A stretch of 58,541 bases of DNA from a virus (IMGVR_UViG_3300032282_004643:1-58541), one strand, 5' to 3'. Counted from the first letter of the stretch, positions 1 to 58,541 are shown. Translations and numbers: made by a program. The notes: a model not told the origin generated them from the sequence alone.

Positions 1-1589
1 GTCTGTCCGCTGAGTGCAGTGAGAACAAAATCTTCATAACTACCAACGTAATTACGAATGTTGGCGTTCGTATCACGACGGTCCTCACCGTTCAATGACT
101 CGTGCGTACCATCTTCATTTTCCCGCCAGAACGAGACATCAACCTTAACATCCCCGTTTTTCTTACGAGTTCCAGTTCTACGAATGTAGAATATTTCTTG
201 GTTAATTTCAAATTTTAATTGACAAGTAAACTCATCTTTACGGTTATTCATAATGTGATCACCACGGAATGCTCGCGGCGTCTTATCGTACAAAGTAAAG
301 ATGAGCGCATCCATTGCTGAACTCTTTCCACTTGCGTTCTGTGCAAAGATTCCGTAAATACCCTTCATCTTCCCAAAATTAATAATATTATCCTCGCCAT
401 ATGAAAACATATTTGAGAATTTAAGTTGAAGGGGTCGCCAGTTAACATTACGAGAATGGTCATCGTGGTTAATTTGCGCATTCAGATTCTTATTAACATC
501 AAGAATCTTTGTCATTAGTGGACGGTCAATTGTATTATCATACTGCCGTTCCAACCAATCTTGAATGAGTTGATTCTGTATATTCAAGTTGTTTACGTCA
601 ACAATATCTGACCCACTCTTAATCTTATCACGAGTGTTATTATCATGTCGAGACTTGTTGATACTCAATTCAATAATATTATATTGTTTACGTAGTGTCG
701 CTACCGCTTTCTTAACACCAGAGTTATCAAGAGTTCCTGTAAACAGTCGCATACGAACATTCTTTGGAACGTCCGTAGGAAACGGTAGTTTTCCATTCTT
801 AACTTCCAACGTGTAGTATCCATAATTGTTTTGTAGTGGTTTAAATTCATGCGTACACGCGTTCACATCCCACATACACCAACCGTGATTGTCTAATGTT
901 TCACCGTGGTTTTGTTGAATCAACGACGATGCGTAAACTATAATCGGTTTCTTTGCGTGTACATCTCGTTCTTGTAATACTTGATATTTGTGGATATCAC
1001 CCAACAAGACCATATCAAATCCATTGAACAAAGATGTTTCAACGTGGCGATTGGTAATGATATATCGTGCATCAGTCTGTGCGCCGTGTACAGGACCATG
1101 ATACAAAGCAATCTTACGACGACTTTCGCAATCTTTTACAGAAGGCCACTTTTCCTTATCATCCAAAATGGAAAATACGGCAAAGTCCGTATCACCCACT
1201 CTGTATATACCTGAATGTTTGAGGTAGAATAGTTGATCATGATTAATACTTTCAATCAATGGAGTTAAACTATCCAAACGATTCATATTGGACAGATTGA
1301 GATCATGATTACCTGCGATGACTAACGTAGGAGCAATATTAGCTAACTTCTTTAAAAACTCCGTTGCCAACATCACCATCTCTGGACTCATATCCGTTTT
1401 TGCGTGGAGAATATCACCAGCTACAACAATGACCGAATCCGTTAAATCTTCGTTACGTAACTGGTCATACAATGTCTCAAAACATTCTCTGTACTCATCA
1501 TGTCGTTTGAATAATCGAATATGAATATCAGCCAGATGTACGATTTTCTTTAACTTATCAATTCCAGCAAATACAGGTGTATATGTCAT
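1..1589 (-). CDS. Fused Mre11/SbcD metallophosphoesterase + Rad50/SbcC ATPase (runs off left edge)
   Basis: Not in ORF track. Manual translation from ATG 1589: HLADIH, GDI, GNHD, HG and GDIH phosphoesterase motifs, then in the same frame LKFSNMFSYGE...AQNASGKSS (Walker A of SMC/Rad50). Confidence 0.88.
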   Translation of the reverse strand, partial: MTYTPVFAGIDKLKKIVHLADIHIRLFKRHDEYRECFETLYDQLRNEDLTDSVIVVAGDILHAKTDMSPEMVMLATEFLKKLANIAPTLVIAGNHDLNLSNMNRLDSLTPLIESINHDQLFYLKHSGIYRVGDTDFAVFSILDDKEKWPSVKDCESRRKIALYHGPVHGAQTDARYIITNRHVETSLFNGFDMVLLGDIHKYQVLQERDVHAKKPIIVYASSLIQQNHGETLDNHGWCMWDVNACTHEFKPLQNNYGYYTLEVKNGKLPFPTDVPKNVRMRLFTGTLDNSGVKKAVATLRKQYNIIELSINKSRHDNNTRDKIKSGSDIVDVNNLNIQNQLIQDWLERQYDNTIDRPLMTKILDVNKNLNAQINHDDHSRNVNWRPLQLKFSNMFSYGEDNIINFGKMKGIYGIFAQNASGKSSAMDALIFTLYDKTPRAFRGDHIMNNRKDEFTCQLKFEINQEIFYIRRTGTRKKNGDVKVDVSFWRENEDGTHESLNGEDRRDTNANIRNYVGSYEDFVLTALSGQ

Positions 1590-2497
1590 TTATTCTGTAA
1601 CCTATTGTGTATGAAGTCCTTAAATGTTGTTGCCTTTGAGTTGTTTATAAACTCCCAGGTCTTTTGAAATCCAAGGTCGGCGGCGTCGCCACCACTCACC
1701 GATACTTGTGATACATTAATACCATACGATGTTAATTTTCGTTCAAGATTCAATGCTTCCGTCTTTGCATCATCATCCAAAAGAATATATACTTGTTTGA
1801 CTTGATTTTCAAGTAGTGATACTTCTAATTTTTTTGGAAGAAATTTTCCTAGCATTGGAATTGCATTACGACGAACAGATATTGCGTCAAACACACCTTC
1901 AACCAACACGATTGGTTCGTTCCAATTAATCTGTTCTTCAAATACTACTACATTCTTTGATACAGGTGGATTCTTATATTTCATTCCAGCATCGTGATAT
2001 GCCCGCGCTACAAAATAATTTAGTTTACCATCATTTGCGTATGATGGAACAACAATACGTCCACCGTACGTTCCAGATTCACAATACCCCATGCGATAAC
2101 GAATGATATCATATCCAGAAATACCACGTTTTTTTAAATAATTAATAGCATGTTTGTATTCAAATGTATTAACTGGTTTCCATAGTGGTAGAAACTCTTT
2201 TGGGAGATATAAGTCAGAAACTTCCGTTATATCTTCTTTGTAAGTTTTAATGTCATCATCAGAAAGACACTTACGAAGTTCTTTAATCTGTACGGGTGAT
2301 ACATCTAATTTTTTAAACAGTCCTATTAGATTTCCACCCTTTGCGCCACACACCCAGCATTTCCACTTGTTCTTTATAACATTCACCGCAAATTTCTTAT
2401 TGTGATGATGGCAAAACGGGCAAGAGAAGTAGTGTTCTCCTTTGCCCATATTGTCATAATTACCGAGTATTTGTGATAAGAGAGAGATTAGATTCAT
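1586..2497 (-). CDS. DNA primase (Zn-finger + TOPRIM)
   Basis: CPFCHH...CWVCG zinc finger; VEGVFDA and LDDDA TOPRIM motifs. Confidence 0.9.
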   Translation of the reverse strand: MNLISLLSQILGNYDNMGKGEHYFSCPFCHHHNKKFAVNVIKNKWKCWVCGAKGGNLIGLFKKLDVSPVQIKELRKCLSDDDIKTYKEDITEVSDLYLPKEFLPLWKPVNTFEYKHAINYLKKRGISGYDIIRYRMGYCESGTYGGRIVVPSYANDGKLNYFVARAYHDAGMKYKNPPVSKNVVVFEEQINWNEPIVLVEGVFDAISVRRNAIPMLGKFLPKKLEVSLLENQVKQVYILLDDDAKTEALNLERKLTSYGINVSQVSVSGGDAADLGFQKTWEFINNSKATTFKDFIHNRLQNK

Positions 2498-2545
2498 ATG
2501 TTAGAAATCTAACCTCTCTCCTTCAAAAAAACAAGTGTTGATTTA

Positions 2546-2890
2546 TTATTGTTTATTTTTAGTTAGTTCGAAAAAATGCTCTGCTTCTACAATAGCATAT
2601 GTTTTTGTGTTATTTCTTTTGAAGAATACAACGGGATGGGTATTATCTTTGGTATTCTTTTCTGCTTGTTCCAATGCGGACCAAATATTAACCTTTTCTT
2701 GGTTCTTACATTCTGGTGAATACGGAAACACTTTCCGAGCAGCGGGAGACAATTTAATGTCTGCACCGGAATCACCCATCAACGTAGATACTACGTCATC
2801 GGGTTCTAACTGTGGAAAGTGTTCTAGTATTAGGTCACGAATTGCGTTCTGCAATCGCTTCCCTTTATTTTTTGCGCTACGAGCCTTCAT
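2546..2890 (-). CDS. PD-(D/E)XK nuclease, putative Holliday junction resolvase
   Basis: SAKNKGKRLQ...GADI...ECKNQE motif order. Confidence 0.7.
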   Translation of the reverse strand: MKARSAKNKGKRLQNAIRDLILEHFPQLEPDDVVSTLMGDSGADIKLSPAARKVFPYSPECKNQEKVNIWSALEQAEKNTKDNTHPVVFFKRNNTKTYAIVEAEHFFELTKNKQ

Positions 2891-2909
2891 ATAACCTCTT
2901 TATAATTTA

Positions 2910-3362
2910 TTATGCTGGTGTGTATCCCAATACTACTCCAGCCTTTGTTGAGTTTTGTGTTAAATATTTTTTATTATCGTCTGTTGCGAGATAACGATGT
3001 ACTAATTTTGAATTATAGTTCACACGTAATCCATCTGCGGTGTAACGATAATATGAATCGAATGCTGTATTTGGATTACTTCCAGGTGCACCTGTTGTTG
3101 TTCCTGTGAAGTCCGAATCTTGTGCCGTTGTGGATTTTTGGAATCCCGCCACACTTAAACTTGGTTTGTCAACGTTAAATCCAGTTTGATATGTGTTTGG
3201 AATAAAATCCACAGCGTTTGTTTGTCTAATTTCTTTCGTAACATCCGATTGTTTACGCACACTAAAATTCTTTGGATTTGCCGTATTTGGCGAATGTGCA
3301 GAAATAGTATTTAGTCTATTGTATACTTGTGAGTTTTGTAATAAATCAACTAACTTTGACAT
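2910..3362 (-). CDS. Hypothetical (probably virion) protein
   Basis: ORF at end of structural operon; start moved to ATG after GGAG. Confidence 0.55.
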   Translation of the reverse strand: MSKLVDLLQNSQVYNRLNTISAHSPNTANPKNFSVRKQSDVTKEIRQTNAVDFIPNTYQTGFNVDKPSLSVAGFQKSTTAQDSDFTGTTTGAPGSNPNTAFDSYYRYTADGLRVNYNSKLVHRYLATDDNKKYLTQNSTKAGVVLGYTPA

Positions 3363-3375
3363 GGGAATCTCCACA

Positions 3376-4311
3376 TTAGGTATCAAACTTTACTATGAAA
3401 GTTTGGTCTACATTTTTTGCTCGTGGTACTGGATTTGCCAACTTAGCAATTGCAAGTAGCTCGTAATTGTTATTATATAACCCAATTGTTGTAACATAAG
3501 GAGTCAATGTACCGGAATCAAATAGTCCAGTTATTGGTTCACCCGAAATTGCTTTTGTGGATGAAGAAATATTTGGAACAAAGTTACTATATGTAACCGT
3601 AGTTGACCCAGACACATAAGAACCAGTTACAGTTTTATAATATCCAACGGTATGATTAAATACCGATGTATTAAATTCAGACGGTCTTAGTTTACATACG
3701 ACAGTATGTTCCGTTAGTTGAAACGAAGATGAAAAATTTACATCTACCGATTTAAATCTTTCTAATCGTAATCCACTAGTTGTTATGGATTGTGTTGGTG
3801 CCGAAGTATTATTTTGTACTACGGCAATTCCATGTTTATAGAATATATTACCAACAACACTTCCAGTATTATTCACATACAATCTACCGTAACCATCATC
3901 TAGTATTGGAGATGAACCAGACACTCGTATACTAAACGTACCTGCTCCGATTCCCTCACCAACTGCATCGTTTACAATATTAAATACGTATAGCGATGCA
4001 GTTGGTGTGTACTTATTTACCGCGATAGACTCTGTACCATATTCAACAATAGACTGTGATGAATAAAATGCACGATTTATTAAACTAAACAATGGATACG
4101 AATACACACCACTTGCAGAATTATATGTTCCCAAATCAACGTCACTAGTATTTTGATACTTCCAATCACTAGATGGTTGCTCTGCAAAGTCAATAGTTAC
4201 CAGTTCTGTGTTTACCGGCGACCCAGAAACTATTGTAAAACTTTGAGATATGTATGCCGTATAATTGTTTCTTGTATACCCATCAGTATTGAGAGGTTTG
4301 AGAGCTCTCAT
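3376..4311 (-). CDS. Virion structural protein (tail/baseplate associated)
   Basis: C-terminal PYVTTIGLYNNNYELLAIAKLANP motif, paralogous to next gene. Confidence 0.65.
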   Translation of the reverse strand: MRALKPLNTDGYTRNNYTAYISQSFTIVSGSPVNTELVTIDFAEQPSSDWKYQNTSDVDLGTYNSASGVYSYPLFSLINRAFYSSQSIVEYGTESIAVNKYTPTASLYVFNIVNDAVGEGIGAGTFSIRVSGSSPILDDGYGRLYVNNTGSVVGNIFYKHGIAVVQNNTSAPTQSITTSGLRLERFKSVDVNFSSSFQLTEHTVVCKLRPSEFNTSVFNHTVGYYKTVTGSYVSGSTTVTYSNFVPNISSSTKAISGEPITGLFDSGTLTPYVTTIGLYNNNYELLAIAKLANPVPRAKNVDQTFIVKFDT

Positions 4312-4329
4312 AGAACCTCCCTTAGTTCA

Positions 4330-5448
4330 TTAGAAATCAAGTCTGACGCGGATAAGTGCTTCCTTATCAAAACTCTTTTCTAATGGACGACTCAATTTTG
4401 CCACAGCGACCAATTCGTTATTATTGTTATATAAACCAATGGTTGTTGCGTATACACGTGGATCTTGTACGAAATCTTCGTTCAAGATTTGACCATTAGT
4501 ATTGTTATAGAATGTTGGATTATTTGAGTAATTAAAATCCTTGTTACGTAAACGTACGAAGAAATGTGTTGATGCAATTGTTTCTGCCGAACGTGCTTGG
4601 AAATCACCACCCAACTTAATAGAACGAACTAAACCATCATGATTACGTTGTTCCTTTGGAGTAGTAGCTACCAATGAACCCGTGTATGGTGCAAATGGTA
4701 TAACAATATTTGTAGTGTCGTAGGAGTAATCTTCCTTTGTACCACATCCAAATCCTGCCGATGCGGATGAGAACCCAACTGTTGGGATAATTGCATCTGG
4801 ATTTAATACGATAATACCCAAGTCTGGATATACCAGTCCAAATCCCTTACCTGCCGACGATGCACTTGTTACTACTGTACTACCACTTACTCCTGTCAAT
4901 GAACCTGAACATACGTTGAAGATTCGACCGGACTTACTGGTTTTTGACTTAGCGCTCAATGTTTGACCACTATCGTCAATAAATGTAAATTTACCAAGTG
5001 ATCCAGAAAGTGTCAATAACCAGTTACCTGGATCTAATTGTTCACGTAATCTTGCACGTTGAATATTAATTACATAGATATGGTTCGCGTTTGTACTACC
5101 AAAGGTAAACAAGTCATCGGATGGATCTAATAAAATATTCTTATATTGTAAGTATGTTGTCTTTGTAGCAAGTACAGACAAATCATCTTGTGCTAATGTT
5201 GGAGAACCACCACCAGAAATATGACCATACGCTACCGCAAATTGAACTTCTGCGGTAGTGTCCGTTGCGGGATTCTTGTCATAACAATCAAAGTAGTATT
5301 CACCACTTGCAGAAATCTGCGTAGTTGATGTATAAAGAGTCGTTAAACTACCGGTGTCACCAGACCATAAACCGGTAGTTACCGTGGTTTGACTACCACG
5401 AACGATATCTTCATCTGTGTTAAACGGGACGAAAGTTCTAATTGGCAT
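4330..5448 (-). CDS. Virion structural protein (tail/baseplate associated)
   Basis: C-terminal YATTIGLYNNNNELVAVAKLSRP motif; SGS-rich beta structure. Confidence 0.65.
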   Translation of the reverse strand: MPIRTFVPFNTDEDIVRGSQTTVTTGLWSGDTGSLTTLYTSTTQISASGEYYFDCYDKNPATDTTAEVQFAVAYGHISGGGSPTLAQDDLSVLATKTTYLQYKNILLDPSDDLFTFGSTNANHIYVINIQRARLREQLDPGNWLLTLSGSLGKFTFIDDSGQTLSAKSKTSKSGRIFNVCSGSLTGVSGSTVVTSASSAGKGFGLVYPDLGIIVLNPDAIIPTVGFSSASAGFGCGTKEDYSYDTTNIVIPFAPYTGSLVATTPKEQRNHDGLVRSIKLGGDFQARSAETIASTHFFVRLRNKDFNYSNNPTFYNNTNGQILNEDFVQDPRVYATTIGLYNNNNELVAVAKLSRPLEKSFDKEALIRVRLDF

Positions 5449-5462
5449 ATATTAAACCCCTA

Positions 5463-6092
5463 TTATACTGTTGGCTTTGCAGACACGGTAACTGTAACCG
5501 TCTTTGTTGCACCAGTAAGATTATTGATAATTGTTAACTGAGTTGTGCGGTCAACAGTTAATTCTTTTGCAGCCAAATTAAAACTAAATCCTTGTACCAC
5601 CACAGCGTTTGCCGATGTTGGTTGGTTAACTGCGAAGAATGGTACCGTGGTTCCTGCTGCCAATGGTTGATTTGTAGTTAGTGTTGCTACATTACCATCG
5701 TATAAAATTGCAGTATAACCAGCGGTTGCCAATTCTGCTGTTGTTGTTGGGCTGACCACAACGGAATCGTTGTAGTTGAGTGAGTATGCCGCGACACCCA
5801 AAGAAATTGTTGGAATTTCTTTTGTTCCTTGGTCGAGAGATACTAGTTTATATCTCATAGCTTGTGTTTCATCCGTGGATGCTTCAAGTACTGGCATACT
5901 TTCAATAAGTGAACCGTAGTATGATGAACCCAATGGATGTGATGTCGTGTAAAGTGTGTAGTCTACTTCATCATCGGCAACAGCAAACTGCGTAATTTCC
6001 GCAGCTGCCTGCTGTCCCTTTGATAGAATTTCTCTACCTTTCTTTGTTAACACCGCATCAACTGTAATCGTTGACTTGTTTAGATATCCCAT
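5463..6092 (-). CDS. Virion structural protein
   Basis: MGYLNKSTITVDAVLTKKGRE...ITQFAVADDEVDY N-terminus typical of jumbo-phage baseplate-associated proteins; late motif upstream. Confidence 0.65.
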   Translation of the reverse strand: MGYLNKSTITVDAVLTKKGREILSKGQQAAAEITQFAVADDEVDYTLYTTSHPLGSSYYGSLIESMPVLEASTDETQAMRYKLVSLDQGTKEIPTISLGVAAYSLNYNDSVVVSPTTTAELATAGYTAILYDGNVATLTTNQPLAAGTTVPFFAVNQPTSANAVVVQGFSFNLAAKELTVDRTTQLTIINNLTGATKTVTVTVSAKPTV

Positions 6093-6124
6093 AGTAAGTA
6101 CCTCTCCCGACGTAAATTGTCTAA

Positions 6125-6132
6125 TATAAATA
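6125..6132 (-). promoter_or_regulatory. Putative late promoter TATTTATA
   Basis: Intergenic octamer recurring upstream of many minus-strand genes. Confidence 0.6.
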
Positions 6133-6147
6133 TGTTATAGTTTGGTT

Positions 6148-9100
6148 TTAGTTCACATTTAGGTTAATTCCACCCAAACTTTCTTCTTGCTGTAATACGT
6201 TTGGCGATACCGTCAAAGTAGTTCCAGCAGTAAATGTTACTTCGACCGGAGATCGCCCGTCCGTTGTTGTATTCTGGGTCTGTAAGCACCCTATGTAGTT
6301 TCTACGTTTTGTTGCCAGTAGATTGTCACGATAGAATCTATAATGTCTTGGTAGATATCCCACCGGTAATTGAATAGGTGCTTCGATGGCAAAATAGTTG
6401 AAAGTAACTATAAATCCATTATTATATGTATTTCCAGCTACCTCATCAATTGTATAATAGATAACAGGACTAGATGTACTTCCTTCATCATTATTGATAA
6501 TAGTAACGGGTGGATATAATCCTACGTTTTTATTTACAGAATCATTTTCTAATTTAATATCCAACAACACACCGTGATTATCCAGTGGTTCTATACCAAA
6601 TACACGATTTAAGTCAGCGTCACGAGCATTTGCAGAATCATATAATCTTACACGTATTGCGGGAGTTGGAGTTGTAGATACACCAACATTTACAGAAAAT
6701 AACGTGGCCAACGACTGTAATCTGATAAGTCCTGTTGTACGGCTATTAGCTGCTACCGACCCAAGTGTTAACTTTGTACTATATCGTTTTGGTTCTACAA
6801 TTGGACGGCTGATTGATACTCTTGTGGTTGGTAGTTCAAATACCGATTCATTACCACTTGCTTTATTAACATCAAATATTATACGATATGGCGTCTGTAC
6901 TGCCTTTCCTGTATAGAATACAGGTGCCCATCTGTTTTTATCCAGTGCTGGATAATTGTAAGAGACAGATGGAGCATCTTGGGCTATATATCTAAATAGT
7001 TTACCGTTCGATGTTTTTGCCGAACCGCTAGGGGCATCGTATTGGACTACTACATCATTTCTATTATAGGTAGACCCAAACGACCATGTTGCTTGCGTTC
7101 CTGTTAAGAAATTCAATTGATTTTTACCTACTATCTCTTTATATACCGTTTCAAAGTAGTAAATACCATTGGATTTGATATAATAATTTGCAACACTATA
7201 ATCTTCCAAATCAGAACGAGGTGGTATTACATTGATTATATTTGCCTGACTAATGCTATCATTTACACCAATAAGATTACCAATATCAATAATATTACCT
7301 GGTTTATATCCGATTGCTAATTGTTCGGCCTCTCTGAGTGACAACCCCGCATAAGTTCTTAAATATGTAATATAACTTAATTTTTCAATATCGGAGTCGA
7401 ATAATTCAAGTTGAGAAGATACCGATTGCAACTCATTAAGTTTATAACCATCACCATCATAATAGTTAAAATCACCCTTTACTTGACCACCAGGTGTTTC
7501 TATTGTAACACCATCCAACAAACCAGTAAAGATTTCTCCCATTGGCATGGACTGGGTTACATGCAAAGTATTAGCATTATATGTTGAATATAAAGCTGAT
7601 CCAGTTGGTTGTACCGTATTTAATTGCGCATTGAGTGTTAAATTTGCATCACCAGTAGTAACCGTAGATGCGTTTATATCAAAACGTGCACTGTAATCTG
7701 TAAAGTATGCTGTTTGTTTTACCAGCCCACTTGCCGATGGTAATGTAACTTCCGTTGACAACGTAATATCAAAGTCTCGTACGTAGGTTCGTTCAGTTGA
7801 CGCAAACTTTTGATTTCTTCTAGTATTTGCACCACTTAACTTCAATGGTTTTTCTGCTGTCAATTTTTTACGTTCAAGAATATTTGGTTCAATAACTATA
7901 CCAGTTTGTAGTATAGTTTTTGCAGGCACCAATTGACTTGATTGTTCAAATAATGTAGGCGCCAATTTATCAAAGAAACGAACAAATTGTGGTATATTTA
8001 CCGTTGCGTTATAATATTGCTTGTAATAATTTTGTAATGCCTCAATGTCTGCGTATCTTGACTTGTATCTTGGGCCGTAACCAACACGACGCTTTATATC
8101 AACATTACCTAATGCACGAATGAGTAAGTTATTTACTGCGTCCGTTGGTGATACAAAGAATCCTAAATAATTTTTTGTTTGCTGTTGCTGTTTACGAGAT
8201 TTGTTATCAACGATACTTCTATCCTTGTGCAGCATCAATTCTCCACCAGGTGTAACTTCCGTAAATACAGGTGGTGGTGCAATTATAATTTTATTACTAC
8301 CGTACGAATATGCCCCTGCGTTTGTGGTATATTGTCTAACCTTTCTACTTACCCGCGTCATACTATACGGATATACTGATTGGTTCTGGAATCCAACCGC
8401 AATTATATTTACAAGATTTGGTAATAGTGGTAAGGAAGGATCAGAAACACCGTCTTTATTTCTATACGGTGATTCATTTGGAATACTTCCCGATACTAGA
8501 TTTCTTGGTGTGTGGAAAGACAATCGTACCCACAAACTCTCGACAGGTGAGGTATAATTATTTCCAACAAAACTACCAGGATCCAAGACTTGTGCCTTGA
8601 ATATATTGTTGTTTATTTGTTCTCCCCAAACACGAACTTCATCAATATATCCATTAAAATTATTTGTACTTAATGAACCCGAACCACCCAAATAGAAATT
8701 CTTAGTTGCTGGCCATGCGTCCAGCAAATATGATCCAGTAGTACTCATACTCGATGAATACAATATTTGTTCACCATCGGATTGTGCTACTTGAAGATTC
8801 ATACTTGATGAATCGTAACGAAGCATTACATCAAAATAATCTTCTGTGTCGAACATATCCGCATAACTACTAGACAACAATATACCACCAATATTGTTTG
8901 TTACTTCAATACGACCATATGGGGATGATGCCGATGGATGTGTTACTAACGATACTACCCAAGAACCCGATGGTACTGCTGTATCACCGACACCAAGTGT
9001 TGTATTTACTCGTGTTGCGTTATTAAATCTAAATTGTAATGTACCTACTGGTCGTTTTGACGATGACATCGGTAATACAAGGTATGAACCTGTATTGAAG

Positions 9101-11073
9101 TTTAGAGCATTTGTAATTTCATCAAATATTTCAAAACTACCCGTTGTTGTTGTGTCGGTTTCTCTAATACCGACAACTTGTTCATTCAATCCAAATATAT
9201 TTAATAATGCTTTTAATGCATTAGCAGTACCACGAGTTCTATTCAAATACGGAGCATTGTGTAAAAATCTCTTCCACAGCTCAGTTGTTTGTTCTCGTTT
9301 CTTTGTTAAGCTGGTATCTGTGGTAAAACTATACAACGATGCGGCAGCGTTTGGATTTGTCAATGACAACCCAAATGATTTTGCTACATCCCAAACTAAA
9401 TCTTGTGACAGACCTGCCGTTGCAGTAACTTGTCTGTCATAAATTCTTGGTAAATGGTCAACGTATATCTTTACGTTATCAAAGAAGTGCCCAATTAACT
9501 TGGTAAATTTAATAAACTCTTGTGAATTTATGTCATCCAATAGATACGATGGTATTGCATTGGATAATAAATTTGGATTATTTTCATCATATCTTTGTGC
9601 AATAGCAACTTGTTGATCATACCAAGCAATTGCTTCTGCACTTGTTGGCGGGTATAGGTTTCCTTCCGTATCTCTTTTTGGCCATGTGCCATCCACATGA
9701 TATTCCGTTCCATTCAATTGCCAATATACGCTGGCACTGTATGCACTACCAGATTCGTAGAACAGATATCGTTCGTATCCATCAAAACCACGAATAATAT
9801 TTTCTATTTCCAACGCGGACGTTTTTGCTCCTTCTACCAAATATGCTGACGCAGATGGAATTTCATCAGGTGAATAAATGGTAACTATTGAACCTGTGTC
9901 AATTGTTAACGATCCAGAGTCGGTGATGAGAACAGGACTTGCGTATGTTGTATTTGTTGTAATGAATACATTTGTATCAATAATCGTAGCATCATTACCA
10001 AAGATTGAACTGGATGCAAGTCCGGCAATAAATCGTGACGAGTTTTCTAGTTCACGAATTTTTGTTAATTTTTGTTTAAACGCTTGTAATCGTAGTTCAG
10101 CAGAACTGTATGTAATAAAGTTTGCATAATTTGTATAATCTACGTTAAGTTCTGCTGATCTATAATCATCCGTGTACCATTTACGTAATATATTATTTTC
10201 AAATGTATATCCACCGTAATTATCACCAGATCCAGTTAAATTAATACCCGCGGTGGTCAGCGTTTGGTTGGATATTGTATGATTATATATGTTAAGTAAT
10301 TCAGTATCCGTAATAAAGCTTGCGGGACTTGTATTTTTTGGACGTAACCACAACGATGTATCTGGTTGTGGGAGGAGTTCAAACTTAACAGTATCAATTA
10401 TAGAGTTTGCAACTTCTCTACTAAGAAATACATTATTTCCCACATCAAATTGAAAGTCCAGTGGTGACAATAATTTGACTAATAATTTTGTAGCGTCATT
10501 AGGATCTAACTTCCAATTTGTAATAATTCTCTGGGTATCTTCACCAAAGTTTAATAATGTTTTTAGGAAACGATCTCTATCAAAATACTGGCTTACCTTA
10601 CTAGAAACTTCCGTAGTAAGTACTTCCAACAATGCAGAACGTAGTGGTACTTCTACAACATCGTATGCTGCAATATTAATACTCAGTGGTAAAACTTTTT
10701 CCGATGGTAGTGCGTCTTGTTCGGAAATGGTTATTATCAATGGTAATGTTTTAACAGAACCATCCAGTGGTGGAATGGAAACTGTTTGTGTTTGGACAAA
10801 TTGTTCGGTTGTTGTGATATTTGCAGATACAGATGGAAGTGCAATATTTGGTAATCCACGTAATATAACACCCGGTGCTGCAGCGTCTTCTACACCCGTA
10901 AGTTGTCCATTTTTATACAGTGCTATAATATCTGTACGTTTTGGATCAACAAATACAACACCACCAATTGCAGTTTTTACAGCAACAGCATTTGGAAAGT
11001 TTACATTTATATTATTAGCTTCTCGTAATGCAGCTATCTCTGCATCTGTAAGTGGTATTGTATTATTTGTCAT
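6148..11073 (-). CDS. Large baseplate/tail structural protein with LamG/ConA-like segment
   Basis: 1641 aa; RGTANALKALLNIFG baseplate-wedge-like motif; FNGYIDEVRVW LamG-like motif. Confidence 0.65.
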   Translation of the reverse strand: MTNNTIPLTDAEIAALREANNINVNFPNAVAVKTAIGGVVFVDPKRTDIIALYKNGQLTGVEDAAAPGVILRGLPNIALPSVSANITTTEQFVQTQTVSIPPLDGSVKTLPLIITISEQDALPSEKVLPLSINIAAYDVVEVPLRSALLEVLTTEVSSKVSQYFDRDRFLKTLLNFGEDTQRIITNWKLDPNDATKLLVKLLSPLDFQFDVGNNVFLSREVANSIIDTVKFELLPQPDTSLWLRPKNTSPASFITDTELLNIYNHTISNQTLTTAGINLTGSGDNYGGYTFENNILRKWYTDDYRSAELNVDYTNYANFITYSSAELRLQAFKQKLTKIRELENSSRFIAGLASSSIFGNDATIIDTNVFITTNTTYASPVLITDSGSLTIDTGSIVTIYSPDEIPSASAYLVEGAKTSALEIENIIRGFDGYERYLFYESGSAYSASVYWQLNGTEYHVDGTWPKRDTEGNLYPPTSAEAIAWYDQQVAIAQRYDENNPNLLSNAIPSYLLDDINSQEFIKFTKLIGHFFDNVKIYVDHLPRIYDRQVTATAGLSQDLVWDVAKSFGLSLTNPNAAASLYSFTTDTSLTKKREQTTELWKRFLHNAPYLNRTRGTANALKALLNIFGLNEQVVGIRETDTTTTGSFEIFDEITNALNFNTGSYLVLPMSSSKRPVGTLQFRFNNATRVNTTLGVGDTAVPSGSWVVSLVTHPSASSPYGRIEVTNNIGGILLSSSYADMFDTEDYFDVMLRYDSSSMNLQVAQSDGEQILYSSSMSTTGSYLLDAWPATKNFYLGGSGSLSTNNFNGYIDEVRVWGEQINNNIFKAQVLDPGSFVGNNYTSPVESLWVRLSFHTPRNLVSGSIPNESPYRNKDGVSDPSLPLLPNLVNIIAVGFQNQSVYPYSMTRVSRKVRQYTTNAGAYSYGSNKIIIAPPPVFTEVTPGGELMLHKDRSIVDNKSRKQQQQTKNYLGFFVSPTDAVNNLLIRALGNVDIKRRVGYGPRYKSRYADIEALQNYYKQYYNATVNIPQFVRFFDKLAPTLFEQSSQLVPAKTILQTGIVIEPNILERKKLTAEKPLKLSGANTRRNQKFASTERTYVRDFDITLSTEVTLPSASGLVKQTAYFTDYSARFDINASTVTTGDANLTLNAQLNTVQPTGSALYSTYNANTLHVTQSMPMGEIFTGLLDGVTIETPGGQVKGDFNYYDGDGYKLNELQSVSSQLELFDSDIEKLSYITYLRTYAGLSLREAEQLAIGYKPGNIIDIGNLIGVNDSISQANIINVIPPRSDLEDYSVANYYIKSNGIYYFETVYKEIVGKNQLNFLTGTQATWSFGSTYNRNDVVVQYDAPSGSAKTSNGKLFRYIAQDAPSVSYNYPALDKNRWAPVFYTGKAVQTPYRIIFDVNKASGNESVFELPTTRVSISRPIVEPKRYSTKLTLGSVAANSRTTGLIRLQSLATLFSVNVGVSTTPTPAIRVRLYDSANARDADLNRVFGIEPLDNHGVLLDIKLENDSVNKNVGLYPPVTIINNDEGSTSSPVIYYTIDEVAGNTYNNGFIVTFNYFAIEAPIQLPVGYLPRHYRFYRDNLLATKRRNYIGCLQTQNTTTDGRSPVEVTFTAGTTLTVSPNVLQQEESLGGINLNVN

Positions 11074-11076
11074 GTT

Positions 11077-12558
11077 TTATACTTCGTATATTTTTCCATC
11101 AACACAACATCTTGTCAGCTCATCACAGACACGTGTTGGGTCAAAACTACCATCTCTACGATAGAAACAATCACTATTTTGCATACATTCTCCACAAATT
11201 CCCTGTCCACCGCCATTACCCGTACCACGGTCATATGTACATTTGCCGCTATCACGTGTAGCCGATGAATTGTAATTTGTCGCCGTAGGATCCATACATC
11301 CGTAAACTATGGTTTCATATCTACATTCACCGCTATCACGAACAGCATGTGGATTATAATTTATAGCTGATTTATCCATACAACCAGTTACATACATACA
11401 CGAATTATCATTTTCCGTTGCATCTGGATTATAATTTATTGCTGTGGAATCCGTACATCCTACTTTTGCTGGTTTTCCTGTATATTCGTCTGTACACGAT
11501 TCTCTGCATCCACCAACAATAGTATCTTGAATTAATCTACATACGTTGGTATACGAAGGATCTTGATTATTTGCAGGCCGTGTTTGTGTAATTTTACCAA
11601 TTTGTAAACATGGGTCTAACTTTACATCGTATGTACAACAATTTGTACATGATACTAAATTTTCACCTTGCACATAATTGTTTGCTAATGGGTCAGTACA
11701 TCCCGTAAACTTACAAGTTCCGTTATCTTTTTCAGCCGCAGGATCATAGTTAAAAGCTTTTGGATTTGTACATCCAACTTTATAATATTGACAACTACCA
11801 TTATCAATTACCGCATATCCATCAAAATTTTTGGCATTTGGATCGGTACATCCAACTGCTAGATCACTAATCTTATATCTGCAACATCCCTCACATATGG
11901 TATTAGCCAATGGATTATAATTTGTAGCATTTTTATCCATACATCCAATTATAATATCAATACAGCTACCATCATCTTGGGTTGCTTTTGAATTATAATT
12001 CAACGCATTTTTATTAGTACATCCGAGTATTTCCGCCGGCGGCGCTTTGTATGTACAGCTACCATCTTCCGTATTTGCTCGTGGATTAAAATTTAGTGCA
12101 TTGATATTTGTACAACCATATATTTTTGGAATACAAGTACCGTTATCAATAGTTGCACTTGGTGTATAATTTAACGCAGCAGGATCTGTACATCCATATA
12201 TTCCAACTGGTTGTGGTGGAAGTGGTGGAGGTGGTGGAGGTGGAGCAACCGGAATTATTACGGGAGTTGCCGTTACCACAAAATTAAGAGAACTATTTAG
12301 TACCCCGACAGGAAGTGTTTCGAGTGGTGCGGTCTGAAAATTTACCGTTATTTGTTTACTTTCATTGGGTCTTAACGTAATATTATTTGGTGAAACGGAC
12401 GATCCATCTAACGTACTAGATATATTCACTGTTAGTGTATAATTGGATGCCACATTTGTAGCAGTAAAAGTTGCTCCCGAAATAGCACGGGTTCGCAACT
12501 TATACGGTACTACAAGTTGGGTCTGTGACAGTTGTAAGTAATCTGCTGCATTGGCCAT
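11077..12558 (-). CDS. Cys-rich repeat structural protein
   Basis: Ig-like N-terminus, poly-Pro linker, 10 GC(T/M)DxxAxNYNPxAxxDxGxC repeats. Confidence 0.7.
   Translation of the reverse strand: MANAADYLQLSQTQLVVPYKLRTRAISGATFTATNVASNYTLTVNISSTLDGSSVSPNNITLRPNESKQITVNFQTAPLETLPVGVLNSSLNFVVTATPVIIPVAPPPPPPPLPPQPVGIYGCTDPAALNYTPSATIDNGTCIPKIYGCTNINALNFNPRANTEDGSCTYKAPPAEILGCTNKNALNYNSKATQDDGSCIDIIIGCMDKNATNYNPLANTICEGCCRYKISDLAVGCTDPNAKNFDGYAVIDNGSCQYYKVGCTNPKAFNYDPAAEKDNGTCKFTGCTDPLANNYVQGENLVSCTNCCTYDVKLDPCLQIGKITQTRPANNQDPSYTNVCRLIQDTIVGGCRESCTDEYTGKPAKVGCTDSTAINYNPDATENDNSCMYVTGCMDKSAINYNPHAVRDSGECRYETIVYGCMDPTATNYNSSATRDSGKCTYDRGTGNGGGQGICGECMQNSDCFYRRDGSFDPTRVCDELTRCCVDGKIYEV
11240..12197 (-). 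repeat. Ten GCTDxxAxNYNPxAxxDDGSC-type protein repeats
   Basis: Counted in translation; coordinates approximate. Confidence 0.8.
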
Positions 12559-12566
12559 ATATTACC

Positions 12567-13445
12567 TCAGATATATCTAATTTGATTTTGTGTGAACAGA
12601 TTGATATTATTGTTTACCAATGCATTATCTATTGCTTTTTCGATGAGTGCACGGATTTCACTTTCTTGAAATCTATCAAACTGCTTTGTATTTTTTGTTA
12701 ATTCAACTAAATTTACGAACTCATCATAAATAGCTGCTGATATGAATTCTATGGTAAGATTTAGGTTATCTGGCAAATCTGCTTCTAAATTTATTAGCTG
12801 TGCTTGAAGTTCTGGGTTGAAGTTTAGTAATGAGTCATTTATCATTGAAATGAACTCCTGAACTTGTTGCTCACCTGTTTCTGTTTGGGTAATGGTATCT
12901 CCTTGTCCAACCCCAACAGTTCCACCAACAAGTCCAGCCGCCAACACACGAGGTACACCAGGTTCTATAAACTCAAATAATTCACTTTGTTCCACATCGG
13001 TAAATGTTGTATTGAACCCAAGACGTAATTCCGTTCTGGATGGTGCGACTTCTTCGATTGTTAATTTTCTATCCGTATACGTACCAATTTCATCGGAAAA
13101 TAAATTTATAGTAGTAGTATAGGTTCCAGGAGGAATAATCAGTCCCAGTTCCTTCTGTACACGGGTCATATCCACTATAATTTTTTCATCTTTACTACCG
13201 TCCGGTAATATCACGGTTCGTGATGAAAGTATTCCTGTATTTACTGGTATAATTACCGACCCAACCAGTCTATTTACCGAATCGTAAAAATGCATCTCTA
13301 CATTATCGTCTACATCAAAACCAAACTCAGCAGGTAATCTTCCTTCAATAATATCAATATCTGTTTCCGACTCGGCGATACGAGAGACTGAGAATGATTG
13401 AGGATTTCTCGGTATTACTTCAACATAATTTTCTTGATTTGCCAT
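12567..13445 (-). CDS. Virion structural protein
   Basis: LTIEEVAPSRTELRL motif; structural operon context. Confidence 0.55.
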   Translation of the reverse strand: MANQENYVEVIPRNPQSFSVSRIAESETDIDIIEGRLPAEFGFDVDDNVEMHFYDSVNRLVGSVIIPVNTGILSSRTVILPDGSKDEKIIVDMTRVQKELGLIIPPGTYTTTINLFSDEIGTYTDRKLTIEEVAPSRTELRLGFNTTFTDVEQSELFEFIEPGVPRVLAAGLVGGTVGVGQGDTITQTETGEQQVQEFISMINDSLLNFNPELQAQLINLEADLPDNLNLTIEFISAAIYDEFVNLVELTKNTKQFDRFQESEIRALIEKAIDNALVNNNINLFTQNQIRYI

Positions 13446-13448
13446 AAA

Positions 13449-14663
13449 TTAACAATCCTTTGCTAAGATATCTTGCAACTTTTTCTTCGCACTTTCTAGG
13501 CTGAGTAGTATCTCGTTTTTATTCATACCTACTGTTTTTTTACCTAATAACGATTCCACCGCGGCACCCGGAATGAGAGGTGCCGCTATAACAGCTCCCA
13601 GTAATGAACCTATTGGTCCCGCCTTGCTTGCAAATTTAACAATAGCGCCGGCTGCTTTAGAAAATATATTAACTTTTTGTTTTTTCTTACCGTATCCTGG
13701 GATTGGCCCCGTTATTGCGTTTTGTTTTGCAATTTCTTCATCAATTTTTTTAATCTTATTTTCTATATCTTTACGTTTTACTTTACGTTCTGATTTTTTA
13801 CCAACTCCCAAGAATCCCTTTTTACCCTTTGCAACAGTAATATATTCGCAATTTCCACTTTGATCCACACCTTGTTGTGTGGAATCTTCAACTTTTTGAA
13901 TACCACTGTTAAGTAGTGAAATTGCTTGGTTAATAATCTCCGTTCCCTTAACCTTACCCGCAACTTTTGGAATTGTTTGAATCAAATCTTCTTCAAGAAT
14001 TTCTGGTAATGGATTGATAATATCTTGTGCTCCATCAGTTTCACCATAATCATCTGTTAATCCAGCAAAATCCAATGCTCCTAATTCATCTGCTTCCTCT
14101 GCCGTCAATACCTCTGCTGGATTTGGATCTTGTGCGTTAATTGCCGATGCAAATCCTTCATCTAGTGCAGTATTAATAGCCTCGTTTGTTTCTGCAATTG
14201 CGTCAGGATTTCCAGAATCTATTGCTGCATTTAAGTCATCAAGTGCCAATGCTGCCTGCAATGCAGCATCACGTTGTTCACGTAATGTCTGTAATGTAGG
14301 ATCTTCTGGCAACGCCAGATCGTCCGTTAATTCTTGAAAATAATTATCTATTGGTACAACTTGGTACATATCTCGAACTACGGAGTTTGGGTAATATTGT
14401 GGTGTGGTTATATCTACTGCACCAATTGGCATTTTAACCACAGGAATATTATTTGCTGTACGTTCCACCATACTTTCACTTGGTAATCCCAATATGTCCG
14501 AACGACCAGTTGCAATTAACCGAGGGGTAAAAAATTGCGTTTCTGCGGTAAATTGTATTGTTTCTCCTGATGTCAATGGAATTTGTAATACCAAATCAGA
14601 AGAACCCGTAGTAAAGTCCTTTGCTTCTACAATAGTTTTGTCTATAACATTTAATATAGGCAT
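13449..14663 (-). CDS. Hypothetical protein (acidic N-half, basic/hydrophobic C-terminus)
   Basis: Long ORF tightly packed in operon. Confidence 0.6.
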   Translation of the reverse strand: MPILNVIDKTIVEAKDFTTGSSDLVLQIPLTSGETIQFTAETQFFTPRLIATGRSDILGLPSESMVERTANNIPVVKMPIGAVDITTPQYYPNSVVRDMYQVVPIDNYFQELTDDLALPEDPTLQTLREQRDAALQAALALDDLNAAIDSGNPDAIAETNEAINTALDEGFASAINAQDPNPAEVLTAEEADELGALDFAGLTDDYGETDGAQDIINPLPEILEEDLIQTIPKVAGKVKGTEIINQAISLLNSGIQKVEDSTQQGVDQSGNCEYITVAKGKKGFLGVGKKSERKVKRKDIENKIKKIDEEIAKQNAITGPIPGYGKKKQKVNIFSKAAGAIVKFASKAGPIGSLLGAVIAAPLIPGAAVESLLGKKTVGMNKNEILLSLESAKKKLQDILAKDC

Positions 14664-14664
14664 A

Positions 14665-15390
14665 TTACTTTACTTCCGTTACTGAGAGTTGCTTGTCCGT
14701 TACTACGTTTTGTAGTTTTGTTAATTTATCCATATACCCAGCTCTTCGTAATAACTTAAATGCAAGATTTTCTGTGGAAAACTCACCACCAAGTTGTAAT
14801 CCAGATTGTCTAAATTTACCCAACTTGTCACGGAATTTTTCAATTTTTTTATCCAATCCGTCAAGTTGACCATCTTGAAATTGTTTTACCAATTGATTAT
14901 ACACACTAGTAAAATATCTTACCTTAGTCATTACATCTTGTTCATCATATACCGGTGTTTCTTTTTTTGGTTCTTTAATCCAAGTATCTTTCATCACACT
15001 GTATAGTCCCGTTGCAACGTGTGGTGACTTTTCATCTTCGACATACACTTCCACATCATATCCCTTGATTGTAATATCATGTTTATCATTCCACTTTGAC
15101 TTTGCTAACAAGAAAAATTGTGATAATAATTCGTTATCTTTTCCAAAATCAAATAATAAATGAATATCAACATCGGAGTAGTCTGAGTAGTTGTAGTTTG
15201 CTAAACTTCCGGTAAACACTATGTCTTTGATTTTTGGTTTATTTTCCAACTCAATACTATCATAGAACTCCTTTGCAATTCTCAAAAGAGCTTTACGAAT
15301 ATTTGGGTTAAGTTTATTGTCAGATGTCCAGAACTGTCTATTCAGGTCTGGTTGCACCTTAAAGGTTTTAATCAAGTCATCGAAAGTCAT
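14665..15390 (-). CDS. Pol-beta superfamily nucleotidyltransferase
   Basis: FTGSLANYNYSDYSDVDIH (GS...DxD) motif and later VEVYVED. Confidence 0.75.
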   Translation of the reverse strand: MTFDDLIKTFKVQPDLNRQFWTSDNKLNPNIRKALLRIAKEFYDSIELENKPKIKDIVFTGSLANYNYSDYSDVDIHLLFDFGKDNELLSQFFLLAKSKWNDKHDITIKGYDVEVYVEDEKSPHVATGLYSVMKDTWIKEPKKETPVYDEQDVMTKVRYFTSVYNQLVKQFQDGQLDGLDKKIEKFRDKLGKFRQSGLQLGGEFSTENLAFKLLRRAGYMDKLTKLQNVVTDKQLSVTEVK

Positions 15391-16425
15391 TTATTTTACC
15401 AAGAAGGTAAATACATCAGGAATAATACTTGTGTCGGAATCACCATTATCAATTTGAAGATTTACAGTATAATATCTGTTCTTGTATAAATTTGATGTGT
15501 CCAATACAAAGTATGATCCGGTTGCGTCACAACTTAGTTTTGCACTAGCATCTATTGGGTATACAGGAACATTTGCTTGTTTATCAACCACACTAAAATA
15601 TGATGTTTTTGGTAAGTAGTATATGCTCTTGTATCTGAGTGTTGCGTCGAAATTTTTTCGTGGATATTTGTCTCTTACAATAAGTCTAAGTTTTTCTTTT
15701 GATCCACGAATGTATGTTTCTTTTGCATTCTTAGGAACCACGGAAATATCCACAGTATTTGGTATAGCTTTTAATGCAGACCCAGTTACAAACATAGAAT
15801 CATCCCACGCAACTTCCAATGTTGGTTGGTGAATTGTATGTGTCTGTTTTGAAAAGAATTTTATATTACCTTCATTGGTATAATCTGCTTCCGATACACT
15901 TGGATATTTAACCAATAATCCATACCAAGGAAGTGATTGCGAAATTACAGGTCTTAATATTGACGATACATCTATACGTAAATCTTGTAGTGGATACTCA
16001 TCCAACGTTATACTTTGTGATGGCGTTGTATAATAATCACCACCCACATTACTCCACGATACCGAGGTGGTTGCTTGTCTCCACGTAGCACCATCACCAG
16101 CATTTTTTGTTTGTTGTACATAGTATCCACTACCTTCGGTCCACGAAGAAGATACTTTATACACCAATAACTGTTGTGAATATGGAAGTTTCTGTGCGTT
16201 TGCTATTTTTAAATTTAAATAATATGACGCGGTTGCCGGGAACGATCCGCTGTTAGATATATTAAAATTTAATAATGTTCGAGCCGCACTAGCGGAGTAC
16301 GCAATTTCCAAATCTTCTGGATTTGCTACTTTTCCTACTTCAAGAATTTCATCCAACCCAGCATTGTTTGTTGGATTACGTTGATATAGGGTTGTGTCTG
16401 CGGAGGATGTTAGGAATATTCTCAT
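15391..16425 (-). CDS. Structural protein, DNRLRE-like carbohydrate-binding domain
   Basis: DTTLY...NAGLDEILE...RTLLNF...WTEG...PTLEVAWDD pattern. Confidence 0.6.
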   Translation of the reverse strand: MRIFLTSSADTTLYQRNPTNNAGLDEILEVGKVANPEDLEIAYSASAARTLLNFNISNSGSFPATASYYLNLKIANAQKLPYSQQLLVYKVSSSWTEGSGYYVQQTKNAGDGATWRQATTSVSWSNVGGDYYTTPSQSITLDEYPLQDLRIDVSSILRPVISQSLPWYGLLVKYPSVSEADYTNEGNIKFFSKQTHTIHQPTLEVAWDDSMFVTGSALKAIPNTVDISVVPKNAKETYIRGSKEKLRLIVRDKYPRKNFDATLRYKSIYYLPKTSYFSVVDKQANVPVYPIDASAKLSCDATGSYFVLDTSNLYKNRYYTVNLQIDNGDSDTSIIPDVFTFLVK

Positions 16426-18365
16426 TGTCTTGCACTTCCTACGATATCATCTTCTGGATAACGTATTTCAAAAATACAAGGATCCAGTGATGGGTAAATT
16501 ACACCATTATCTGTTGCTTCTGTTATATCGTATCTATAAGGTTTGTAATCTCTACCATCCTTATAGAAATATTTGTTAACAATTTCTAATTTATTTACAC
16601 TTTGTACACCATCTTGTGCTTGGAGTAATAGTTGCAAGTCTCCCAAACGAATTGGTTGGTTGATGTTCCACTTATCAATGTCAAAATAATCTTTTATAGC
16701 ACCCAGACATACAGTAACTACATCACTCATATTATAATTTTTGAACACGGTAATGTCAAAGTTTACACCGATGTTCACAACGAACGCGTCTAAAATGTTT
16801 ACCTGATCAGTTAACATTCTATATTCGGATAAGTATTTTTGAAGATTTGATTTTACCAATTGATTTAGATTTGTAATCTTCTTATTTTGATTGTATCCCA
16901 ACACATATAAGTTGATTGCGTTTGGTTTTGGATTATCATCAACAAACTGTCTAATTGTCTGATCAACTTGTTGTGGTGTTACTTGTGCTTGAATTTTTGA
17001 TTGTAATGTATCTGAGATAGCAAATACCTTAGCAACCGCGCCGTATTTAGCTGGCATTGCAAGTGTTCTAGCTTCGTAGTCTCTACGTGTAACAACACGA
17101 TTTTGTGCGGAGAATGATGCTAATGCACGTTGTCGAATTTCTTCGACAGTTTCACCATCCAATCCACCTGTTGCTGGCATTTCATTATATACGGTAACAG
17201 TACTTACTATGTCGTTAAATAAAGCTAATTCGGTAGAATTGAATTCCGTTGTTCTATTTATGATATTTAATTGACCAACTTGGGTTATAGTACCAGATGC
17301 TACGTTACTATCAACTCCGCCACCAGTAACATATTCAACAGTTAAATCTGTGTTTGCAGGAGCGATACCAAAGTTGTCTGTGTCTAATAAATCTGTATTA
17401 CTTAATGATACACTTGCTAAATTTGTACCATAATCGGAGTTTGCAACTTGTTGTGAGTCCAAATATACAATATCTTCCGAGACATTACCACGACCAGAAC
17501 CAAATACCAATTGTGTAGATTTATCAGTTGTTAATCGTGTAACATATCTTCTGGGAACAGATCTATATGTTATGGAATACGATGGACTAATGGATTCACT
17601 TACACTTGCTTTGTAACTAACTGATCTATCATCAATAATAGTATCTTGTGCTAGATAATCTACCTCGTACCAAGGATATCCATCGGAATCAGTTACTTTT
17701 GTAATTGCTGTTACGTTCTTATCCCCAATAGTAATGGTAGAAAATTTTGCAGGATCACCAATAGTGAACGTTTCCTGTTTTACATCACCAGCAATTACTT
17801 TCACTTTTTTAGTTACTAAATAGGTAACAGGTAATAGCGTTGTTGAATCCAACTGTCGTGGTACTATCGCTCTATCAATTGGGTCGTTAAAATCTACCAT
17901 ATCTTTTGTTCTAAACGAAACAATATTTGGACCTTGTGTAGATATAGTAGAATTTCTATCTATTTTTAAGAAATAATTTGCATCCGGTATGTACCCATCA
18001 CTGGCTCCTAGTGCGGGAACTATTTGTGATATGAGTACTTCTGCCGTAGCCGGAACAATCACTTTTGGTTTATATCCCATTGCCTGTGCTATACTAATTA
18101 TATTTTTTTCTTCTTCTGCGTAGGCCAATAGATTTTCTTTAAATTGATTATCCACATAGAATGACAATACATCGCCAACATATGCAGCTAATTCCAACAT
18201 AATCATACCCGGATTGGCTTCGTTAAAATCCGTCCAAGTTGTTGGGTAATAGTTTTTAATAAACGTGATGAGGTCACCCTTAAAATCAACAAATGACTTG
18301 TTAAGGTATCTTACCTCTTTTGGTGCCACGGATAGTTTATTTAATACATTATTGGTTGTAGCCAT
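16422..18365 (-). CDS. Baseplate wedge subunit (T4 gp6-like)
   Basis: DFNEANPGMIMLELAAYVGDVLSFY; GG.DGETVEEIR; QNRVVTRRDY. Confidence 0.9.
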   Translation of the reverse strand: MATTNNVLNKLSVAPKEVRYLNKSFVDFKGDLITFIKNYYPTTWTDFNEANPGMIMLELAAYVGDVLSFYVDNQFKENLLAYAEEEKNIISIAQAMGYKPKVIVPATAEVLISQIVPALGASDGYIPDANYFLKIDRNSTISTQGPNIVSFRTKDMVDFNDPIDRAIVPRQLDSTTLLPVTYLVTKKVKVIAGDVKQETFTIGDPAKFSTITIGDKNVTAITKVTDSDGYPWYEVDYLAQDTIIDDRSVSYKASVSESISPSYSITYRSVPRRYVTRLTTDKSTQLVFGSGRGNVSEDIVYLDSQQVANSDYGTNLASVSLSNTDLLDTDNFGIAPANTDLTVEYVTGGGVDSNVASGTITQVGQLNIINRTTEFNSTELALFNDIVSTVTVYNEMPATGGLDGETVEEIRQRALASFSAQNRVVTRRDYEARTLAMPAKYGAVAKVFAISDTLQSKIQAQVTPQQVDQTIRQFVDDNPKPNAINLYVLGYNQNKKITNLNQLVKSNLQKYLSEYRMLTDQVNILDAFVVNIGVNFDITVFKNYNMSDVVTVCLGAIKDYFDIDKWNINQPIRLGDLQLLLQAQDGVQSVNKLEIVNKYFYKDGRDYKPYRYDITEATDNGVIYPSLDPCIFEIRYPEDDIVGSARQ

Positions 18366-18377
18366 TATCTATCTCTA

Positions 18378-18821
18378 TTAAAAATTTCTTGATGTAATTC
18401 TACCCGATACCGCCAATCCACCCGTGGGGGTTGTTCCTAACAACAACTGTACTTGTTCTGACACCAGTGGGTTATTTGCAAAGCCATAACGAACATATAA
18501 ATTAATATTGTTGTCATTTACAAATGTATCTAGGTTCATAACACGAATTTCTTGTAAAATCAGATACGGCATGAAAGCATCGACTGCTTCCACGACATAC
18601 TGTTGTGCTTTTTCTTGAATTTCTCCGTCCTTTTGTTCAAACAATAAACGCCACAAATCACATCCAAAATTAGGATTTGCTACACGTTCACCCTTCTTGG
18701 TCAAAATTAAATTAATAAACTTTGATTTTTCATTTTCCAATGGGTCGGGAGTAGTTTGGAAATACCCACGATTGTTACGTTGTAATGGTAGAGTTGACCC
18801 TAGATATACTGTTTTTGCCAT
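18378..18821 (-). CDS. Baseplate wedge protein (T4 gp25-like)
   Basis: NLILTKKGERVANPNFGCDL..LLFE gp25 signature. Confidence 0.9.
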   Translation of the reverse strand: MAKTVYLGSTLPLQRNNRGYFQTTPDPLENEKSKFINLILTKKGERVANPNFGCDLWRLLFEQKDGEIQEKAQQYVVEAVDAFMPYLILQEIRVMNLDTFVNDNNINLYVRYGFANNPLVSEQVQLLLGTTPTGGLAVSGRITSRNF

Positions 18822-18824
18822 AGA

Positions 18825-19196
18825 TTATTTTGACAATCCCATCTTTTTCATCAATGCGCTGTAATCCTTTGTGATGGCGTCCACAGCTGGTTTTACGGAT
18901 GGGGAATTTAAATCGACACCTTGTGGGATTGTGTCTGGGAGCACTACGTTGCTTGTGGTAGCCGTAATAGTGTCTCCGTGACGTTCCAATCCCATCAATT
19001 GAGCCAGTCTGGAACGGTCCAATGCGGGTTTCTTTGGTACGGAGACATTTTCGTTAACTTGTTGCATACCTTTGATTTCTGCAATGGCTTCCCCAAGAAC
19101 CTCAGGTAATATCTTTTTAACAGCCTTTTCAACAGATTCTTCAATCTGTTCTTTGACCAGTTCTTTTACATATGCTCTAAATAATGCTTTATCCAT
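18825..19196 (-). CDS. Conserved jumbo-phage hypothetical protein
   Basis: SD AAGGAG upstream; C-terminal AITKDYSALMKKM motif. Confidence 0.7.
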   Translation of the reverse strand: MDKALFRAYVKELVKEQIEESVEKAVKKILPEVLGEAIAEIKGMQQVNENVSVPKKPALDRSRLAQLMGLERHGDTITATTSNVVLPDTIPQGVDLNSPSVKPAVDAITKDYSALMKKMGLSK

Positions 19197-19267
19197 AAAA
19201 TTCTCCTTAAAAAAGTAACCAATTTACCCCTCTATTTAAATATCAAAAGATATTGAATTTAAACGAT

Positions 19268-20881
19268 TTATCTGCCCCAAGTAGCAGTTGCAGTTGTCTG
19301 GTAATATACTTTGTTATCTATCACCAATATTTTGTTAGCAAATGTCGCAAATCCACTATTTGTTGTGATATACGTAAATCCCAGTTCAGTAGCTTTTCTA
19401 CGATTCAACTCCAATGCTATTGAAGAAGCTATTCCAGAATCCAATTTTGTAGTAGTAGACGTAATTGTAGTTCCATTGACCGATACCTCATCGGCAGGTA
19501 TTGATGTTCTTATATTTGAAGTTGTGGACGATGCGGCAGCTGTACTAGCTGCCATAGTTGTACTTCGTTGTGCCGAACTGATAATTCCCGAGGTTAGTTC
19601 GGCGCCGATAGACTTATTGTTTAACGTTGACGCTATGTTGGATACAGAGTTTATTGCCGAGGTTGTAGCATTATTTAATTCTCTAGCTTGATTTACTGTT
19701 GCGGAAATTGCCGCAGAACCAGAAGATATAATATTATTTAATTTTGAAGATCCTGTTGCTATTAAGTTTGAACCGGATGCCTTTGCGTTTTGATACTGTG
19801 TGAGTGCCTTTTGTTGTTCACGTAGTACACTATTACTGACATTTCTGACATTCTGTATTAGTTCTGTTCTTGCTCTATTTACTGCTTCTGTACGGATTGC
19901 TTGTGATTGTTCTAATTTTGCCCGTGCCTGACGTAGTGAGTTTCTAGCTTGCGTTAACCCTCGTTGAATTTTATCTTTATTTGGGTCAACAATTTCGAAT
20001 CCAGCTTGTTCTACCGCTTTTGCATACGATTTTTGATAAAATTCACCATCTTTTTTCTTCAAAGCTTCCAATGCTTTTTTATATTTTGCATAAAAGTTTG
20101 CTTTCGTAAAAGTAACTGTTGGTAATTTAGGAAATTTTGGGTATAATCGAATTCGTGGTATTTCTTTAAGACTTAATATCTTCTTCAAAATATCAATGTT
20201 TTCCTTTAACTTTTTCTTGGCTTTTGGAATATCTTCAAACAATGCTTTCATAATAGCTTTCTTTGTAGCTTTATAAGCTCTAATAACTAACTCCAATGCT
20301 GCTTTTGCTTTGTCATATGCGTTCTGCAAACTTTGTAATTTATCTATCAATACTGTTAGTGCGGCGGCGGCTGCAGCATCGGGTAAATTTACCAACGCAT
20401 TAAATAACGCAGTAAGTCTATTAATTTGATCTTCTAATTTTTTAGTTAACTTATCTAATTTATCTTTTACTGATGTGAGTTTTGTTAAATCTTCTAACTG
20501 CTGTACCAATTTTTTGATTTTTGGATCAATACCACGTATAATTCTATCCCGAGGAGTTAATGGAACTTGGTCACCATTAATTCTTCTACGTTGAATAGCA
20601 TTACCAGATAATATTCGTGGAGTATATTGAGTAAGTTTAGATTTTGTTTCACCACTAGCCGCCAATAATTCTTGGGTTATCTTAGATTGTATTATTTTAA
20701 AATCTGGTCCAGGTCTTTGAACTACTCCAAGTGGTGTTATTTCTGGTCTGAATGTTGATAACGCAACCAAAGTTTCCAACGGAACATCCCGTGGAATATT
20801 TGCTATCGTTGATATTGTAGAAGTACTATTTGTAGCGTTATTTAAATACGCACCAAAATATTGTTCAGCTAGTGTAGTCAT
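19268..20881 (-). CDS. Coiled-coil hypothetical protein (baseplate region)
   Basis: 537 aa helical, Ser/Thr-rich tail. Confidence 0.6.
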   Translation of the reverse strand: MTTLAEQYFGAYLNNATNSTSTISTIANIPRDVPLETLVALSTFRPEITPLGVVQRPGPDFKIIQSKITQELLAASGETKSKLTQYTPRILSGNAIQRRRINGDQVPLTPRDRIIRGIDPKIKKLVQQLEDLTKLTSVKDKLDKLTKKLEDQINRLTALFNALVNLPDAAAAAALTVLIDKLQSLQNAYDKAKAALELVIRAYKATKKAIMKALFEDIPKAKKKLKENIDILKKILSLKEIPRIRLYPKFPKLPTVTFTKANFYAKYKKALEALKKKDGEFYQKSYAKAVEQAGFEIVDPNKDKIQRGLTQARNSLRQARAKLEQSQAIRTEAVNRARTELIQNVRNVSNSVLREQQKALTQYQNAKASGSNLIATGSSKLNNIISSGSAAISATVNQARELNNATTSAINSVSNIASTLNNKSIGAELTSGIISSAQRSTTMAASTAAASSTTSNIRTSIPADEVSVNGTTITSTTTKLDSGIASSIALELNRRKATELGFTYITTNSGFATFANKILVIDNKVYYQTTATATWGR

Positions 20882-20884
20882 ATA

Positions 20885-22384
20885 TTATATCTTTGAAGCA
20901 GTTTCTTCATCAAAATACTTACGAACTTCTCTTGATGCAGCACTTGCTTGTTGTTGTCCAAATGCTGTGGCCGCACCAATACTAGGAGAACCCAACCCAG
21001 TAACTTTCTTGAAACTCTCGTTTGCTGGTAGATCACTTGCCATTGTTCGTTCATTTGTTTTCATCACAAAATTATCATTTGATGCCCACAATGGTTGGAA
21101 TGGATCTGGGAACACTTGGTATTTTGAATATACAATTAGTAATCTTGCAACCAACGCAGGATTGATAATTCCCGATGGTCCAAGTGTTAGTGGTGATGTA
21201 GACATGATTGTACGTAAAAGTTCAAACATAAACATTTTCAATGGTTTTGCCATTGCAATTGGCGATGCAGATGAACTTCTACCTCCTAAGAAAATTTCAT
21301 TACCGTAAATAGTAATATTTCTATCACCACTTACCGTAACATCTCGTTTTGTACTTATAATGACATCTTCTTTTGATTCCGCGGTCAGAGTTCCTTCGGA
21401 AAATAAACTTAATGTATTTGGGGTTCGTAATATTATAGGACCAGCAGAATCAGTAGTAAATCCATCATCCAATGTATTTAAGTGAATTCCCTTCTTAGAG
21501 AACATATAAATTGATGTACTCTTTGAATTAAAAATTAATTTATCAGAATTCAATAATATTGATGCGCCATCGAACATTGGCTTTTCAAGAGTTGACCGAA
21601 GATGAATGTTTGTTCCATAGGTAGCCGGTACAAGTGGTAATATTTGTTTGGATACCAAATATATAGAACTGGCGTCTGTATTTAACGATTCGTTGGTTAA
21701 TGCTGCAGGGCCGTCTGCGGTTCTTACTGGGGAAGATTGTCCAGCGCGGAGTATAATATTTGGGTATTGTTCACCATCAGATGCCATACTCATCTGACTA
21801 CTACCAAGACGAATGGATTGTCCATATCGTCCTTGATAAATAATATCTCCTTCAAATGCTTTAACTGGGTTTACATTTAGTTCCTTAAAATTGTCACCAG
21901 CAGTAGTCTTAATTGAGGAAGCTTGTGTGGTTATTCCACGTAATGCCTGTTGTTGTCGAGATAACGATCTATTAGTAGATGCCGCAGCAAGTACTGTACC
22001 CGTTACTGGATGTGCATTCTCAGAAATTTTTCGTTTTGTATTTAATGGTCCAATATACCAATAAGTTCCCAGCATTTTAAAAACCAAAACATATTCCCCA
22101 ACAAGTGGGTATGATGTTTGATATGGTACAAGAGGATCAGCCCATACTAAATTTTTACTGTTAGTGGATTGGTCTGTATTTATGAATCTTATTTTTGCTC
22201 GTCCCACATTCGCAGTAGCACTTGATCTATTGATATCATATTTATTACTTGCTTCGTTTACTATGATTTCTTCAACTTGCGCTGCTTCATATATAAAGGA
22301 ATCCGTGACCGCAGCGGTTGTTGGTGATCCTGGTAGTAATGTTCTTACTCCATTTGTACTAACGGGAACTCTAAATCCTGGCAT
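20885..22384 (-). CDS. Baseplate hub/central spike (gp5-like)
   Basis: YPLVGEYV OB-fold-like motif; FEGDIIYQGRYGQSIRLGS; beta-helix-like repeats. Confidence 0.7.
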   Translation of the reverse strand: MPGFRVPVSTNGVRTLLPGSPTTAAVTDSFIYEAAQVEEIIVNEASNKYDINRSSATANVGRAKIRFINTDQSTNSKNLVWADPLVPYQTSYPLVGEYVLVFKMLGTYWYIGPLNTKRKISENAHPVTGTVLAAASTNRSLSRQQQALRGITTQASSIKTTAGDNFKELNVNPVKAFEGDIIYQGRYGQSIRLGSSQMSMASDGEQYPNIILRAGQSSPVRTADGPAALTNESLNTDASSIYLVSKQILPLVPATYGTNIHLRSTLEKPMFDGASILLNSDKLIFNSKSTSIYMFSKKGIHLNTLDDGFTTDSAGPIILRTPNTLSLFSEGTLTAESKEDVIISTKRDVTVSGDRNITIYGNEIFLGGRSSSASPIAMAKPLKMFMFELLRTIMSTSPLTLGPSGIINPALVARLLIVYSKYQVFPDPFQPLWASNDNFVMKTNERTMASDLPANESFKKVTGLGSPSIGAATAFGQQQASAASREVRKYFDEETASKI

Positions 22385-22779
22385 TATTTAACTCGTTTTC
22401 CTATTGAAAAGATATCTTCTTCTATGTCTTGTGCATCTTCCTTGATTTCTTCAAGTTCCATATGAATATCTTTCAACAAGGATTGCTTCTCTTCCTCAGA
22501 CAACAATCCATCCAAATTACTACTTTTCGTAGCAACACCAACAATACGTTGGGCAATTTGAGCGACACGAAGTAAATGTTCATCGTTCTTAACATTCACT
22601 TCAATAAAATCTTTTATAACAGGCCCAATGACCGCTGCATCTTCTGGGGTACGGATAAGCATAACCAACTTAGAGACAAACGTATTAATTTGTTGTCTCT
22701 TAGAGTCGGTATTCTTATAAATTTCTGAGAAGAGGTCGGAAAGTGTCTTTCCGTCAAATATTTCCTTATCTAAACTCAT
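22384..22779 (-). CDS. Hypothetical protein (possibly terminase small subunit-like)
   Basis: GGAGG SD and late motif upstream; function not supported beyond size and context. Confidence 0.5.
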   Translation of the reverse strand: MSLDKEIFDGKTLSDLFSEIYKNTDSKRQQINTFVSKLVMLIRTPEDAAVIGPVIKDFIEVNVKNDEHLLRVAQIAQRIVGVATKSSNLDGLLSEEEKQSLLKDIHMELEEIKEDAQDIEEDIFSIGKRVK

Positions 22780-22801
22780 TATAACCTCCAAGTTACTACA
22801 C

Positions 22802-22809
22802 TATAAATA
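22802..22809 (-). promoter_or_regulatory. Putative late promoter TATTTATA
   Basis: Heads the baseplate operon. Confidence 0.6.
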
Positions 22810-22817
22810 GTTAGAGG

Positions 22818-23555
22818 CTATTTTTTATACGTAAAATATGCGGATGGGTCGGAAATATGTCCTGTTCTTCTAAATTCTTGCATTTGCGTGATTACATGTG
22901 ACCGCATTTTATTGATAACTTTGGTGATGTGAGATGTTTTGTGGTTGGTCATCTCTCTAATCATCAAATAGAGGGCTTTCTTATTGAAGTTATCAATATT
23001 ATCTACCCGGCGGAGCAACTCAACGACCGCAGTAGCAATATCTATGTCTCGGCGTTTCTTAAAAATTTTAGTGGTATTAAAATCCCAATATTGAACAAGT
23101 AAATGGATAAAATCACGCATATCACTCTTTACGTCTTGTTCTTCCGGTTCCGAAACAAGTATTTCTTCCAGAGAAAATGTTTCGTCTGTCTTGTCGCCTA
23201 GATATACAGAACGTTTTTCTTCCTTATATGCATTGTTATTATGTAATATAAGATAATTTTTAGCAATTACACTAAAATAGGAGAACGCTTTACCCTTGCC
23301 GGATGTAAATTTATGTAGATTGATGACCAAAAAAGAAACAACTTCCGACTTTACATCTTCAAAACTACCTTCCATATACGGAAACTTAAATCTATTGATT
23401 ACGTTCTCCGCTAGTTTATCAAATGGTGCCCAGATGTATTCACGATATAGATGTTCTCTTTCATCTGGATCTGTACTTTCGTTGTACTTTATGATTGCAT
23501 CTTCTGTTTCTTGTGTAAAATAAACTTTACCCAACTTAGTTTTCTTGCGTCCCAT
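22818..23555 (-). CDS. Phage late sigma factor (T4 gp55-like)
   Basis: Region-2-like KFTSGKGKAFSYFSVIAKNYL; YFTQETEDAIIKYN N-terminus. Confidence 0.7.
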   Translation of the reverse strand: MGRKKTKLGKVYFTQETEDAIIKYNESTDPDEREHLYREYIWAPFDKLAENVINRFKFPYMEGSFEDVKSEVVSFLVINLHKFTSGKGKAFSYFSVIAKNYLILHNNNAYKEEKRSVYLGDKTDETFSLEEILVSEPEEQDVKSDMRDFIHLLVQYWDFNTTKIFKKRRDIDIATAVVELLRRVDNIDNFNKKALYLMIREMTNHKTSHITKVINKMRSHVITQMQEFRRTGHISDPSAYFTYKK

Positions 23556-23817
23556 CTTGTGTGTCACTCCCGTAGATGAGCGGACGTAAATCATTGATGG
23601 TATCTGTTAGTTGAGTGAATACGTTACCTACTTCGTCATCCTTCTCAAACATTTGCCGTTCATCAATGGCCCGCATTATAGTTAATGTTCTGTTCAGACG
23701 GGAATAGAAATTATTGATTGCATCTTCCATTAACTCATTTTTACGTAACATATTTACCGTTGCGTAACCCAGTGCTACATTAAGTAAAACACTAATAATT
23801 GTTAGTACTAGAATCAT
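23536..23817 (-). CDS. Small membrane-anchored protein
   Basis: N-terminal hydrophobic helix + coiled coil. Confidence 0.6.
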   Translation of the reverse strand: MILVLTIISVLLNVALGYATVNMLRKNELMEDAINNFYSRLNRTLTIMRAIDERQMFEKDDEVGNVFTQLTDTINDLRPLIYGSDTQDGTQEN

Positions 23818-24338
23818 AAGTTAATTAGTTTGTAACTTGAAAAGGCTTTCATATACTCACGAATACTCGTTCCGTTTGCATCTGTTCTACCTTGCCAGTC
23901 TGTACTTTGGAGGAAGTCTATAACATTTTGTGGCCCCGCAAGGTGCGCTGCCGCTAAAATACCAGACCGTGTAATTTTAATTCCCTTTACTACTTTACCG
24001 TCATATTTTTTAATAATAAAGTTTAATTCTTGATTGTTTAGTCGCATATTAGCAACCATTACAGAATCTTGAAGTTCGGGATTTGAAAGAAATTGTTTTT
24101 TAGTTACCCGAAACCCTAACATTTTAATAGTTACTGGGTCAAACTGATACTTTCCCAACATACCAAATTGGTTTACAACGTGTGGTGTATTATCACTTTC
24201 CCGTCGTGCCATATGGTTTAAAAACTTTTCCAATTCCGTTGGTTGTGACCGAACAATACGGTTCGGTACTTGTACTTCATTTATTTTTAACAATACCAAA
24301 ACCACCAATACACTTACAATGGTTATTAAGTTTCTCAT
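23814..24338 (-). CDS. Lysozyme/transglycosylase-like protein with N-terminal signal anchor
   Basis: RES...GKYQF...AAHLAG lysozyme-like motifs. Confidence 0.7.
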   Translation of the reverse strand: MRNLITIVSVLVVLVLLKINEVQVPNRIVRSQPTELEKFLNHMARRESDNTPHVVNQFGMLGKYQFDPVTIKMLGFRVTKKQFLSNPELQDSVMVANMRLNNQELNFIIKKYDGKVVKGIKITRSGILAAAHLAGPQNVIDFLQSTDWQGRTDANGTSIREYMKAFSSYKLINL

Positions 24339-24349
24339 ACAATCTCCTA

Positions 24350-25384
24350 TTAGAGAAGATGCGGTTTCGCCTCATTCATCCCAGCGTTCGTTACTACAAC
24401 ATACTCTGGATTAAATTCTTTCAGATTTCTTGCTCCTGCGTAAGACAACGCCGACCGTAATCCGTCCACTAAACCATCAATGATGAATTTTGCTCCACCT
24501 TTGAACGGGACCACGGTTGATTCACCTTCAACATTACGAATTTCTTGTCCATGAATACTCTTTGTTTCCAAGGACGCTGCGCCACGGTAACGCTTATATA
24601 AACCTTTTTGTGTTTCAATAATTTTTCCCGGTGCTTCTTTTGTTCCTGCCAGAAGTGAACCAAGAATTACTGAGTCTGCTCCTACTGCCAACGCTTTAGC
24701 AATATCACCACTATTACGAATACCACCACACGCAATAACAGGAACATTTGCTACGCTTGCAACATCAACAAGTGATGTTACATTAGGAACACCGAAACCA
24801 GTTTTAACTCTGGTTGTACACAACGAACCACCACCGATACCCACTCGAAGTGCGTCAGCACCCCAACTTTCCAAGTCTATCGCTGCTTCTGCGGTAGCAA
24901 TATTTCCTGCAATAATATCAACTCCCGGAAAATTGCTTTTCAGTTTACTAATTGCATCTTTTACAAACTTATGATAACCGTGAGCGACATCAATTAAGAT
25001 AATATTAACACCATTCTTAACCAATTCTTGCGCTCGTTCTAAATAATCACCGTTTGCACCGATTGCTGCCATTTTAGGAACTGAGTACTCACCCCACAAT
25101 TGACTATCTATTGGGAATGCATTGAAAAAATTTACTTCAGCAACTTGTTCTTCAATAGACATAAATCGGTGAATACACCCAACTCCACCAAGATTTGCCA
25201 TAGCAACCGCCATTTCACCATCACATACTGTATCCATAGGACTTGCAATGAACGGAACTCTAATACTATAATTAGTAGTTAATTGCGTTGTAAGGTCAAT
25301 TATTTTACGAGATTCTATATCCGAATATCCAGGAACCAATTGGATATCGTCGTAAGTCAATGCTCTATCGTACGATGGTATCAT
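24350..25384 (-). CDS. guaB: IMP dehydrogenase/GMP reductase family (CBS-less)
   Basis: ASPMDTV, IDVAHG, GIGGGSLCTTR catalytic Cys, YRGAAS, VEGES. Confidence 0.88.
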   Translation of the reverse strand: MIPSYDRALTYDDIQLVPGYSDIESRKIIDLTTQLTTNYSIRVPFIASPMDTVCDGEMAVAMANLGGVGCIHRFMSIEEQVAEVNFFNAFPIDSQLWGEYSVPKMAAIGANGDYLERAQELVKNGVNIILIDVAHGYHKFVKDAISKLKSNFPGVDIIAGNIATAEAAIDLESWGADALRVGIGGGSLCTTRVKTGFGVPNVTSLVDVASVANVPVIACGGIRNSGDIAKALAVGADSVILGSLLAGTKEAPGKIIETQKGLYKRYRGAASLETKSIHGQEIRNVEGESTVVPFKGGAKFIIDGLVDGLRSALSYAGARNLKEFNPEYVVVTNAGMNEAKPHLL

Positions 25385-25991
25385 AATATGCGTTTTGCTC
25401 CCTTTGTCTATTAATGTCTTTAATATGGTAAAGTGAAAATTCTTCTTCTGCCGGGAGCGGTGCGTGTGTCTTATATCCAACAATACGCTCGTGTACTTTA
25501 CCTTCCCAACGAATATCTTCACTATTTCTATACAACCGTGTTTGGTAATCTGGGAACATTACCCATCCGTTTTCATTGATCGTCCATCCCCATCGTCTAA
25601 TGTCATCATCCGTCAGTCCTTCAACAACATTAACTCTCGGAATTAGGAATAAATCTACATTGGTATTATTATACACAATGTCGTGTAGGTATGTCAAGAG
25701 GTTACTATGAAATTTTTCATCAGCATCCACCTGAAAGATATAATCACCATTACAGAGAGAATTTAAATAATTTTTATGTTCTGCGAAATCGTTGTTCAGT
25801 GCATGATTGAATAACTTAATTTTGTCGTCATCTGCATAATGATATAGTGTCTGCAACGTGAATGCGTCGGTAGAATTGTCATCAACGACAACAATTTCAT
25901 CACCCGTTTTTTCGCAATGGGGAATGAGTTGGTCGAGCAATTGCCGAATGTAATGACCTTCATTATGAGTTGTAATCGCAAAACTAATCAT
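25365..25991 (-). CDS. Glycosyltransferase family 2
   Basis: VVVDDNSTD, VDADE DxD, WEGKVHE. Confidence 0.85.
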   Translation of the reverse strand: MISFAITTHNEGHYIRQLLDQLIPHCEKTGDEIVVVDDNSTDAFTLQTLYHYADDDKIKLFNHALNNDFAEHKNYLNSLCNGDYIFQVDADEKFHSNLLTYLHDIVYNNTNVDLFLIPRVNVVEGLTDDDIRRWGWTINENGWVMFPDYQTRLYRNSEDIRWEGKVHERIVGYKTHAPLPAEEEFSLYHIKDINRQREQNAYYDTIVR

Positions 25992-26884
25992 AGTAACTCC
26001 CAGTATTTAAACAATGCCAATTCTTTGGCTTTAGCTTCTAGATCAATGTCAATATCCAAGTTGTAATCGTCAATGCGCTGAAAAACATAGTCAGCGTGAG
26101 CACGAGGGTTACCAGAAACATTTTCATTGATATTTTTACTCTCGCTATAATGGAATAGTGGTTTGGTGTCCCACGTAGAGGCTGCTACGTTAGCAGCATA
26201 TTCCGATGACAATCCATCTGTATGAAACGTGTGGTGGAAATAATCAAATGTAATAGGAGTACGAATACGTGAATAAATCTCACGATGTAGTTGATTAACA
26301 GAGAATGCGTTTTGTTTGTCGTCATTCTCAACGACCAATCGCTTCTTACAGTTATCGGAAAGTCTGTCAAATGCGTGGAGCCAACGATTAATTGTATCGT
26401 CAGCGTAATTCATACCCACATGAATATTAAGACAGTTGTAATGAGATGCTTCCAACCCCATCAAATCAAATACTTCCGAATGATGTTCTAGGTCATGAAT
26501 AGCATTATCTACTACTTCTGGTTTTGCCGAACCTAGCTTTACAAAGTGGTCTGGGTGTGCGGTGATGCGTTGACCTGTATTATATGCTATGGCTCCCGCA
26601 GCGAGTAGATACTGACTAATTTTATCGTAGTCAGGTAAGTCAACAAGTTTATACTTGGAGTTCCACGGGAAAATATCAGATGACAGACGGAACACCTTGA
26701 TATTATTATCAGCGTTCCACTTAATAACCTCCACTAAATCCCGTGCATTTTGTAGCGCCAATTCGGACGCGTACTTGATTCCACGTTCTAGAAAGGTACG
26801 TTGAATCATACCACGGTTGGTGGTAATTTTACGAGACTTTTGTAATGTAGTATTGATGCAACAATAACCGACGTTATGTGACAT
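25988..26884 (-). CDS. uvsE: UV damage endonuclease
   Basis: GYCCIN, FRLSSDIFP, HPDHF, VENDDK, FDYFHH, HADY, EAKAKE. Confidence 0.92.
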   Translation of the reverse strand: MSHNVGYCCINTTLQKSRKITTNRGMIQRTFLERGIKYASELALQNARDLVEVIKWNADNNIKVFRLSSDIFPWNSKYKLVDLPDYDKISQYLLAAGAIAYNTGQRITAHPDHFVKLGSAKPEVVDNAIHDLEHHSEVFDLMGLEASHYNCLNIHVGMNYADDTINRWLHAFDRLSDNCKKRLVVENDDKQNAFSVNQLHREIYSRIRTPITFDYFHHTFHTDGLSSEYAANVAASTWDTKPLFHYSESKNINENVSGNPRAHADYVFQRIDDYNLDIDIDLEAKAKELALFKYWELL

Positions 26885-26911
26885 ATACGCAACCTTGTTA
26901 GAGATGTATAT

Positions 26912-26940
26912 AATATATCACATATACGTCACATTGTCAA
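26912..26940 (-). promoter_or_regulatory. Sigma70-type promoter
   Basis: TTGACA-17-TATATT upstream of uvsE. Confidence 0.75.
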
Positions 26941-26943
26941 GTC

Positions 26944-28011
26944 TTATTTTATAACACCATTTCGTTTAGCCCACCACTTTTCTAAAACTTCTTCTGTTTC
27001 GGCTTTTGTCATATATTGTGGAAATGGATCTTCTTCGTCCCAATCACCATTATTAAATGGTATTATTTTACGTTCGTCGGCGGGTAGTTCTTCTGTGCGT
27101 TTTATCACCGTTTCTTCTTGCACATTTGACTCAGGAACGACTTTTTCTCTACTAGTGAACACTATCTCTGGTATTCCAGATTCCCGTTCGTATGGTGTAG
27201 TCTCGTTAAAAATAGTTAATTTTTTAGGTTCTTCTATTAGTTCACCACGTTTTTCTAAGAAATTATAAGCTAATACTAGACAGATTGAAAGTGGATCAAA
27301 TACCAATACAATTATTAATATAAACCATTTAACTACCGTATCCAGTGGGACGCCGATTGCTTTGGAAATGTATACAAACGTTCCGATATCAGAATTGGTA
27401 TTAATTTCCACTTCCTTTGTTATACTACGTGCTTTTAAGCTATCTCGTTGAGCAGATGTTTGATTAATTTCTTTTTGTAACTGAGTTGCTGTTCTATTCA
27501 ATTCTGCTAAACTATTCTGTGCTGAACGAATTGTTGTATTTGATCCTGTGGTACTTTTACTAATAAGATTATCAATACGATTTTCTTGTTGACCACGAAG
27601 TGAGATAATCTGATCTAATCGTGTAGTTTTACGTTTAATTTCTTCTTCTAAGGTTGCTGCTTGTGAATTATAAATTTGAACATCAGCATTCATTTTCAAT
27701 GGTTCAGCTGCAACTTTTGCATACGCAGATGACAAATATCCGTAGATGCCCGCCGAGGTAATACCCACCAGTACTATGCTAGCAATCAACATATAACTCT
27801 TTAATGCTTTAGGAATTTCAGGCCAAAATCTATACAGAAACGAAACTCCTACCAATTTTCCCAATTCCAAAGCACTAGCCATTACCATTGCGGATGTTGC
27901 TGCTCCTGCGAACAAGGTACCAATACCCGTTACAGAAAACAATGCGGCGCATCCTGCGATTGCTAATGCGGAAAATGAAACCAGTGTTTTGAAATTAAAA
28001 AATTTATTCAT
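26944..28011 (-). CDS. Multi-TM membrane protein with periplasmic coiled coil
   Basis: Three N-terminal TM helices, coiled coil, LVFDPL TM helix. Confidence 0.7.
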   Translation of the reverse strand: MNKFFNFKTLVSFSALAIAGCAALFSVTGIGTLFAGAATSAMVMASALELGKLVGVSFLYRFWPEIPKALKSYMLIASIVLVGITSAGIYGYLSSAYAKVAAEPLKMNADVQIYNSQAATLEEEIKRKTTRLDQIISLRGQQENRIDNLISKSTTGSNTTIRSAQNSLAELNRTATQLQKEINQTSAQRDSLKARSITKEVEINTNSDIGTFVYISKAIGVPLDTVVKWFILIIVLVFDPLSICLVLAYNFLEKRGELIEEPKKLTIFNETTPYERESGIPEIVFTSREKVVPESNVQEETVIKRTEELPADERKIIPFNNGDWDEEDPFPQYMTKAETEEVLEKWWAKRNGVIK

Positions 28012-28022
28012 ATATACTCCAA

Positions 28023-28059
28023 GAAAAAACGGGTCGGACTTTGTGGGTTCCGACCCGTT
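28023..28059 (-). terminator. Rho-independent terminator
   Basis: ACGGGTCGGA/TCCGACCCGT stem followed by TTTTTCTT. Confidence 0.8.
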
Positions 28060-28130
28060 GTATTTTCACATGATCTCCCAAATGTTTCAAGGTTTGAGCC
28101 TAAACATAACCGATATAGATCACCCCCTGG

Positions 28131-28181
28131 TTAATCGGTTACGTGGTTTTGACAAGTACAAAATAAGCAACTACACATCAT
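28131..28181 (-). CDS. Putative 16-aa Cys-rich mini-peptide MMCSCLFCTCQNHVTD
   Basis: GGAGG SD 5 nt before ATG. Confidence 0.35.
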   Translation of the reverse strand: MMCSCLFCTCQNHVTD

Positions 28182-28206
28182 ACAAACCTCCAAATGTGAA
28201 TGTAAA

Positions 28207-28686
28207 TTACTTAATAGTAACCTTTTTAGTTTCCGGCTCCTTCGTCAACTTTTGGATTGTAATTGTAAGTAACCCATTATTAAACTTCGCATCTACATCT
28301 GAGACATCCAACTGGTCACCAACCTTAAACGACCGGCTGAAAGCACTGCGCTTCAACTCACGGAGGAGATAAACTGCTTTATCAGTTTGTTCAGTGGATT
28401 GTGATGCCTTGCCAGATATAGTGAGAACTCCATCCTGTACTGAGATATCAATCTCATCTTTTTTATATCCTGCCAATTCTGCTTCAATTAATACAGAATC
28501 ATCATTTGAAATAACGTTAACCTTTGGATATGATGCCTTTCCAAACGGTTCAACACCCAGATGTTCAAATAGTTCTGGAAAACTACTTCGTGTCATATCA
28601 TCAAACATCTTATCAAACGTACTGATGAAATTGTCACGAGAATTTAAAACATTGGTACTAAACGGACGAAAAACTAAACGAGTCAT
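28207..28686 (-). CDS. Small heat shock protein Hsp20/IbpA
   Basis: YPKVNV, ELAGY, FSRSF, NGLLTITI alpha-crystallin motifs; AGGAGG SD. Confidence 0.92.
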   Translation of the reverse strand: MTRLVFRPFSTNVLNSRDNFISTFDKMFDDMTRSSFPELFEHLGVEPFGKASYPKVNVISNDDSVLIEAELAGYKKDEIDISVQDGVLTISGKASQSTEQTDKAVYLLRELKRSAFSRSFKVGDQLDVSDVDAKFNNGLLTITIQKLTKEPETKKVTIK

Positions 28687-28763
28687 AAAATGACCTCCTA
28701 TGTTATGTGACCCCAATAGGGCGTCACGGTAAAAAGGACTCCATCCCTATGATGCGAGTCCTA

Positions 28764-28771
28764 TATAAATA
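28764..28771 (-). promoter_or_regulatory. Putative late promoter TATTTATA
   Basis: Upstream of Hsp20 structured leader. Confidence 0.55.
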
Positions 28772-28804
28772 TAAAGTTTACGTAGTTTTAAATTAGTTTA
28801 TAAG

Positions 28805-28888
28805 AGCTCCCGGTGGGATTCGAACCCACAATGTTTCTTATGTGCTGGTTTACAAAACCAGTGCCATCAACCGTTAGGCGACAGGAGC
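28805..28888 (-). tRNA. tRNA-Thr(TGT), enlarged variable region
   Basis: GCTCCTG/CGGGAGC acceptor, CTGGT-TTTGTAA-ACCAG, GTTCGAATC. Confidence 0.8.
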
Positions 28889-28893
28889 ATATA

Positions 28894-29045
28894 CCAGTTC
28901 GGTTGATCAGACCGCGCATTCCTCAACTGGTGGTGAGTAGTAGGATTTCTATCTACGAGCAGTTCATTGACGTATCCTGGGAGGCCAATCCCATGACCTG
29001 TGTAGTCTCTCCGCTATGTTGTAGAGGAAGAAACACCTACGCTAA
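28894..29045 (-). ncRNA. Putative structured RNA(s) between tRNA-Trp and tRNA-Thr
   Basis: Non-coding, elevated GC, several stems (GGGA/TCCC, CCAGTT/AACTGG, CGGT/ACCG). Confidence 0.4.
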
Positions 29046-29117
29046 CACGCCCTGCAGGAGTCGAACCCACACCTAGCAGATTTGGAGGCTGCTGTACTAC
29101 CATTACACCAAGGACGT
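29046..29117 (-). tRNA. tRNA-Trp(CCA)
   Basis: Cloverleaf, loop CTCCAAA, GTTCGACTC. Confidence 0.8.
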
Positions 29118-29120
29118 ATA

Positions 29121-29205
29121 CGGACAGGGTGAGATTCGAACTCACGGAACCTTTCAGTTCGGCAGTTTTCAAGACTGCTGCCTTAAACCACTCGGCCACC
29201 TGTCC
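29121..29205 (-). tRNA. tRNA-Ser(TGA)
   Basis: Loop CTTGAAA, long variable arm, G73. Confidence 0.93.
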
Positions 29206-29213
29206 CGAAATAA

Positions 29214-29298
29214 AATAAGAACACTCCCTATCAAACAGTTACCTGTTCTTCCTGCCACCACAACAAGTGCGCCACGCCACGCACGGGATGTTCTTATT
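29214..29298 (-). ncRNA. Putative ~85-nt multi-stem RNA
   Basis: 14-bp closing stem enclosing GTGCG/CGCAC and AACAG-GTAA-CTGTT hairpins. Confidence 0.55.
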
Positions 29299-29302
29299 AA
29301 GA

Positions 29303-29375
29303 TGGAGCGGTCTGCCAGAGTTGAACTGCTCTTGTAAGCTGGAAGCTTACCGTGCTGACGTTACACTAAGACCGC
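29303..29375 (-). tRNA. tRNA-Gly(TCC), encoded CCA, imperfect T-stem
   Basis: GCGGTCT/AGACCGC-TCCA, loop CTTCCAG. Confidence 0.78.
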
Positions 29376-29381
29376 ATTTTA

Positions 29382-29570
29382 TTACTTAACTGCCGGACCT
29401 TCCTTCGGGGTGACTACGATTGTGTCTGCTGCCTTAACCGAATCAGTATTCAATTTGGTCGAATCAACTACCACAGCAGTACTGTCAGTAGTAACTTTAC
29501 CCTGAACTTCTGCATTCTTTGCACATGCTGCCAAACCAACTACTGCTACTGCGAGAATAAACTTGTACAT
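29382..29570 (-). CDS. Small lipoprotein
   Basis: MYKFILAVAVVGLAAC lipobox; GGAG SD. Confidence 0.7.
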   Translation of the reverse strand: MYKFILAVAVVGLAACAKNAEVQGKVTTDSTAVVVDSTKLNTDSVKAADTIVVTPKEGPAVK

Positions 29571-29642
29571 TGTGTACGCTCCATAAAAAATGAATAATGA
29601 AACAACCATTAAAATAATAAAATGTCACTACGATACTACAAG

Positions 29643-29713
29643 TTGCCCTCCAAGGATTCGAACCTTGACTCGCGGATCCAAAGTCCGCTGTCCTGCCGTT
29701 AGACGAAAGGGCA
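29643..29713 (-). tRNA. tRNA-Gln(TTG)
   Basis: Loop CTTTGGA, U1-A72. Confidence 0.93.
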
Positions 29714-29714
29714 A

Positions 29715-29778
29715 TGGTGGGAAGGGGATTGATAGGTTCCACTCTATCCAGCACCCCGCGGACTAGAACCGTTTCCCA
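29715..29778 (-). ncRNA. 64-nt CCA-ended tRNA-like RNA
   Basis: TGGGAA/TTCCCA-CCA closing stem, T-loop-like and D-loop-like hairpins, no anticodon arm. Confidence 0.5.
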
Positions 29779-29785
29779 TGCTGTT

Positions 29786-29884
29786 GCAACATTCCGCCAA
29801 GTTGCCAAGCGTGTACACCTGCGTCGTATACACAAAACGGTAGAGTTCATTAATTAACGTCAGACAACTCTACCAAGTTGACGG
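29786..29884 (-). ncRNA. Putative pseudoknot plus two hairpins
   Basis: GGTAGAGTT/AACTCTACC stem, CGTCA/TGACG cross-pairing, GTGTATAC/GTGTACAC, GCAAC/GTTGC. Confidence 0.45.
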
Positions 29885-29890
29885 GATCAA

Positions 29891-29983
29891 TTAGTGATTA
29901 CGCTTACGATTCTTCCAACGATTTCTTCGTTTTTTCGAACCGATCTTTCTCCGACCTTTACCGCACTTTTTAGGATGTGGCAT
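29891..29983 (-). CDS. 30-aa basic peptide, bS22/mS38(COX24)-like ribosomal protein candidate
   Basis: GGAG SD; MPHPKKCGKGRRKIGSKKRRNRWKNRKRNH. Confidence 0.6.
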   Translation of the reverse strand: MPHPKKCGKGRRKIGSKKRRNRWKNRKRNH

Positions 29984-30005
29984 GTTATTCTCCAAATTAC
30001 GTAAA

Positions 30006-30078
30006 TCCGCCTGGGTGGAATTGAACCACCTACCGGTCGCTTATAAGGCGACTGCTCTCACCGATGAGCTACAGGCGG
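30006..30078 (-). tRNA. tRNA-Ile(TAT)
   Basis: GTCGC-CTTATAA-GCGAC anticodon arm, A73. Confidence 0.85.
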
Positions 30079-30155
30079 AAAAACTACATTAGCAGTATCA
30101 TGCCTGACCAGTTTTCCGTTGCTCATCGTCCTACAATTTTACATAACCTCTTAAA

Positions 30156-30231
30156 TACCCCATAGGAGATTTGAACTCCTCTCTGCGGGATGAAAGCCCG
30201 CTATCCTCAATTCCGAATAGACGAATGGGGC
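30156..30231 (-). tRNA. tRNA-Glu(TTC)
   Basis: GCGGG-CTTTCAT-CCCGC. Confidence 0.9.
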
Positions 30232-30235
30232 AAAA

Positions 30236-30349
30236 TGGGGTGACAACTCTTCTGGTTTAACAACCCACTCTGGTTGTCTTCCCCATGTGGCCGAAAGATT
30301 TTGCACGTTCTTTCATTTAATCCCCTCGACTGCGCTTCGGGTCACCACA
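30236..30349 (-). ncRNA. Two tandem closed stem-loop RNAs at start of a transcript
   Basis: TGTGG/CCACA + CCGAAG/TTTCGG; TGGGG/CCCCA + GACAAC/GTTGTC. Confidence 0.4.
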
Positions 30350-30361
30350 TCCAACATTATT

Positions 30362-30390
30362 AATGTAACTAGGGTAGTTACCCCTGTCAA
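30362..30390 (-). promoter_or_regulatory. Sigma70-type promoter
   Basis: TTGACA-17-TACATT. Confidence 0.7.
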
Positions 30391-30394
30391 GGGG

Positions 30395-30907
30395 TTAAAA
30401 TCCCCGATATGCCATAATATTAGTTATTTTTTCACCAACTACACTAATACTATCTACTACTTTTACCTTTTGATTATCCAAATATACGGTAATTTCATTT
30501 ACCGATGTTCTGTTGTTTTCACCAGAATTATTCACAACAATTCTAATTGATTTAAATTGTTCAAATAATTTTCTGTTTGCTTCTAATACAGCTACCTTAC
30601 CGGTGAATACGTTTTCGTTCCATTCAGATAATACGATATCATCTGCGTATAATATACTCAATCGTTTTAAATCTTTTGCACAAAATGCTTCAAAATATTC
30701 CTTTACGATATTTCCAATAGGTTTTTCTCTACTCAACGGAAACAATAACCATGCAACTAAATAAATTGTAACAATTGGAAGTGGTGAAAAAAACGAACAA
30801 ATAAACACAAATCGAATAAATACAGGATCTATATTTAATTGCTCACCAATTCCTCCACAAAACCCCGCAAGTCTTTTATTTGTTGCACTACGATAAAATT
30901 TTCTCAT
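30395..30907 (-). CDS. PspC domain + SnoaL/NTF2-like domain fusion
   Basis: FYRSATNKRLAGFCGGIGE...YLVAWLLFP (PspC); YFEAF...LYADD (NTF2-like). Confidence 0.75.
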   Translation of the reverse strand: MRKFYRSATNKRLAGFCGGIGEQLNIDPVFIRFVFICSFFSPLPIVTIYLVAWLLFPLSREKPIGNIVKEYFEAFCAKDLKRLSILYADDIVLSEWNENVFTGKVAVLEANRKLFEQFKSIRIVVNNSGENNRTSVNEITVYLDNQKVKVVDSISVVGEKITNIMAYRGF

Positions 30908-30926
30908 GTTAACTCCATTGTAAAAA

Positions 30927-31000
30927 TAGGGGTGGTGAGAATCGAACTCACTTGATGTCTTGCTCCCAAAGCAAGCGGCTAGCCTTTAGCCCACACCCCT
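30927..31000 (-). tRNA. tRNA-Pro(TGG)
   Basis: CTTGC-TTTGGGA-GCAAG; A1-U72. Confidence 0.85.
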
Positions 31001-31531
31001 AAGTTTTTCTTTAATTTCGTTTACCGTTTGTTCTCCCCATTCGTTCGTATGAATCATCTGATGATGATTGGGGCAAACAGGAACCAAATTATCTTTATTG
31101 TTATTTTTATTATTATAATCTAGATGATGTACTTCTACAACTTTATCAAACCCACAAAGTATACATTTTTTTTCCCAATGTTTGAAACAAATAGTTCTAT
31201 AATTTTTCCAATTTTTTGGATTGTTTCTTCTAATTGCAAAATGAGTATTTGAACAAGAATGAGAACATGTAAACTTTTCTCGTGGATGATTCTTTTTTGT
31301 TTCAAACAACGTATTACAAACTGGACATGGTTTAGTAATAACTTCCCACTTTCGGTTGAATTTATTAATTGCAGCTTTATGCGAAAAATGCCTGGTGTCA
31401 ACCGAATATTGCTCGACCAGTTCTTTTAATCTTTTTAAGCCCTGACCATTGGGATGCATTCCCAGTTTTCTACAAACTTCGGATTTTGATACAGATGTTT
31501 TTACGATAGTTTCAAACTCTTTTTTTGTCAT
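30986..31531 (-). CDS. HNH homing endonuclease (stop inside tRNA-Pro)
   Basis: CILCG...VHHLD...NLVPVCPNHH; GGGAG SD. Confidence 0.85.
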   Translation of the reverse strand: MTKKEFETIVKTSVSKSEVCRKLGMHPNGQGLKRLKELVEQYSVDTRHFSHKAAINKFNRKWEVITKPCPVCNTLFETKKNHPREKFTCSHSCSNTHFAIRRNNPKNWKNYRTICFKHWEKKCILCGFDKVVEVHHLDYNNKNNNKDNLVPVCPNHHQMIHTNEWGEQTVNEIKEKLRGVG

Positions 31532-31571
31532 ACAATTCTCCCTTTCATATAAATAGTCGGGGAGTTGTGTT
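31531..31571 (-). promoter_or_regulatory. RBS-sequestering hairpin with late promoter in loop
   Basis: ACAA-CTCCC / GGGAG-AA-TTGT around TATTTATA (31548-31555). Confidence 0.65.
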
Positions 31572-31607
31572 TTCAATTCATATTTCAAATCCTTTGTTTA
31601 CGACACA

Positions 31608-31689
31608 TGCTCTCGGTGAGACTCGAACTCACAATCCCGTAGGGAAGCAGTTTTTGAGACTGCCGTGTATACCATTCCACCACAAGAGC
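31608..31689 (-). tRNA. tRNA-Leu(CAA)
   Basis: Loop CTCAAAA, long variable arm. Confidence 0.93.
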
Positions 31690-31770
31690 AAAACATAACC
31701 TCGTTTTGGTTCAATCGGCATGTTGAGCAATGAACCCCTTTTATACTATCACCCGTGTATGCCCACGGAA

Positions 31771-31842
31771 AGCACGTGATGGGAGTCGAACCCATGTCTC
31801 TAGCTTGGAAGGCTAGGATAATAACCGTTATATGACACGTGC
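31771..31842 (-). tRNA. tRNA-Gly(TCC)
   Basis: Loop CTTCCAA, U73. Confidence 0.9.
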
Positions 31843-31934
31843 GGCGAGGGTATTTTAACGCGGTTCCTCCTCCTCGGTCTGGCACGATTCCAGACGAGTT
31901 TGTAGTAATCCGATTAAGGTACTTGCAAACCCCC
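31843..31934 (-). ncRNA. Putative three-hairpin RNA
   Basis: GGGTTTG/CAAACTC, GTCTGG/CCAGAC, CGAGG/CCTCG. Confidence 0.45.
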
Positions 31935-31946
31935 AAAGTTAATGTA

Positions 31947-32019
31947 TGGGCAGTATAGGATTCGAACCTATGACCTCCGGTGTGTAAAACCGATGCGCTA
32001 ACCGCTACGCTAACCGCCC
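31947..32019 (-). tRNA. tRNA-Val(TAC)
   Basis: Loop TTTACAC. Confidence 0.92.
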
Positions 32020-32427
32020 GTTTTTATATCTTCCAACTTTATACGATTGTAAATAAGAATTTCTTTTAGTATTTTTCTTATTTCTACTCACCCAAGTTTC
32101 TGTTTGTGAATGACAATTTGGACACAACAATCTTAAATTATTTGGAAAATTGTTATCTGAATTGCCGTCTATGTGATCTACTTGCAATGTTATTGGTTTA
32201 TTATTATAAATGTCTCCTATCCCACATTCTGCACAAACACATCCTTTTATTTCTTTTAAATACTTTCTTAATGTAGATGTTTGATTTACTATACCTTCTT
32301 CTACCCTCGGTATAGTTTCTGTTAGGAACTTAAATAATCCTTGACACTTGTTACTGCAATAAGTTCCAGTACTTTGTGACGGAGAAAATTTAAATTCTAT
32401 TCCACAATTCTTACAATTTGCTTTCAT
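32005..32427 (-). CDS. HNH homing endonuclease (stop inside tRNA-Val)
   Basis: CAECG...LQVDHIDGN...NLRLLCPNCHSQT. Confidence 0.9.
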   Translation of the reverse strand: MKANCKNCGIEFKFSPSQSTGTYCSNKCQGLFKFLTETIPRVEEGIVNQTSTLRKYLKEIKGCVCAECGIGDIYNNKPITLQVDHIDGNSDNNFPNNLRLLCPNCHSQTETWVSRNKKNTKRNSYLQSYKVGRYKNGRLA

Positions 32428-32434
32428 AAAAATC

Positions 32435-32479
32435 TCCAAGTTAGACCTTCTCTATATAAATAGGGGGTATAACTTGGAA
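32435..32479 (-). promoter_or_regulatory. RBS-sequestering hairpin with late promoter in loop
   Basis: TCCAAGTTATACC / GGTCTAACTTGGA around TATTTATA (32455-32462). Confidence 0.7.
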
Positions 32480-32493
32480 ACTTCTATTTTAAA

Positions 32494-32566
32494 TGGACCT
32501 GAACGGGATCGAACCGATGACCTCCTGAATGCAAATCAGGCGCTCTCCCAGCTGAGCTACAGGCCC
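32494..32566 (-). tRNA. tRNA-Ala(TGC)
   Basis: G3-U70, loop TTTGCAT. Confidence 0.95.
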
Positions 32567-33132
32567 GTATTGTACGGAATTAAATTTAATAAATAATCTT
32601 GATTTATCAAGTACCAGTCGTATGTGAGTTCCGTTGGTATTTCTATCAATGTTCCGTCACCACGTTCTAATATTGTCAACCCAAGTTCTATATCAAATGT
32701 CCTAACAACAAAATTATTTTTTATACTTCTAAACTTTGCAATAGCTTTCCACACATCACCCGTCCACAATCCACGTTCACACAATTCTGTGTGATGTGGC
32801 ATCGGAGAACGTTGCATTAATTCTGTGTGTGGTTTTGTATCATGAATAAATATTATACCATTGTCTGATAAATGTTTAATGCTGTTATCAATGTCACGCA
32901 GTGCTTGGTTACACTCATGATCACCATCAATGAAAATTAAATCATATGTGTGATTACAATTTTCAAAAAACTCATCGGACTTCATTGGATATAACATATC
33001 CTTGTTATGTGGATCTACACCGTGTTTTATTTGACAATTCACGTTATAGAATGTACCACCATTACTTACACCGATTTCTAAATATCTTGTATAACCTCGT
33101 CGTGAGATTATATTATTAAATAATTCAAACAT
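32557..33132 (-). CDS. Class I SAM-dependent methyltransferase (Methyltransf_24-like)
   Basis: YLEIGV, DLIFIDGDH, GIIFIHD; stop inside tRNA-Ala. Confidence 0.8.
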   Translation of the reverse strand: MFELFNNIISRRGYTRYLEIGVSNGGTFYNVNCQIKHGVDPHNKDMLYPMKSDEFFENCNHTYDLIFIDGDHECNQALRDIDNSIKHLSDNGIIFIHDTKPHTELMQRSPMPHHTELCERGLWTGDVWKAIAKFRSIKNNFVVRTFDIELGLTILERGDGTLIEIPTELTYDWYLINQDYLLNLIPYNTGL

Positions 33133-33144
33133 ACATTCTCCAAG

Positions 33145-33216
33145 AGCGAGAGATGGGATTCGAACCCACGACAACGTGCTTGGCAAGCACGGACTCTACC
33201 GCTGAGCTACTCTCGC
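33145..33216 (-). tRNA. tRNA-Gly(GCC)
   Basis: Loop TTGCCAA. Confidence 0.93.
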
Positions 33217-33221
33217 ATTTA

Positions 33222-33386
33222 CTACACAGGACCAACTTCATAATGCGTCAATACTTTTCCATTTAATTTTTTTTGTGCATCAGCATCATTACGAAACATT
33301 GTAATTGCTGCCGTTGCTTCCGGTGCATCGTATGTAAAATCCATACGTCCACCATCAAAATATATTCGTACTAAATACTTAATCAT
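33222..33386 (-). CDS. 54-aa hypothetical protein
   Basis: Manual ORF MIKYLVRIYFDGG... filling the gap. Confidence 0.55.
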   Translation of the reverse strand: MIKYLVRIYFDGGRMDFTYDAPEATAAITMFRNDADAQKKLNGKVLTHYEVGPV

Positions 33387-33408
33387 ATTATTCTCTACAA
33401 ATAATATC

Positions 33409-33837
33409 TTACTTAATATTTTTTGCTCTGTATGTTTCTGTCTGTGCGTGACAATTAGGACATAACATACGAAGATTATTTAACTTATGATTTGTTCTAT
33501 TACCGTCTATGTGGTCCAATTCCATCACTAACTTTTTACCGTTCCATTCTGTTATTCCACATACCGAACACACATTTTTTATAATTCCTTCTTTTAACAA
33601 TCTATTTTTCAACTTAAAGGTTTGAAACTCTGGATGTTTCCCTGCTAATATTTCTTTTAGGTCAATACGAGGCGAAACTTTTTTATCTATTCCTACTCCA
33701 CCTTGATTTATTTTATAACAACCAAGTTTTACCGCTCTACGTTTGAATGTATTGAAATGTAATCCAGTTTTTACAGCGGCTTGTGCCATACTGATTGAGT
33801 TTTCACATATTTCAATAAACTGCTTGTCCGTCATCAT
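33409..33837 (-). CDS. HNH homing endonuclease
   Basis: CSVCG...ELDHIDGN...NLRMLCPNCHAQT. Confidence 0.9.
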   Translation of the reverse strand: MMTDKQFIEICENSISMAQAAVKTGLHFNTFKRRAVKLGCYKINQGGVGIDKKVSPRIDLKEILAGKHPEFQTFKLKNRLLKEGIIKNVCSVCGITEWNGKKLVMELDHIDGNRTNHKLNNLRMLCPNCHAQTETYRAKNIK

Positions 33838-33843
33838 GCTTGT

Positions 33844-33882
33844 CTCCATTAGTGCTACTTATAAATAGTAGACACTACGGAA
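33844..33882 (-). promoter_or_regulatory. RBS-sequestering hairpin with late promoter in loop
   Basis: TCCGTAGTGTCTACT / AGTAGCACTAATGGA around TATTTATA (33860-33867). Confidence 0.7.
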
Positions 33883-33907
33883 AAAATTTCATTTGTGTTT
33901 ACCAGAA

Positions 33908-33990
33908 TGCCCAGGGCGAGACTCGAACTCGCATGACCGTAAGGCCGGAGCATTTTAAGTGCTCTGTGTATACCATTTCACCACCAGGGC
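33908..33990 (-). tRNA. tRNA-Leu(TAA)
   Basis: Loop CTTAAAA, long variable arm. Confidence 0.93.
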
Positions 33991-34002
33991 GTACGGATGG
34001 AT

Positions 34003-34197
34003 GTTGTAGTATCCTCTCATTTTATAGAGAAGAATTTACCTATCATCATTAGTGCCATCCTCACTAATGTTTATCCATACACGTTGATTTCTACTTACGG
34101 ATTCTTCCCTTGCACCGTTGTAGTGGTGTCTCACGTAAGGATCATAGAGAAGTCGTGTGGCGCGGGAATCACTCCTACCGCGGGTAAGTTCTACAAC
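34003..34197 (-). ncRNA. ~195-nt multibranched structured RNA of unknown class
   Basis: Nested stems: GTTGTAG/CTACAAC, GAACTTACC/GGTAAATTC, CGCGG/CCGCG, ACACG/CGTGT, CTTACG/CGTAAG, CATTAGTG/CACTAATG. Confidence 0.65.
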
Positions 34198-34228
34198 CAA
34201 CTCACAATTATTAATAAGCGTTACTTCA

Positions 34229-34301
34229 TGCCCCCAACAGGACTCGAACCTGCAACTTACTGGTTAAAAGCCAGCTACTCTGCCAGTTGAGTTATGGAGG
34301 C
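34229..34301 (-). tRNA. tRNA-Lys(TTT)
   Basis: Loop CTTTTAA. Confidence 0.93.
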
Positions 34302-34318
34302 GTTTGACTTACACAAGT

Positions 34319-34347
34319 AATATACACTCTCAACATACCCATGTCAA
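34319..34347 (-). promoter_or_regulatory. Sigma70-type promoter
   Basis: TTGACA-17-TATATT. Confidence 0.75.
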
Positions 34348-34406
34348 GCCCCAGTTAAATAAATAGTAATTAATACTATTTTTTTCGGGTTTTTAAATTT
34401 TTTATA

Positions 34407-34490
34407 CGGAAGGTGAGGGATTCGAACCCACATGACCGATTAAGGTCGTCGGTTTAGTAGACCGGTGCAATACCATTATGCGAACCTTCC
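34407..34490 (-). tRNA. tRNA-Ser(ACT)
   Basis: CGGT-CTACTAA-ACCG, long GACC/GGTC variable arm, G73. Confidence 0.82.
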
Positions 34491-34499
34491 CCAAATCTA

Positions 34500-35522
34500 T
34501 TAGTAATCTGCTTCCCAGATTTCTTTTGTATCTTGATATTTTTCAATTAGTTCTTTTTTGGAATGTTCAATGTAATTATCACCGTCAAACCAACCAGAAC
34601 CTTTGTGCTTTACCATATCTACATATCCACGAAGTTGAACTTTTGTAATATCGTGATGACCAGCTTGTAGAAAATATTGAACTATTCCACCTTTGTCGTG
34701 ACTAACTATTAATTGCAGTTTGTCACTCCCAAATTCCTTCCATAATTTTTCTAAATCTTCATGTTGTCCTTTATGTGCTTTAAATTCATTTGGATAATGA
34801 CAAGAAATCCAATTAAACTTATACCGATTAGCACATTCTCGTGACAAACCTACAAAATCATTTCTAACTTTTTGTTGTTGTAAATTAAAAACTAATCGTG
34901 GATTGTTTACATAATGTTGATCCGATAATCTTTCGTTTACTGTTAACTTACGTATCATATAATCGTATGTCAACGAATTTTCATTATATATTTCCATACG
35001 TACTGGTTCGTCGAAGATATATTCTTTTTCTCTGTATCGAAAATTGTATGGATATGCATCTCCAGCCAAAGAAACGAATACCGAACTGTTAACCGTTGTT
35101 AATCCGTGAATAGAATCTAAATGATTTTTAAAGTTTGGGAGAAATTCAATATCAGTGTCCGTATGAAAAATCCAATCGGCGTCAAAAAAATTATATTTTT
35201 TAGAGTAGTCAAACATCATATTCATGTTTAATCCAATCTTGGCAAACCAATGTTGGCTTTTCATAAACTCTACTGATTTTTCTGGTAACTCCATTTCGTT
35301 GATATTACGAACTTCCACAACATCTTCCAATCCAAACTCTCTAACACGTTTCCACGTTAAACTATCTTCGGACTTTTCTGGATTCGCGTTATTAAATAGT
35401 ATGACCTTAGTTTCAAAATATGGAACTACATTTACTTTTAAAGAAGCTAGATAAAGATTTATATATCGTAAATCTTCTTCTTCATTAGTTTTTCCACAAG
35501 TTGATAATATCAAAATTTTCAT
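34500..35522 (-). CDS. Putative GT-A fold glycosyltransferase
   Basis: WIFHTDTDIEF DxD motif; otherwise unrecognised. Confidence 0.5.
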   Translation of the reverse strand: MKILILSTCGKTNEEEDLRYINLYLASLKVNVVPYFETKVILFNNANPEKSEDSLTWKRVREFGLEDVVEVRNINEMELPEKSVEFMKSQHWFAKIGLNMNMMFDYSKKYNFFDADWIFHTDTDIEFLPNFKNHLDSIHGLTTVNSSVFVSLAGDAYPYNFRYREKEYIFDEPVRMEIYNENSLTYDYMIRKLTVNERLSDQHYVNNPRLVFNLQQQKVRNDFVGLSRECANRYKFNWISCHYPNEFKAHKGQHEDLEKLWKEFGSDKLQLIVSHDKGGIVQYFLQAGHHDITKVQLRGYVDMVKHKGSGWFDGDNYIEHSKKELIEKYQDTKEIWEADY

Positions 35523-35537
35523 AATTTCTCCGAAGCA

Positions 35538-35611
35538 CGGAATGGACGGGACTCGAACCCGCAACCCCCGCAGTGACAGTGCGGTGCGCTAACCGATTGC
35601 GCCACCACTCC
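35538..35611 (-). tRNA. tRNA-Asp(GTC)
   Basis: Loop CTGTCAC, G73. Confidence 0.95.
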
Positions 35612-35620
35612 AAACATCAA

Positions 35621-35878
35621 TTACTTAATTTTATTTTGTGTGACAGTTTCGTAAAGCTTTTCAAACTCCTGATGCGTTGCTACTTCGTCATCAAAGTTCT
35701 GCTTGTGATATGTTTTTGCCAACTTACGAAAAACTTTCTTGTTAAGTTGAAGTTCTTCACAAACATCATTGATAATGTTTTTCTGCAAATCTCGTTCTGC
35801 GGAAATTCGTGTCATGGACACACTCATATCCTTCAATGCGCCTTCAAGTTTCAACTTATCGTTTGGTGTCAAATTCAT
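35621..35878 (-). CDS. dsbA: T4 DsbA-like dsDNA-binding protein
   Basis: KKVFRKLAKTYHKQNF...FEKLYETV resembles T4 DsbA (not the disulfide oxidoreductase). Confidence 0.75.
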   Translation of the reverse strand: MNLTPNDKLKLEGALKDMSVSMTRISAERDLQKNIINDVCEELQLNKKVFRKLAKTYHKQNFDDEVATHQEFEKLYETVTQNKIK

Positions 35879-35907
35879 AATAACCTCGTTGTTGTGATTT
35901 TGTAAAG

Positions 35908-35980
35908 CTCCCAGAGAGGGACTCGAACCCCCGACCCGGTGATTAACAGTCACCTGCTCTACCGACTGAGCTATCTGGGA
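35908..35980 (-). tRNA. tRNA-Asn(GTT)
   Basis: Loop CTGTTAA. Confidence 0.95.
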
Positions 35981-35984
35981 ATGT

Positions 35985-36009
35985 GTGGGAGGTTATTTAG
36001 ACCTCCCAC
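35985..36009. terminator. Stable hairpin after Ig-like gene (terminator or processing stem)
   Basis: GTGGGAGGT/ACCTCCCAC 9-bp stem; no clear U-tract. Confidence 0.45.
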
Positions 36010-36016
36010 TGTACTA

Positions 36017-37144
36017 TTATGGTACGATTACTACCTTTCCTACCTTGCTGATAGCACCAATGGTTGCGGTGATATCTGCTGGTCCTACTGCTACACCTGT
36101 AACTAGTCCTGTTGCCGACACAACTGCCTTAGTTGCGTCGCTACTAGTCCATACAAATAATCTACCATTTAACGCTGCAGTTGTCAAGGCTACACTGTCT
36201 GCATCAAATGCTTGTGCAGTAAATTGCTTTGTAGCACCAACTTTTACATCTGTACTGTCAGGAGTTACAACAATACGATGAATCCCAACTTGTGATACTG
36301 TTACATTTAGAATGCCAACCTTACCTTCAACAACACACGTTAATGTGGTTGTACCAGCAGAAATTCCTGTTACTACGCCCGTTGATGTAATTGTTGCGAC
36401 AGTCGTATCTGTGCTTGCCCAACCAAAAGTACGTTGATCAGAGCTCAATGTTGTTCCTGCCGCATTCTTTAATGTGGAAATTACTTGAATTGAACGACCA
36501 ATTTGTGCTGCCTTGGTGGTTGAAAGTGTAACATTTGATACAGGAACTAACGTAGTGGTAACAACCAATGTACCTGACTTACCACCAGCGGTTGCCGTAA
36601 TAGTTGCGGCACCGGCAGATACTGCCGTAATTAATCCAGTTGATGATACCGTTGCAACTGCCGAATTACTTGTTGTCCACGTTGTAGCGAACGATGTTAA
36701 TGTATTATTCGCACCGTCCTTTGCCGTTGCTGTTGCTTGTAACGTCTGTCCTACATAAAATATAGGTGGTACCGTTGCAGTAACATTAACGGTTGCTACC
36801 GTTGGATCTACGACGAATAATTGTACAGATGCGGTTTTGTTATCTACCGTTGCGATAATAGTAGCATTACCCTTTGCAACACCAGTAACAATATTTCCAG
36901 ATAACGTAGCTACCGTAGTATTATTGGATGACCAAATAACTGTTTTACCTGTCATTACGGAATCTCTTTGATCCTTAACTACCGCGGTAAATATTGTTGT
37001 GCGACCAACTTCAACTTGTGCTGCAGTTGGTGTGATTACAATTGACGTTACCGTTGGAACAAACTGTGCAGGTGCGGTTGTAACATCTTCCGAACATGCC
37101 GTAACGCCTAGTACCAGCAATGCTCCATACAAAATACGTTTCAT
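36017..37144 (-). CDS. Lipoprotein with four Big_2 Ig-like domains
   Basis: LGVTAC lipobox; repeated WxSSNxxVATVxxxGxVTGVxxGxATITAT. Confidence 0.85.
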   Translation of the reverse strand: MKRILYGALLVLGVTACSEDVTTAPAQFVPTVTSIVITPTAAQVEVGRTTIFTAVVKDQRDSVMTGKTVIWSSNNTTVATLSGNIVTGVAKGNATIIATVDNKTASVQLFVVDPTVATVNVTATVPPIFYVGQTLQATATAKDGANNTLTSFATTWTTSNSAVATVSSTGLITAVSAGAATITATAGGKSGTLVVTTTLVPVSNVTLSTTKAAQIGRSIQVISTLKNAAGTTLSSDQRTFGWASTDTTVATITSTGVVTGISAGTTTLTCVVEGKVGILNVTVSQVGIHRIVVTPDSTDVKVGATKQFTAQAFDADSVALTTAALNGRLFVWTSSDATKAVVSATGLVTGVAVGPADITATIGAISKVGKVVIVP

Positions 37145-37213
37145 TTTTTTTCTCCTACTGAGGTATTCCGACACAACGGAGTGTTGTGCCTTCTAAGCCG
37201 GGATATCCCGACA

Positions 37214-37285
37214 CGGGACCACTAGGACTCGAACCTAGACAAACAGTTTTGGAGACTGTTGTGCTGCCAATTACACTATGGACCC
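37214..37285 (-). tRNA. tRNA-Trp(CCA)
   Basis: Loop CTCCAAA, G73. Confidence 0.9.
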
Positions 37286-37290
37286 AACAA

Positions 37291-37363
37291 TGCCAAGAGA
37301 GGGAGTCGAACCCCCGACGCCCAGCTCTTCAGGCTGGCGCTCTACCAACTGAGCTATCTTGGC
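37291..37363 (-). tRNA. tRNA-Phe(GAA)
   Basis: Loop CTGAAGA. Confidence 0.93.
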
Positions 37364-37368
37364 ATCTA

Positions 37369-37441
37369 TGCACCGTGAAGGAATCGAACCTTCAGCCTGG
37401 TGATTAAGAGTCACATGCTCTGCCAATTGAGCTAACGGTGC
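37369..37441 (-). tRNA. tRNA-Lys(CTT)
   Basis: Loop CTCTTAA. Confidence 0.93.
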
Positions 37442-37445
37442 AAAG

Positions 37446-37519
37446 TAGTCCCTATTGGATTTGCACCAATGACCTTTGCTTTATCAGAGCAACGCTCTAA
37501 CTAACTGAGCTAAGGGACT
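37446..37519 (-). tRNA. tRNA-Ile(GAT)
   Basis: Loop CTGATAA; variant T-loop TGCAAAT. Confidence 0.88.
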
Positions 37520-37541
37520 GTATGAATTATACAATTTTATG

Positions 37542-37624
37542 TGGTATCGGTAGGACTCGAACCTACAAGCTCTTTCGAGGGCTGATTTACAGTCAACTGA
37601 GCCAACCAATTGCTCAACGATACC
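37542..37624 (-). tRNA. tRNA-Tyr(GTA)
   Basis: Loop CTGTAAA, long variable arm. Confidence 0.92.
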
Positions 37625-37652
37625 ATTGCCGCTAGGCGACACTCCCGAACTA

Positions 37653-38234
37653 CTATTTTTTCAAATCGTTTTTAACATCTCGTGATACTTTATTAAGATA
37701 TTTCTTACGAGTAATATCATCAACAAACGGTACACTCCAAAATTGTCGTGTGTTTGTCTTGAACCATCCAAACACAAATGAATATACACCTAATACCAAC
37801 CGAAGTTTTACAGCGTTGAAATATAAAAAATAAACAGGAAGTGCAGGTGCTCCATGTGTTAAGTATGTACGAACTTTCTTGTGTGACAATAATGGTTTAG
37901 GATAACCATATTTTGGAATTAACGGAACAAATTTATATGCGAATCCTGGCGTGAATACGACATCAAAAAATTCTTCCATTAGTGGCGTACACCGAAACCA
38001 CCATACAGGTGATATAATGTAAATTCTATCTGCCCATGTCACCAATTCTTGATAGTGTTTGATAACTTCCTTCTTTTTAATAGAAAGGTCATCCTTATAT
38101 AAATCAATGACTTCTATGGTTTGTGTAGATTCATAGCTTGCGTTATTAGTTAATTCGTCTTTAATGGTTTTAAAAATACCATTATAACAAAAACTTTTCT
38201 TATCAGGGTGTCCGATGACTATTAAATTGTTCAT
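37653..38234 (-). CDS. Flavodoxin-fold NAD(P)H-dependent oxidoreductase
   Basis: GHPDKKSF, WADRIYIISPVWW, VFTPGFAY. Confidence 0.85.
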   Translation of the reverse strand: MNNLIVIGHPDKKSFCYNGIFKTIKDELTNNASYESTQTIEVIDLYKDDLSIKKKEVIKHYQELVTWADRIYIISPVWWFRCTPLMEEFFDVVFTPGFAYKFVPLIPKYGYPKPLLSHKKVRTYLTHGAPALPVYFLYFNAVKLRLVLGVYSFVFGWFKTNTRQFWSVPFVDDITRKKYLNKVSRDVKNDLKK

Positions 38235-38262
38235 TTCACTCCTTGCAAAAGTTATAAGTCAA

Positions 38263-38338
38263 TAGCACGGGTGGGACTCGAACCCACATAAACCCGCCTT
38301 ATGAGAGCGGTGCCTCAGCCAGTTCAGACCACCGTGCC
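38263..38338 (-). tRNA. tRNA-Met (or Ile2) (CAT)
   Basis: CCGCT-CTCATAA-GGCGG. Confidence 0.85.
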
Positions 38339-38446
38339 CTGTTCTAATTCTTTTAACTGTTTTAATGTTGCGTATTTTTTTCTCAAATTAACATTTCTAC
38401 TGTCATTTTTTAACTTATTTTTGTTACCACCCTTATAAGTTTCTGA
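38324..38446 (-). pseudogene. C-terminal remnant of an HNH endonuclease
   Basis: SETYKGGNKNKLKNDSRN...GTVV* resembles post-CPNCH tails of neighbours (TETYRAKN, TETWVSRNKKN); stop lies inside tRNA(CAT). Confidence 0.6.
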
Positions 38447-38466
38447 TGGTCTAACTTACGAAAACA

Positions 38467-38490
38467 TCTCACCAGTTGAGCTACCCTGCC
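38467..38490 (-). pseudogene. Orphan 5' tRNA fragment
   Basis: GGCAGGGTAGCTCAACTGGTGAGA = acceptor 5' strand + D-arm, no anticodon or T arm. Confidence 0.7.
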
Positions 38491-38642
38491 AATTTTCTTA
38501 TAAATATTTTAATCCAAACAATTAACTTTTTCAAATTAGAAAATTGTCTCCATCTCTTAATTTCATCAATTGTACGATAACATCCCACACAATTAATTCC
38601 ATTAAGCTTACATATTTTTTTACATGGTGAAGTTACAACCAT
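38481..38642 (-). CDS. DUF1289-family small Cys-rich protein
   Basis: SPCKKICK...CVGCYRTIDEIKRW. Confidence 0.75.
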   Translation of the reverse strand: MVVTSPCKKICKLNGINCVGCYRTIDEIKRWRQFSNLKKLIVWIKIFIRKLAG

Positions 38643-38651
38643 TTGTGTATA

Positions 38652-38807
38652 TCAATATTGTTTAGAGTCCATCGCGTGTTGGATGTCTCCACCTTCCAAT
38701 ACATCAATATTTTTCCTATGTCCATCATATAAGATGAAGGTTAAAATAAGTATTGTTGTAATGCAAATAATTGTAACAAATACATTTTTAATTACAGTTG
38801 GACGCAT
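38652..38807 (-). CDS. 51-aa membrane protein
   Basis: AAGGAGG SD; single TM helix. Confidence 0.6.
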   Translation of the reverse strand: MRPTVIKNVFVTIICITTILILTFILYDGHRKNIDVLEGGDIQHAMDSKQY

Positions 38808-38831
38808 GTATCCTCCTTGAAAAATATTAAG

Positions 38832-38903
38832 AGGTACGGGTCGGAATCGAACCGACGTATAGAGGTTTTGCAGACCTCGGCCTTACCGCTTGGCGACCGT
38901 ACC
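38832..38903 (-). tRNA. tRNA-Cys(GCA)
   Basis: Loop CTGCAAA, U73. Confidence 0.93.
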
Positions 38904-38908
38904 ATAAG

Positions 38909-38982
38909 CACCCCCGGAGAGATTTGAACTCCCATCGGACGCTTTAGAAGAGCGTTGCCTTATCCAATTAGACCACGGGGGT
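38909..38982 (-). tRNA. tRNA-Arg(TCT)
   Basis: Loop CTTCTAA. Confidence 0.92.
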
Positions 38983-38987
38983 ATTTT

Positions 38988-39347
38988 CTATTTACTCAAA
39001 CTATGCCGAACAGGTTTTCCATTATCATCAAGACAAACGAACACCATTTCGTCAATATTAACAATAATTTTTTGTGTTGTTAAATCACGTACTTGTACTT
39101 CTAATGTAACAGATGTCTTTCCTACTTTTTTTAAAGCAATTCCAATTTCAACAATATCACCTTGATACGCAGGTGCGATGAAATTGATAGCGGAAATACT
39201 TTTAGTAACTACCCGTTTATGCCGTGTTTCGATTGCGGCATATATTGCTGCTTCTTCGTCTACCCACGCCAAACAACGTCCACCAAACAGAGTGTTGTTC
39301 CCGTTTAAATCTCCAGGTTGCACCCACTTACGTGTAAGAAATCGCAT
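38988..39347 (-). CDS. Acyl-CoA thioesterase (hotdog fold)
   Basis: DLNGNNTLFGGRCLAWVDEEA; VGKTSV; MVFV. Confidence 0.85.
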   Translation of the reverse strand: MRFLTRKWVQPGDLNGNNTLFGGRCLAWVDEEAAIYAAIETRHKRVVTKSISAINFIAPAYQGDIVEIGIALKKVGKTSVTLEVQVRDLTTQKIIVNIDEMVFVCLDDNGKPVRHSLSK

Positions 39348-39368
39348 AAAACCTTTATCTAATTGTTA

Positions 39369-39442
39369 TGCCCCAAGCAGGAGTTGAACCCACAACCCTC
39401 TGATCCGAAGTCAGATGCTCTATCCAGTTGAGCTATTGAGGC
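39369..39442 (-). tRNA. tRNA-Arg(TCG)
   Basis: TCTGA-CTTCGGA-TCAGA. Confidence 0.9.
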
Positions 39443-39450
39443 AAACTACA

Positions 39451-39942
39451 TTAATCCCACAGTCCTTCGTAATATTTACCAAACAACCGGAACCCGTTGG
39501 TGATACGGAGTTGATAATTCTTTGATGCATCCCAATCACAGTCACCCTCCGTTAACCAACGAACGGGCTTGAATTCTTTTCCTTCATCTTCGGGATAGTT
39601 TGTTAAATCCAGTCTAGGAGTTTCCTTCCAGAACTGTTCTTGCCAATCGGTGAGTTTACTTTCAAACGCAAATATCATTTCGTCCATAACCCAATCCCAC
39701 CGTTGAAAATGTTTTTCATCTACGTCAGATGGGTCTACGTTTTCCGAACGAAGATGTTCTGGTACATCACTCATATCCACATAGGGAGCGCCGTGTTTGG
39801 TTTCCTTCAACTGCTTGAGCATAGGAATAACGATGTGTGCCAACGTGGTATCCATGTTCCACGTATCCCATGGATCAATTTGGATATACATCTTACGTTC
39901 TTCATCAGAAGTTTCTGGGTACTTTCCAATATGGATATTCAT
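39451..39942 (-). CDS. Conserved phage hypothetical protein
   Basis: IDPWDTWNMDTTLA...GFRLFGKYYEGLWD. Confidence 0.7.
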   Translation of the reverse strand: MNIHIGKYPETSDEERKMYIQIDPWDTWNMDTTLAHIVIPMLKQLKETKHGAPYVDMSDVPEHLRSENVDPSDVDEKHFQRWDWVMDEMIFAFESKLTDWQEQFWKETPRLDLTNYPEDEGKEFKPVRWLTEGDCDWDASKNYQLRITNGFRLFGKYYEGLWD

Positions 39943-39965
39943 AATTTGAGTAGTTAAATGTTTAG

Positions 39966-40040
39966 GGTGAATGACGGGATTCAAACCCGCGACCCTCGGA
40001 ACCACAATCCGATGCTCTAACCAGCTGAGCTACAATCACC
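39966..40040 (-). tRNA. tRNA-His(GTG)
   Basis: G-1/C73, loop TTGTGGT. Confidence 0.92.
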
Positions 40041-40046
40041 ACAAAA

Positions 40047-40128
40047 TGCACTCGGTGGGGGTCGAACCCACACACCCGAAAGTGCTGCATCCTAAGTGCA
40101 GTGCGTCTGCCAGTTCCGCCACGAGTGC
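40047..40128 (-). tRNA. tRNA-Leu(TAG)
   Basis: Loop CTTAGGA, long variable arm. Confidence 0.92.
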
Positions 40129-40133
40129 AATTC

Positions 40134-40571
40134 CTACATAAATTTTCTACTGTGATTTGGTGTTAGTGCATGACAGTTAGGACATAATATTTGTAAATTA
40201 TCCAAACTATTGTTGTGTCTATCCCCATCTTTGTGATGTAATTCCAATGTAAGTTTTTTACCCATCCACTCACTAACACCACACATCTCACAGTTTTCTT
40301 GTTTCAATCCATCTTGAATAAGTTTCTTTCTTAGCGTTGGAACCTTTACTCCATATTGTTTATCGGCGTATTCCAAAGCTGATTTTCTATGCGGTGATTT
40401 TTTATGTCCTTTTTCACCCATATTCCCTGCATAAACTATATTCCATTTTTTTAAGTAACTTTCTAATGTACTTGTTCTACAATCTAACTGTCTACAAATG
40501 TATGCTTTCGGTCTATTTTCCTTGATCCAAAGTTCTACATCTGCTCTTCGTGTAAGAATGTCTTTTCTCAT
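40134..40571 (-). CDS. HNH homing endonuclease
   Basis: CEMCG...LELHHKDGD...NLQILCPNCH. Confidence 0.9.
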   Translation of the reverse strand: MRKDILTRRADVELWIKENRPKAYICRQLDCRTSTLESYLKKWNIVYAGNMGEKGHKKSPHRKSALEYADKQYGVKVPTLRKKLIQDGLKQENCEMCGVSEWMGKKLTLELHHKDGDRHNNSLDNLQILCPNCHALTPNHSRKFM

Positions 40572-40628
40572 ATATGCTCCTATCAAGGTTCATATATAAA
40601 TAGTATACTCTATGTCCAAAAATATAGT

Positions 40629-40658
40629 GTGTAGACCAATTCCGCCACGAGTGCAATT
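40629..40658 (-). repeat. Duplicated 5' end of tRNA-Leu(TAG) upstream of HNH
   Basis: AATTGCACTCGTGGCGGAA(T/C)TGG present here and at 40110-40132. Confidence 0.85.
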
Positions 40659-40668
40659 AACTACTATG

Positions 40669-40696
40669 AATATACAATATTATACATAATAGTCAA
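40669..40696 (-). promoter_or_regulatory. Sigma70-type promoter heading tRNA island
   Basis: TTGACT-16-TATATT. Confidence 0.6.
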
Positions 40697-40728
40697 TTGA
40701 AAAACAAAAACTTAATCAATTCTTAATG

Positions 40729-41352
40729 TTAGAATTTATTTTCATCTCGTTCTGCCGAACAAGCCATATGGTCAGCCCAATGGATAATGTACGGAAGATT
40801 TGTTTTCATCGGATATACTGAATGATTCTTCAAATAAGCTTTATTACTATCATCGTACATACCATCCGACAACTTAATTGCAATCCATTCCTTTTCCGTA
40901 ACAGGAATTTCATACTTCTGCAAAAGATACAGAGCCCTATCAGTAACAGTCATATATTGCAGATTATCATTGTACTTATACATCTCTCCACGCTTACGAT
41001 GCCAATCACTATCTTGGTCAAGATAATATCCACCCTGCTCATTACCCAACTTACCCAAATCGTGATGAAGTGCTGCAAAAATCATTTCCTGCTTGGTAAA
41101 ATCAATCTCACCACCTATTGTCTTGTATGCCGTAGCAACTTTCATAGATGCCTCAGCAACATGGACTACGTGATCAAGATATCCACCAGGGAATGCATTG
41201 TGATAGTGGACCTTACCAGACGCAGGCGCTGAAATTAGCTGTTCACCGAACACTTCGTACATCTGATTCAACTTTTCAAGTCGAGGATCTTCGGCGAGAA
41301 ATGCGTTGAACTTTTCCAAATTTTTCTTAGCTTTTTCTTCGTAATCAAACAT
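40729..41352 (-). CDS. HD-domain phosphohydrolase
   Basis: APAS...HNAFPGGYLDH...LHHDLGK...WAD. Confidence 0.85.
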   Translation of the reverse strand: MFDYEEKAKKNLEKFNAFLAEDPRLEKLNQMYEVFGEQLISAPASGKVHYHNAFPGGYLDHVVHVAEASMKVATAYKTIGGEIDFTKQEMIFAALHHDLGKLGNEQGGYYLDQDSDWHRKRGEMYKYNDNLQYMTVTDRALYLLQKYEIPVTEKEWIAIKLSDGMYDDSNKAYLKNHSVYPMKTNLPYIIHWADHMACSAERDENKF

Positions 41353-41362
41353 AACCGTTTCC

Positions 41363-42049
41363 TTAGTAGTTAAAGTTTTGGAAATCTTCACGGTACAACT
41401 CCCCCAATAAAGATAACAGGGTGGAGTCGGTAAAGTCAACCCCCAAATTATTAGGATATTTACGATATAATGTATTATCAAATGTATATCCCAATTCTGT
41501 TTCTATAAAATATGATAATTCTTGTAAATTTTCATATTTAAAAATTCTTAACTTTTCTTTTGGTCCATTTAATAAAAACGTCTGTGATACCACAAAGGGT
41601 ACTCGTAAACAATTATCGGTGGTAGATATTAGATATTTACCAAATCTATGTTTGATACTATCTCTAACATTTAACCAGTATGCACTTTCACCGTTTTTAT
41701 ATACTGCTCTAAAAAAGTTAGTTTTTTCTTTTTTTAATAACAACATATCTTGTAAGAAATATATTACATCTAATGTCGTTGGTAATGTTTCCAGATTTAA
41801 TTTGCATTCACCGCATGCACATACACTGAAAATATGATTCAATCCAGAACGAAACCTACTCACAGGATGTCTAACTGTTGTAAATGCGTCCAACAAACCA
41901 TACTGCGAAATTAATTCTTCGTATGTATTATGACTCTGACTGTCAATGGGCATAGAAGGGAAAAACGTTCTCATCACTGCCGTAGAAGCAGTTTTGGGAA
42001 CGTTCACCCATAACCATTGTTTCTTATCAATGTTTGAAGTTATCAACAT
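41363..42049 (-). CDS. Sulfotransferase family 2 protein
   Basis: VNVPKTASTAV (5'-PSB) and VRHPVSRFRS (3'-PB) motifs. Confidence 0.8.
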   Translation of the reverse strand: MLITSNIDKKQWLWVNVPKTASTAVMRTFFPSMPIDSQSHNTYEELISQYGLLDAFTTVRHPVSRFRSGLNHIFSVCACGECKLNLETLPTTLDVIYFLQDMLLLKKEKTNFFRAVYKNGESAYWLNVRDSIKHRFGKYLISTTDNCLRVPFVVSQTFLLNGPKEKLRIFKYENLQELSYFIETELGYTFDNTLYRKYPNNLGVDFTDSTLLSLLGELYREDFQNFNY

Positions 42050-42051
42050 TA

Positions 42052-42579
42052 TTACGTAACTAGTGTTATTCTATTATATCGTGATTGTTGTCTGGTCCAA
42101 AGTTCAAATATTGTTGGAATTGTAGGTACCTTCATCAAAACCATTCCTGTATCTACCAACAATTTATCCGCCTTCTTATTGTTACAAGTACTACAACTTG
42201 TAACCACATTAGTCCATTCATCCTTACCACCCTTTGCAACAGGATGAACATGATCACGTGTCAAGAATTCATGAGACTTTAACTCACCACGCGCACGATA
42301 ACAATACTGACAAGTGTATGCGTCACGAACAAACATATTTTTCTGTGTAAGTAACGCTGGTGTTTTAAATACCCGGCGGCCTTTAATGTAATGTTTTAGA
42401 GCAATCATTACTGGTATCGGAAATGTTTGCCTGGGTGACCGTGCTACCAAGTCAGGATGTTCCTCAATTATGATAGCCTTTCCTTCCAAAAACAACAGTA
42501 ACGCTCGTTTGGAAGATACCACTGTTATAGGCTCGTACGTGGCATTCAGAACAACACACTTTGTTGTTTCTAACGCCAT
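42052..42579 (-). CDS. HNH endonuclease (McrA/HNH_5-like, cellular type)
   Basis: VLNATYEPI...RDAYTCQYC...TRDHVHP...GG...WTNVVTSCSTCNNKK. Confidence 0.88.
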   Translation of the reverse strand: MALETTKCVVLNATYEPITVVSSKRALLLFLEGKAIIIEEHPDLVARSPRQTFPIPVMIALKHYIKGRRVFKTPALLTQKNMFVRDAYTCQYCYRARGELKSHEFLTRDHVHPVAKGGKDEWTNVVTSCSTCNNKKADKLLVDTGMVLMKVPTIPTIFELWTRQQSRYNRITLVT

Positions 42580-42584
42580 AAAAT

Positions 42585-42920
42585 TTACTCCTGTGGTTTA
42601 ATATCGTTTAGTAGTTTATTGATTCGTTTATCAGTTAACATCTGCATTATATCACGTGCTTTTGCTGCTGTTTCGTAATCTTCTTTTTCAATAGAATATC
42701 GTAATGCATCTTTTAAAACAGTTTCATAATCTTCTTGTTTTACTATGGCAACGTGTTTATTGTCACTGGTAACAGAATTTATTTGAAACAACTCAACCTT
42801 TTCCAAATCTTCCCGAATACCAATCTTTACTTTTTTAACCAAATACTTGTAAACTAATTGACGATGATCGTTTAAAAATTTTTGAATTACGTAAAATGGT
42901 TTCGGTGGTAGATTTAACAT
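42585..42920 (-). CDS. Hypothetical protein with UVR-like motif
   Basis: EKEDYETAAKARD. Confidence 0.55.
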   Translation of the reverse strand: MLNLPPKPFYVIQKFLNDHRQLVYKYLVKKVKIGIREDLEKVELFQINSVTSDNKHVAIVKQEDYETVLKDALRYSIEKEDYETAAKARDIMQMLTDKRINKLLNDIKPQE

Positions 42921-43288
42921 TACTTACCCTTCTTTTTTATCGTCTTTTTAACTTGTTTTTTAACAACCTTCTTCTTCGGCTTCTCAGTAACAACTGGTGT
43001 GTCCGTTTCATCCGTTAACACTCCCTTACGATATACCTTTCCATCGGTATGAACGTATCGTGCTTTGAAGTGCCATCCACGAGGAAACTTTTCACCCTCT
43101 GATTTTTTCTGTACTTCTGGTGGTGGTGCAACCATTTTTTGAACACACCGTGCACAAGTTACACGACCAATATCTGATGGTACTTCTACCTCTTCGCTAT
43201 CACATTCACTGCAAACTAAAAATGTACGACCGGTAACTTTAAGTGCTTCCGACTTCGATAATTTTTTAATTCTACGCTTCAGTGCCAT
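42920..43288 (-). CDS. Zn-ribbon, Lys-rich hypothetical protein
   Basis: CSEC...CARC; PRGWHF. Confidence 0.6.
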   Translation of the reverse strand: MALKRRIKKLSKSEALKVTGRTFLVCSECDSEEVEVPSDIGRVTCARCVQKMVAPPPEVQKKSEGEKFPRGWHFKARYVHTDGKVYRKGVLTDETDTPVVTEKPKKKVVKKQVKKTIKKKGK

Positions 43289-43289
43289 G

Positions 43290-43586
43290 TTAATAACCTC
43301 GTGATTTCCATATTCTGAATTGTCTATTCCATCTCGCTTCGAGAAATACCAACTTTTGTTTTGCTTTTTGTGGAGAACCTACATTTAAAACGTCTTGTCT
43401 AAACTTAACTAGTGCTTCTCTTGTTTTCATCAACTTTGCCAACGTTCTTGCTTCGTTGATGTCTTTCATTATCATATCCGCTTCATATAGTAATGCAGTT
43501 TCTATATTTTCTACTGACATAATATTGAATATTTCTTTGCAGAAGCGTTGAATAATTTTGAACACATACATCTCAATCCTCCACAA
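43290..43586 (-). CDS. Hypothetical protein
   Basis: ORF in operon; start uncertain. Confidence 0.5.
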   Translation of the reverse strand: MWRIEMYVFKIIQRFCKEIFNIMSVENIETALLYEADMIMKDINEARTLAKLMKTREALVKFRQDVLNVGSPQKAKQKLVFLEARWNRQFRIWKSRGY

Positions 43587-43615
43587 ATTATTAACGCCAA
43601 CCCTTCATTTTTGAA

Positions 43616-43956
43616 TGGACCCGAGGGGAATCGAACCCCTGTCCGAGACTGCTTACTACTAAGTGTTTATGTACATAGCTGATTGTTTGCTGTCTCTGTG
43701 CTTTTAATAATCAGCGAACCTGCACAGATAAGAGTTTGTAAATTTGATATCGAATACTAACTCCCCTTTCCGATACTACACCATATACTTTGAACAAGTT
43801 AATCCTATATGGGTCAGATTAATCTTGTCAGGCTGCGATTAAGCAGCGAGGGCTAATTGAGTATTGCCAGTTAAATATTTTTGGTCTGTTTTACTCGTTT
43901 TACCAAACGAGGTACAAAGCTTAATCATCCACATCCCGTCGAAACCAGGCGGGCCC
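43616..43956 (-). ncRNA. ssrA: tmRNA
   Basis: GGGCCCG...TTCGAC 5' end, G3-U70 acceptor, GGTTCGATTCC T-arm, resume frame (A)GNTQLALAA*. Confidence 0.93.
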
Positions 43957-43963
43957 TAAAATA

Positions 43964-44092
43964 CTACTCTATATCGTTTTTTTCTCCAAACATAGTGCGT
44001 TTAGCGATATCTGATGCGTTGGTTGTTTTCTTGTCGGAAAATACCATCCATAAAATAATTAATATTACCAGGAATAACATTAATACTTTCAT
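43964..44092 (-). CDS. 42-aa membrane peptide
   Basis: GAGG SD, N-terminal TM. Confidence 0.5.
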   Translation of the reverse strand: MKVLMLFLVILIILWMVFSDKKTTNASDIAKRTMFGEKNDIE

Positions 44093-44147
44093 AAGTACCT
44101 CACGTTAACAACTATGTATGTTGATAAATATCTCAAATATCTATCTA

Positions 44148-44185
44148 AATATAAAAAGACCAACTTGATTTGTCAAGTCGGTCTT
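44148..44185 (-). promoter_or_regulatory. Terminator hairpin overlapping sigma70 promoter for tmRNA unit
   Basis: AAGACCGACTTGA/TCAAGTTGGTCTT+T-tract; TTGACA-17-TATATT inside. Confidence 0.7.
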
Positions 44186-44209
44186 AATATATAGTATTAA
44201 CTAATAAAT

Positions 44210-45055
44210 TTATACTACTGCTCTTCCCTTATCCTTCTCCCAATCACGTTCAGGACGAACTTCCAAATTCTTTTCCCATACAGCTTTTAGTAATGGAGCA
44301 GGGTGACCGTTTTGTTCACTATGTTGAATTAACGCATTTAAATCTTTCGGGAAGCATGTTCCACCAAATCCAAAACGTCCATCGTGTCCCGGTACTTGCC
44401 AATGGCTCGTTCCGAGTCGTGGATCTAATTTTAGTATCTTAGTAATGTGGTCATACTCAATACCAGTCTTTTGACATATTTGGTAAATTTCATTAAGAAA
44501 TGCCACCTTTGTAGACAACATCGTGTTTGCTGTGTACTTAATCATTTCTGCTTCTTTGGCTGTTAATATCCACACCTGTGACTGTGGGAATCTGTGGTAG
44601 TATAACTTTGATACCGGCTTTATATCAAACCCACTATCCTTTACCGAATGCCCCAACGTAATGTTAACCTGTGATACGAAATCGTTAATGTAATTTCGTT
44701 CTGTTAAAAATTCCGGATTAAAACACACCGTGATATTTGGGAATTCTTCTGCCAACTTATCAGTAGTACCAGGTTCTACGGTAGATTTTAATACACATAT
44801 TGGTTTGTATTCCGTGTGTACTTTTGTGATTTCTTCAAACACACTACGAACAATATTAATATTACAAGTACCATCACTATTCATTGGTGTAGGAACACAA
44901 ATAAAAATTATTTGTGCTTTACTAACTACACCCTGTATAGAATTTTCTGTACATTCCTTATTAATGTCGTAGGTAACTACTTTATTTATAGACTTAAAGC
45001 CTTCTCGTACAGCAGTACCGACATAACCAAGTCCTATAACACCTATGGTATTCAT
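44210..45055 (-). CDS. ugd: UDP-glucose/GDP-mannose dehydrogenase family (short form)
   Basis: GLGYVG, CVPTP, KSTV.PGT, NPEFL, AEMIKY, FGGTCFPKD. Confidence 0.85.
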   Translation of the reverse strand: MNTIGVIGLGYVGTAVREGFKSINKVVTYDINKECTENSIQGVVSKAQIIFICVPTPMNSDGTCNINIVRSVFEEITKVHTEYKPICVLKSTVEPGTTDKLAEEFPNITVCFNPEFLTERNYINDFVSQVNITLGHSVKDSGFDIKPVSKLYYHRFPQSQVWILTAKEAEMIKYTANTMLSTKVAFLNEIYQICQKTGIEYDHITKILKLDPRLGTSHWQVPGHDGRFGFGGTCFPKDLNALIQHSEQNGHPAPLLKAVWEKNLEVRPERDWEKDKGRAVV

Positions 45056-46188
45056 ATTGCCCTCGTAACTGGACCTATATTAGATCTTTTACTATACCAA
45101 CCATCACCAGTTGATATATCGTGAATTTGTTTAAATGCCGCATCGTACTTATGCGCTAACGTATACATATCATAATTTTCAACTGCAAAATTTCTGACAT
45201 ATTCTCTGGATATTTCTCCGTTCTCTATACGTTCTAGTCCAGACAAATAATCCCCAAGAGTTCTACAATGGAATCCTGTTTTACCGTGCTGAATTGTTTC
45301 GGTAAAACTTCCATACGAAGAACCCAATACAGGTGTACCACACAATTCTGCTTCTACGGTTACTCCACCAAATGGTTCTACATATCTGGTTGGCATTAAT
45401 ACCGCCATTGCATTATTTAAAAAGTGAGAACGATCTCTACCGTGAATTGGTGGTACATATTCTATATTTGATGAAACTAAATATGGAGTTGGATCTCCCT
45501 GACCACAAATTTTAAATTGTAAATCTGGTCGGTGCTTAGCTACTTCTGTGACTATATGCACACCCTTAATATCAGACAATCTACCAAAGTATGCAACGTA
45601 TTTTTGTGGATTTGGATTGAAGTCCCAGTCATCTACCTTGAAATAATTTGGAATTACCCAATTATAGTCATGACCACTCTTACCTTCCCTACCAATTTCA
45701 TAGTGATACCATGCATTACTTTCAAAAATACGAAAACTTTGATACGAATTTGGATAACCAATACCAGTTTCTACTTTGGGGTTGGCAAAATCCGAAATTG
45801 CTGATTCATGTGCATATCCGAAAGGTAAGCAAATGATATCATGTGTGTCAAGGTTTCGTGTTAACTGAATTTTTAAACGTTCGTTAAATATTCTATAAAG
45901 TTCATTTCCGGTATTTGCTAAATCACCAATAAAATCAGATGGCATAGCATCACGATCACCATACAATTCTTTAAATAATTTTGTACGAATACCTGTCCAT
46001 TCATCAAATGACATTAAATTAACATCATATACCGCCCCACTGTGCGCACCTTCAACACCATAATGTATAACGTCATATCCAACTGATTGCATCATTGGAG
46101 CAAAACGTTTTACCTTGCCTGTAAAGGCACAGTGGCTAAATTCATACGTTGTTTGGGTATGCGGAATACCTAATAAGTGTAACCGCAT
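45052..46188 (-). CDS. Glycosyltransferase family 4 (GT-B)
   Basis: FGRLSDIKG; EPFGGVTVEAELCGTPV. Confidence 0.85.
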   Translation of the reverse strand: MRLHLLGIPHTQTTYEFSHCAFTGKVKRFAPMMQSVGYDVIHYGVEGAHSGAVYDVNLMSFDEWTGIRTKLFKELYGDRDAMPSDFIGDLANTGNELYRIFNERLKIQLTRNLDTHDIICLPFGYAHESAISDFANPKVETGIGYPNSYQSFRIFESNAWYHYEIGREGKSGHDYNWVIPNYFKVDDWDFNPNPQKYVAYFGRLSDIKGVHIVTEVAKHRPDLQFKICGQGDPTPYLVSSNIEYVPPIHGRDRSHFLNNAMAVLMPTRYVEPFGGVTVEAELCGTPVLGSSYGSFTETIQHGKTGFHCRTLGDYLSGLERIENGEISREYVRNFAVENYDMYTLAHKYDAAFKQIHDISTGDGWYSKRSNIGPVTRAI

Positions 46189-46193
46189 AGATA

Positions 46194-46349
46194 TTAGAAT
46201 TTAATTTCCAAACGTGTTAATTGATCTTTAAGTGCTGCAACATACCGTGCGGGGGAATCTGGTAGTTGTGCTTCTAACATTAGTGCTTCTAATTCAGCGA
46301 CTGATAACTTCTTTATAAATTCTTCGTTTGGATGAACTTTTGATGCCAT
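46194..46349 (-). CDS. 51-aa hypothetical protein
   Basis: Manual ORF MASKVHPNEE... downstream of TATTTATA at 46381-46388. Confidence 0.5.
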   Translation of the reverse strand: MASKVHPNEEFIKKLSVAELEALMLEAQLPDSPARYVAALKDQLTRLEIKF

Positions 46350-46404
46350 AACCTAACTCCTTGTTAAAGAACCATACAACTATAAATATAATTTTGGTGT
46401 GGCA

Positions 46405-46441
46405 AAAAACAAAAATGGGAGAGTCAAAAACTCTCCCATTT
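46405..46441 (-). terminator. Rho-independent terminator
   Basis: AATGGGAGAG/CTCTCCCATT + T-tract. Confidence 0.8.
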
Positions 46442-46466
46442 AAGTTCTACTTAGAACGTTTGCGTA

Positions 46467-46781
46467 TTACGCGAGCGTCCAAGCGGAGATGTAACGGCCC
46501 TTGGCCTGCGGACGGGTCGAAGCGACCATACCATCCTGCTCAAACATACCGTTGCTGAAAACGGAGTTGATGAACGAAAGGCGCGTACGAACCTGCTCAG
46601 TGCGGACACCATCACGCGTCAGATACGTGTGAACGTCATCAGCCGTGACAACGCCATCGGTACGACGAGCGGCCAGACCACGAAGGTACGAAGAAATGCG
46701 ACGGGTCGTAGCCTCACGCTCCTGCGTGTTGTAGGTCTTGACCGTGAAACGGGTGTTGCTATTGCGTTTTGCCATAAACAT
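46467..46781 (-). CDS. Basic hypothetical protein, own promoter and terminator
   Basis: GC-rich biased codons; GAGG SD. Confidence 0.75.
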   Translation of the reverse strand: MFMAKRNSNTRFTVKTYNTQEREATTRRISSYLRGLAARRTDGVVTADDVHTYLTRDGVRTEQVRTRLSFINSVFSNGMFEQDGMVASTRPQAKGRYISAWTLA

Positions 46782-46888
46782 AACCTCTTTATAAAAAGTT
46801 TTCTGCTACGAAATATCCGATATTTGTACGAGCGTCACCACATTGGTGGGTGGGCTTCGGAACTGTTTCGTTCAGTACCAACACCTTA

Positions 46889-46917
46889 AACATATAATCT
46901 CTATCCGATATTGTCAA
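46889..46917 (-). promoter_or_regulatory. Sigma70-type promoter
   Basis: TTGACA-17-TATGTT. Confidence 0.7.
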
Positions 46918-46952
46918 GAGCTGTAAAAAGATTGTTGGGTAATAAATTTTGT

Positions 46953-47219
46953 TTAGTTACTAGACGTTAATACTGGGCTATTAAAATCAAATTGATCATC
47001 CAACACATACACTTTCTGATTAATAGCGGAACTAATGGTATTTAAAATAGTTACTACGTCAACTTTTTCCAAATCACCATACCACAACTTACCAAACTCT
47101 CTGGTGGCAACCGATACGTTGTTTAATGCATTCTTGCTGAGTGTCATATTACCAACTGTACCACACATCTTTACTGCAATATCTACTGCCGGTTGAATAT
47201 CTTCTGCTACGTAAAACAT
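46953..47219 (-). CDS. Hypothetical protein
   Basis: ORF with SD. Confidence 0.6.
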   Translation of the reverse strand: MFYVAEDIQPAVDIAVKMCGTVGNMTLSKNALNNVSVATREFGKLWYGDLEKVDVVTILNTISSAINQKVYVLDDQFDFNSPVLTSSN

Positions 47220-47229
47220 ACATGCCTCG

Positions 47230-47589
47230 TTATTGAGGTTCTTGATTTGTCACCTGAGGTGACGCGGACTCCATCATTTCATTATACTGTATGGTATAAC
47301 AAGTCGTACATAAACAGGGTGATTCAGCTATATCTTTTCTACGTACACCAAAATTACCACACTCTTCACAAATTTTTGCCGATTCCCTTTCTATCTTATA
47401 CGAGATACAATCTAACACATACTTCTGTGTATTGTCAAGGGGTTCTTCGAATATAATTTGAAGCATAGAATGGCGTGTACTAATATCTACTATATTAGCA
47501 AAATGTAACTGATCTGTTACAGAATAAGCTTTATCTAACAGATCATGCCATCCTGATTTTATTATTTCTTTAGCTTGATCTTTATTCAT
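47230..47589 (-). CDS. Hypothetical protein with C-terminal Zn ribbon
   Basis: SAKICEECG...LCTTC. Confidence 0.6.
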   Translation of the reverse strand: MNKDQAKEIIKSGWHDLLDKAYSVTDQLHFANIVDISTRHSMLQIIFEEPLDNTQKYVLDCISYKIERESAKICEECGNFGVRRKDIAESPCLCTTCYTIQYNEMMESASPQVTNQEPQ

Positions 47590-47750
47590 ATATTATTTTC
47601 TTTCTTTTCTTTTTGCTTCTTTTTCTTTTCTTTATGGAGTCTGTGTTGTTGGGCACGACCAAACTCCCTAAAAACTAGTATGCAGTTTTTAATAAATTGT
47701 TTTAAAGACCGCACGAGCTCATGCGGGATGTGTATTATAGGTAGTGGATA

Positions 47751-47921
47751 TCAGCCAGAAAACGGCAGCTTCTTCATTTCACGAAAAATATCGTCTGCTG
47801 ATGCTCGACTAATTTCTTGATCGTGTTCTTCTTTATCAAATTTAATTTTATTTGGTTTTGGTACAGCTTTACCACTTAACTTTTTTACGAGTTGGGCAAT
47901 TCGTTTATCAGAAGGAATCAT
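47751..47921 (-). CDS. 56-aa hypothetical protein
   Basis: Manual ORF MIPSDKRIAQLVKK..., start overlaps upstream stop. Confidence 0.5.
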   Translation of the reverse strand: MIPSDKRIAQLVKKLSGKAVPKPNKIKFDKEEHDQEISRASADDIFREMKKLPFSG

Positions 47922-48358
47922 TTATCCTCACCTTTCCAGGGTTCATTGGGTTCATCATCGTCATCGGAAGAGTTATCTTCAAATAACTGTCTAAGTTCTT
48001 CGATATCTCTATCGTTTAGATTACGATAGTTAGGATCATTTTTCATTTTTTCAATGAGTTGATCAAACGTTGGCGCGGAATGTTTTCCATCTTCACTTTT
48101 AAATACTTGAAACAGTGGGCGCATATTTGCCTGTTGTTCATATTCCTTTGTAGCTTCTCCCAATGCATCAACGAAATTTTCCGACGCTTCCATTGTAGCT
48201 TGTACCATCTGTTGTGTCTTATTCAAATCTATATACACGGTTTTTGTGATAGTAAGAATCTCGGTTAACACCGTTGTCATTTTATTAACTAAAATAACCA
48301 ACGCAATTGTTCCTACAAGAAATCCACCTGATAAGACACCCAACACAAAATTTTCCAA
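47918..48358 (-). CDS. Membrane-anchored hypothetical protein
   Basis: N-terminal TM, acidic tail. Confidence 0.6.
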   Translation of the reverse strand: MENFVLGVLSGGFLVGTIALVILVNKMTTVLTEILTITKTVYIDLNKTQQMVQATMEASENFVDALGEATKEYEQQANMRPLFQVFKSEDGKHSAPTFDQLIEKMKNDPNYRNLNDRDIEELRQLFEDNSSDDDDEPNEPWKGEDK

Positions 48359-48372
48359 ATTAACCTCTCTTT

Positions 48373-48690
48373 TTATCCGATACCAAAACCTGTTTGATTT
48401 CTGAGTATCGGTGGTAACTCACATGGTTCAAATTCGTCTATTACTGAATTGTATTTATACCACAACTTCATGCTATTCTGTTCAAGATTCGGCCTAACAG
48501 AGTTTAATAAACTTTTTTCAATGACAGCGTATTGATATGTCATTCCATCTGCCAAATCTTGCATGTTATTACGTACTGCATATATTGCATCTTCTAACTC
48601 CGTGCAAATTAACGGAGTTCTTCTTATTCCAAGTGGAAGAAAATTACGGAGATCTACCACTGTGACGGTATATACTGTATTAGTATTCAT
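48373..48690 (-). CDS. Hypothetical protein
   Basis: ORF in operon. Confidence 0.6.
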   Translation of the reverse strand: MNTNTVYTVTVVDLRNFLPLGIRRTPLICTELEDAIYAVRNNMQDLADGMTYQYAVIEKSLLNSVRPNLEQNSMKLWYKYNSVIDEFEPCELPPILRNQTGFGIG

Positions 48691-49009
48691 CTGTCAGTGG
48701 TTCACCTGAATCTACTTCATATTTTCGTAAACGAGTTTTCAAAACACTAACTTCAAATAATAGTTCATTTGTAGTTTCTACTTGATTGTAATACTTTTCA
48801 CGCCACTCGTCAACTTCTTCTCTGAGTCCTGCTAACTCTTCCTTTACCGCATCCAATTCTGCACGTAATTCTTTTCTGAGAATTGCATGTTCGTCTACTA
48901 CGGTTTTACTTAACCATAGTTTTTCGATTAATTTCAAAAATACACCACCAACAATTGCAGCCACACCAGCTGTTGCTGCTTCTGGCGAAAATATATTTAC
49001 GTCGGCCAT
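48680..49009 (-). CDS. TM + coiled-coil protein
   Basis: N-terminal hydrophobic helix, heptad repeats. Confidence 0.6.
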   Translation of the reverse strand: MADVNIFSPEAATAGVAAIVGGVFLKLIEKLWLSKTVVDEHAILRKELRAELDAVKEELAGLREEVDEWREKYYNQVETTNELLFEVSVLKTRLRKYEVDSGEPLTDEY

Positions 49010-49026
49010 TTAGTAAAAGTTAAAGG

Positions 49027-49230
49027 TTACGCAGAACCATCATTTTTTACCAATAACCTTTTCAACATAAGTCCAATACTAACAACTCGCATTATGTAAA
49101 ATACAAGTCCGATAAATAACGATAAGATTATATCAACAACCGATAAATGCCCATGCATTACCGATCCGACTAATACTCCAAATATAAATACAATTGTAGA
49201 TAAAGTATTTACCGCGGTTCTGTGTTTCAT
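49027..49230 (-). CDS. Small two-TM membrane protein
   Basis: Two hydrophobic helices; late motif at 49259-49266. Confidence 0.55.
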   Translation of the reverse strand: MKHRTAVNTLSTIVFIFGVLVGSVMHGHLSVVDIILSLFIGLVFYIMRVVSIGLMLKRLLVKNDGSA

Positions 49231-49273
49231 ATTTCAAATATTGAGTTACATAACCGCTTATAAATATATTGAA

Positions 49274-49495
49274 TTATTTTAACAATATCAAATCCTTGAT
49301 AGATGCTAAAAATCTAACGTGTGTATCAAACTCCATAGCAACCCATACGCGAACTTCATTATCAATTACTTCATCAATTCGCGGGGTTGACATCAAAATT
49401 ACATCATAACCAGAACTACTCAACCTTGCAGTTGCTCCTGTAATGAATCCGTCATTTTCATACTTTGTAAGTAATTCCAGTGAGTCGAAATTCAT
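49274..49495 (-). CDS. Hypothetical protein
   Basis: GAGG SD. Confidence 0.55.
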   Translation of the reverse strand: MNFDSLELLTKYENDGFITGATARLSSSGYDVILMSTPRIDEVIDNEVRVWVAMEFDTHVRFLASIKDLILLK

Positions 49496-49504
49496 AAAAT
49501 AACC

Positions 49505-49756
49505 TCACTTCAAGTTATCTAACAGATAAGAGTTACACAATGGTTCACTCTTCATAATGATAAGTGTATCACGAGAAGAACGAGCGATGCTCAACAATGA
49601 TGGACATGCAACTTGCTGCCATCTAAATTGTCTTTGTGTTTGTTTGTCATCGTACATTTTTGCGAAGTAGATCAGTGCTACAATAACAACAGTAGTGCTA
49701 CCCCAATACTTAACCATACTCCAATCAATCTTCTTCTTCGTAACCTCTGTCATCAT
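49505..49756 (-). CDS. Small membrane protein
   Basis: Single TM; start moved downstream. Confidence 0.5.
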   Translation of the reverse strand: MMTEVTKKKIDWSMVKYWGSTTVVIVALIYFAKMYDDKQTQRQFRWQQVACPSLLSIARSSRDTLIIMKSEPLCNSYLLDNLK

Positions 49757-49934
49757 CGTAATCCTCATCATAAGGTTCGATGTCATCAGCCGAAATTTCG
49801 GCACCAATGATGCCATCTTCTTCAATGAATAAGCAGCTATCCAACGCTTCTTCTACATAAGAAACTGCATCCATTTCATCTTCACCAAATACAATTACAT
49901 TTACTGGTACGACAAATTTATTTAACTTCTTCAT
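49725..49934 (-). CDS. Acidic hypothetical protein
   Basis: GAGG SD. Confidence 0.55.
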   Translation of the reverse strand: MKKLNKFVVPVNVIVFGEDEMDAVSYVEEALDSCLFIEEDGIIGAEISADDIEPYDEDYDDDRGYEEED

Positions 49935-49984
49935 CTTAATGCCTCATTAATAGTTTGTCAAGCTACTACTATTTTAAATAGTGA

Positions 49985-51001
49985 TTAAATTCCGTTAGGC
50001 GTGGTTGACCACGTAATATCTTCAACATCTGTGTTATTTAAAATAGTATTTGTTACATAGTCCTTAAACTCAGCGCTGTTCGACAAATTATGCATGACAC
50101 CATTATACATCAATTTGTAAACACCCACCGACTCCAATATATCCAGTTTATTGATAATTAAATCGGTAACACCGTTAATATTTGCAGCTTTGATTACACC
50201 ATCTAAGTCTAACCACCTAACTTTTCGTTTACGTCCGGTAGTTGCACCAAACTCACCACCAGCTTCCTGAATTCTTTGAAGATCAACATCATTTTCGTCT
50301 TGGAACGTGGCTTTAAATCCAGAATACGTTTCGTATGCTTTCATAATACCAAATATGTAACGTAATTTTTTTGGAGGAATTCCGTTTAAGCAAGCAGCGC
50401 CTGCCGTACAATGCGAACTAGTGACGTATGGATAATCACCCCAATCAATATCAATTTGAAAACCTTGTGCACCTTCGCACAAAATACGATATGGTTTTTC
50501 ACTACGATGTAAAAACTGATAGATGTCAATGATATTGTATGGTGCGTCACTTTCTAATAACTTTACATAATCCAAAATACGTTGACCTGTTCTAGCGTAT
50601 TTGTCTCGGTATGTTGGACCAATACCTTGTCGAGTGGTTCCAATCTTACTATCGGTTCCGTCCTCTTCAATATGCTTATTTGTAGTAACATGTACGCGCT
50701 TGTCTACATACAATTGACCTGTGAATCCTAGATTTCGCAACATATCCAACTCTTCGTACAATTTTGGAATATTAACTACGCATCCAGGTCCAATAATACT
50801 TGGGATACCATAAAATATTCCGACTGGTACTTGATGTGTAACAATTTTTTGTCCGTTGTGATAAACGGTATGTCCCGCATTGGCACCACCATTATAACGT
50901 AATACTACATCATAACCCTTAGCCAGATGATGGGCAACTTTACCCTTACCAGTATCTCCTGCTTGGAGATCTACAATAACATCTGCAAATTCAATACTCA
51001 T
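49985..51001 (-). CDS. purA: Adenylosuccinate synthetase (short type)
   Basis: QAGDTGKGK, GGANAGHT, IGTT..GIGPTY, EGAQG, YPYVTSS, EFGATTGRKR, NKLD. Confidence 0.92.
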   Translation of the reverse strand: MSIEFADVIVDLQAGDTGKGKVAHHLAKGYDVVLRYNGGANAGHTVYHNGQKIVTHQVPVGIFYGIPSIIGPGCVVNIPKLYEELDMLRNLGFTGQLYVDKRVHVTTNKHIEEDGTDSKIGTTRQGIGPTYRDKYARTGQRILDYVKLLESDAPYNIIDIYQFLHRSEKPYRILCEGAQGFQIDIDWGDYPYVTSSHCTAGAACLNGIPPKKLRYIFGIMKAYETYSGFKATFQDENDVDLQRIQEAGGEFGATTGRKRKVRWLDLDGVIKAANINGVTDLIINKLDILESVGVYKLMYNGVMHNLSNSAEFKDYVTNTILNNTDVEDITWSTTPNGI

Positions 51002-51513
51002 ACTCCATCCTTGTTTAAACTTAACTTTGATATGTCAAAAAAATTTCCTGGATCTGTTTTTCTGCCGTACGGACTTGCGACTTGTGCGTGCGTCACAATC
51101 TGTTTTTCACGACTATCTGGGTATTTCCTATACAAATAATTTATTAACGTACTTAAACTTTCGTATTGTTTATCTGTATACTGTGTATCATCGCTACCTT
51201 GTAAACATATACCAATACTAAACGTATTCCAATTTTTCATACCTAAATAGTCGGTGCTTCCTGCGTGGTATGCTACGTTACGTAACTCTTTAAATTGAAA
51301 TATTTTTCCATCTTTGTTGATGAAAAAATGATATGAGAGTCTACGCATACGTAAAACTAATCGGGTAGATTTTTCATTCATACCAGCACCATCATTGTGA
51401 ATGACTATATAATTGTTGGTAGTATCCCGACGACTAATTTTACCCGGTAGTAAATGTTTTGTTATTGTTGGTGGTTGTAACAACACCACAGCTAGTAATA
51501 ATTTGGTAAACAT
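50998..51513 (-). CDS. N-acetylmuramoyl-L-alanine amidase (Amidase_2)
   Basis: IVIH, SYHF, AYHAG, SIGI, H...RKTDPG. Confidence 0.85.
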   Translation of the reverse strand: MFTKLLLAVVLLQPPTITKHLLPGKISRRDTTNNYIVIHNDGAGMNEKSTRLVLRMRRLSYHFFINKDGKIFQFKELRNVAYHAGSTDYLGMKNWNTFSIGICLQGSDDTQYTDKQYESLSTLINYLYRKYPDSREKQIVTHAQVASPYGRKTDPGNFFDISKLSLNKDGV

Positions 51514-51528
51514 ATAATCTCCTCTCTA

Positions 51529-51565
51529 AAAATAAAATGGAGGTTGATATTAGTCAACCCCCAAT
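51529..51565 (-). terminator. Terminator hairpin overlapping a possible TTGACT promoter
   Basis: GGGGGTTGA/TCAACCTCC + T-rich tail. Confidence 0.6.
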
Positions 51566-51589
51566 TATTAAATTTAATTTATTGGTGAT

Positions 51590-52372
51590 TTACTGTTCAT
51601 CATCGTTCATTGACCAGAATGATAGGTGCTGTACATAAAGATCAGAGGAATGATCTTTTGCATCACCAGTAACTATCTTCAATGCACCAGTTCCGAAACT
51701 TAAACACAGTTTAACTATGTTCATAATTTTTGTTTTGTTTTCTATATTTTTGGTTATCAATCCACTTTGTCCAATGTGATGTCGTGTACCACAATGGTAA
51801 TACCACGGTGAAAACGGAACCTTCGTTACTATATCACCATTATTTACCCAACGATGATGTGTAAGATGTGTGTTAAATTCGTTAATATATTTACGATCAC
51901 CAACACGAGGACTACCAAATGTAAATAAAGCGGTTGGTGTTGGTAGTTCTGGTTGTAGTACGCATCTACGAGCCATTAACGTAGCCATAGCAGCGCCTAA
52001 ACTATGCCCGGTTAACCAGAGGGATTTTGTTTGTACGGATGAAATATGTGCTTTAATTGGTTCCCATATCTTATCCGTATATGTTCTAAATCCACGATGT
52101 ACTTGACCAATACCGGTTCGTGAGGGAACTAAATTAATACTTAAATCAGCCTTCACATCAGACCATTCGTTTACTTCCGTTCCACGGCAAACAACGATAA
52201 TATCGGTATCATCTTCAATTACGTATGCATTACTACCATCATTACCATAATAAATGGATACATAACCTAACTTATCAAATAACTTTCTTGCTTTTTCTGG
52301 TGGTTGATACGCGAGATTACTAAATCTTGCAAATAATGCACTTTGTTCTGAAAAATTTTTATTTTTAATCAT
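51590..52372 (-). CDS. Lipase class 3
   Basis: RGT, VHRGF, TGHSLGAA, FGSPRVG, DIVTKVP. Confidence 0.9.
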   Translation of the reverse strand: MIKNKNFSEQSALFARFSNLAYQPPEKARKLFDKLGYVSIYYGNDGSNAYVIEDDTDIIVVCRGTEVNEWSDVKADLSINLVPSRTGIGQVHRGFRTYTDKIWEPIKAHISSVQTKSLWLTGHSLGAAMATLMARRCVLQPELPTPTALFTFGSPRVGDRKYINEFNTHLTHHRWVNNGDIVTKVPFSPWYYHCGTRHHIGQSGLITKNIENKTKIMNIVKLCLSFGTGALKIVTGDAKDHSSDLYVQHLSFWSMNDDEQ

Positions 52373-52381
52373 ACCACACTC

Positions 52382-53893
52382 CTATAACATTATTCGAGAA
52401 CCAACTAATAGAAAACTGAGTGGTTTTTGTCCTGGACTCATCATTAATCTATATGCTGCTGTTGCACCAAAACGTTTGGTAATTTTATAGTCAAATGAAC
52501 TACCCACCATACTACCCAACTTATCATTTTTAGTAAGACCAGTTACCGGATTGTACGCAAATGGTGATGCCATAACAAATACCTGTGGAGATGCCGTGAG
52601 GCGGGGATTTATTTGAATTGGTGGATGCATCCAAAATAATACAGCCGAGGTAGCCCAACTACTGTTATAACCGTGTGTCTTTATAATTAGACTGTCGGGC
52701 ATATAAGGAAGGTCTTTTTTATATTTTTCTAATATTATTCTTCGTATTTCCGAAGTATCTGTTACTACATTTCTTTGTCCATTTGGTAAAAATAATCCTA
52801 TCGCACCCAAACTGACCCCATATACACCAAACTTAGGATGTGGTTTTACCCATGTATATCCCATCATACTCATCAATGTGCCTTTCAAATAGGCGTTCGT
52901 ATTGGAATAACTACTAATACTATTTAGTTTACCTTTTTTAAAATTCATCTTTGTGTATGATAAAGACAAGGCACCTTGATCAAGTGTACTCCATAACATT
53001 GTGGTTGCCCCATAACTTTTGTCACCTGCCAAACTACTTTGCGAAACACCAACAGTAATAATTTCCGAAAGCTTATTATCAGCGGTCTGTCCCAATGTTA
53101 AATCCGAAGCAACCATAATTGGATTTGCTCGAGCTTCTGATTTTTTCTTATCCTCTTTCTTTTCCTCTTTTTTCTCTTCCTTCTTTTCTTCTTTACTTTC
53201 TGATTTACTTTCTTCTTTCTTTTCCTCGGACTTACTTTCGGATTTACTATCATCAGACTTTGTTTCCGACTTGGTTTCAGATTTCGTTTCTGTCTTTGTT
53301 TCTGTTTTTGTTTCTCCACTTGAGCTGCTTGATGAGCTACTTGAAGTGGATGACCCAGAACTGGAGCTGGAAGAAGGAGCAGGCGCTGATGAAGAACTAG
53401 GAGGAGGAGAACTTGGTGTTGGAGGTGGTGTTGATGTGGCAGCTGAACTGGCAGCGCTGGAGGCGGCGCCTGATGCTGCACTACTTGCTGAACTACTTGC
53501 AGCATTTGAAGCAGCAGAAGTAGCAGCCGAACTTGCTGCGCTAGACGCGGCTGCGGAGGCGGCACTACTAGCTGCTTGTGCTGCCGCCTGTGTAGCTGCT
53601 TGTGTGGCAGTTTGTTGTACGATGGGATTATTGGTAATGGGACATGGTACAGCTAAAGTAACTTGATTTATCCAAGCAAGCAACTCACCAGACGAAGCTT
53701 GTTGTGCGGTAAATACTTTGGACTGATTACGATAAACTACTGTTACACCAATCCCATTTAATGGAAATGTTGCAGTTTGTACTGCATTTGTACATGGGTC
53801 TATCCACGTTTGTACTACTACCTGTGCTTTTGCAGAACAGGCAATGACTATGTTGGCTATACCAAATAAAATATATATTTTTAGTAATTTCAT
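52382..53893 (-). CDS. Exported protein with Ala/Ser/Glu-Lys low-complexity linker and beta-rich (barrel-like) C-terminus
   Basis: Signal peptide; amphipathic strands; EEKK repeats. Confidence 0.6.
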   Translation of the reverse strand: MKLLKIYILFGIANIVIACSAKAQVVVQTWIDPCTNAVQTATFPLNGIGVTVVYRNQSKVFTAQQASSGELLAWINQVTLAVPCPITNNPIVQQTATQAATQAAAQAASSAASAAASSAASSAATSAASNAASSSASSAASGAASSAASSAATSTPPPTPSSPPPSSSSAPAPSSSSSSGSSTSSSSSSSSSGETKTETKTETKSETKSETKSDDSKSESKSEEKKEESKSESKEEKKEEKKEEKKEDKKKSEARANPIMVASDLTLGQTADNKLSEIITVGVSQSSLAGDKSYGATTMLWSTLDQGALSLSYTKMNFKKGKLNSISSYSNTNAYLKGTLMSMMGYTWVKPHPKFGVYGVSLGAIGLFLPNGQRNVVTDTSEIRRIILEKYKKDLPYMPDSLIIKTHGYNSSWATSAVLFWMHPPIQINPRLTASPQVFVMASPFAYNPVTGLTKNDKLGSMVGSSFDYKITKRFGATAAYRLMMSPGQKPLSFLLVGSRIML

Positions 53894-53903
53894 TATATAT
53901 TAA

Positions 53904-54614
53904 CTATTTTTTAAAGATTCCTTTCTTAACCATACGTGTAAGAATTTTAGCCGATGCATCTTCTAAGGCTTTCTTGGTTGATGTACCAATAGTACTTTGA
54001 TTAAACTTCACTTCACTGAAATTGGCATCGTTCATTACAGTTAGTTCACGAACTGTCTTGGCTTCACCCAATCCCGAACCTGTGAAATATTCACCTGTTT
54101 CTGCATCCACAAATTTTACTTGTAGACCCAATCGTGTAACTACCGTGTTCTTGACACCATCTTTCATGTTGACAGTTTCATCCTCGGATACAGAGAAGTC
54201 ATAGACTTCTATGTATACAAAATAATGTGCCAAGCGAATCTTGCCTGCTCCATCCAACTTATCTTTTGTGAATCCTGCTTGTGATGCTTGGAATTGCTTC
54301 ACCATACGGTTTTTAATTTCCGTCTTATCTTCGGTGAAGGTGAAACGATTAGTTTCTTCCAAGAATTCTACAACAATATTTGTGACACCTAATCCCACAC
54401 GCTTATCTTTGAGTTCTGGATATTGTGAGAATACTTCATCACCAATACCGATATTCAAGAGTTGAATAGGAATTTTTGGACCATCATAGTCCATTAAGGA
54501 ATCAATATTCACCTTCTTTTCGAAGGAGGCCTTATAATCTTCCGTTTTGGTCTTGCCGACTACTTGAGCTGACAATATGGACGGAACAAAAAATAACAAC
54601 AATAATTTTTTCAT
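53904..54614 (-). CDS. CsgG/HfaB-like exported protein
   Basis: Signal peptide; LEETNRF..., LGLQVKFVDAETGEYFTGSG. Confidence 0.65.
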   Translation of the reverse strand: MKKLLLLFFVPSILSAQVVGKTKTEDYKASFEKKVNIDSLMDYDGPKIPIQLLNIGIGDEVFSQYPELKDKRVGLGVTNIVVEFLEETNRFTFTEDKTEIKNRMVKQFQASQAGFTKDKLDGAGKIRLAHYFVYIEVYDFSVSEDETVNMKDGVKNTVVTRLGLQVKFVDAETGEYFTGSGLGEAKTVRELTVMNDANFSEVKFNQSTIGTSTKKALEDASAKILTRMVKKGIFKK

Positions 54615-54615
54615 A

Positions 54616-54903
54616 TTAGTTTTCCTGTGCTGCTTCTACTTTTTTAATAGTAGATGGTGAGAACTTCTCCAATCCAGCGATACCAAATGAACCAAGTGTA
54701 ATGTACATAAATGAATTATAGACAAATTCGTGAATTTCTAACTTAATTCCGTACACACCAGTTACAATATCAACCAACGAATATATCGTCATAACAGCAA
54801 ACGACATAAACCCAATTATGGTTTTTTCATTGAAATGATTACTATCCTTAAAGATTTCGGCAAACTTGCTAAAAATCGTTTGTTGTATTTGTTTAGTATC
54901 CAT
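54616..54903 (-). CDS. Two-TM membrane protein
   Basis: NEKTIIGF...LGSFGIAGLEKF. Confidence 0.6.
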   Translation of the reverse strand: MDTKQIQQTIFSKFAEIFKDSNHFNEKTIIGFMSFAVMTIYSLVDIVTGVYGIKLEIHEFVYNSFMYITLGSFGIAGLEKFSPSTIKKVEAAQEN

Positions 54904-54908
54904 TTAAA

Positions 54909-55187
54909 TTACCACTTTGGTTCAGCTTTCGTCCAACCATCCTTCTTAGGTTCTGCGGGTTTTGTTGCTGGTGCAGCTGAACCACCCTTAGCACCACCTG
55001 CTTGCGTTTGACTATTGTTGATGATAATATTTGGTGCAGGAGCTGATACTGCTGCGGCGGGAGCTGGAGCTTCGTCACCACCCATCACCTTTTTACCAAT
55101 GACACCAGCAATGGCTGTTACAATAATTGTAACCAAACCAATGATGGCATTCTTCAATCCACCGCCACTTGATTGTTCTTCTGACAT
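54909..55187 (-). CDS. Small membrane-anchored Pro/Ala-rich protein
   Basis: AAGGAG SD; one TM. Confidence 0.65.
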   Translation of the reverse strand: MSEEQSSGGGLKNAIIGLVTIIVTAIAGVIGKKVMGGDEAPAPAAAVSAPAPNIIINNSQTQAGGAKGGSAAPATKPAEPKKDGWTKAEPKW

Positions 55188-55269
55188 GTTTCTCTCCTTT
55201 TAGATTGAGTTAAAATAAGTAAAGCTATAATACCAACCATTGCATCACGCAATTCATCTTCACGAGTCA

Positions 55270-55647
55270 TTAATGTTTAACAATTACAGGAATTTTTAAT
55301 ACACGACCTGTATTGTCCATTAAATTTAAATCGTATGCACCATCCACTACATTAGAATAATTTAGTGTAATTGTCATTTGTGATGCATTTGCCGTAAATC
55401 CATAGTTGTTAAGGATAGTTCCGTTGATATGAGTCAACTGAAAACTATACATCGCACCAGGAGTAACATTTACGGTAATTTCATATAACCCGGATGTCAG
55501 CGGACCAGGTATACCATTTACTGCCAATTGTTTTGATGGTACTCCCAAAGAAACATCTGTCCCGTCAAATACAGGATTTGTAATGGTGTCGTCTAAACGA
55601 CAACCTACAACGAACAACAACGCGGAAAATAGTATAATATTTTTCAT
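55270..55647 (-). CDS. Lipoprotein with Ig-like domain
   Basis: VVGC lipobox; GAYDLNL beta-sandwich end. Confidence 0.6.
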   Translation of the reverse strand: MKNIILFSALLFVVGCRLDDTITNPVFDGTDVSLGVPSKQLAVNGIPGPLTSGLYEITVNVTPGAMYSFQLTHINGTILNNYGFTANASQMTITLNYSNVVDGAYDLNLMDNTGRVLKIPVIVKH

Positions 55648-57389
55648 GGATTTTTAAAGAAGTTTGCACCAATTAACTTGATGACAGTGGTGTTGAAATT
55701 AATACCAACCTGATTACCCTTATCATCGGTAGCATCCATCGTTGGATATATCTGTACCGATGTGTTCAAATCCACACCAGTAGATACTGATGAAAATACC
55801 AATTTAAACGGAACTAAATTACTACCAGATAGTGTATTTTTTAAATCTTTATCAACTGCACCAAAACGAATAACACCATCATTATTATTAACGAATGTTA
55901 CCCAACTAGGTGTGTTCACTTCCATTTTTTCAAATTTTACCTTTGTAGGGTCATATTTTACTTCAAATTGTAAGCCCGTAAGTTTTGTTGTTTTTGTATC
56001 TACCGTAAACGGAATACTAACATTGTTTGAAGTAACAACAGAATTATTTAAACTTACGTCAATGCTTGGTGCATTTGGAACTACAAAATTACCAAATGTT
56101 GATACATAGGCAACATTGCTTGCTGCACGTATGGCAGCAGCTTCATTAGCTGTGGCACCTATAATTGAACTATGTGACAGATTTACATCTCCCTTGAACA
56201 CATATCGTAGATTTACTACCTGTTCTGCCGTTGATGTTTGTAATTGTGTATAATACGGATTTGCTAATGTTTTCCACGCGGTAAATCCTAATGTATCATA
56301 TACTGTATTACGAATTGTTGGGAGCGTCACAAAACAATTTGCCGAACATCCGGCAGGCGCTTTCACAATGGTATCTAATCCTACAACGGCGTTAAATATC
56401 TTTTGCACATCTCCGCCATCAAACTCACCATTCATATTTACATCAGCAGCCCAGTATTTAATACCTGCGTTAATGTTGGTGTTTTTGAATGTTCTATCTA
56501 AATTTTGTGTGATGAATTCTTGAACTGCTGCAGTATAATCTGAGATGGTTGTTGCTGCTTTACTGACGCTAGCAACACTATCAGCGGGAATCATTAGACG
56601 CATTCTATACCACGTAGTAGGTTGTAGTTGCTGTCCAAAACCAAAGTTTCCACTTGTACCTACCAAAGTATTACTTGCTTCTGTGGGCTGTGTTAATGTA
56701 TCTGTGATGGATAATTTCATCATTCCTTGTAGGCCTGATGAAATGTTGGCACCATGCTTTACATTACCCGACACAAGATTATTGGCATTAGAATTTAATT
56801 GAATCCAAACACCTTTTGCTCCTGACATCTGTGTGGTTTGTATGATATTACCACCAGCATCATATCCTACGGCAAAGTTCATATAGACAGAATCATATGG
56901 AAATCCTGCCGTGGTGTTTGTAATTTGAAACTTCAATGTCACGTAGGTAGCTTGGTCAAGATTGGCGGAGCTAGCCACATTCACCATAACGCGGTTAATG
57001 GCATGATAAAGAACGGTCTGTGCATTGCATGTATAGTTTGAAGCCATCCAATTGTTATATCCGTTGTTTGTAGTATTTTGTGCACTTCTATTAAATTTGC
57101 AATTTGGATAGAAATAATTCTGTACACTGAATGATGCAGCCTGTGGAATGCCTGCACCTTTTTCTACACTCAAAAATTGAATGGCATCTTTCTGATGTTG
57201 AAAATCAAAATAGATGGATCGAATGGATGAGAAGTTTGGATTCATTTTTACCACAAGAGCAATAGTATCGTTCTTTGAGATACTTGTGCCTCGTGTGTTT
57301 GTTGTAATGGTGCTACTTTCCCACCAAACAGATGGTTGTGCTGTTAGTATTGTAGGCACTAATAATAATGCGGCAAGTAGTTTTTTCAT
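55644..57389 (-). CDS. Exported protein with dockerin-like and cohesin-like domains
   Basis: AADVNMNGEFDGGD and GDVNLSH EF/dockerin-like motifs; C-terminal GLQFEVKYDPTKVKF cohesin-like. Confidence 0.65.
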   Translation of the reverse strand: MKKLLAALLLVPTILTAQPSVWWESSTITTNTRGTSISKNDTIALVVKMNPNFSSIRSIYFDFQHQKDAIQFLSVEKGAGIPQAASFSVQNYFYPNCKFNRSAQNTTNNGYNNWMASNYTCNAQTVLYHAINRVMVNVASSANLDQATYVTLKFQITNTTAGFPYDSVYMNFAVGYDAGGNIIQTTQMSGAKGVWIQLNSNANNLVSGNVKHGANISSGLQGMMKLSITDTLTQPTEASNTLVGTSGNFGFGQQLQPTTWYRMRLMIPADSVASVSKAATTISDYTAAVQEFITQNLDRTFKNTNINAGIKYWAADVNMNGEFDGGDVQKIFNAVVGLDTIVKAPAGCSANCFVTLPTIRNTVYDTLGFTAWKTLANPYYTQLQTSTAEQVVNLRYVFKGDVNLSHSSIIGATANEAAAIRAASNVAYVSTFGNFVVPNAPSIDVSLNNSVVTSNNVSIPFTVDTKTTKLTGLQFEVKYDPTKVKFEKMEVNTPSWVTFVNNNDGVIRFGAVDKDLKNTLSGSNLVPFKLVFSSVSTGVDLNTSVQIYPTMDATDDKGNQVGINFNTTVIKLIGANFFKNP

Positions 57390-57390
57390 A

Positions 57391-57894
57391 TCAGTTTGTC
57401 AATTTTCCAATGAGGGTTTCCGAAGACTTTTTCAACGCATTGGACAAGGAGGTTTGATTAAACTTTCCTCCTTGATCAATGATTAAAGTAGACATAGAAA
57501 TTTCTGACGAAGACTCTTCTGCAACCGCTTTCTTTAAGACTTTACCATCTTTGTTCACAATACTGCCCATCAACCGAATAACAACTTCTTCTGCGTTTTG
57601 ATGAAAGACTGAAATGTTCTTCTTGGTGGTCAGCACATCCAGATAGATAATTTCTACCCGTAATTTATTATCAGCGGAGGGACTTAATTCATAGTCCTTT
57701 TCCAATAGGAATTCTTCTAAAATATTTTTAACTCCAAACTCTAATCCTCGGTTTCCCGCTAAAGGACCGATTTGTACAGAGTTAGTGACTTTTTCTACAA
57801 ATATAGTTTTTTGCTGTGCCGCTAGGGTGTGTGATGAAGTGCACAATAGTATAATGGTTGCGCACATATTCATGACATGGGAAAACGGGTTCAT
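57391..57894 (-). CDS. Exported protein (CsgG-cluster associated)
   Basis: Signal peptide; FGVKNILEE and FNQTSLSNALKK echo motifs of the CsgG-like gene. Confidence 0.55.
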   Translation of the reverse strand: MNPFSHVMNMCATIILLCTSSHTLAAQQKTIFVEKVTNSVQIGPLAGNRGLEFGVKNILEEFLLEKDYELSPSADNKLRVEIIYLDVLTTKKNISVFHQNAEEVVIRLMGSIVNKDGKVLKKAVAEESSSEISMSTLIIDQGGKFNQTSLSNALKKSSETLIGKLTN

Positions 57895-57939
57895 AATGTC
57901 TCCAAAAGTAAAATAGACATTACAGAACCCGTTCGATAT

Positions 57940-57947
57940 TATAAATA
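57940..57947 (-). promoter_or_regulatory. Putative late promoter TATTTATA
   Basis: Heads exported-protein operon. Confidence 0.55.
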
Positions 57948-57983
57948 GTATTTGAAAACCGTTTCCGCTACGGTTAAATATTA

Positions 57984-58469
57984 TTAACTATTTGCTGTGT
58001 GGTTAGGATCTTCTAATTGTTGAATGTACGAATCAATTATTCTGGATACCGCTTCTGGTTTTGTATCCGCCTTAAATTTTACTTTAATTTTGGCTATACC
58101 CGAACCATCGGAATTTTTCCCAGAATCTACTTCAATTGATTTAATATTATGTTGGTGGTCCCTTCTCTTAAATATACCCAACACAGATTTTTTAATATTA
58201 GATACTTGTGTTTCGTCGTTACCAAATATCAATCGAGCTTCGAATTCAATATCTAACTCATCGAGCCCGATTGATGAATGGTCTGCGAGAATATATAATG
58301 GTACTACCAAATCTCTATCTCCAATTTTAAAGGTAGTAGTTTTAGGAGTACCATTATCATTAAAATAATTGCGAACTGCATTGATGTGTTGTTTTTCACT
58401 GATACTATTAGCTACCATACCAGCTTCGAGTAACCCAGCAACCAATTCTTCAATATTCAGCCGTGCCAT
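57984..58469 (-). CDS. DUF2589-like protein
   Basis: VPLYILADHSSIGLDELDIEF...PEAVSRIID pattern. Confidence 0.6.
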   Translation of the reverse strand: MARLNIEELVAGLLEAGMVANSISEKQHINAVRNYFNDNGTPKTTTFKIGDRDLVVPLYILADHSSIGLDELDIEFEARLIFGNDETQVSNIKKSVLGIFKRRDHQHNIKSIEVDSGKNSDGSGIAKIKVKFKADTKPEAVSRIIDSYIQQLEDPNHTANS

Positions 58470-58494
58470 ATATAACCTTTGTGTTAAAGTTTAA

Positions 58495-58541
58495 TTACTT
58501 ACTTTGTGGATCTTCTGTCAATGGAATCAACGATGGTTCTA
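58495..58541 (-). CDS. 3' end of upstream gene (partial)
   Basis: ...EPSLIPLTEDPQSK*. Confidence 0.45.
   Translation of the reverse strand, partial: EPSLIPLTEDPQSK

Follow-up and report, generated by a model that had tools for sequence, protein, structure and literature searches.

The window analyzed here is a 58,541-nt stretch of viral DNA (IMGVR_UViG_3300032282_004643:1-58541) that carries a tRNA island; the genes, tRNAs, tRNA fragments, motifs, spacer and patch given below by coordinates all lie on its minus strand. Four HNH endonuclease genes are found in this island, H1 (30986..31531, 181 aa), H2 (32005..32427, 140 aa), H3 (33409..33849) and H4 (40134..40571, 145 aa). The probable start of H3 is the ATG at 33837, which has GGAG ahead of it. 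As a preliminary description of this DNA had claimed, the four open reading frames are present and intact, and all of them match PHROG HNH families (2e-14, 1.3e-23, 3.7e-33 and 5.6e-23 for H1 to H4, respectively). With the Pfam HNH model, H2 scores 27.3 bits, above the curated cut-off of 21.4, H3 and H4 fall slightly under it (20.9 and 21.2 bits), and H1 has no match. The columns of the CxxC...H-x-D...N...CPNxH signature are kept in the four genes, and in their alignment C94, C97, H113, D115, N125, C130, P131, N132 and H134 are invariant; we take these columns to be the catalytic residues and the zinc-binding Cys pairs of the beta-beta-alpha motif, and judging from sequence the four products are presumably nucleases. 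Solved structures searched by sequence with H1-H4 yielded no match. Membership in the SegB (GIY-YIG) family was rejected, given that no GIY-YIG domain appears among the Pfam or PHROG matches. An endonuclease encoded in a group I intron of a tRNA gene was also discarded: the tRNAs are uninterrupted, those flanking the HNH genes align over positions 1-71, the whole of the Rfam tRNA model, and a search of 28000-44500 for intron families gave nothing at E <= 0.1. H1-H4 are independent reading frames, outside any intron or intein, with the motif TATTTATA ahead of each ATG.

This motif is located at 31548..31555 (H1), 32455..32462 (H2), 33860..33867 (H3) and 40595..40602 (H4), 10-27 nt from the ATG in each case, and probably functions as a promoter. 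Over the whole genome it favors the sense strand, with 12 copies on the minus strand versus 2 on the plus strand (Poisson p ~0.002 for the minus strand alone); counting both strands, there are 14 copies, a number reached by 6 of 100 shuffles, against an expectation of 8.8. This distribution indicates that the motif is not private to the HNH cassettes; the earlier claim that each intact gene has its own motif is thus right as to its presence ahead of all four, but the motif occurs genome-wide.

The tRNA genes next to the HNH genes differ in the way they adjoin them. H1 runs 15-16 nt into the 5' end of a divergent tRNA-Pro(UGG) (30926..31001; 54 bits, the Rfam cut-off being 29), and its stop codon TAA falls in the D loop; H2 runs 15 nt into a divergent tRNA-Val(UAC) (31947..32019; 69.9 bits), and its stop codon TAG falls in the D arm. 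The end of H4 is separated by 4-5 nt from an intact tRNA-Leu(UAG) downstream (40046..40129; 52.9 bits), and a short open frame enters a tRNA(CAT) (38263..38338; 43.1 bits) by 15 nt, its stop codon TGA being at 38324-38326. H3 is followed by a 54-aa gene and not by a tRNA; its linked tRNA, Leu(UAA) (33908..33990), lies upstream. The abutment of HNH genes and tRNAs pointed out in the preliminary description is therefore real for H1, H2, H4 and the frame at the CAT site, but it is not specific to HNH genes, since ordinary genes of the island also abut tRNAs: of the non-HNH genes there, ten abut the tRNA that follows or reach into it, with gaps of 5, 5, 6, 7, 8, 9, 28, 36 and 162 nt for nine of them and, for a methyltransferase gene, a 10-nt overlap with tRNA-Ala that places the stop codon in the D arm.

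The tRNA-Pro of the window is 90.8% identical to the allele of locus L009, which is also linked to H1, and its identity with the alleles of relatives that lack the HNH gene does not exceed 65.8%; tRNA-Val(UAC) and the tRNA-Leu(UAG) downstream of H4 are at most 79.7% and 87.1% identical, respectively, to the alleles of the relatives. At the CAT site a second allelic type, also found in L009 and L015, occupies the place of the canonical one.

Two orphan 5' tRNA fragments had been reported, and both were found. One of them (40627..40654) corresponds to nt 1-28 of a tRNA-Leu(UAG) of the resident type and matches at 26 of 28 positions the allele of L005, which is a sister without the HNH gene at the H4 site. 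This orphan is contained in one copy of a 33-nt direct repeat that flanks H4 (40626-40658 versus 40100-40132, 85% identical). The other (38467..38490) corresponds to nt 1-24 of the canonical tRNA(CAT) allele, which the relatives have at the same place (22-24 of 24-25 positions match). In the orphan search no reverse-strand control gave more than 15 of 25 matches, and among the matches listed about 7 of the 75 loci examined have similar orphans, ending at nt 16-28, upstream of their homologous HNH gene (L206, L212, L215, L216, L253, L125 and L054). The ends of the orphans suggest a cut near the D arm and to its 3' side, at about tRNA nt 22-28. Between the second orphan and the tRNA(CAT) there is a 128-nt spacer (38339..38466), possibly the decayed 3' tail of an HNH gene, with one frame open end to end that runs into the tRNA. 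A BLAST search of the spacer against HNH proteins gave no match; nonetheless, its frame aligns with the C-terminal tails of members of the HNH family, in the correct register right after the CPNCH motif, with a score of 50 versus a shuffle mean of 38.7 +/- 4.3 (3 of 300 shuffles reach 50). The HNH remnant proposed at 38324 is thus only weakly HNH-like.

To map the empty sites, 36 loci were fetched with the flanking HD-like gene, and the island is syntenic in 20 of them (L005-L024). H1 is present in 1 of the 12 syntenic loci that cover its site (L009, 80% aa identity), H2 in none of 14, H3 in 1 of 15 (L012, 100% aa identity) and H4 in none of 20. Where the HNH gene is missing, 1-20 nt lie between the flanking features: 2-16 nt separate Leu(CAA) from Pro at the H1 site, 1-5 nt separate Ala from Val at the H2 site (L009, L014 and L018), and 7-20 nt separate tRNA-Leu(UAA) from the 54-aa gene at the H3 site. 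The four genes thus have a patchy presence and empty sites, and the breakpoints are at tRNA genes. On the left the breakpoint is either the 3' terminus of the upstream tRNA or, where an orphan exists, a point 24-28 nt inside the resident tRNA; on the right the breakpoints lie in or right after the downstream tRNA, with the exception of H3, where the breakpoint is the start of the next gene. This mapping had been proposed beforehand as a check; it revealed empty sites for the four genes, and none of the breakpoints observed contradicts the idea. Contigs nearly identical to the H1 region exist in three other lake metagenome runs, and the islands of the relatives also hold nuclease-like genes of other families; in L012, for instance, a second nuclease-like gene carries a NUMOD3 motif and has its stop codon inside a replaced tRNA-Gly allele.

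The H3 site reveals one recent transfer of a nuclease gene together with a tRNA patch. In this region about 780 bp (33280..34056, approximate limits taken from identity profiles) that comprise H3, tRNA-Leu(UAA) and the beginning of the following gene are ~100% identical between the window and L012, and outside this patch the identity of these two sequences is 75-90%. L012 and its sister L005 are 97-100% identical on both sides of the H3 site; the patch is absent from L005, and the tRNA-Leu(UAA) that is identical in the window and L012 is different in L005. A co-conversion tract of this kind, i.e. a near-identical copy within diverged flanks, was found for H3 only. The tRNA that traveled with H3 is the upstream Leu(UAA) and not a downstream one. 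In addition, the HNH-linked tRNAs of the window are no closer to the tRNAs of homologous HNH genes elsewhere than to those of local relatives, the latter being the more similar, which argues against a stable long-distance HNH-tRNA unit. The idea that these nucleases spread with a tRNA is therefore borne out at short range by the patch with H3 and Leu(UAA), but with an upstream partner and without a long-range unit.

In viral contigs other than these relatives there is an association between HNH subfamilies and particular isoacceptors. Family scans listed the best 592 candidate stretches, ranked by similarity to the proteins of the window, and the figures that follow refer to the stretches so listed. 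Among the matches listed, the upstream neighbor of H3-like genes is Leu(UAA) in 21 of 46 cases, versus 51 of the 562 tRNAs present there (p = 9e-11), and these 21 pairs occur in 10 unrelated flank contexts. In 4 of 8 full-length H4-like genes Leu(UAG) lies at -10 to +2 nt (p = 4e-4), and genes with just 44-55% identity to H4 still end within 10 nt of this tRNA; for full-length H2-like genes the adjacent tRNA is Val(UAC) in 8 of 31 cases (p = 5e-5) and Thr(UGU) in another 8 (all among the matches listed). On a tree of 148 homologues among the matches listed, obtained with FastTree only and with 58 labelled rows in which related rows share labels, the identity of the downstream tRNA requires 31 changes, and none of 200 shuffles needs fewer than 41. 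Those 31 changes among 58 rows also mean that partners are switched frequently, and four close relatives of H2 (L204, L205, L207 and L210) have no tRNA within 1.5 kb.

It had also been suggested that each cassette carries a recoded tRNA that resists cleavage. Among the matches listed, the D arms of HNH-linked tRNAs in the fetched loci are slightly less canonical than those of other tRNAs (mean 5.17 versus 5.35 of 6, one-sided p = 0.036), but 49 of 100 linked tRNAs are fully canonical in this arm; these data are in weak agreement with a recoded resistant copy, and the allele that carries the nuclease gene would presumably escape cutting. The suggestion that the cassettes diversify the tRNA set is unsupported, because each replaced tRNA has the same anticodon as that of the HNH-less relatives at that position.

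From these results we consider it likely that H1-H4 are free-standing HNH homing endonuclease genes, each with its own promoter-like motif, in the tRNA island of an uncultured large myovirus, and that tRNA genes are their landing sites and are co-converted with them. According to this model, the nuclease would cut, within or next to a particular tRNA gene, an allele that lacks the nuclease gene, and the break would be repaired from a co-infecting genome that bears the nuclease gene; repair would copy this gene and the neighboring tRNA allele. Where the left side of the break lacks a homologous partner, the resident tRNA would leave its 5' stump as an orphan. The nuclease subfamilies would differ in the tRNA isoacceptor genes that they prefer. 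A more detailed version, which we regard as possible but put forward tentatively, is that these genes represent a widespread HNH clade divided into single-isoacceptor subfamilies that enter at the 3' side of the D arm and carry at their 3' end a complete substitute tRNA, inside which the reading frame often terminates; the resident 5' stump would be the left homology arm for the next homing event, and the tRNA would be both target and cargo. If this is true, the tRNAs of these phages would undergo continual allelic turnover, which may matter against host defenses that cleave tRNAs.

Other explanations have to be weighed against this homing model. Selfish HNH genes could simply pile up in a dispensable, packed tRNA island without any tRNA-directed specificity, in which case the closeness to tRNAs and the repeated partners would reflect packing density and shared descent. 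The equally short distances of the non-HNH genes, the frequent switching of partners, the close homologues without a nearby tRNA and the nuclease-like genes of other families in the relatives are in line with this idea, which we nevertheless judge unlikely: the isoacceptor enrichment is strong, the Leu(UAA)-HNH pair recurs in unrelated flank contexts (10 among the matches listed), orphans in unrelated contigs end at similar tRNA positions, and the proximity to tRNA-Leu(UAG) persists in the H4-like genes of 44-55% identity mentioned above. It is quite improbable that the HNH genes are kept for the benefit of the phage, for example to exclude co-infecting relatives or to drive the amplification or exchange of tRNAs against tRNA-cleaving defenses. 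SegB offers a precedent in the escape from Septu (PMC13096335), and the four genes are intact behind the phage's own promoter-like motif; in contrast, a patchy distribution among close relatives marks a selfish element rather than a kept function, there is no tandem amplification around the cassettes, and the anticodons of the replaced tRNAs are unchanged. Finally, every sequence used is a metagenomic contig and related strains share lake metagenomes, so chimeras of co-occurring strains could be behind the mosaic of tRNA alleles and the identity of the H3 patch. We consider such an artefact highly improbable: in run X1, possibly the source of the window, contigs cover the window's arrangement without differences, 2883-nt contigs from two further runs span the L012-type arrangement, in which a 694-nt insertion lies next to H3, and arrangements recur in separate samples (L011, L012 and L013; L005 to L008).

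Homing without introns is known from phage T4, where the free-standing endonucleases SegF, SegG and MobE cut the nuclease-free allele near their own insertion point and repair co-converts the flanking markers. The general mechanism that we propose for H1-H4 is the same, but the targets of those enzymes are protein-coding genes, whereas the flanking markers of H1-H4 are tRNA genes and part of the target is left as a stump. According to one report, T4 SegB is a free-standing GIY-YIG homing endonuclease gene in the phage tRNA cluster, its recognition site takes in a conserved element of tRNA genes, and its spread carries along the tRNA genes around it and excludes the recipient's own (PMC2330249). 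Another indicates that SegB homologues are enriched near tRNAs across phages, that SegB recognizes the T-psi-C motif without isotype preference, and that segmental amplification of the tRNA-Tyr locus led to escape from Septu (PMC13096335). H1-H4 resemble SegB as free-standing nuclease genes within a phage tRNA cluster; unlike SegB, they belong to the HNH catalytic family, their subfamilies are tied to single isoacceptors, and the orphans suggest the side of the D arm. Orphan 5' tRNA stumps are not described for SegB in the parts available of these two sources (PMC2330249, PMC13096335). With respect to SegB, a tRNA-type-specific HNH form appears to be new. The tRNA cluster of phage T5 also holds site-specific endonuclease ORFs (PMC2330249), and F-TflIV is placed among HNH enzymes (PMC5714182); as far as these descriptions go, the T5 genes, including F-TflIV, are like H1-H4 in location. 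In some viral tRNA clusters HNH endonuclease genes are core genes and were suggested to spread tRNA genes; for the mycobacteriophage tRNA arrays this is, in the portion available, an annotation-level remark without empty sites, orphans or isoacceptor specificity (PMC6409571).

The empty sites together with the fresh co-conversion patch make this island a clean natural case of nucleases that turn over phage tRNA genes, and widen the SegB idea from one GIY-YIG enzyme to what may be a large HNH clade with isoacceptor preference. A mechanism that swaps tRNAs is of interest because several host defenses cleave tRNAs, although the link to defense is here a conjecture. Specific tRNA gene sequences become concrete predicted DNA targets of uncharacterized nucleases, and in vitro tests of them require no cultured host. 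The model also would account for three oddities in the annotation of phage tRNA islands: stop codons of reading frames inside tRNAs, orphan 5' fragments of tRNAs, and highly divergent tRNA alleles at conserved positions. Homologues exist as well in two cultured T4-like phages, Erwinia phage Cronus, where the gene bears the generic name 'HNH endonuclease', and Edwardsiella phage PEi20, where it has no annotation; neither has a recorded function, and both are 39-50% identical to H3 and lie directly between tRNA genes, beside tRNA-Leu.

The contig (58.5 kb, estimated completeness 30%) has a GC content of 37% and carries nearly all of its genes on the minus strand. Among its products are a DsbA-like regulator of the T4 type and a baseplate wedge protein whose nearest cultured relatives, in Microcystis phage Mel-JY01 and in Flavobacterium phages, share ~38-39% identity with it; the contig therefore belongs to an uncultured large myovirus. 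The tRNA island holds 29 tRNA genes (28804-40129, minus strand), all above the Rfam tRNA cut-off, and a tmRNA gene is located at 43616-43956 on the same strand (Rfam, 110.7 bits). When positions 30000-41000 were compared with cultured phages at the nucleotide level, single tRNAs were matched and nothing longer.

Four intact HNH genes are embedded in this island on the minus strand: H1 (30986-31531), H2 (32005-32427), H3 (33409-33849) and H4 (40134-40571). Their assignment is supported by matches of all four to PHROG HNH families and by Cys, His and Asn columns that are invariant among them; the curated Pfam cut-off for HNH is passed by H2 alone, and a sequence search of solved structures with H3 gave no meaningful match. 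It had been proposed that these genes abut or overlap the tRNA located downstream, and this holds for H1, which extends 15-16 nt into tRNA-Pro(UGG) and has its stop codon in the D loop, for H2, which extends 15 nt into tRNA-Val(UAC) and stops in the D arm, and for H4, which stops 4-5 nt ahead of tRNA-Leu(UAG); H3 is followed by a gene of 54 codons instead of a tRNA. However, abutment is also found in ordinary genes of the island: six non-HNH genes end 5-9 nt before the next tRNA, and three others 28, 36 and 162 nt before it. A conserved methyltransferase gene has its stop 10 nt within tRNA-Ala (32557-32566), and gene p53 of L005, a syntenic relative, overlaps a tRNA(CAT) by 8 nt; thus, the overlap of genes and tRNAs is a general habit of this island. 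The tRNAs that adjoin the cassettes score 69.9 (Val), 54.0 (Pro), 52.9 (Leu-UAG) and 43.1 (CAT) bits in Rfam. A fifth HNH gene (42052-42579, minus strand) matches Pfam HNH and HNH_5 at about 1e-12; it is of the HNH_5 type, is syntenic in the loci L005-L034 with 60-88% identity and looks like a fixed rather than a mobile gene.

The HD-like gene upstream of H4 served as anchor to fetch 36 related loci, 20 of which (L005-L024) have the same island. The preliminary description had proposed that empty alleles be mapped in related phages, and such alleles exist for each of the four genes. H4 is absent from all 20 syntenic loci, and in most of them 10-13 nt separate the stop codon of the anchor gene from tRNA-Leu(UAG). 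H3 is present in one of the 15 loci that cover its site (L012), the empty ones having 7-20 nt between tRNA-Leu(UAA) and the 54-codon gene. H2 is found in none of 14 loci, with a spacing of 1-5 nt between tRNA-Ala and tRNA-Val in L009, L014 and L018. H1 occurs in one of 12 loci (L009), the spacing between tRNA-Leu(CAA) and tRNA-Pro being 2-16 nt in the others, and when H1 was the sole query protein, the scan returned the L009 contig again and nothing else. Contigs of four metagenome runs yielded no clean joint skipping a cassette, H2 and H4 being thinly covered in three of them (X2, X3 and X10); the joints that were listed have sides of 20-22 nt lying inside tRNAs and are probably cross-matches.

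The locus L012 is 97-100% identical to L005 on either side of the H3 site, but from ~34056 to 33280 of the window it is 100% identical to the window, unlike L005; outside this patch, the identity between the window and L012 is 75-90%. The patch includes tRNA-Leu(UAA), H3 and approximately the first 100 nt of the next gene and, as judged from these identities, is the classic footprint expected of homing with co-conversion. Relative to L005, L012 carries a second insertion, a gene for a 189-aa protein with a NUMOD3 motif (L012:18862-19431), at the site occupied by tRNA-Gly(GCC) in the window and in L005. Its stop codon falls within an odd replacement tRNA-Gly(GCC), which has a non-canonical T loop and is not called by ARAGORN; a comparably odd T loop is found downstream of the H4-like gene in the viral locus L122. 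The junctions of L012 are bridged by contigs from other lake metagenome runs, and in such contigs H1 is found nearly unchanged.

Both of the orphan 5' tRNA fragments reported before were recovered, one ahead of H4 and the other at the CAT site. H4 is bracketed by a 33-nt direct repeat (85% identical) whose upstream copy contains the first 28 nt of a tRNA-Leu(UAG); 26 of these 28 positions are identical to the resident tRNA-Leu(UAG) of L005, which has no HNH gene at this site, and the intact tRNA-Leu(UAG) downstream of H4 is a different allele from the orphan. At the CAT site, one canonical tRNA(CAT) is common to eight distinct relatives; the window retains only its first 24 nt (38467-38490), followed by a spacer of 128 nt (38339-38466, minus strand) and by a second allelic type of tRNA(CAT) that is also present in L009 and L015. 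The spacer had been considered an HNH remnant; it weakly resembles the tail of an HNH protein, since only 3 of 300 shuffles scored as well, but BLASTN and TBLASTX revealed no similarity to HNH genes. The tRNA-Pro downstream of H1 is 90.8% identical to that of L009, where H1 is present, and no allele of an HNH-less relative exceeds 65.8% identity with it; for the tRNA-Val downstream of H2, identity with the alleles found in relatives does not exceed 79.7%. The anticodon is unchanged at every replaced tRNA. A cassette that supplied just the first 22-28 nt and re-used the 3' half of the resident tRNA was also considered and is contradicted by the orphans of L212, another viral locus, and of the window CAT site; inspected by eye, neither orphan is complementary to the 3' acceptor strand of the intact tRNA, and hence the replacement at these sites took in the entire tRNA. 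Many tRNAs of this comparison encode CCA.

Other viral contigs were scanned with alignments of the four proteins, keeping the best 80 loci per scan of at least 592 candidate stretches. Among the matches listed, 46 of 85 non-redundant H3-like genes are preceded by a tRNA on their own strand, no more than 200 nt away; 21 of these 46 tRNAs are Leu(UAA), an enrichment with p = 9e-11, and their distance from the ATG is mostly 43-53 nt. These 21 pairs are spread over 10 unrelated flank contexts, and seven further H3-like genes have a Leu(UAA) within 30 nt downstream. Four of the eight full-length H4-like genes listed (44-55% identity) end between -10 and +2 nt from a tRNA-Leu(UAG), one lies after a Leu(UAG) and one before a Leu(UAG)-like sequence without an ARAGORN call. 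Among the 52 full-length H2-like genes listed, 31 stop no more than 30 nt away from a tRNA, with Val(UAC) (8) and Val(GAC) (2) in the closest relatives and Thr(UGU) (8) in more distant ones, and the distant H1 relatives listed overlap tRNA-Ala genes with odd D arms. HNH homologues are also located between tRNAs in cultured T4-like phages. On a FastTree phylogeny of 148 homologues the partner tRNA changes 31 times, whereas none of 200 shuffles needed fewer than 41 changes; the partner is clustered on the tree, yet switches often. Of 75 loci among the matches listed, ~7 have a 5' orphan stump whose end lies at nt 16-28. In L206 and L212 the orphan, the nuclease gene and tRNA-Val form one unit (~78% identity) with unrelated flanks; therefore, in that case the orphan travels with the unit. 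Where an H3-like gene lies after a tRNA, its downstream side showed no 3' tRNA orphans besides uncalled tRNA-like T arms, and a mirror test gave a forward mean of 13.6 and a reverse mean of 13.3 of 28.

According to earlier work, SegB recognises a T-psi-C element and promotes the spread of T4 tRNA genes (PMC2330249), its homologues are enriched near tRNAs with no isotype preference (PMC13096335), and HNH genes occur within viral tRNA clusters (PMC6409571). Neither isoacceptor-specific HNH subfamilies nor orphan tRNA stumps are described in the portions consulted of the full-text literature, a body that excludes subscription journals and supplements.

Taken from the arrangement of these sequences, the cassettes probably spread by homing through double-strand-break repair, the tRNA gene serving as landing site and as co-converted marker. 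The nuclease would cut on the 3' side of the D arm, a placement that the end points of the orphans suggest tentatively. The preliminary description held that the tRNA spreading with each cassette is a recoded, cleavage-resistant copy; this found little backing, the D arms of the linked tRNAs being marginally less canonical (p = 0.036, 49 of 100 fully canonical), and immunity acquired through recoding, though possible, has a rather low probability. Protection by disruption of a recognition site that spans the 5' boundary of the tRNA is at least as likely as a recoded tRNA. The idea that a tRNA copy spreads along with the nuclease stands for short distances but not for long ones: the linked tRNAs of the window are closer to those of local relatives than to tRNAs linked to homologous nucleases elsewhere, and therefore the nuclease-tRNA unit holds over short distances only. 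Because the stop codons of H1 and H2 are located within tRNAs, they could be removed by RNase P processing, and the products might then be fed to the phage tmRNA; this route is speculative and echoes a remark on segB in PMC2330249.

Each intact HNH gene was said to have its own promoter-like motif. TATTTATA does precede all four ATGs, but it occurs genome-wide, with 12 copies on the minus (sense) strand and 2 on the plus strand. Relatives without a cassette also lack the corresponding copy, so each cassette brings its own TATTTATA. The motif also lies shortly upstream of several ordinary genes (e.g. 6125-6132, 22802-22809 and 57940-57947, minus strand), often as ACTATTTATA. Homologous HNH modules of other contigs have instead TATAAATA, the T4 late-promoter consensus, in the tRNA-HNH spacer; the lineage of the window may rely on another promoter word of the late type.

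In L015, tRNA-Ala and a divergent tRNA-Val are separated by an inserted gene (L015:7232-7888) for a 218-aa zinc-ribbon protein without Pfam or PHROG family; the TAG stop codon of this gene likewise lies in the D arm, an uncalled tRNA-like sequence is present upstream, and the C-terminal part of the protein gives the impression of a restriction-endonuclease-type motif. A GC-richer element of ~147 nt is found in the window (28887-29031, minus strand) and in L015 (L015:1161-1307), the two copies being 75% identical and each just upstream of a tRNA; that of L015 is flanked by one truncated and one intact tRNA-Leu(UAG), the position expected for a cassette. The element has no Rfam match, and the RNA folds of both copies (28889-29044 for that of the window) are no better than those of shuffles (z = 0.24 for both).

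Within the island, tRNA-Trp(CCA) is present in two copies (29045-29118 and 37213-37286), as it is in L011-L013, and so is tRNA-Gly(UCC) (29303-29375 and 31771-31840). A tRNA-Ser with anticodon ACT (34407-34490, minus strand) is kept at the same place in all syntenic relatives (L005-L024); a serine tRNA with A as the first anticodon base is unusual. The tmRNA tag peptides vary among relatives (GNTQLALAA, GNYTLALAA, GNEYLALAA, GNQNLALAA and GNYNLALAA), and in one group the tag is called as long and aberrant. The product of a mid-island gene (36017-37174, minus strand) has four Big_2 domains and is predicted to be a lipoprotein; it shares 56-60% identity with its relatives, far below that of neighbouring genes.
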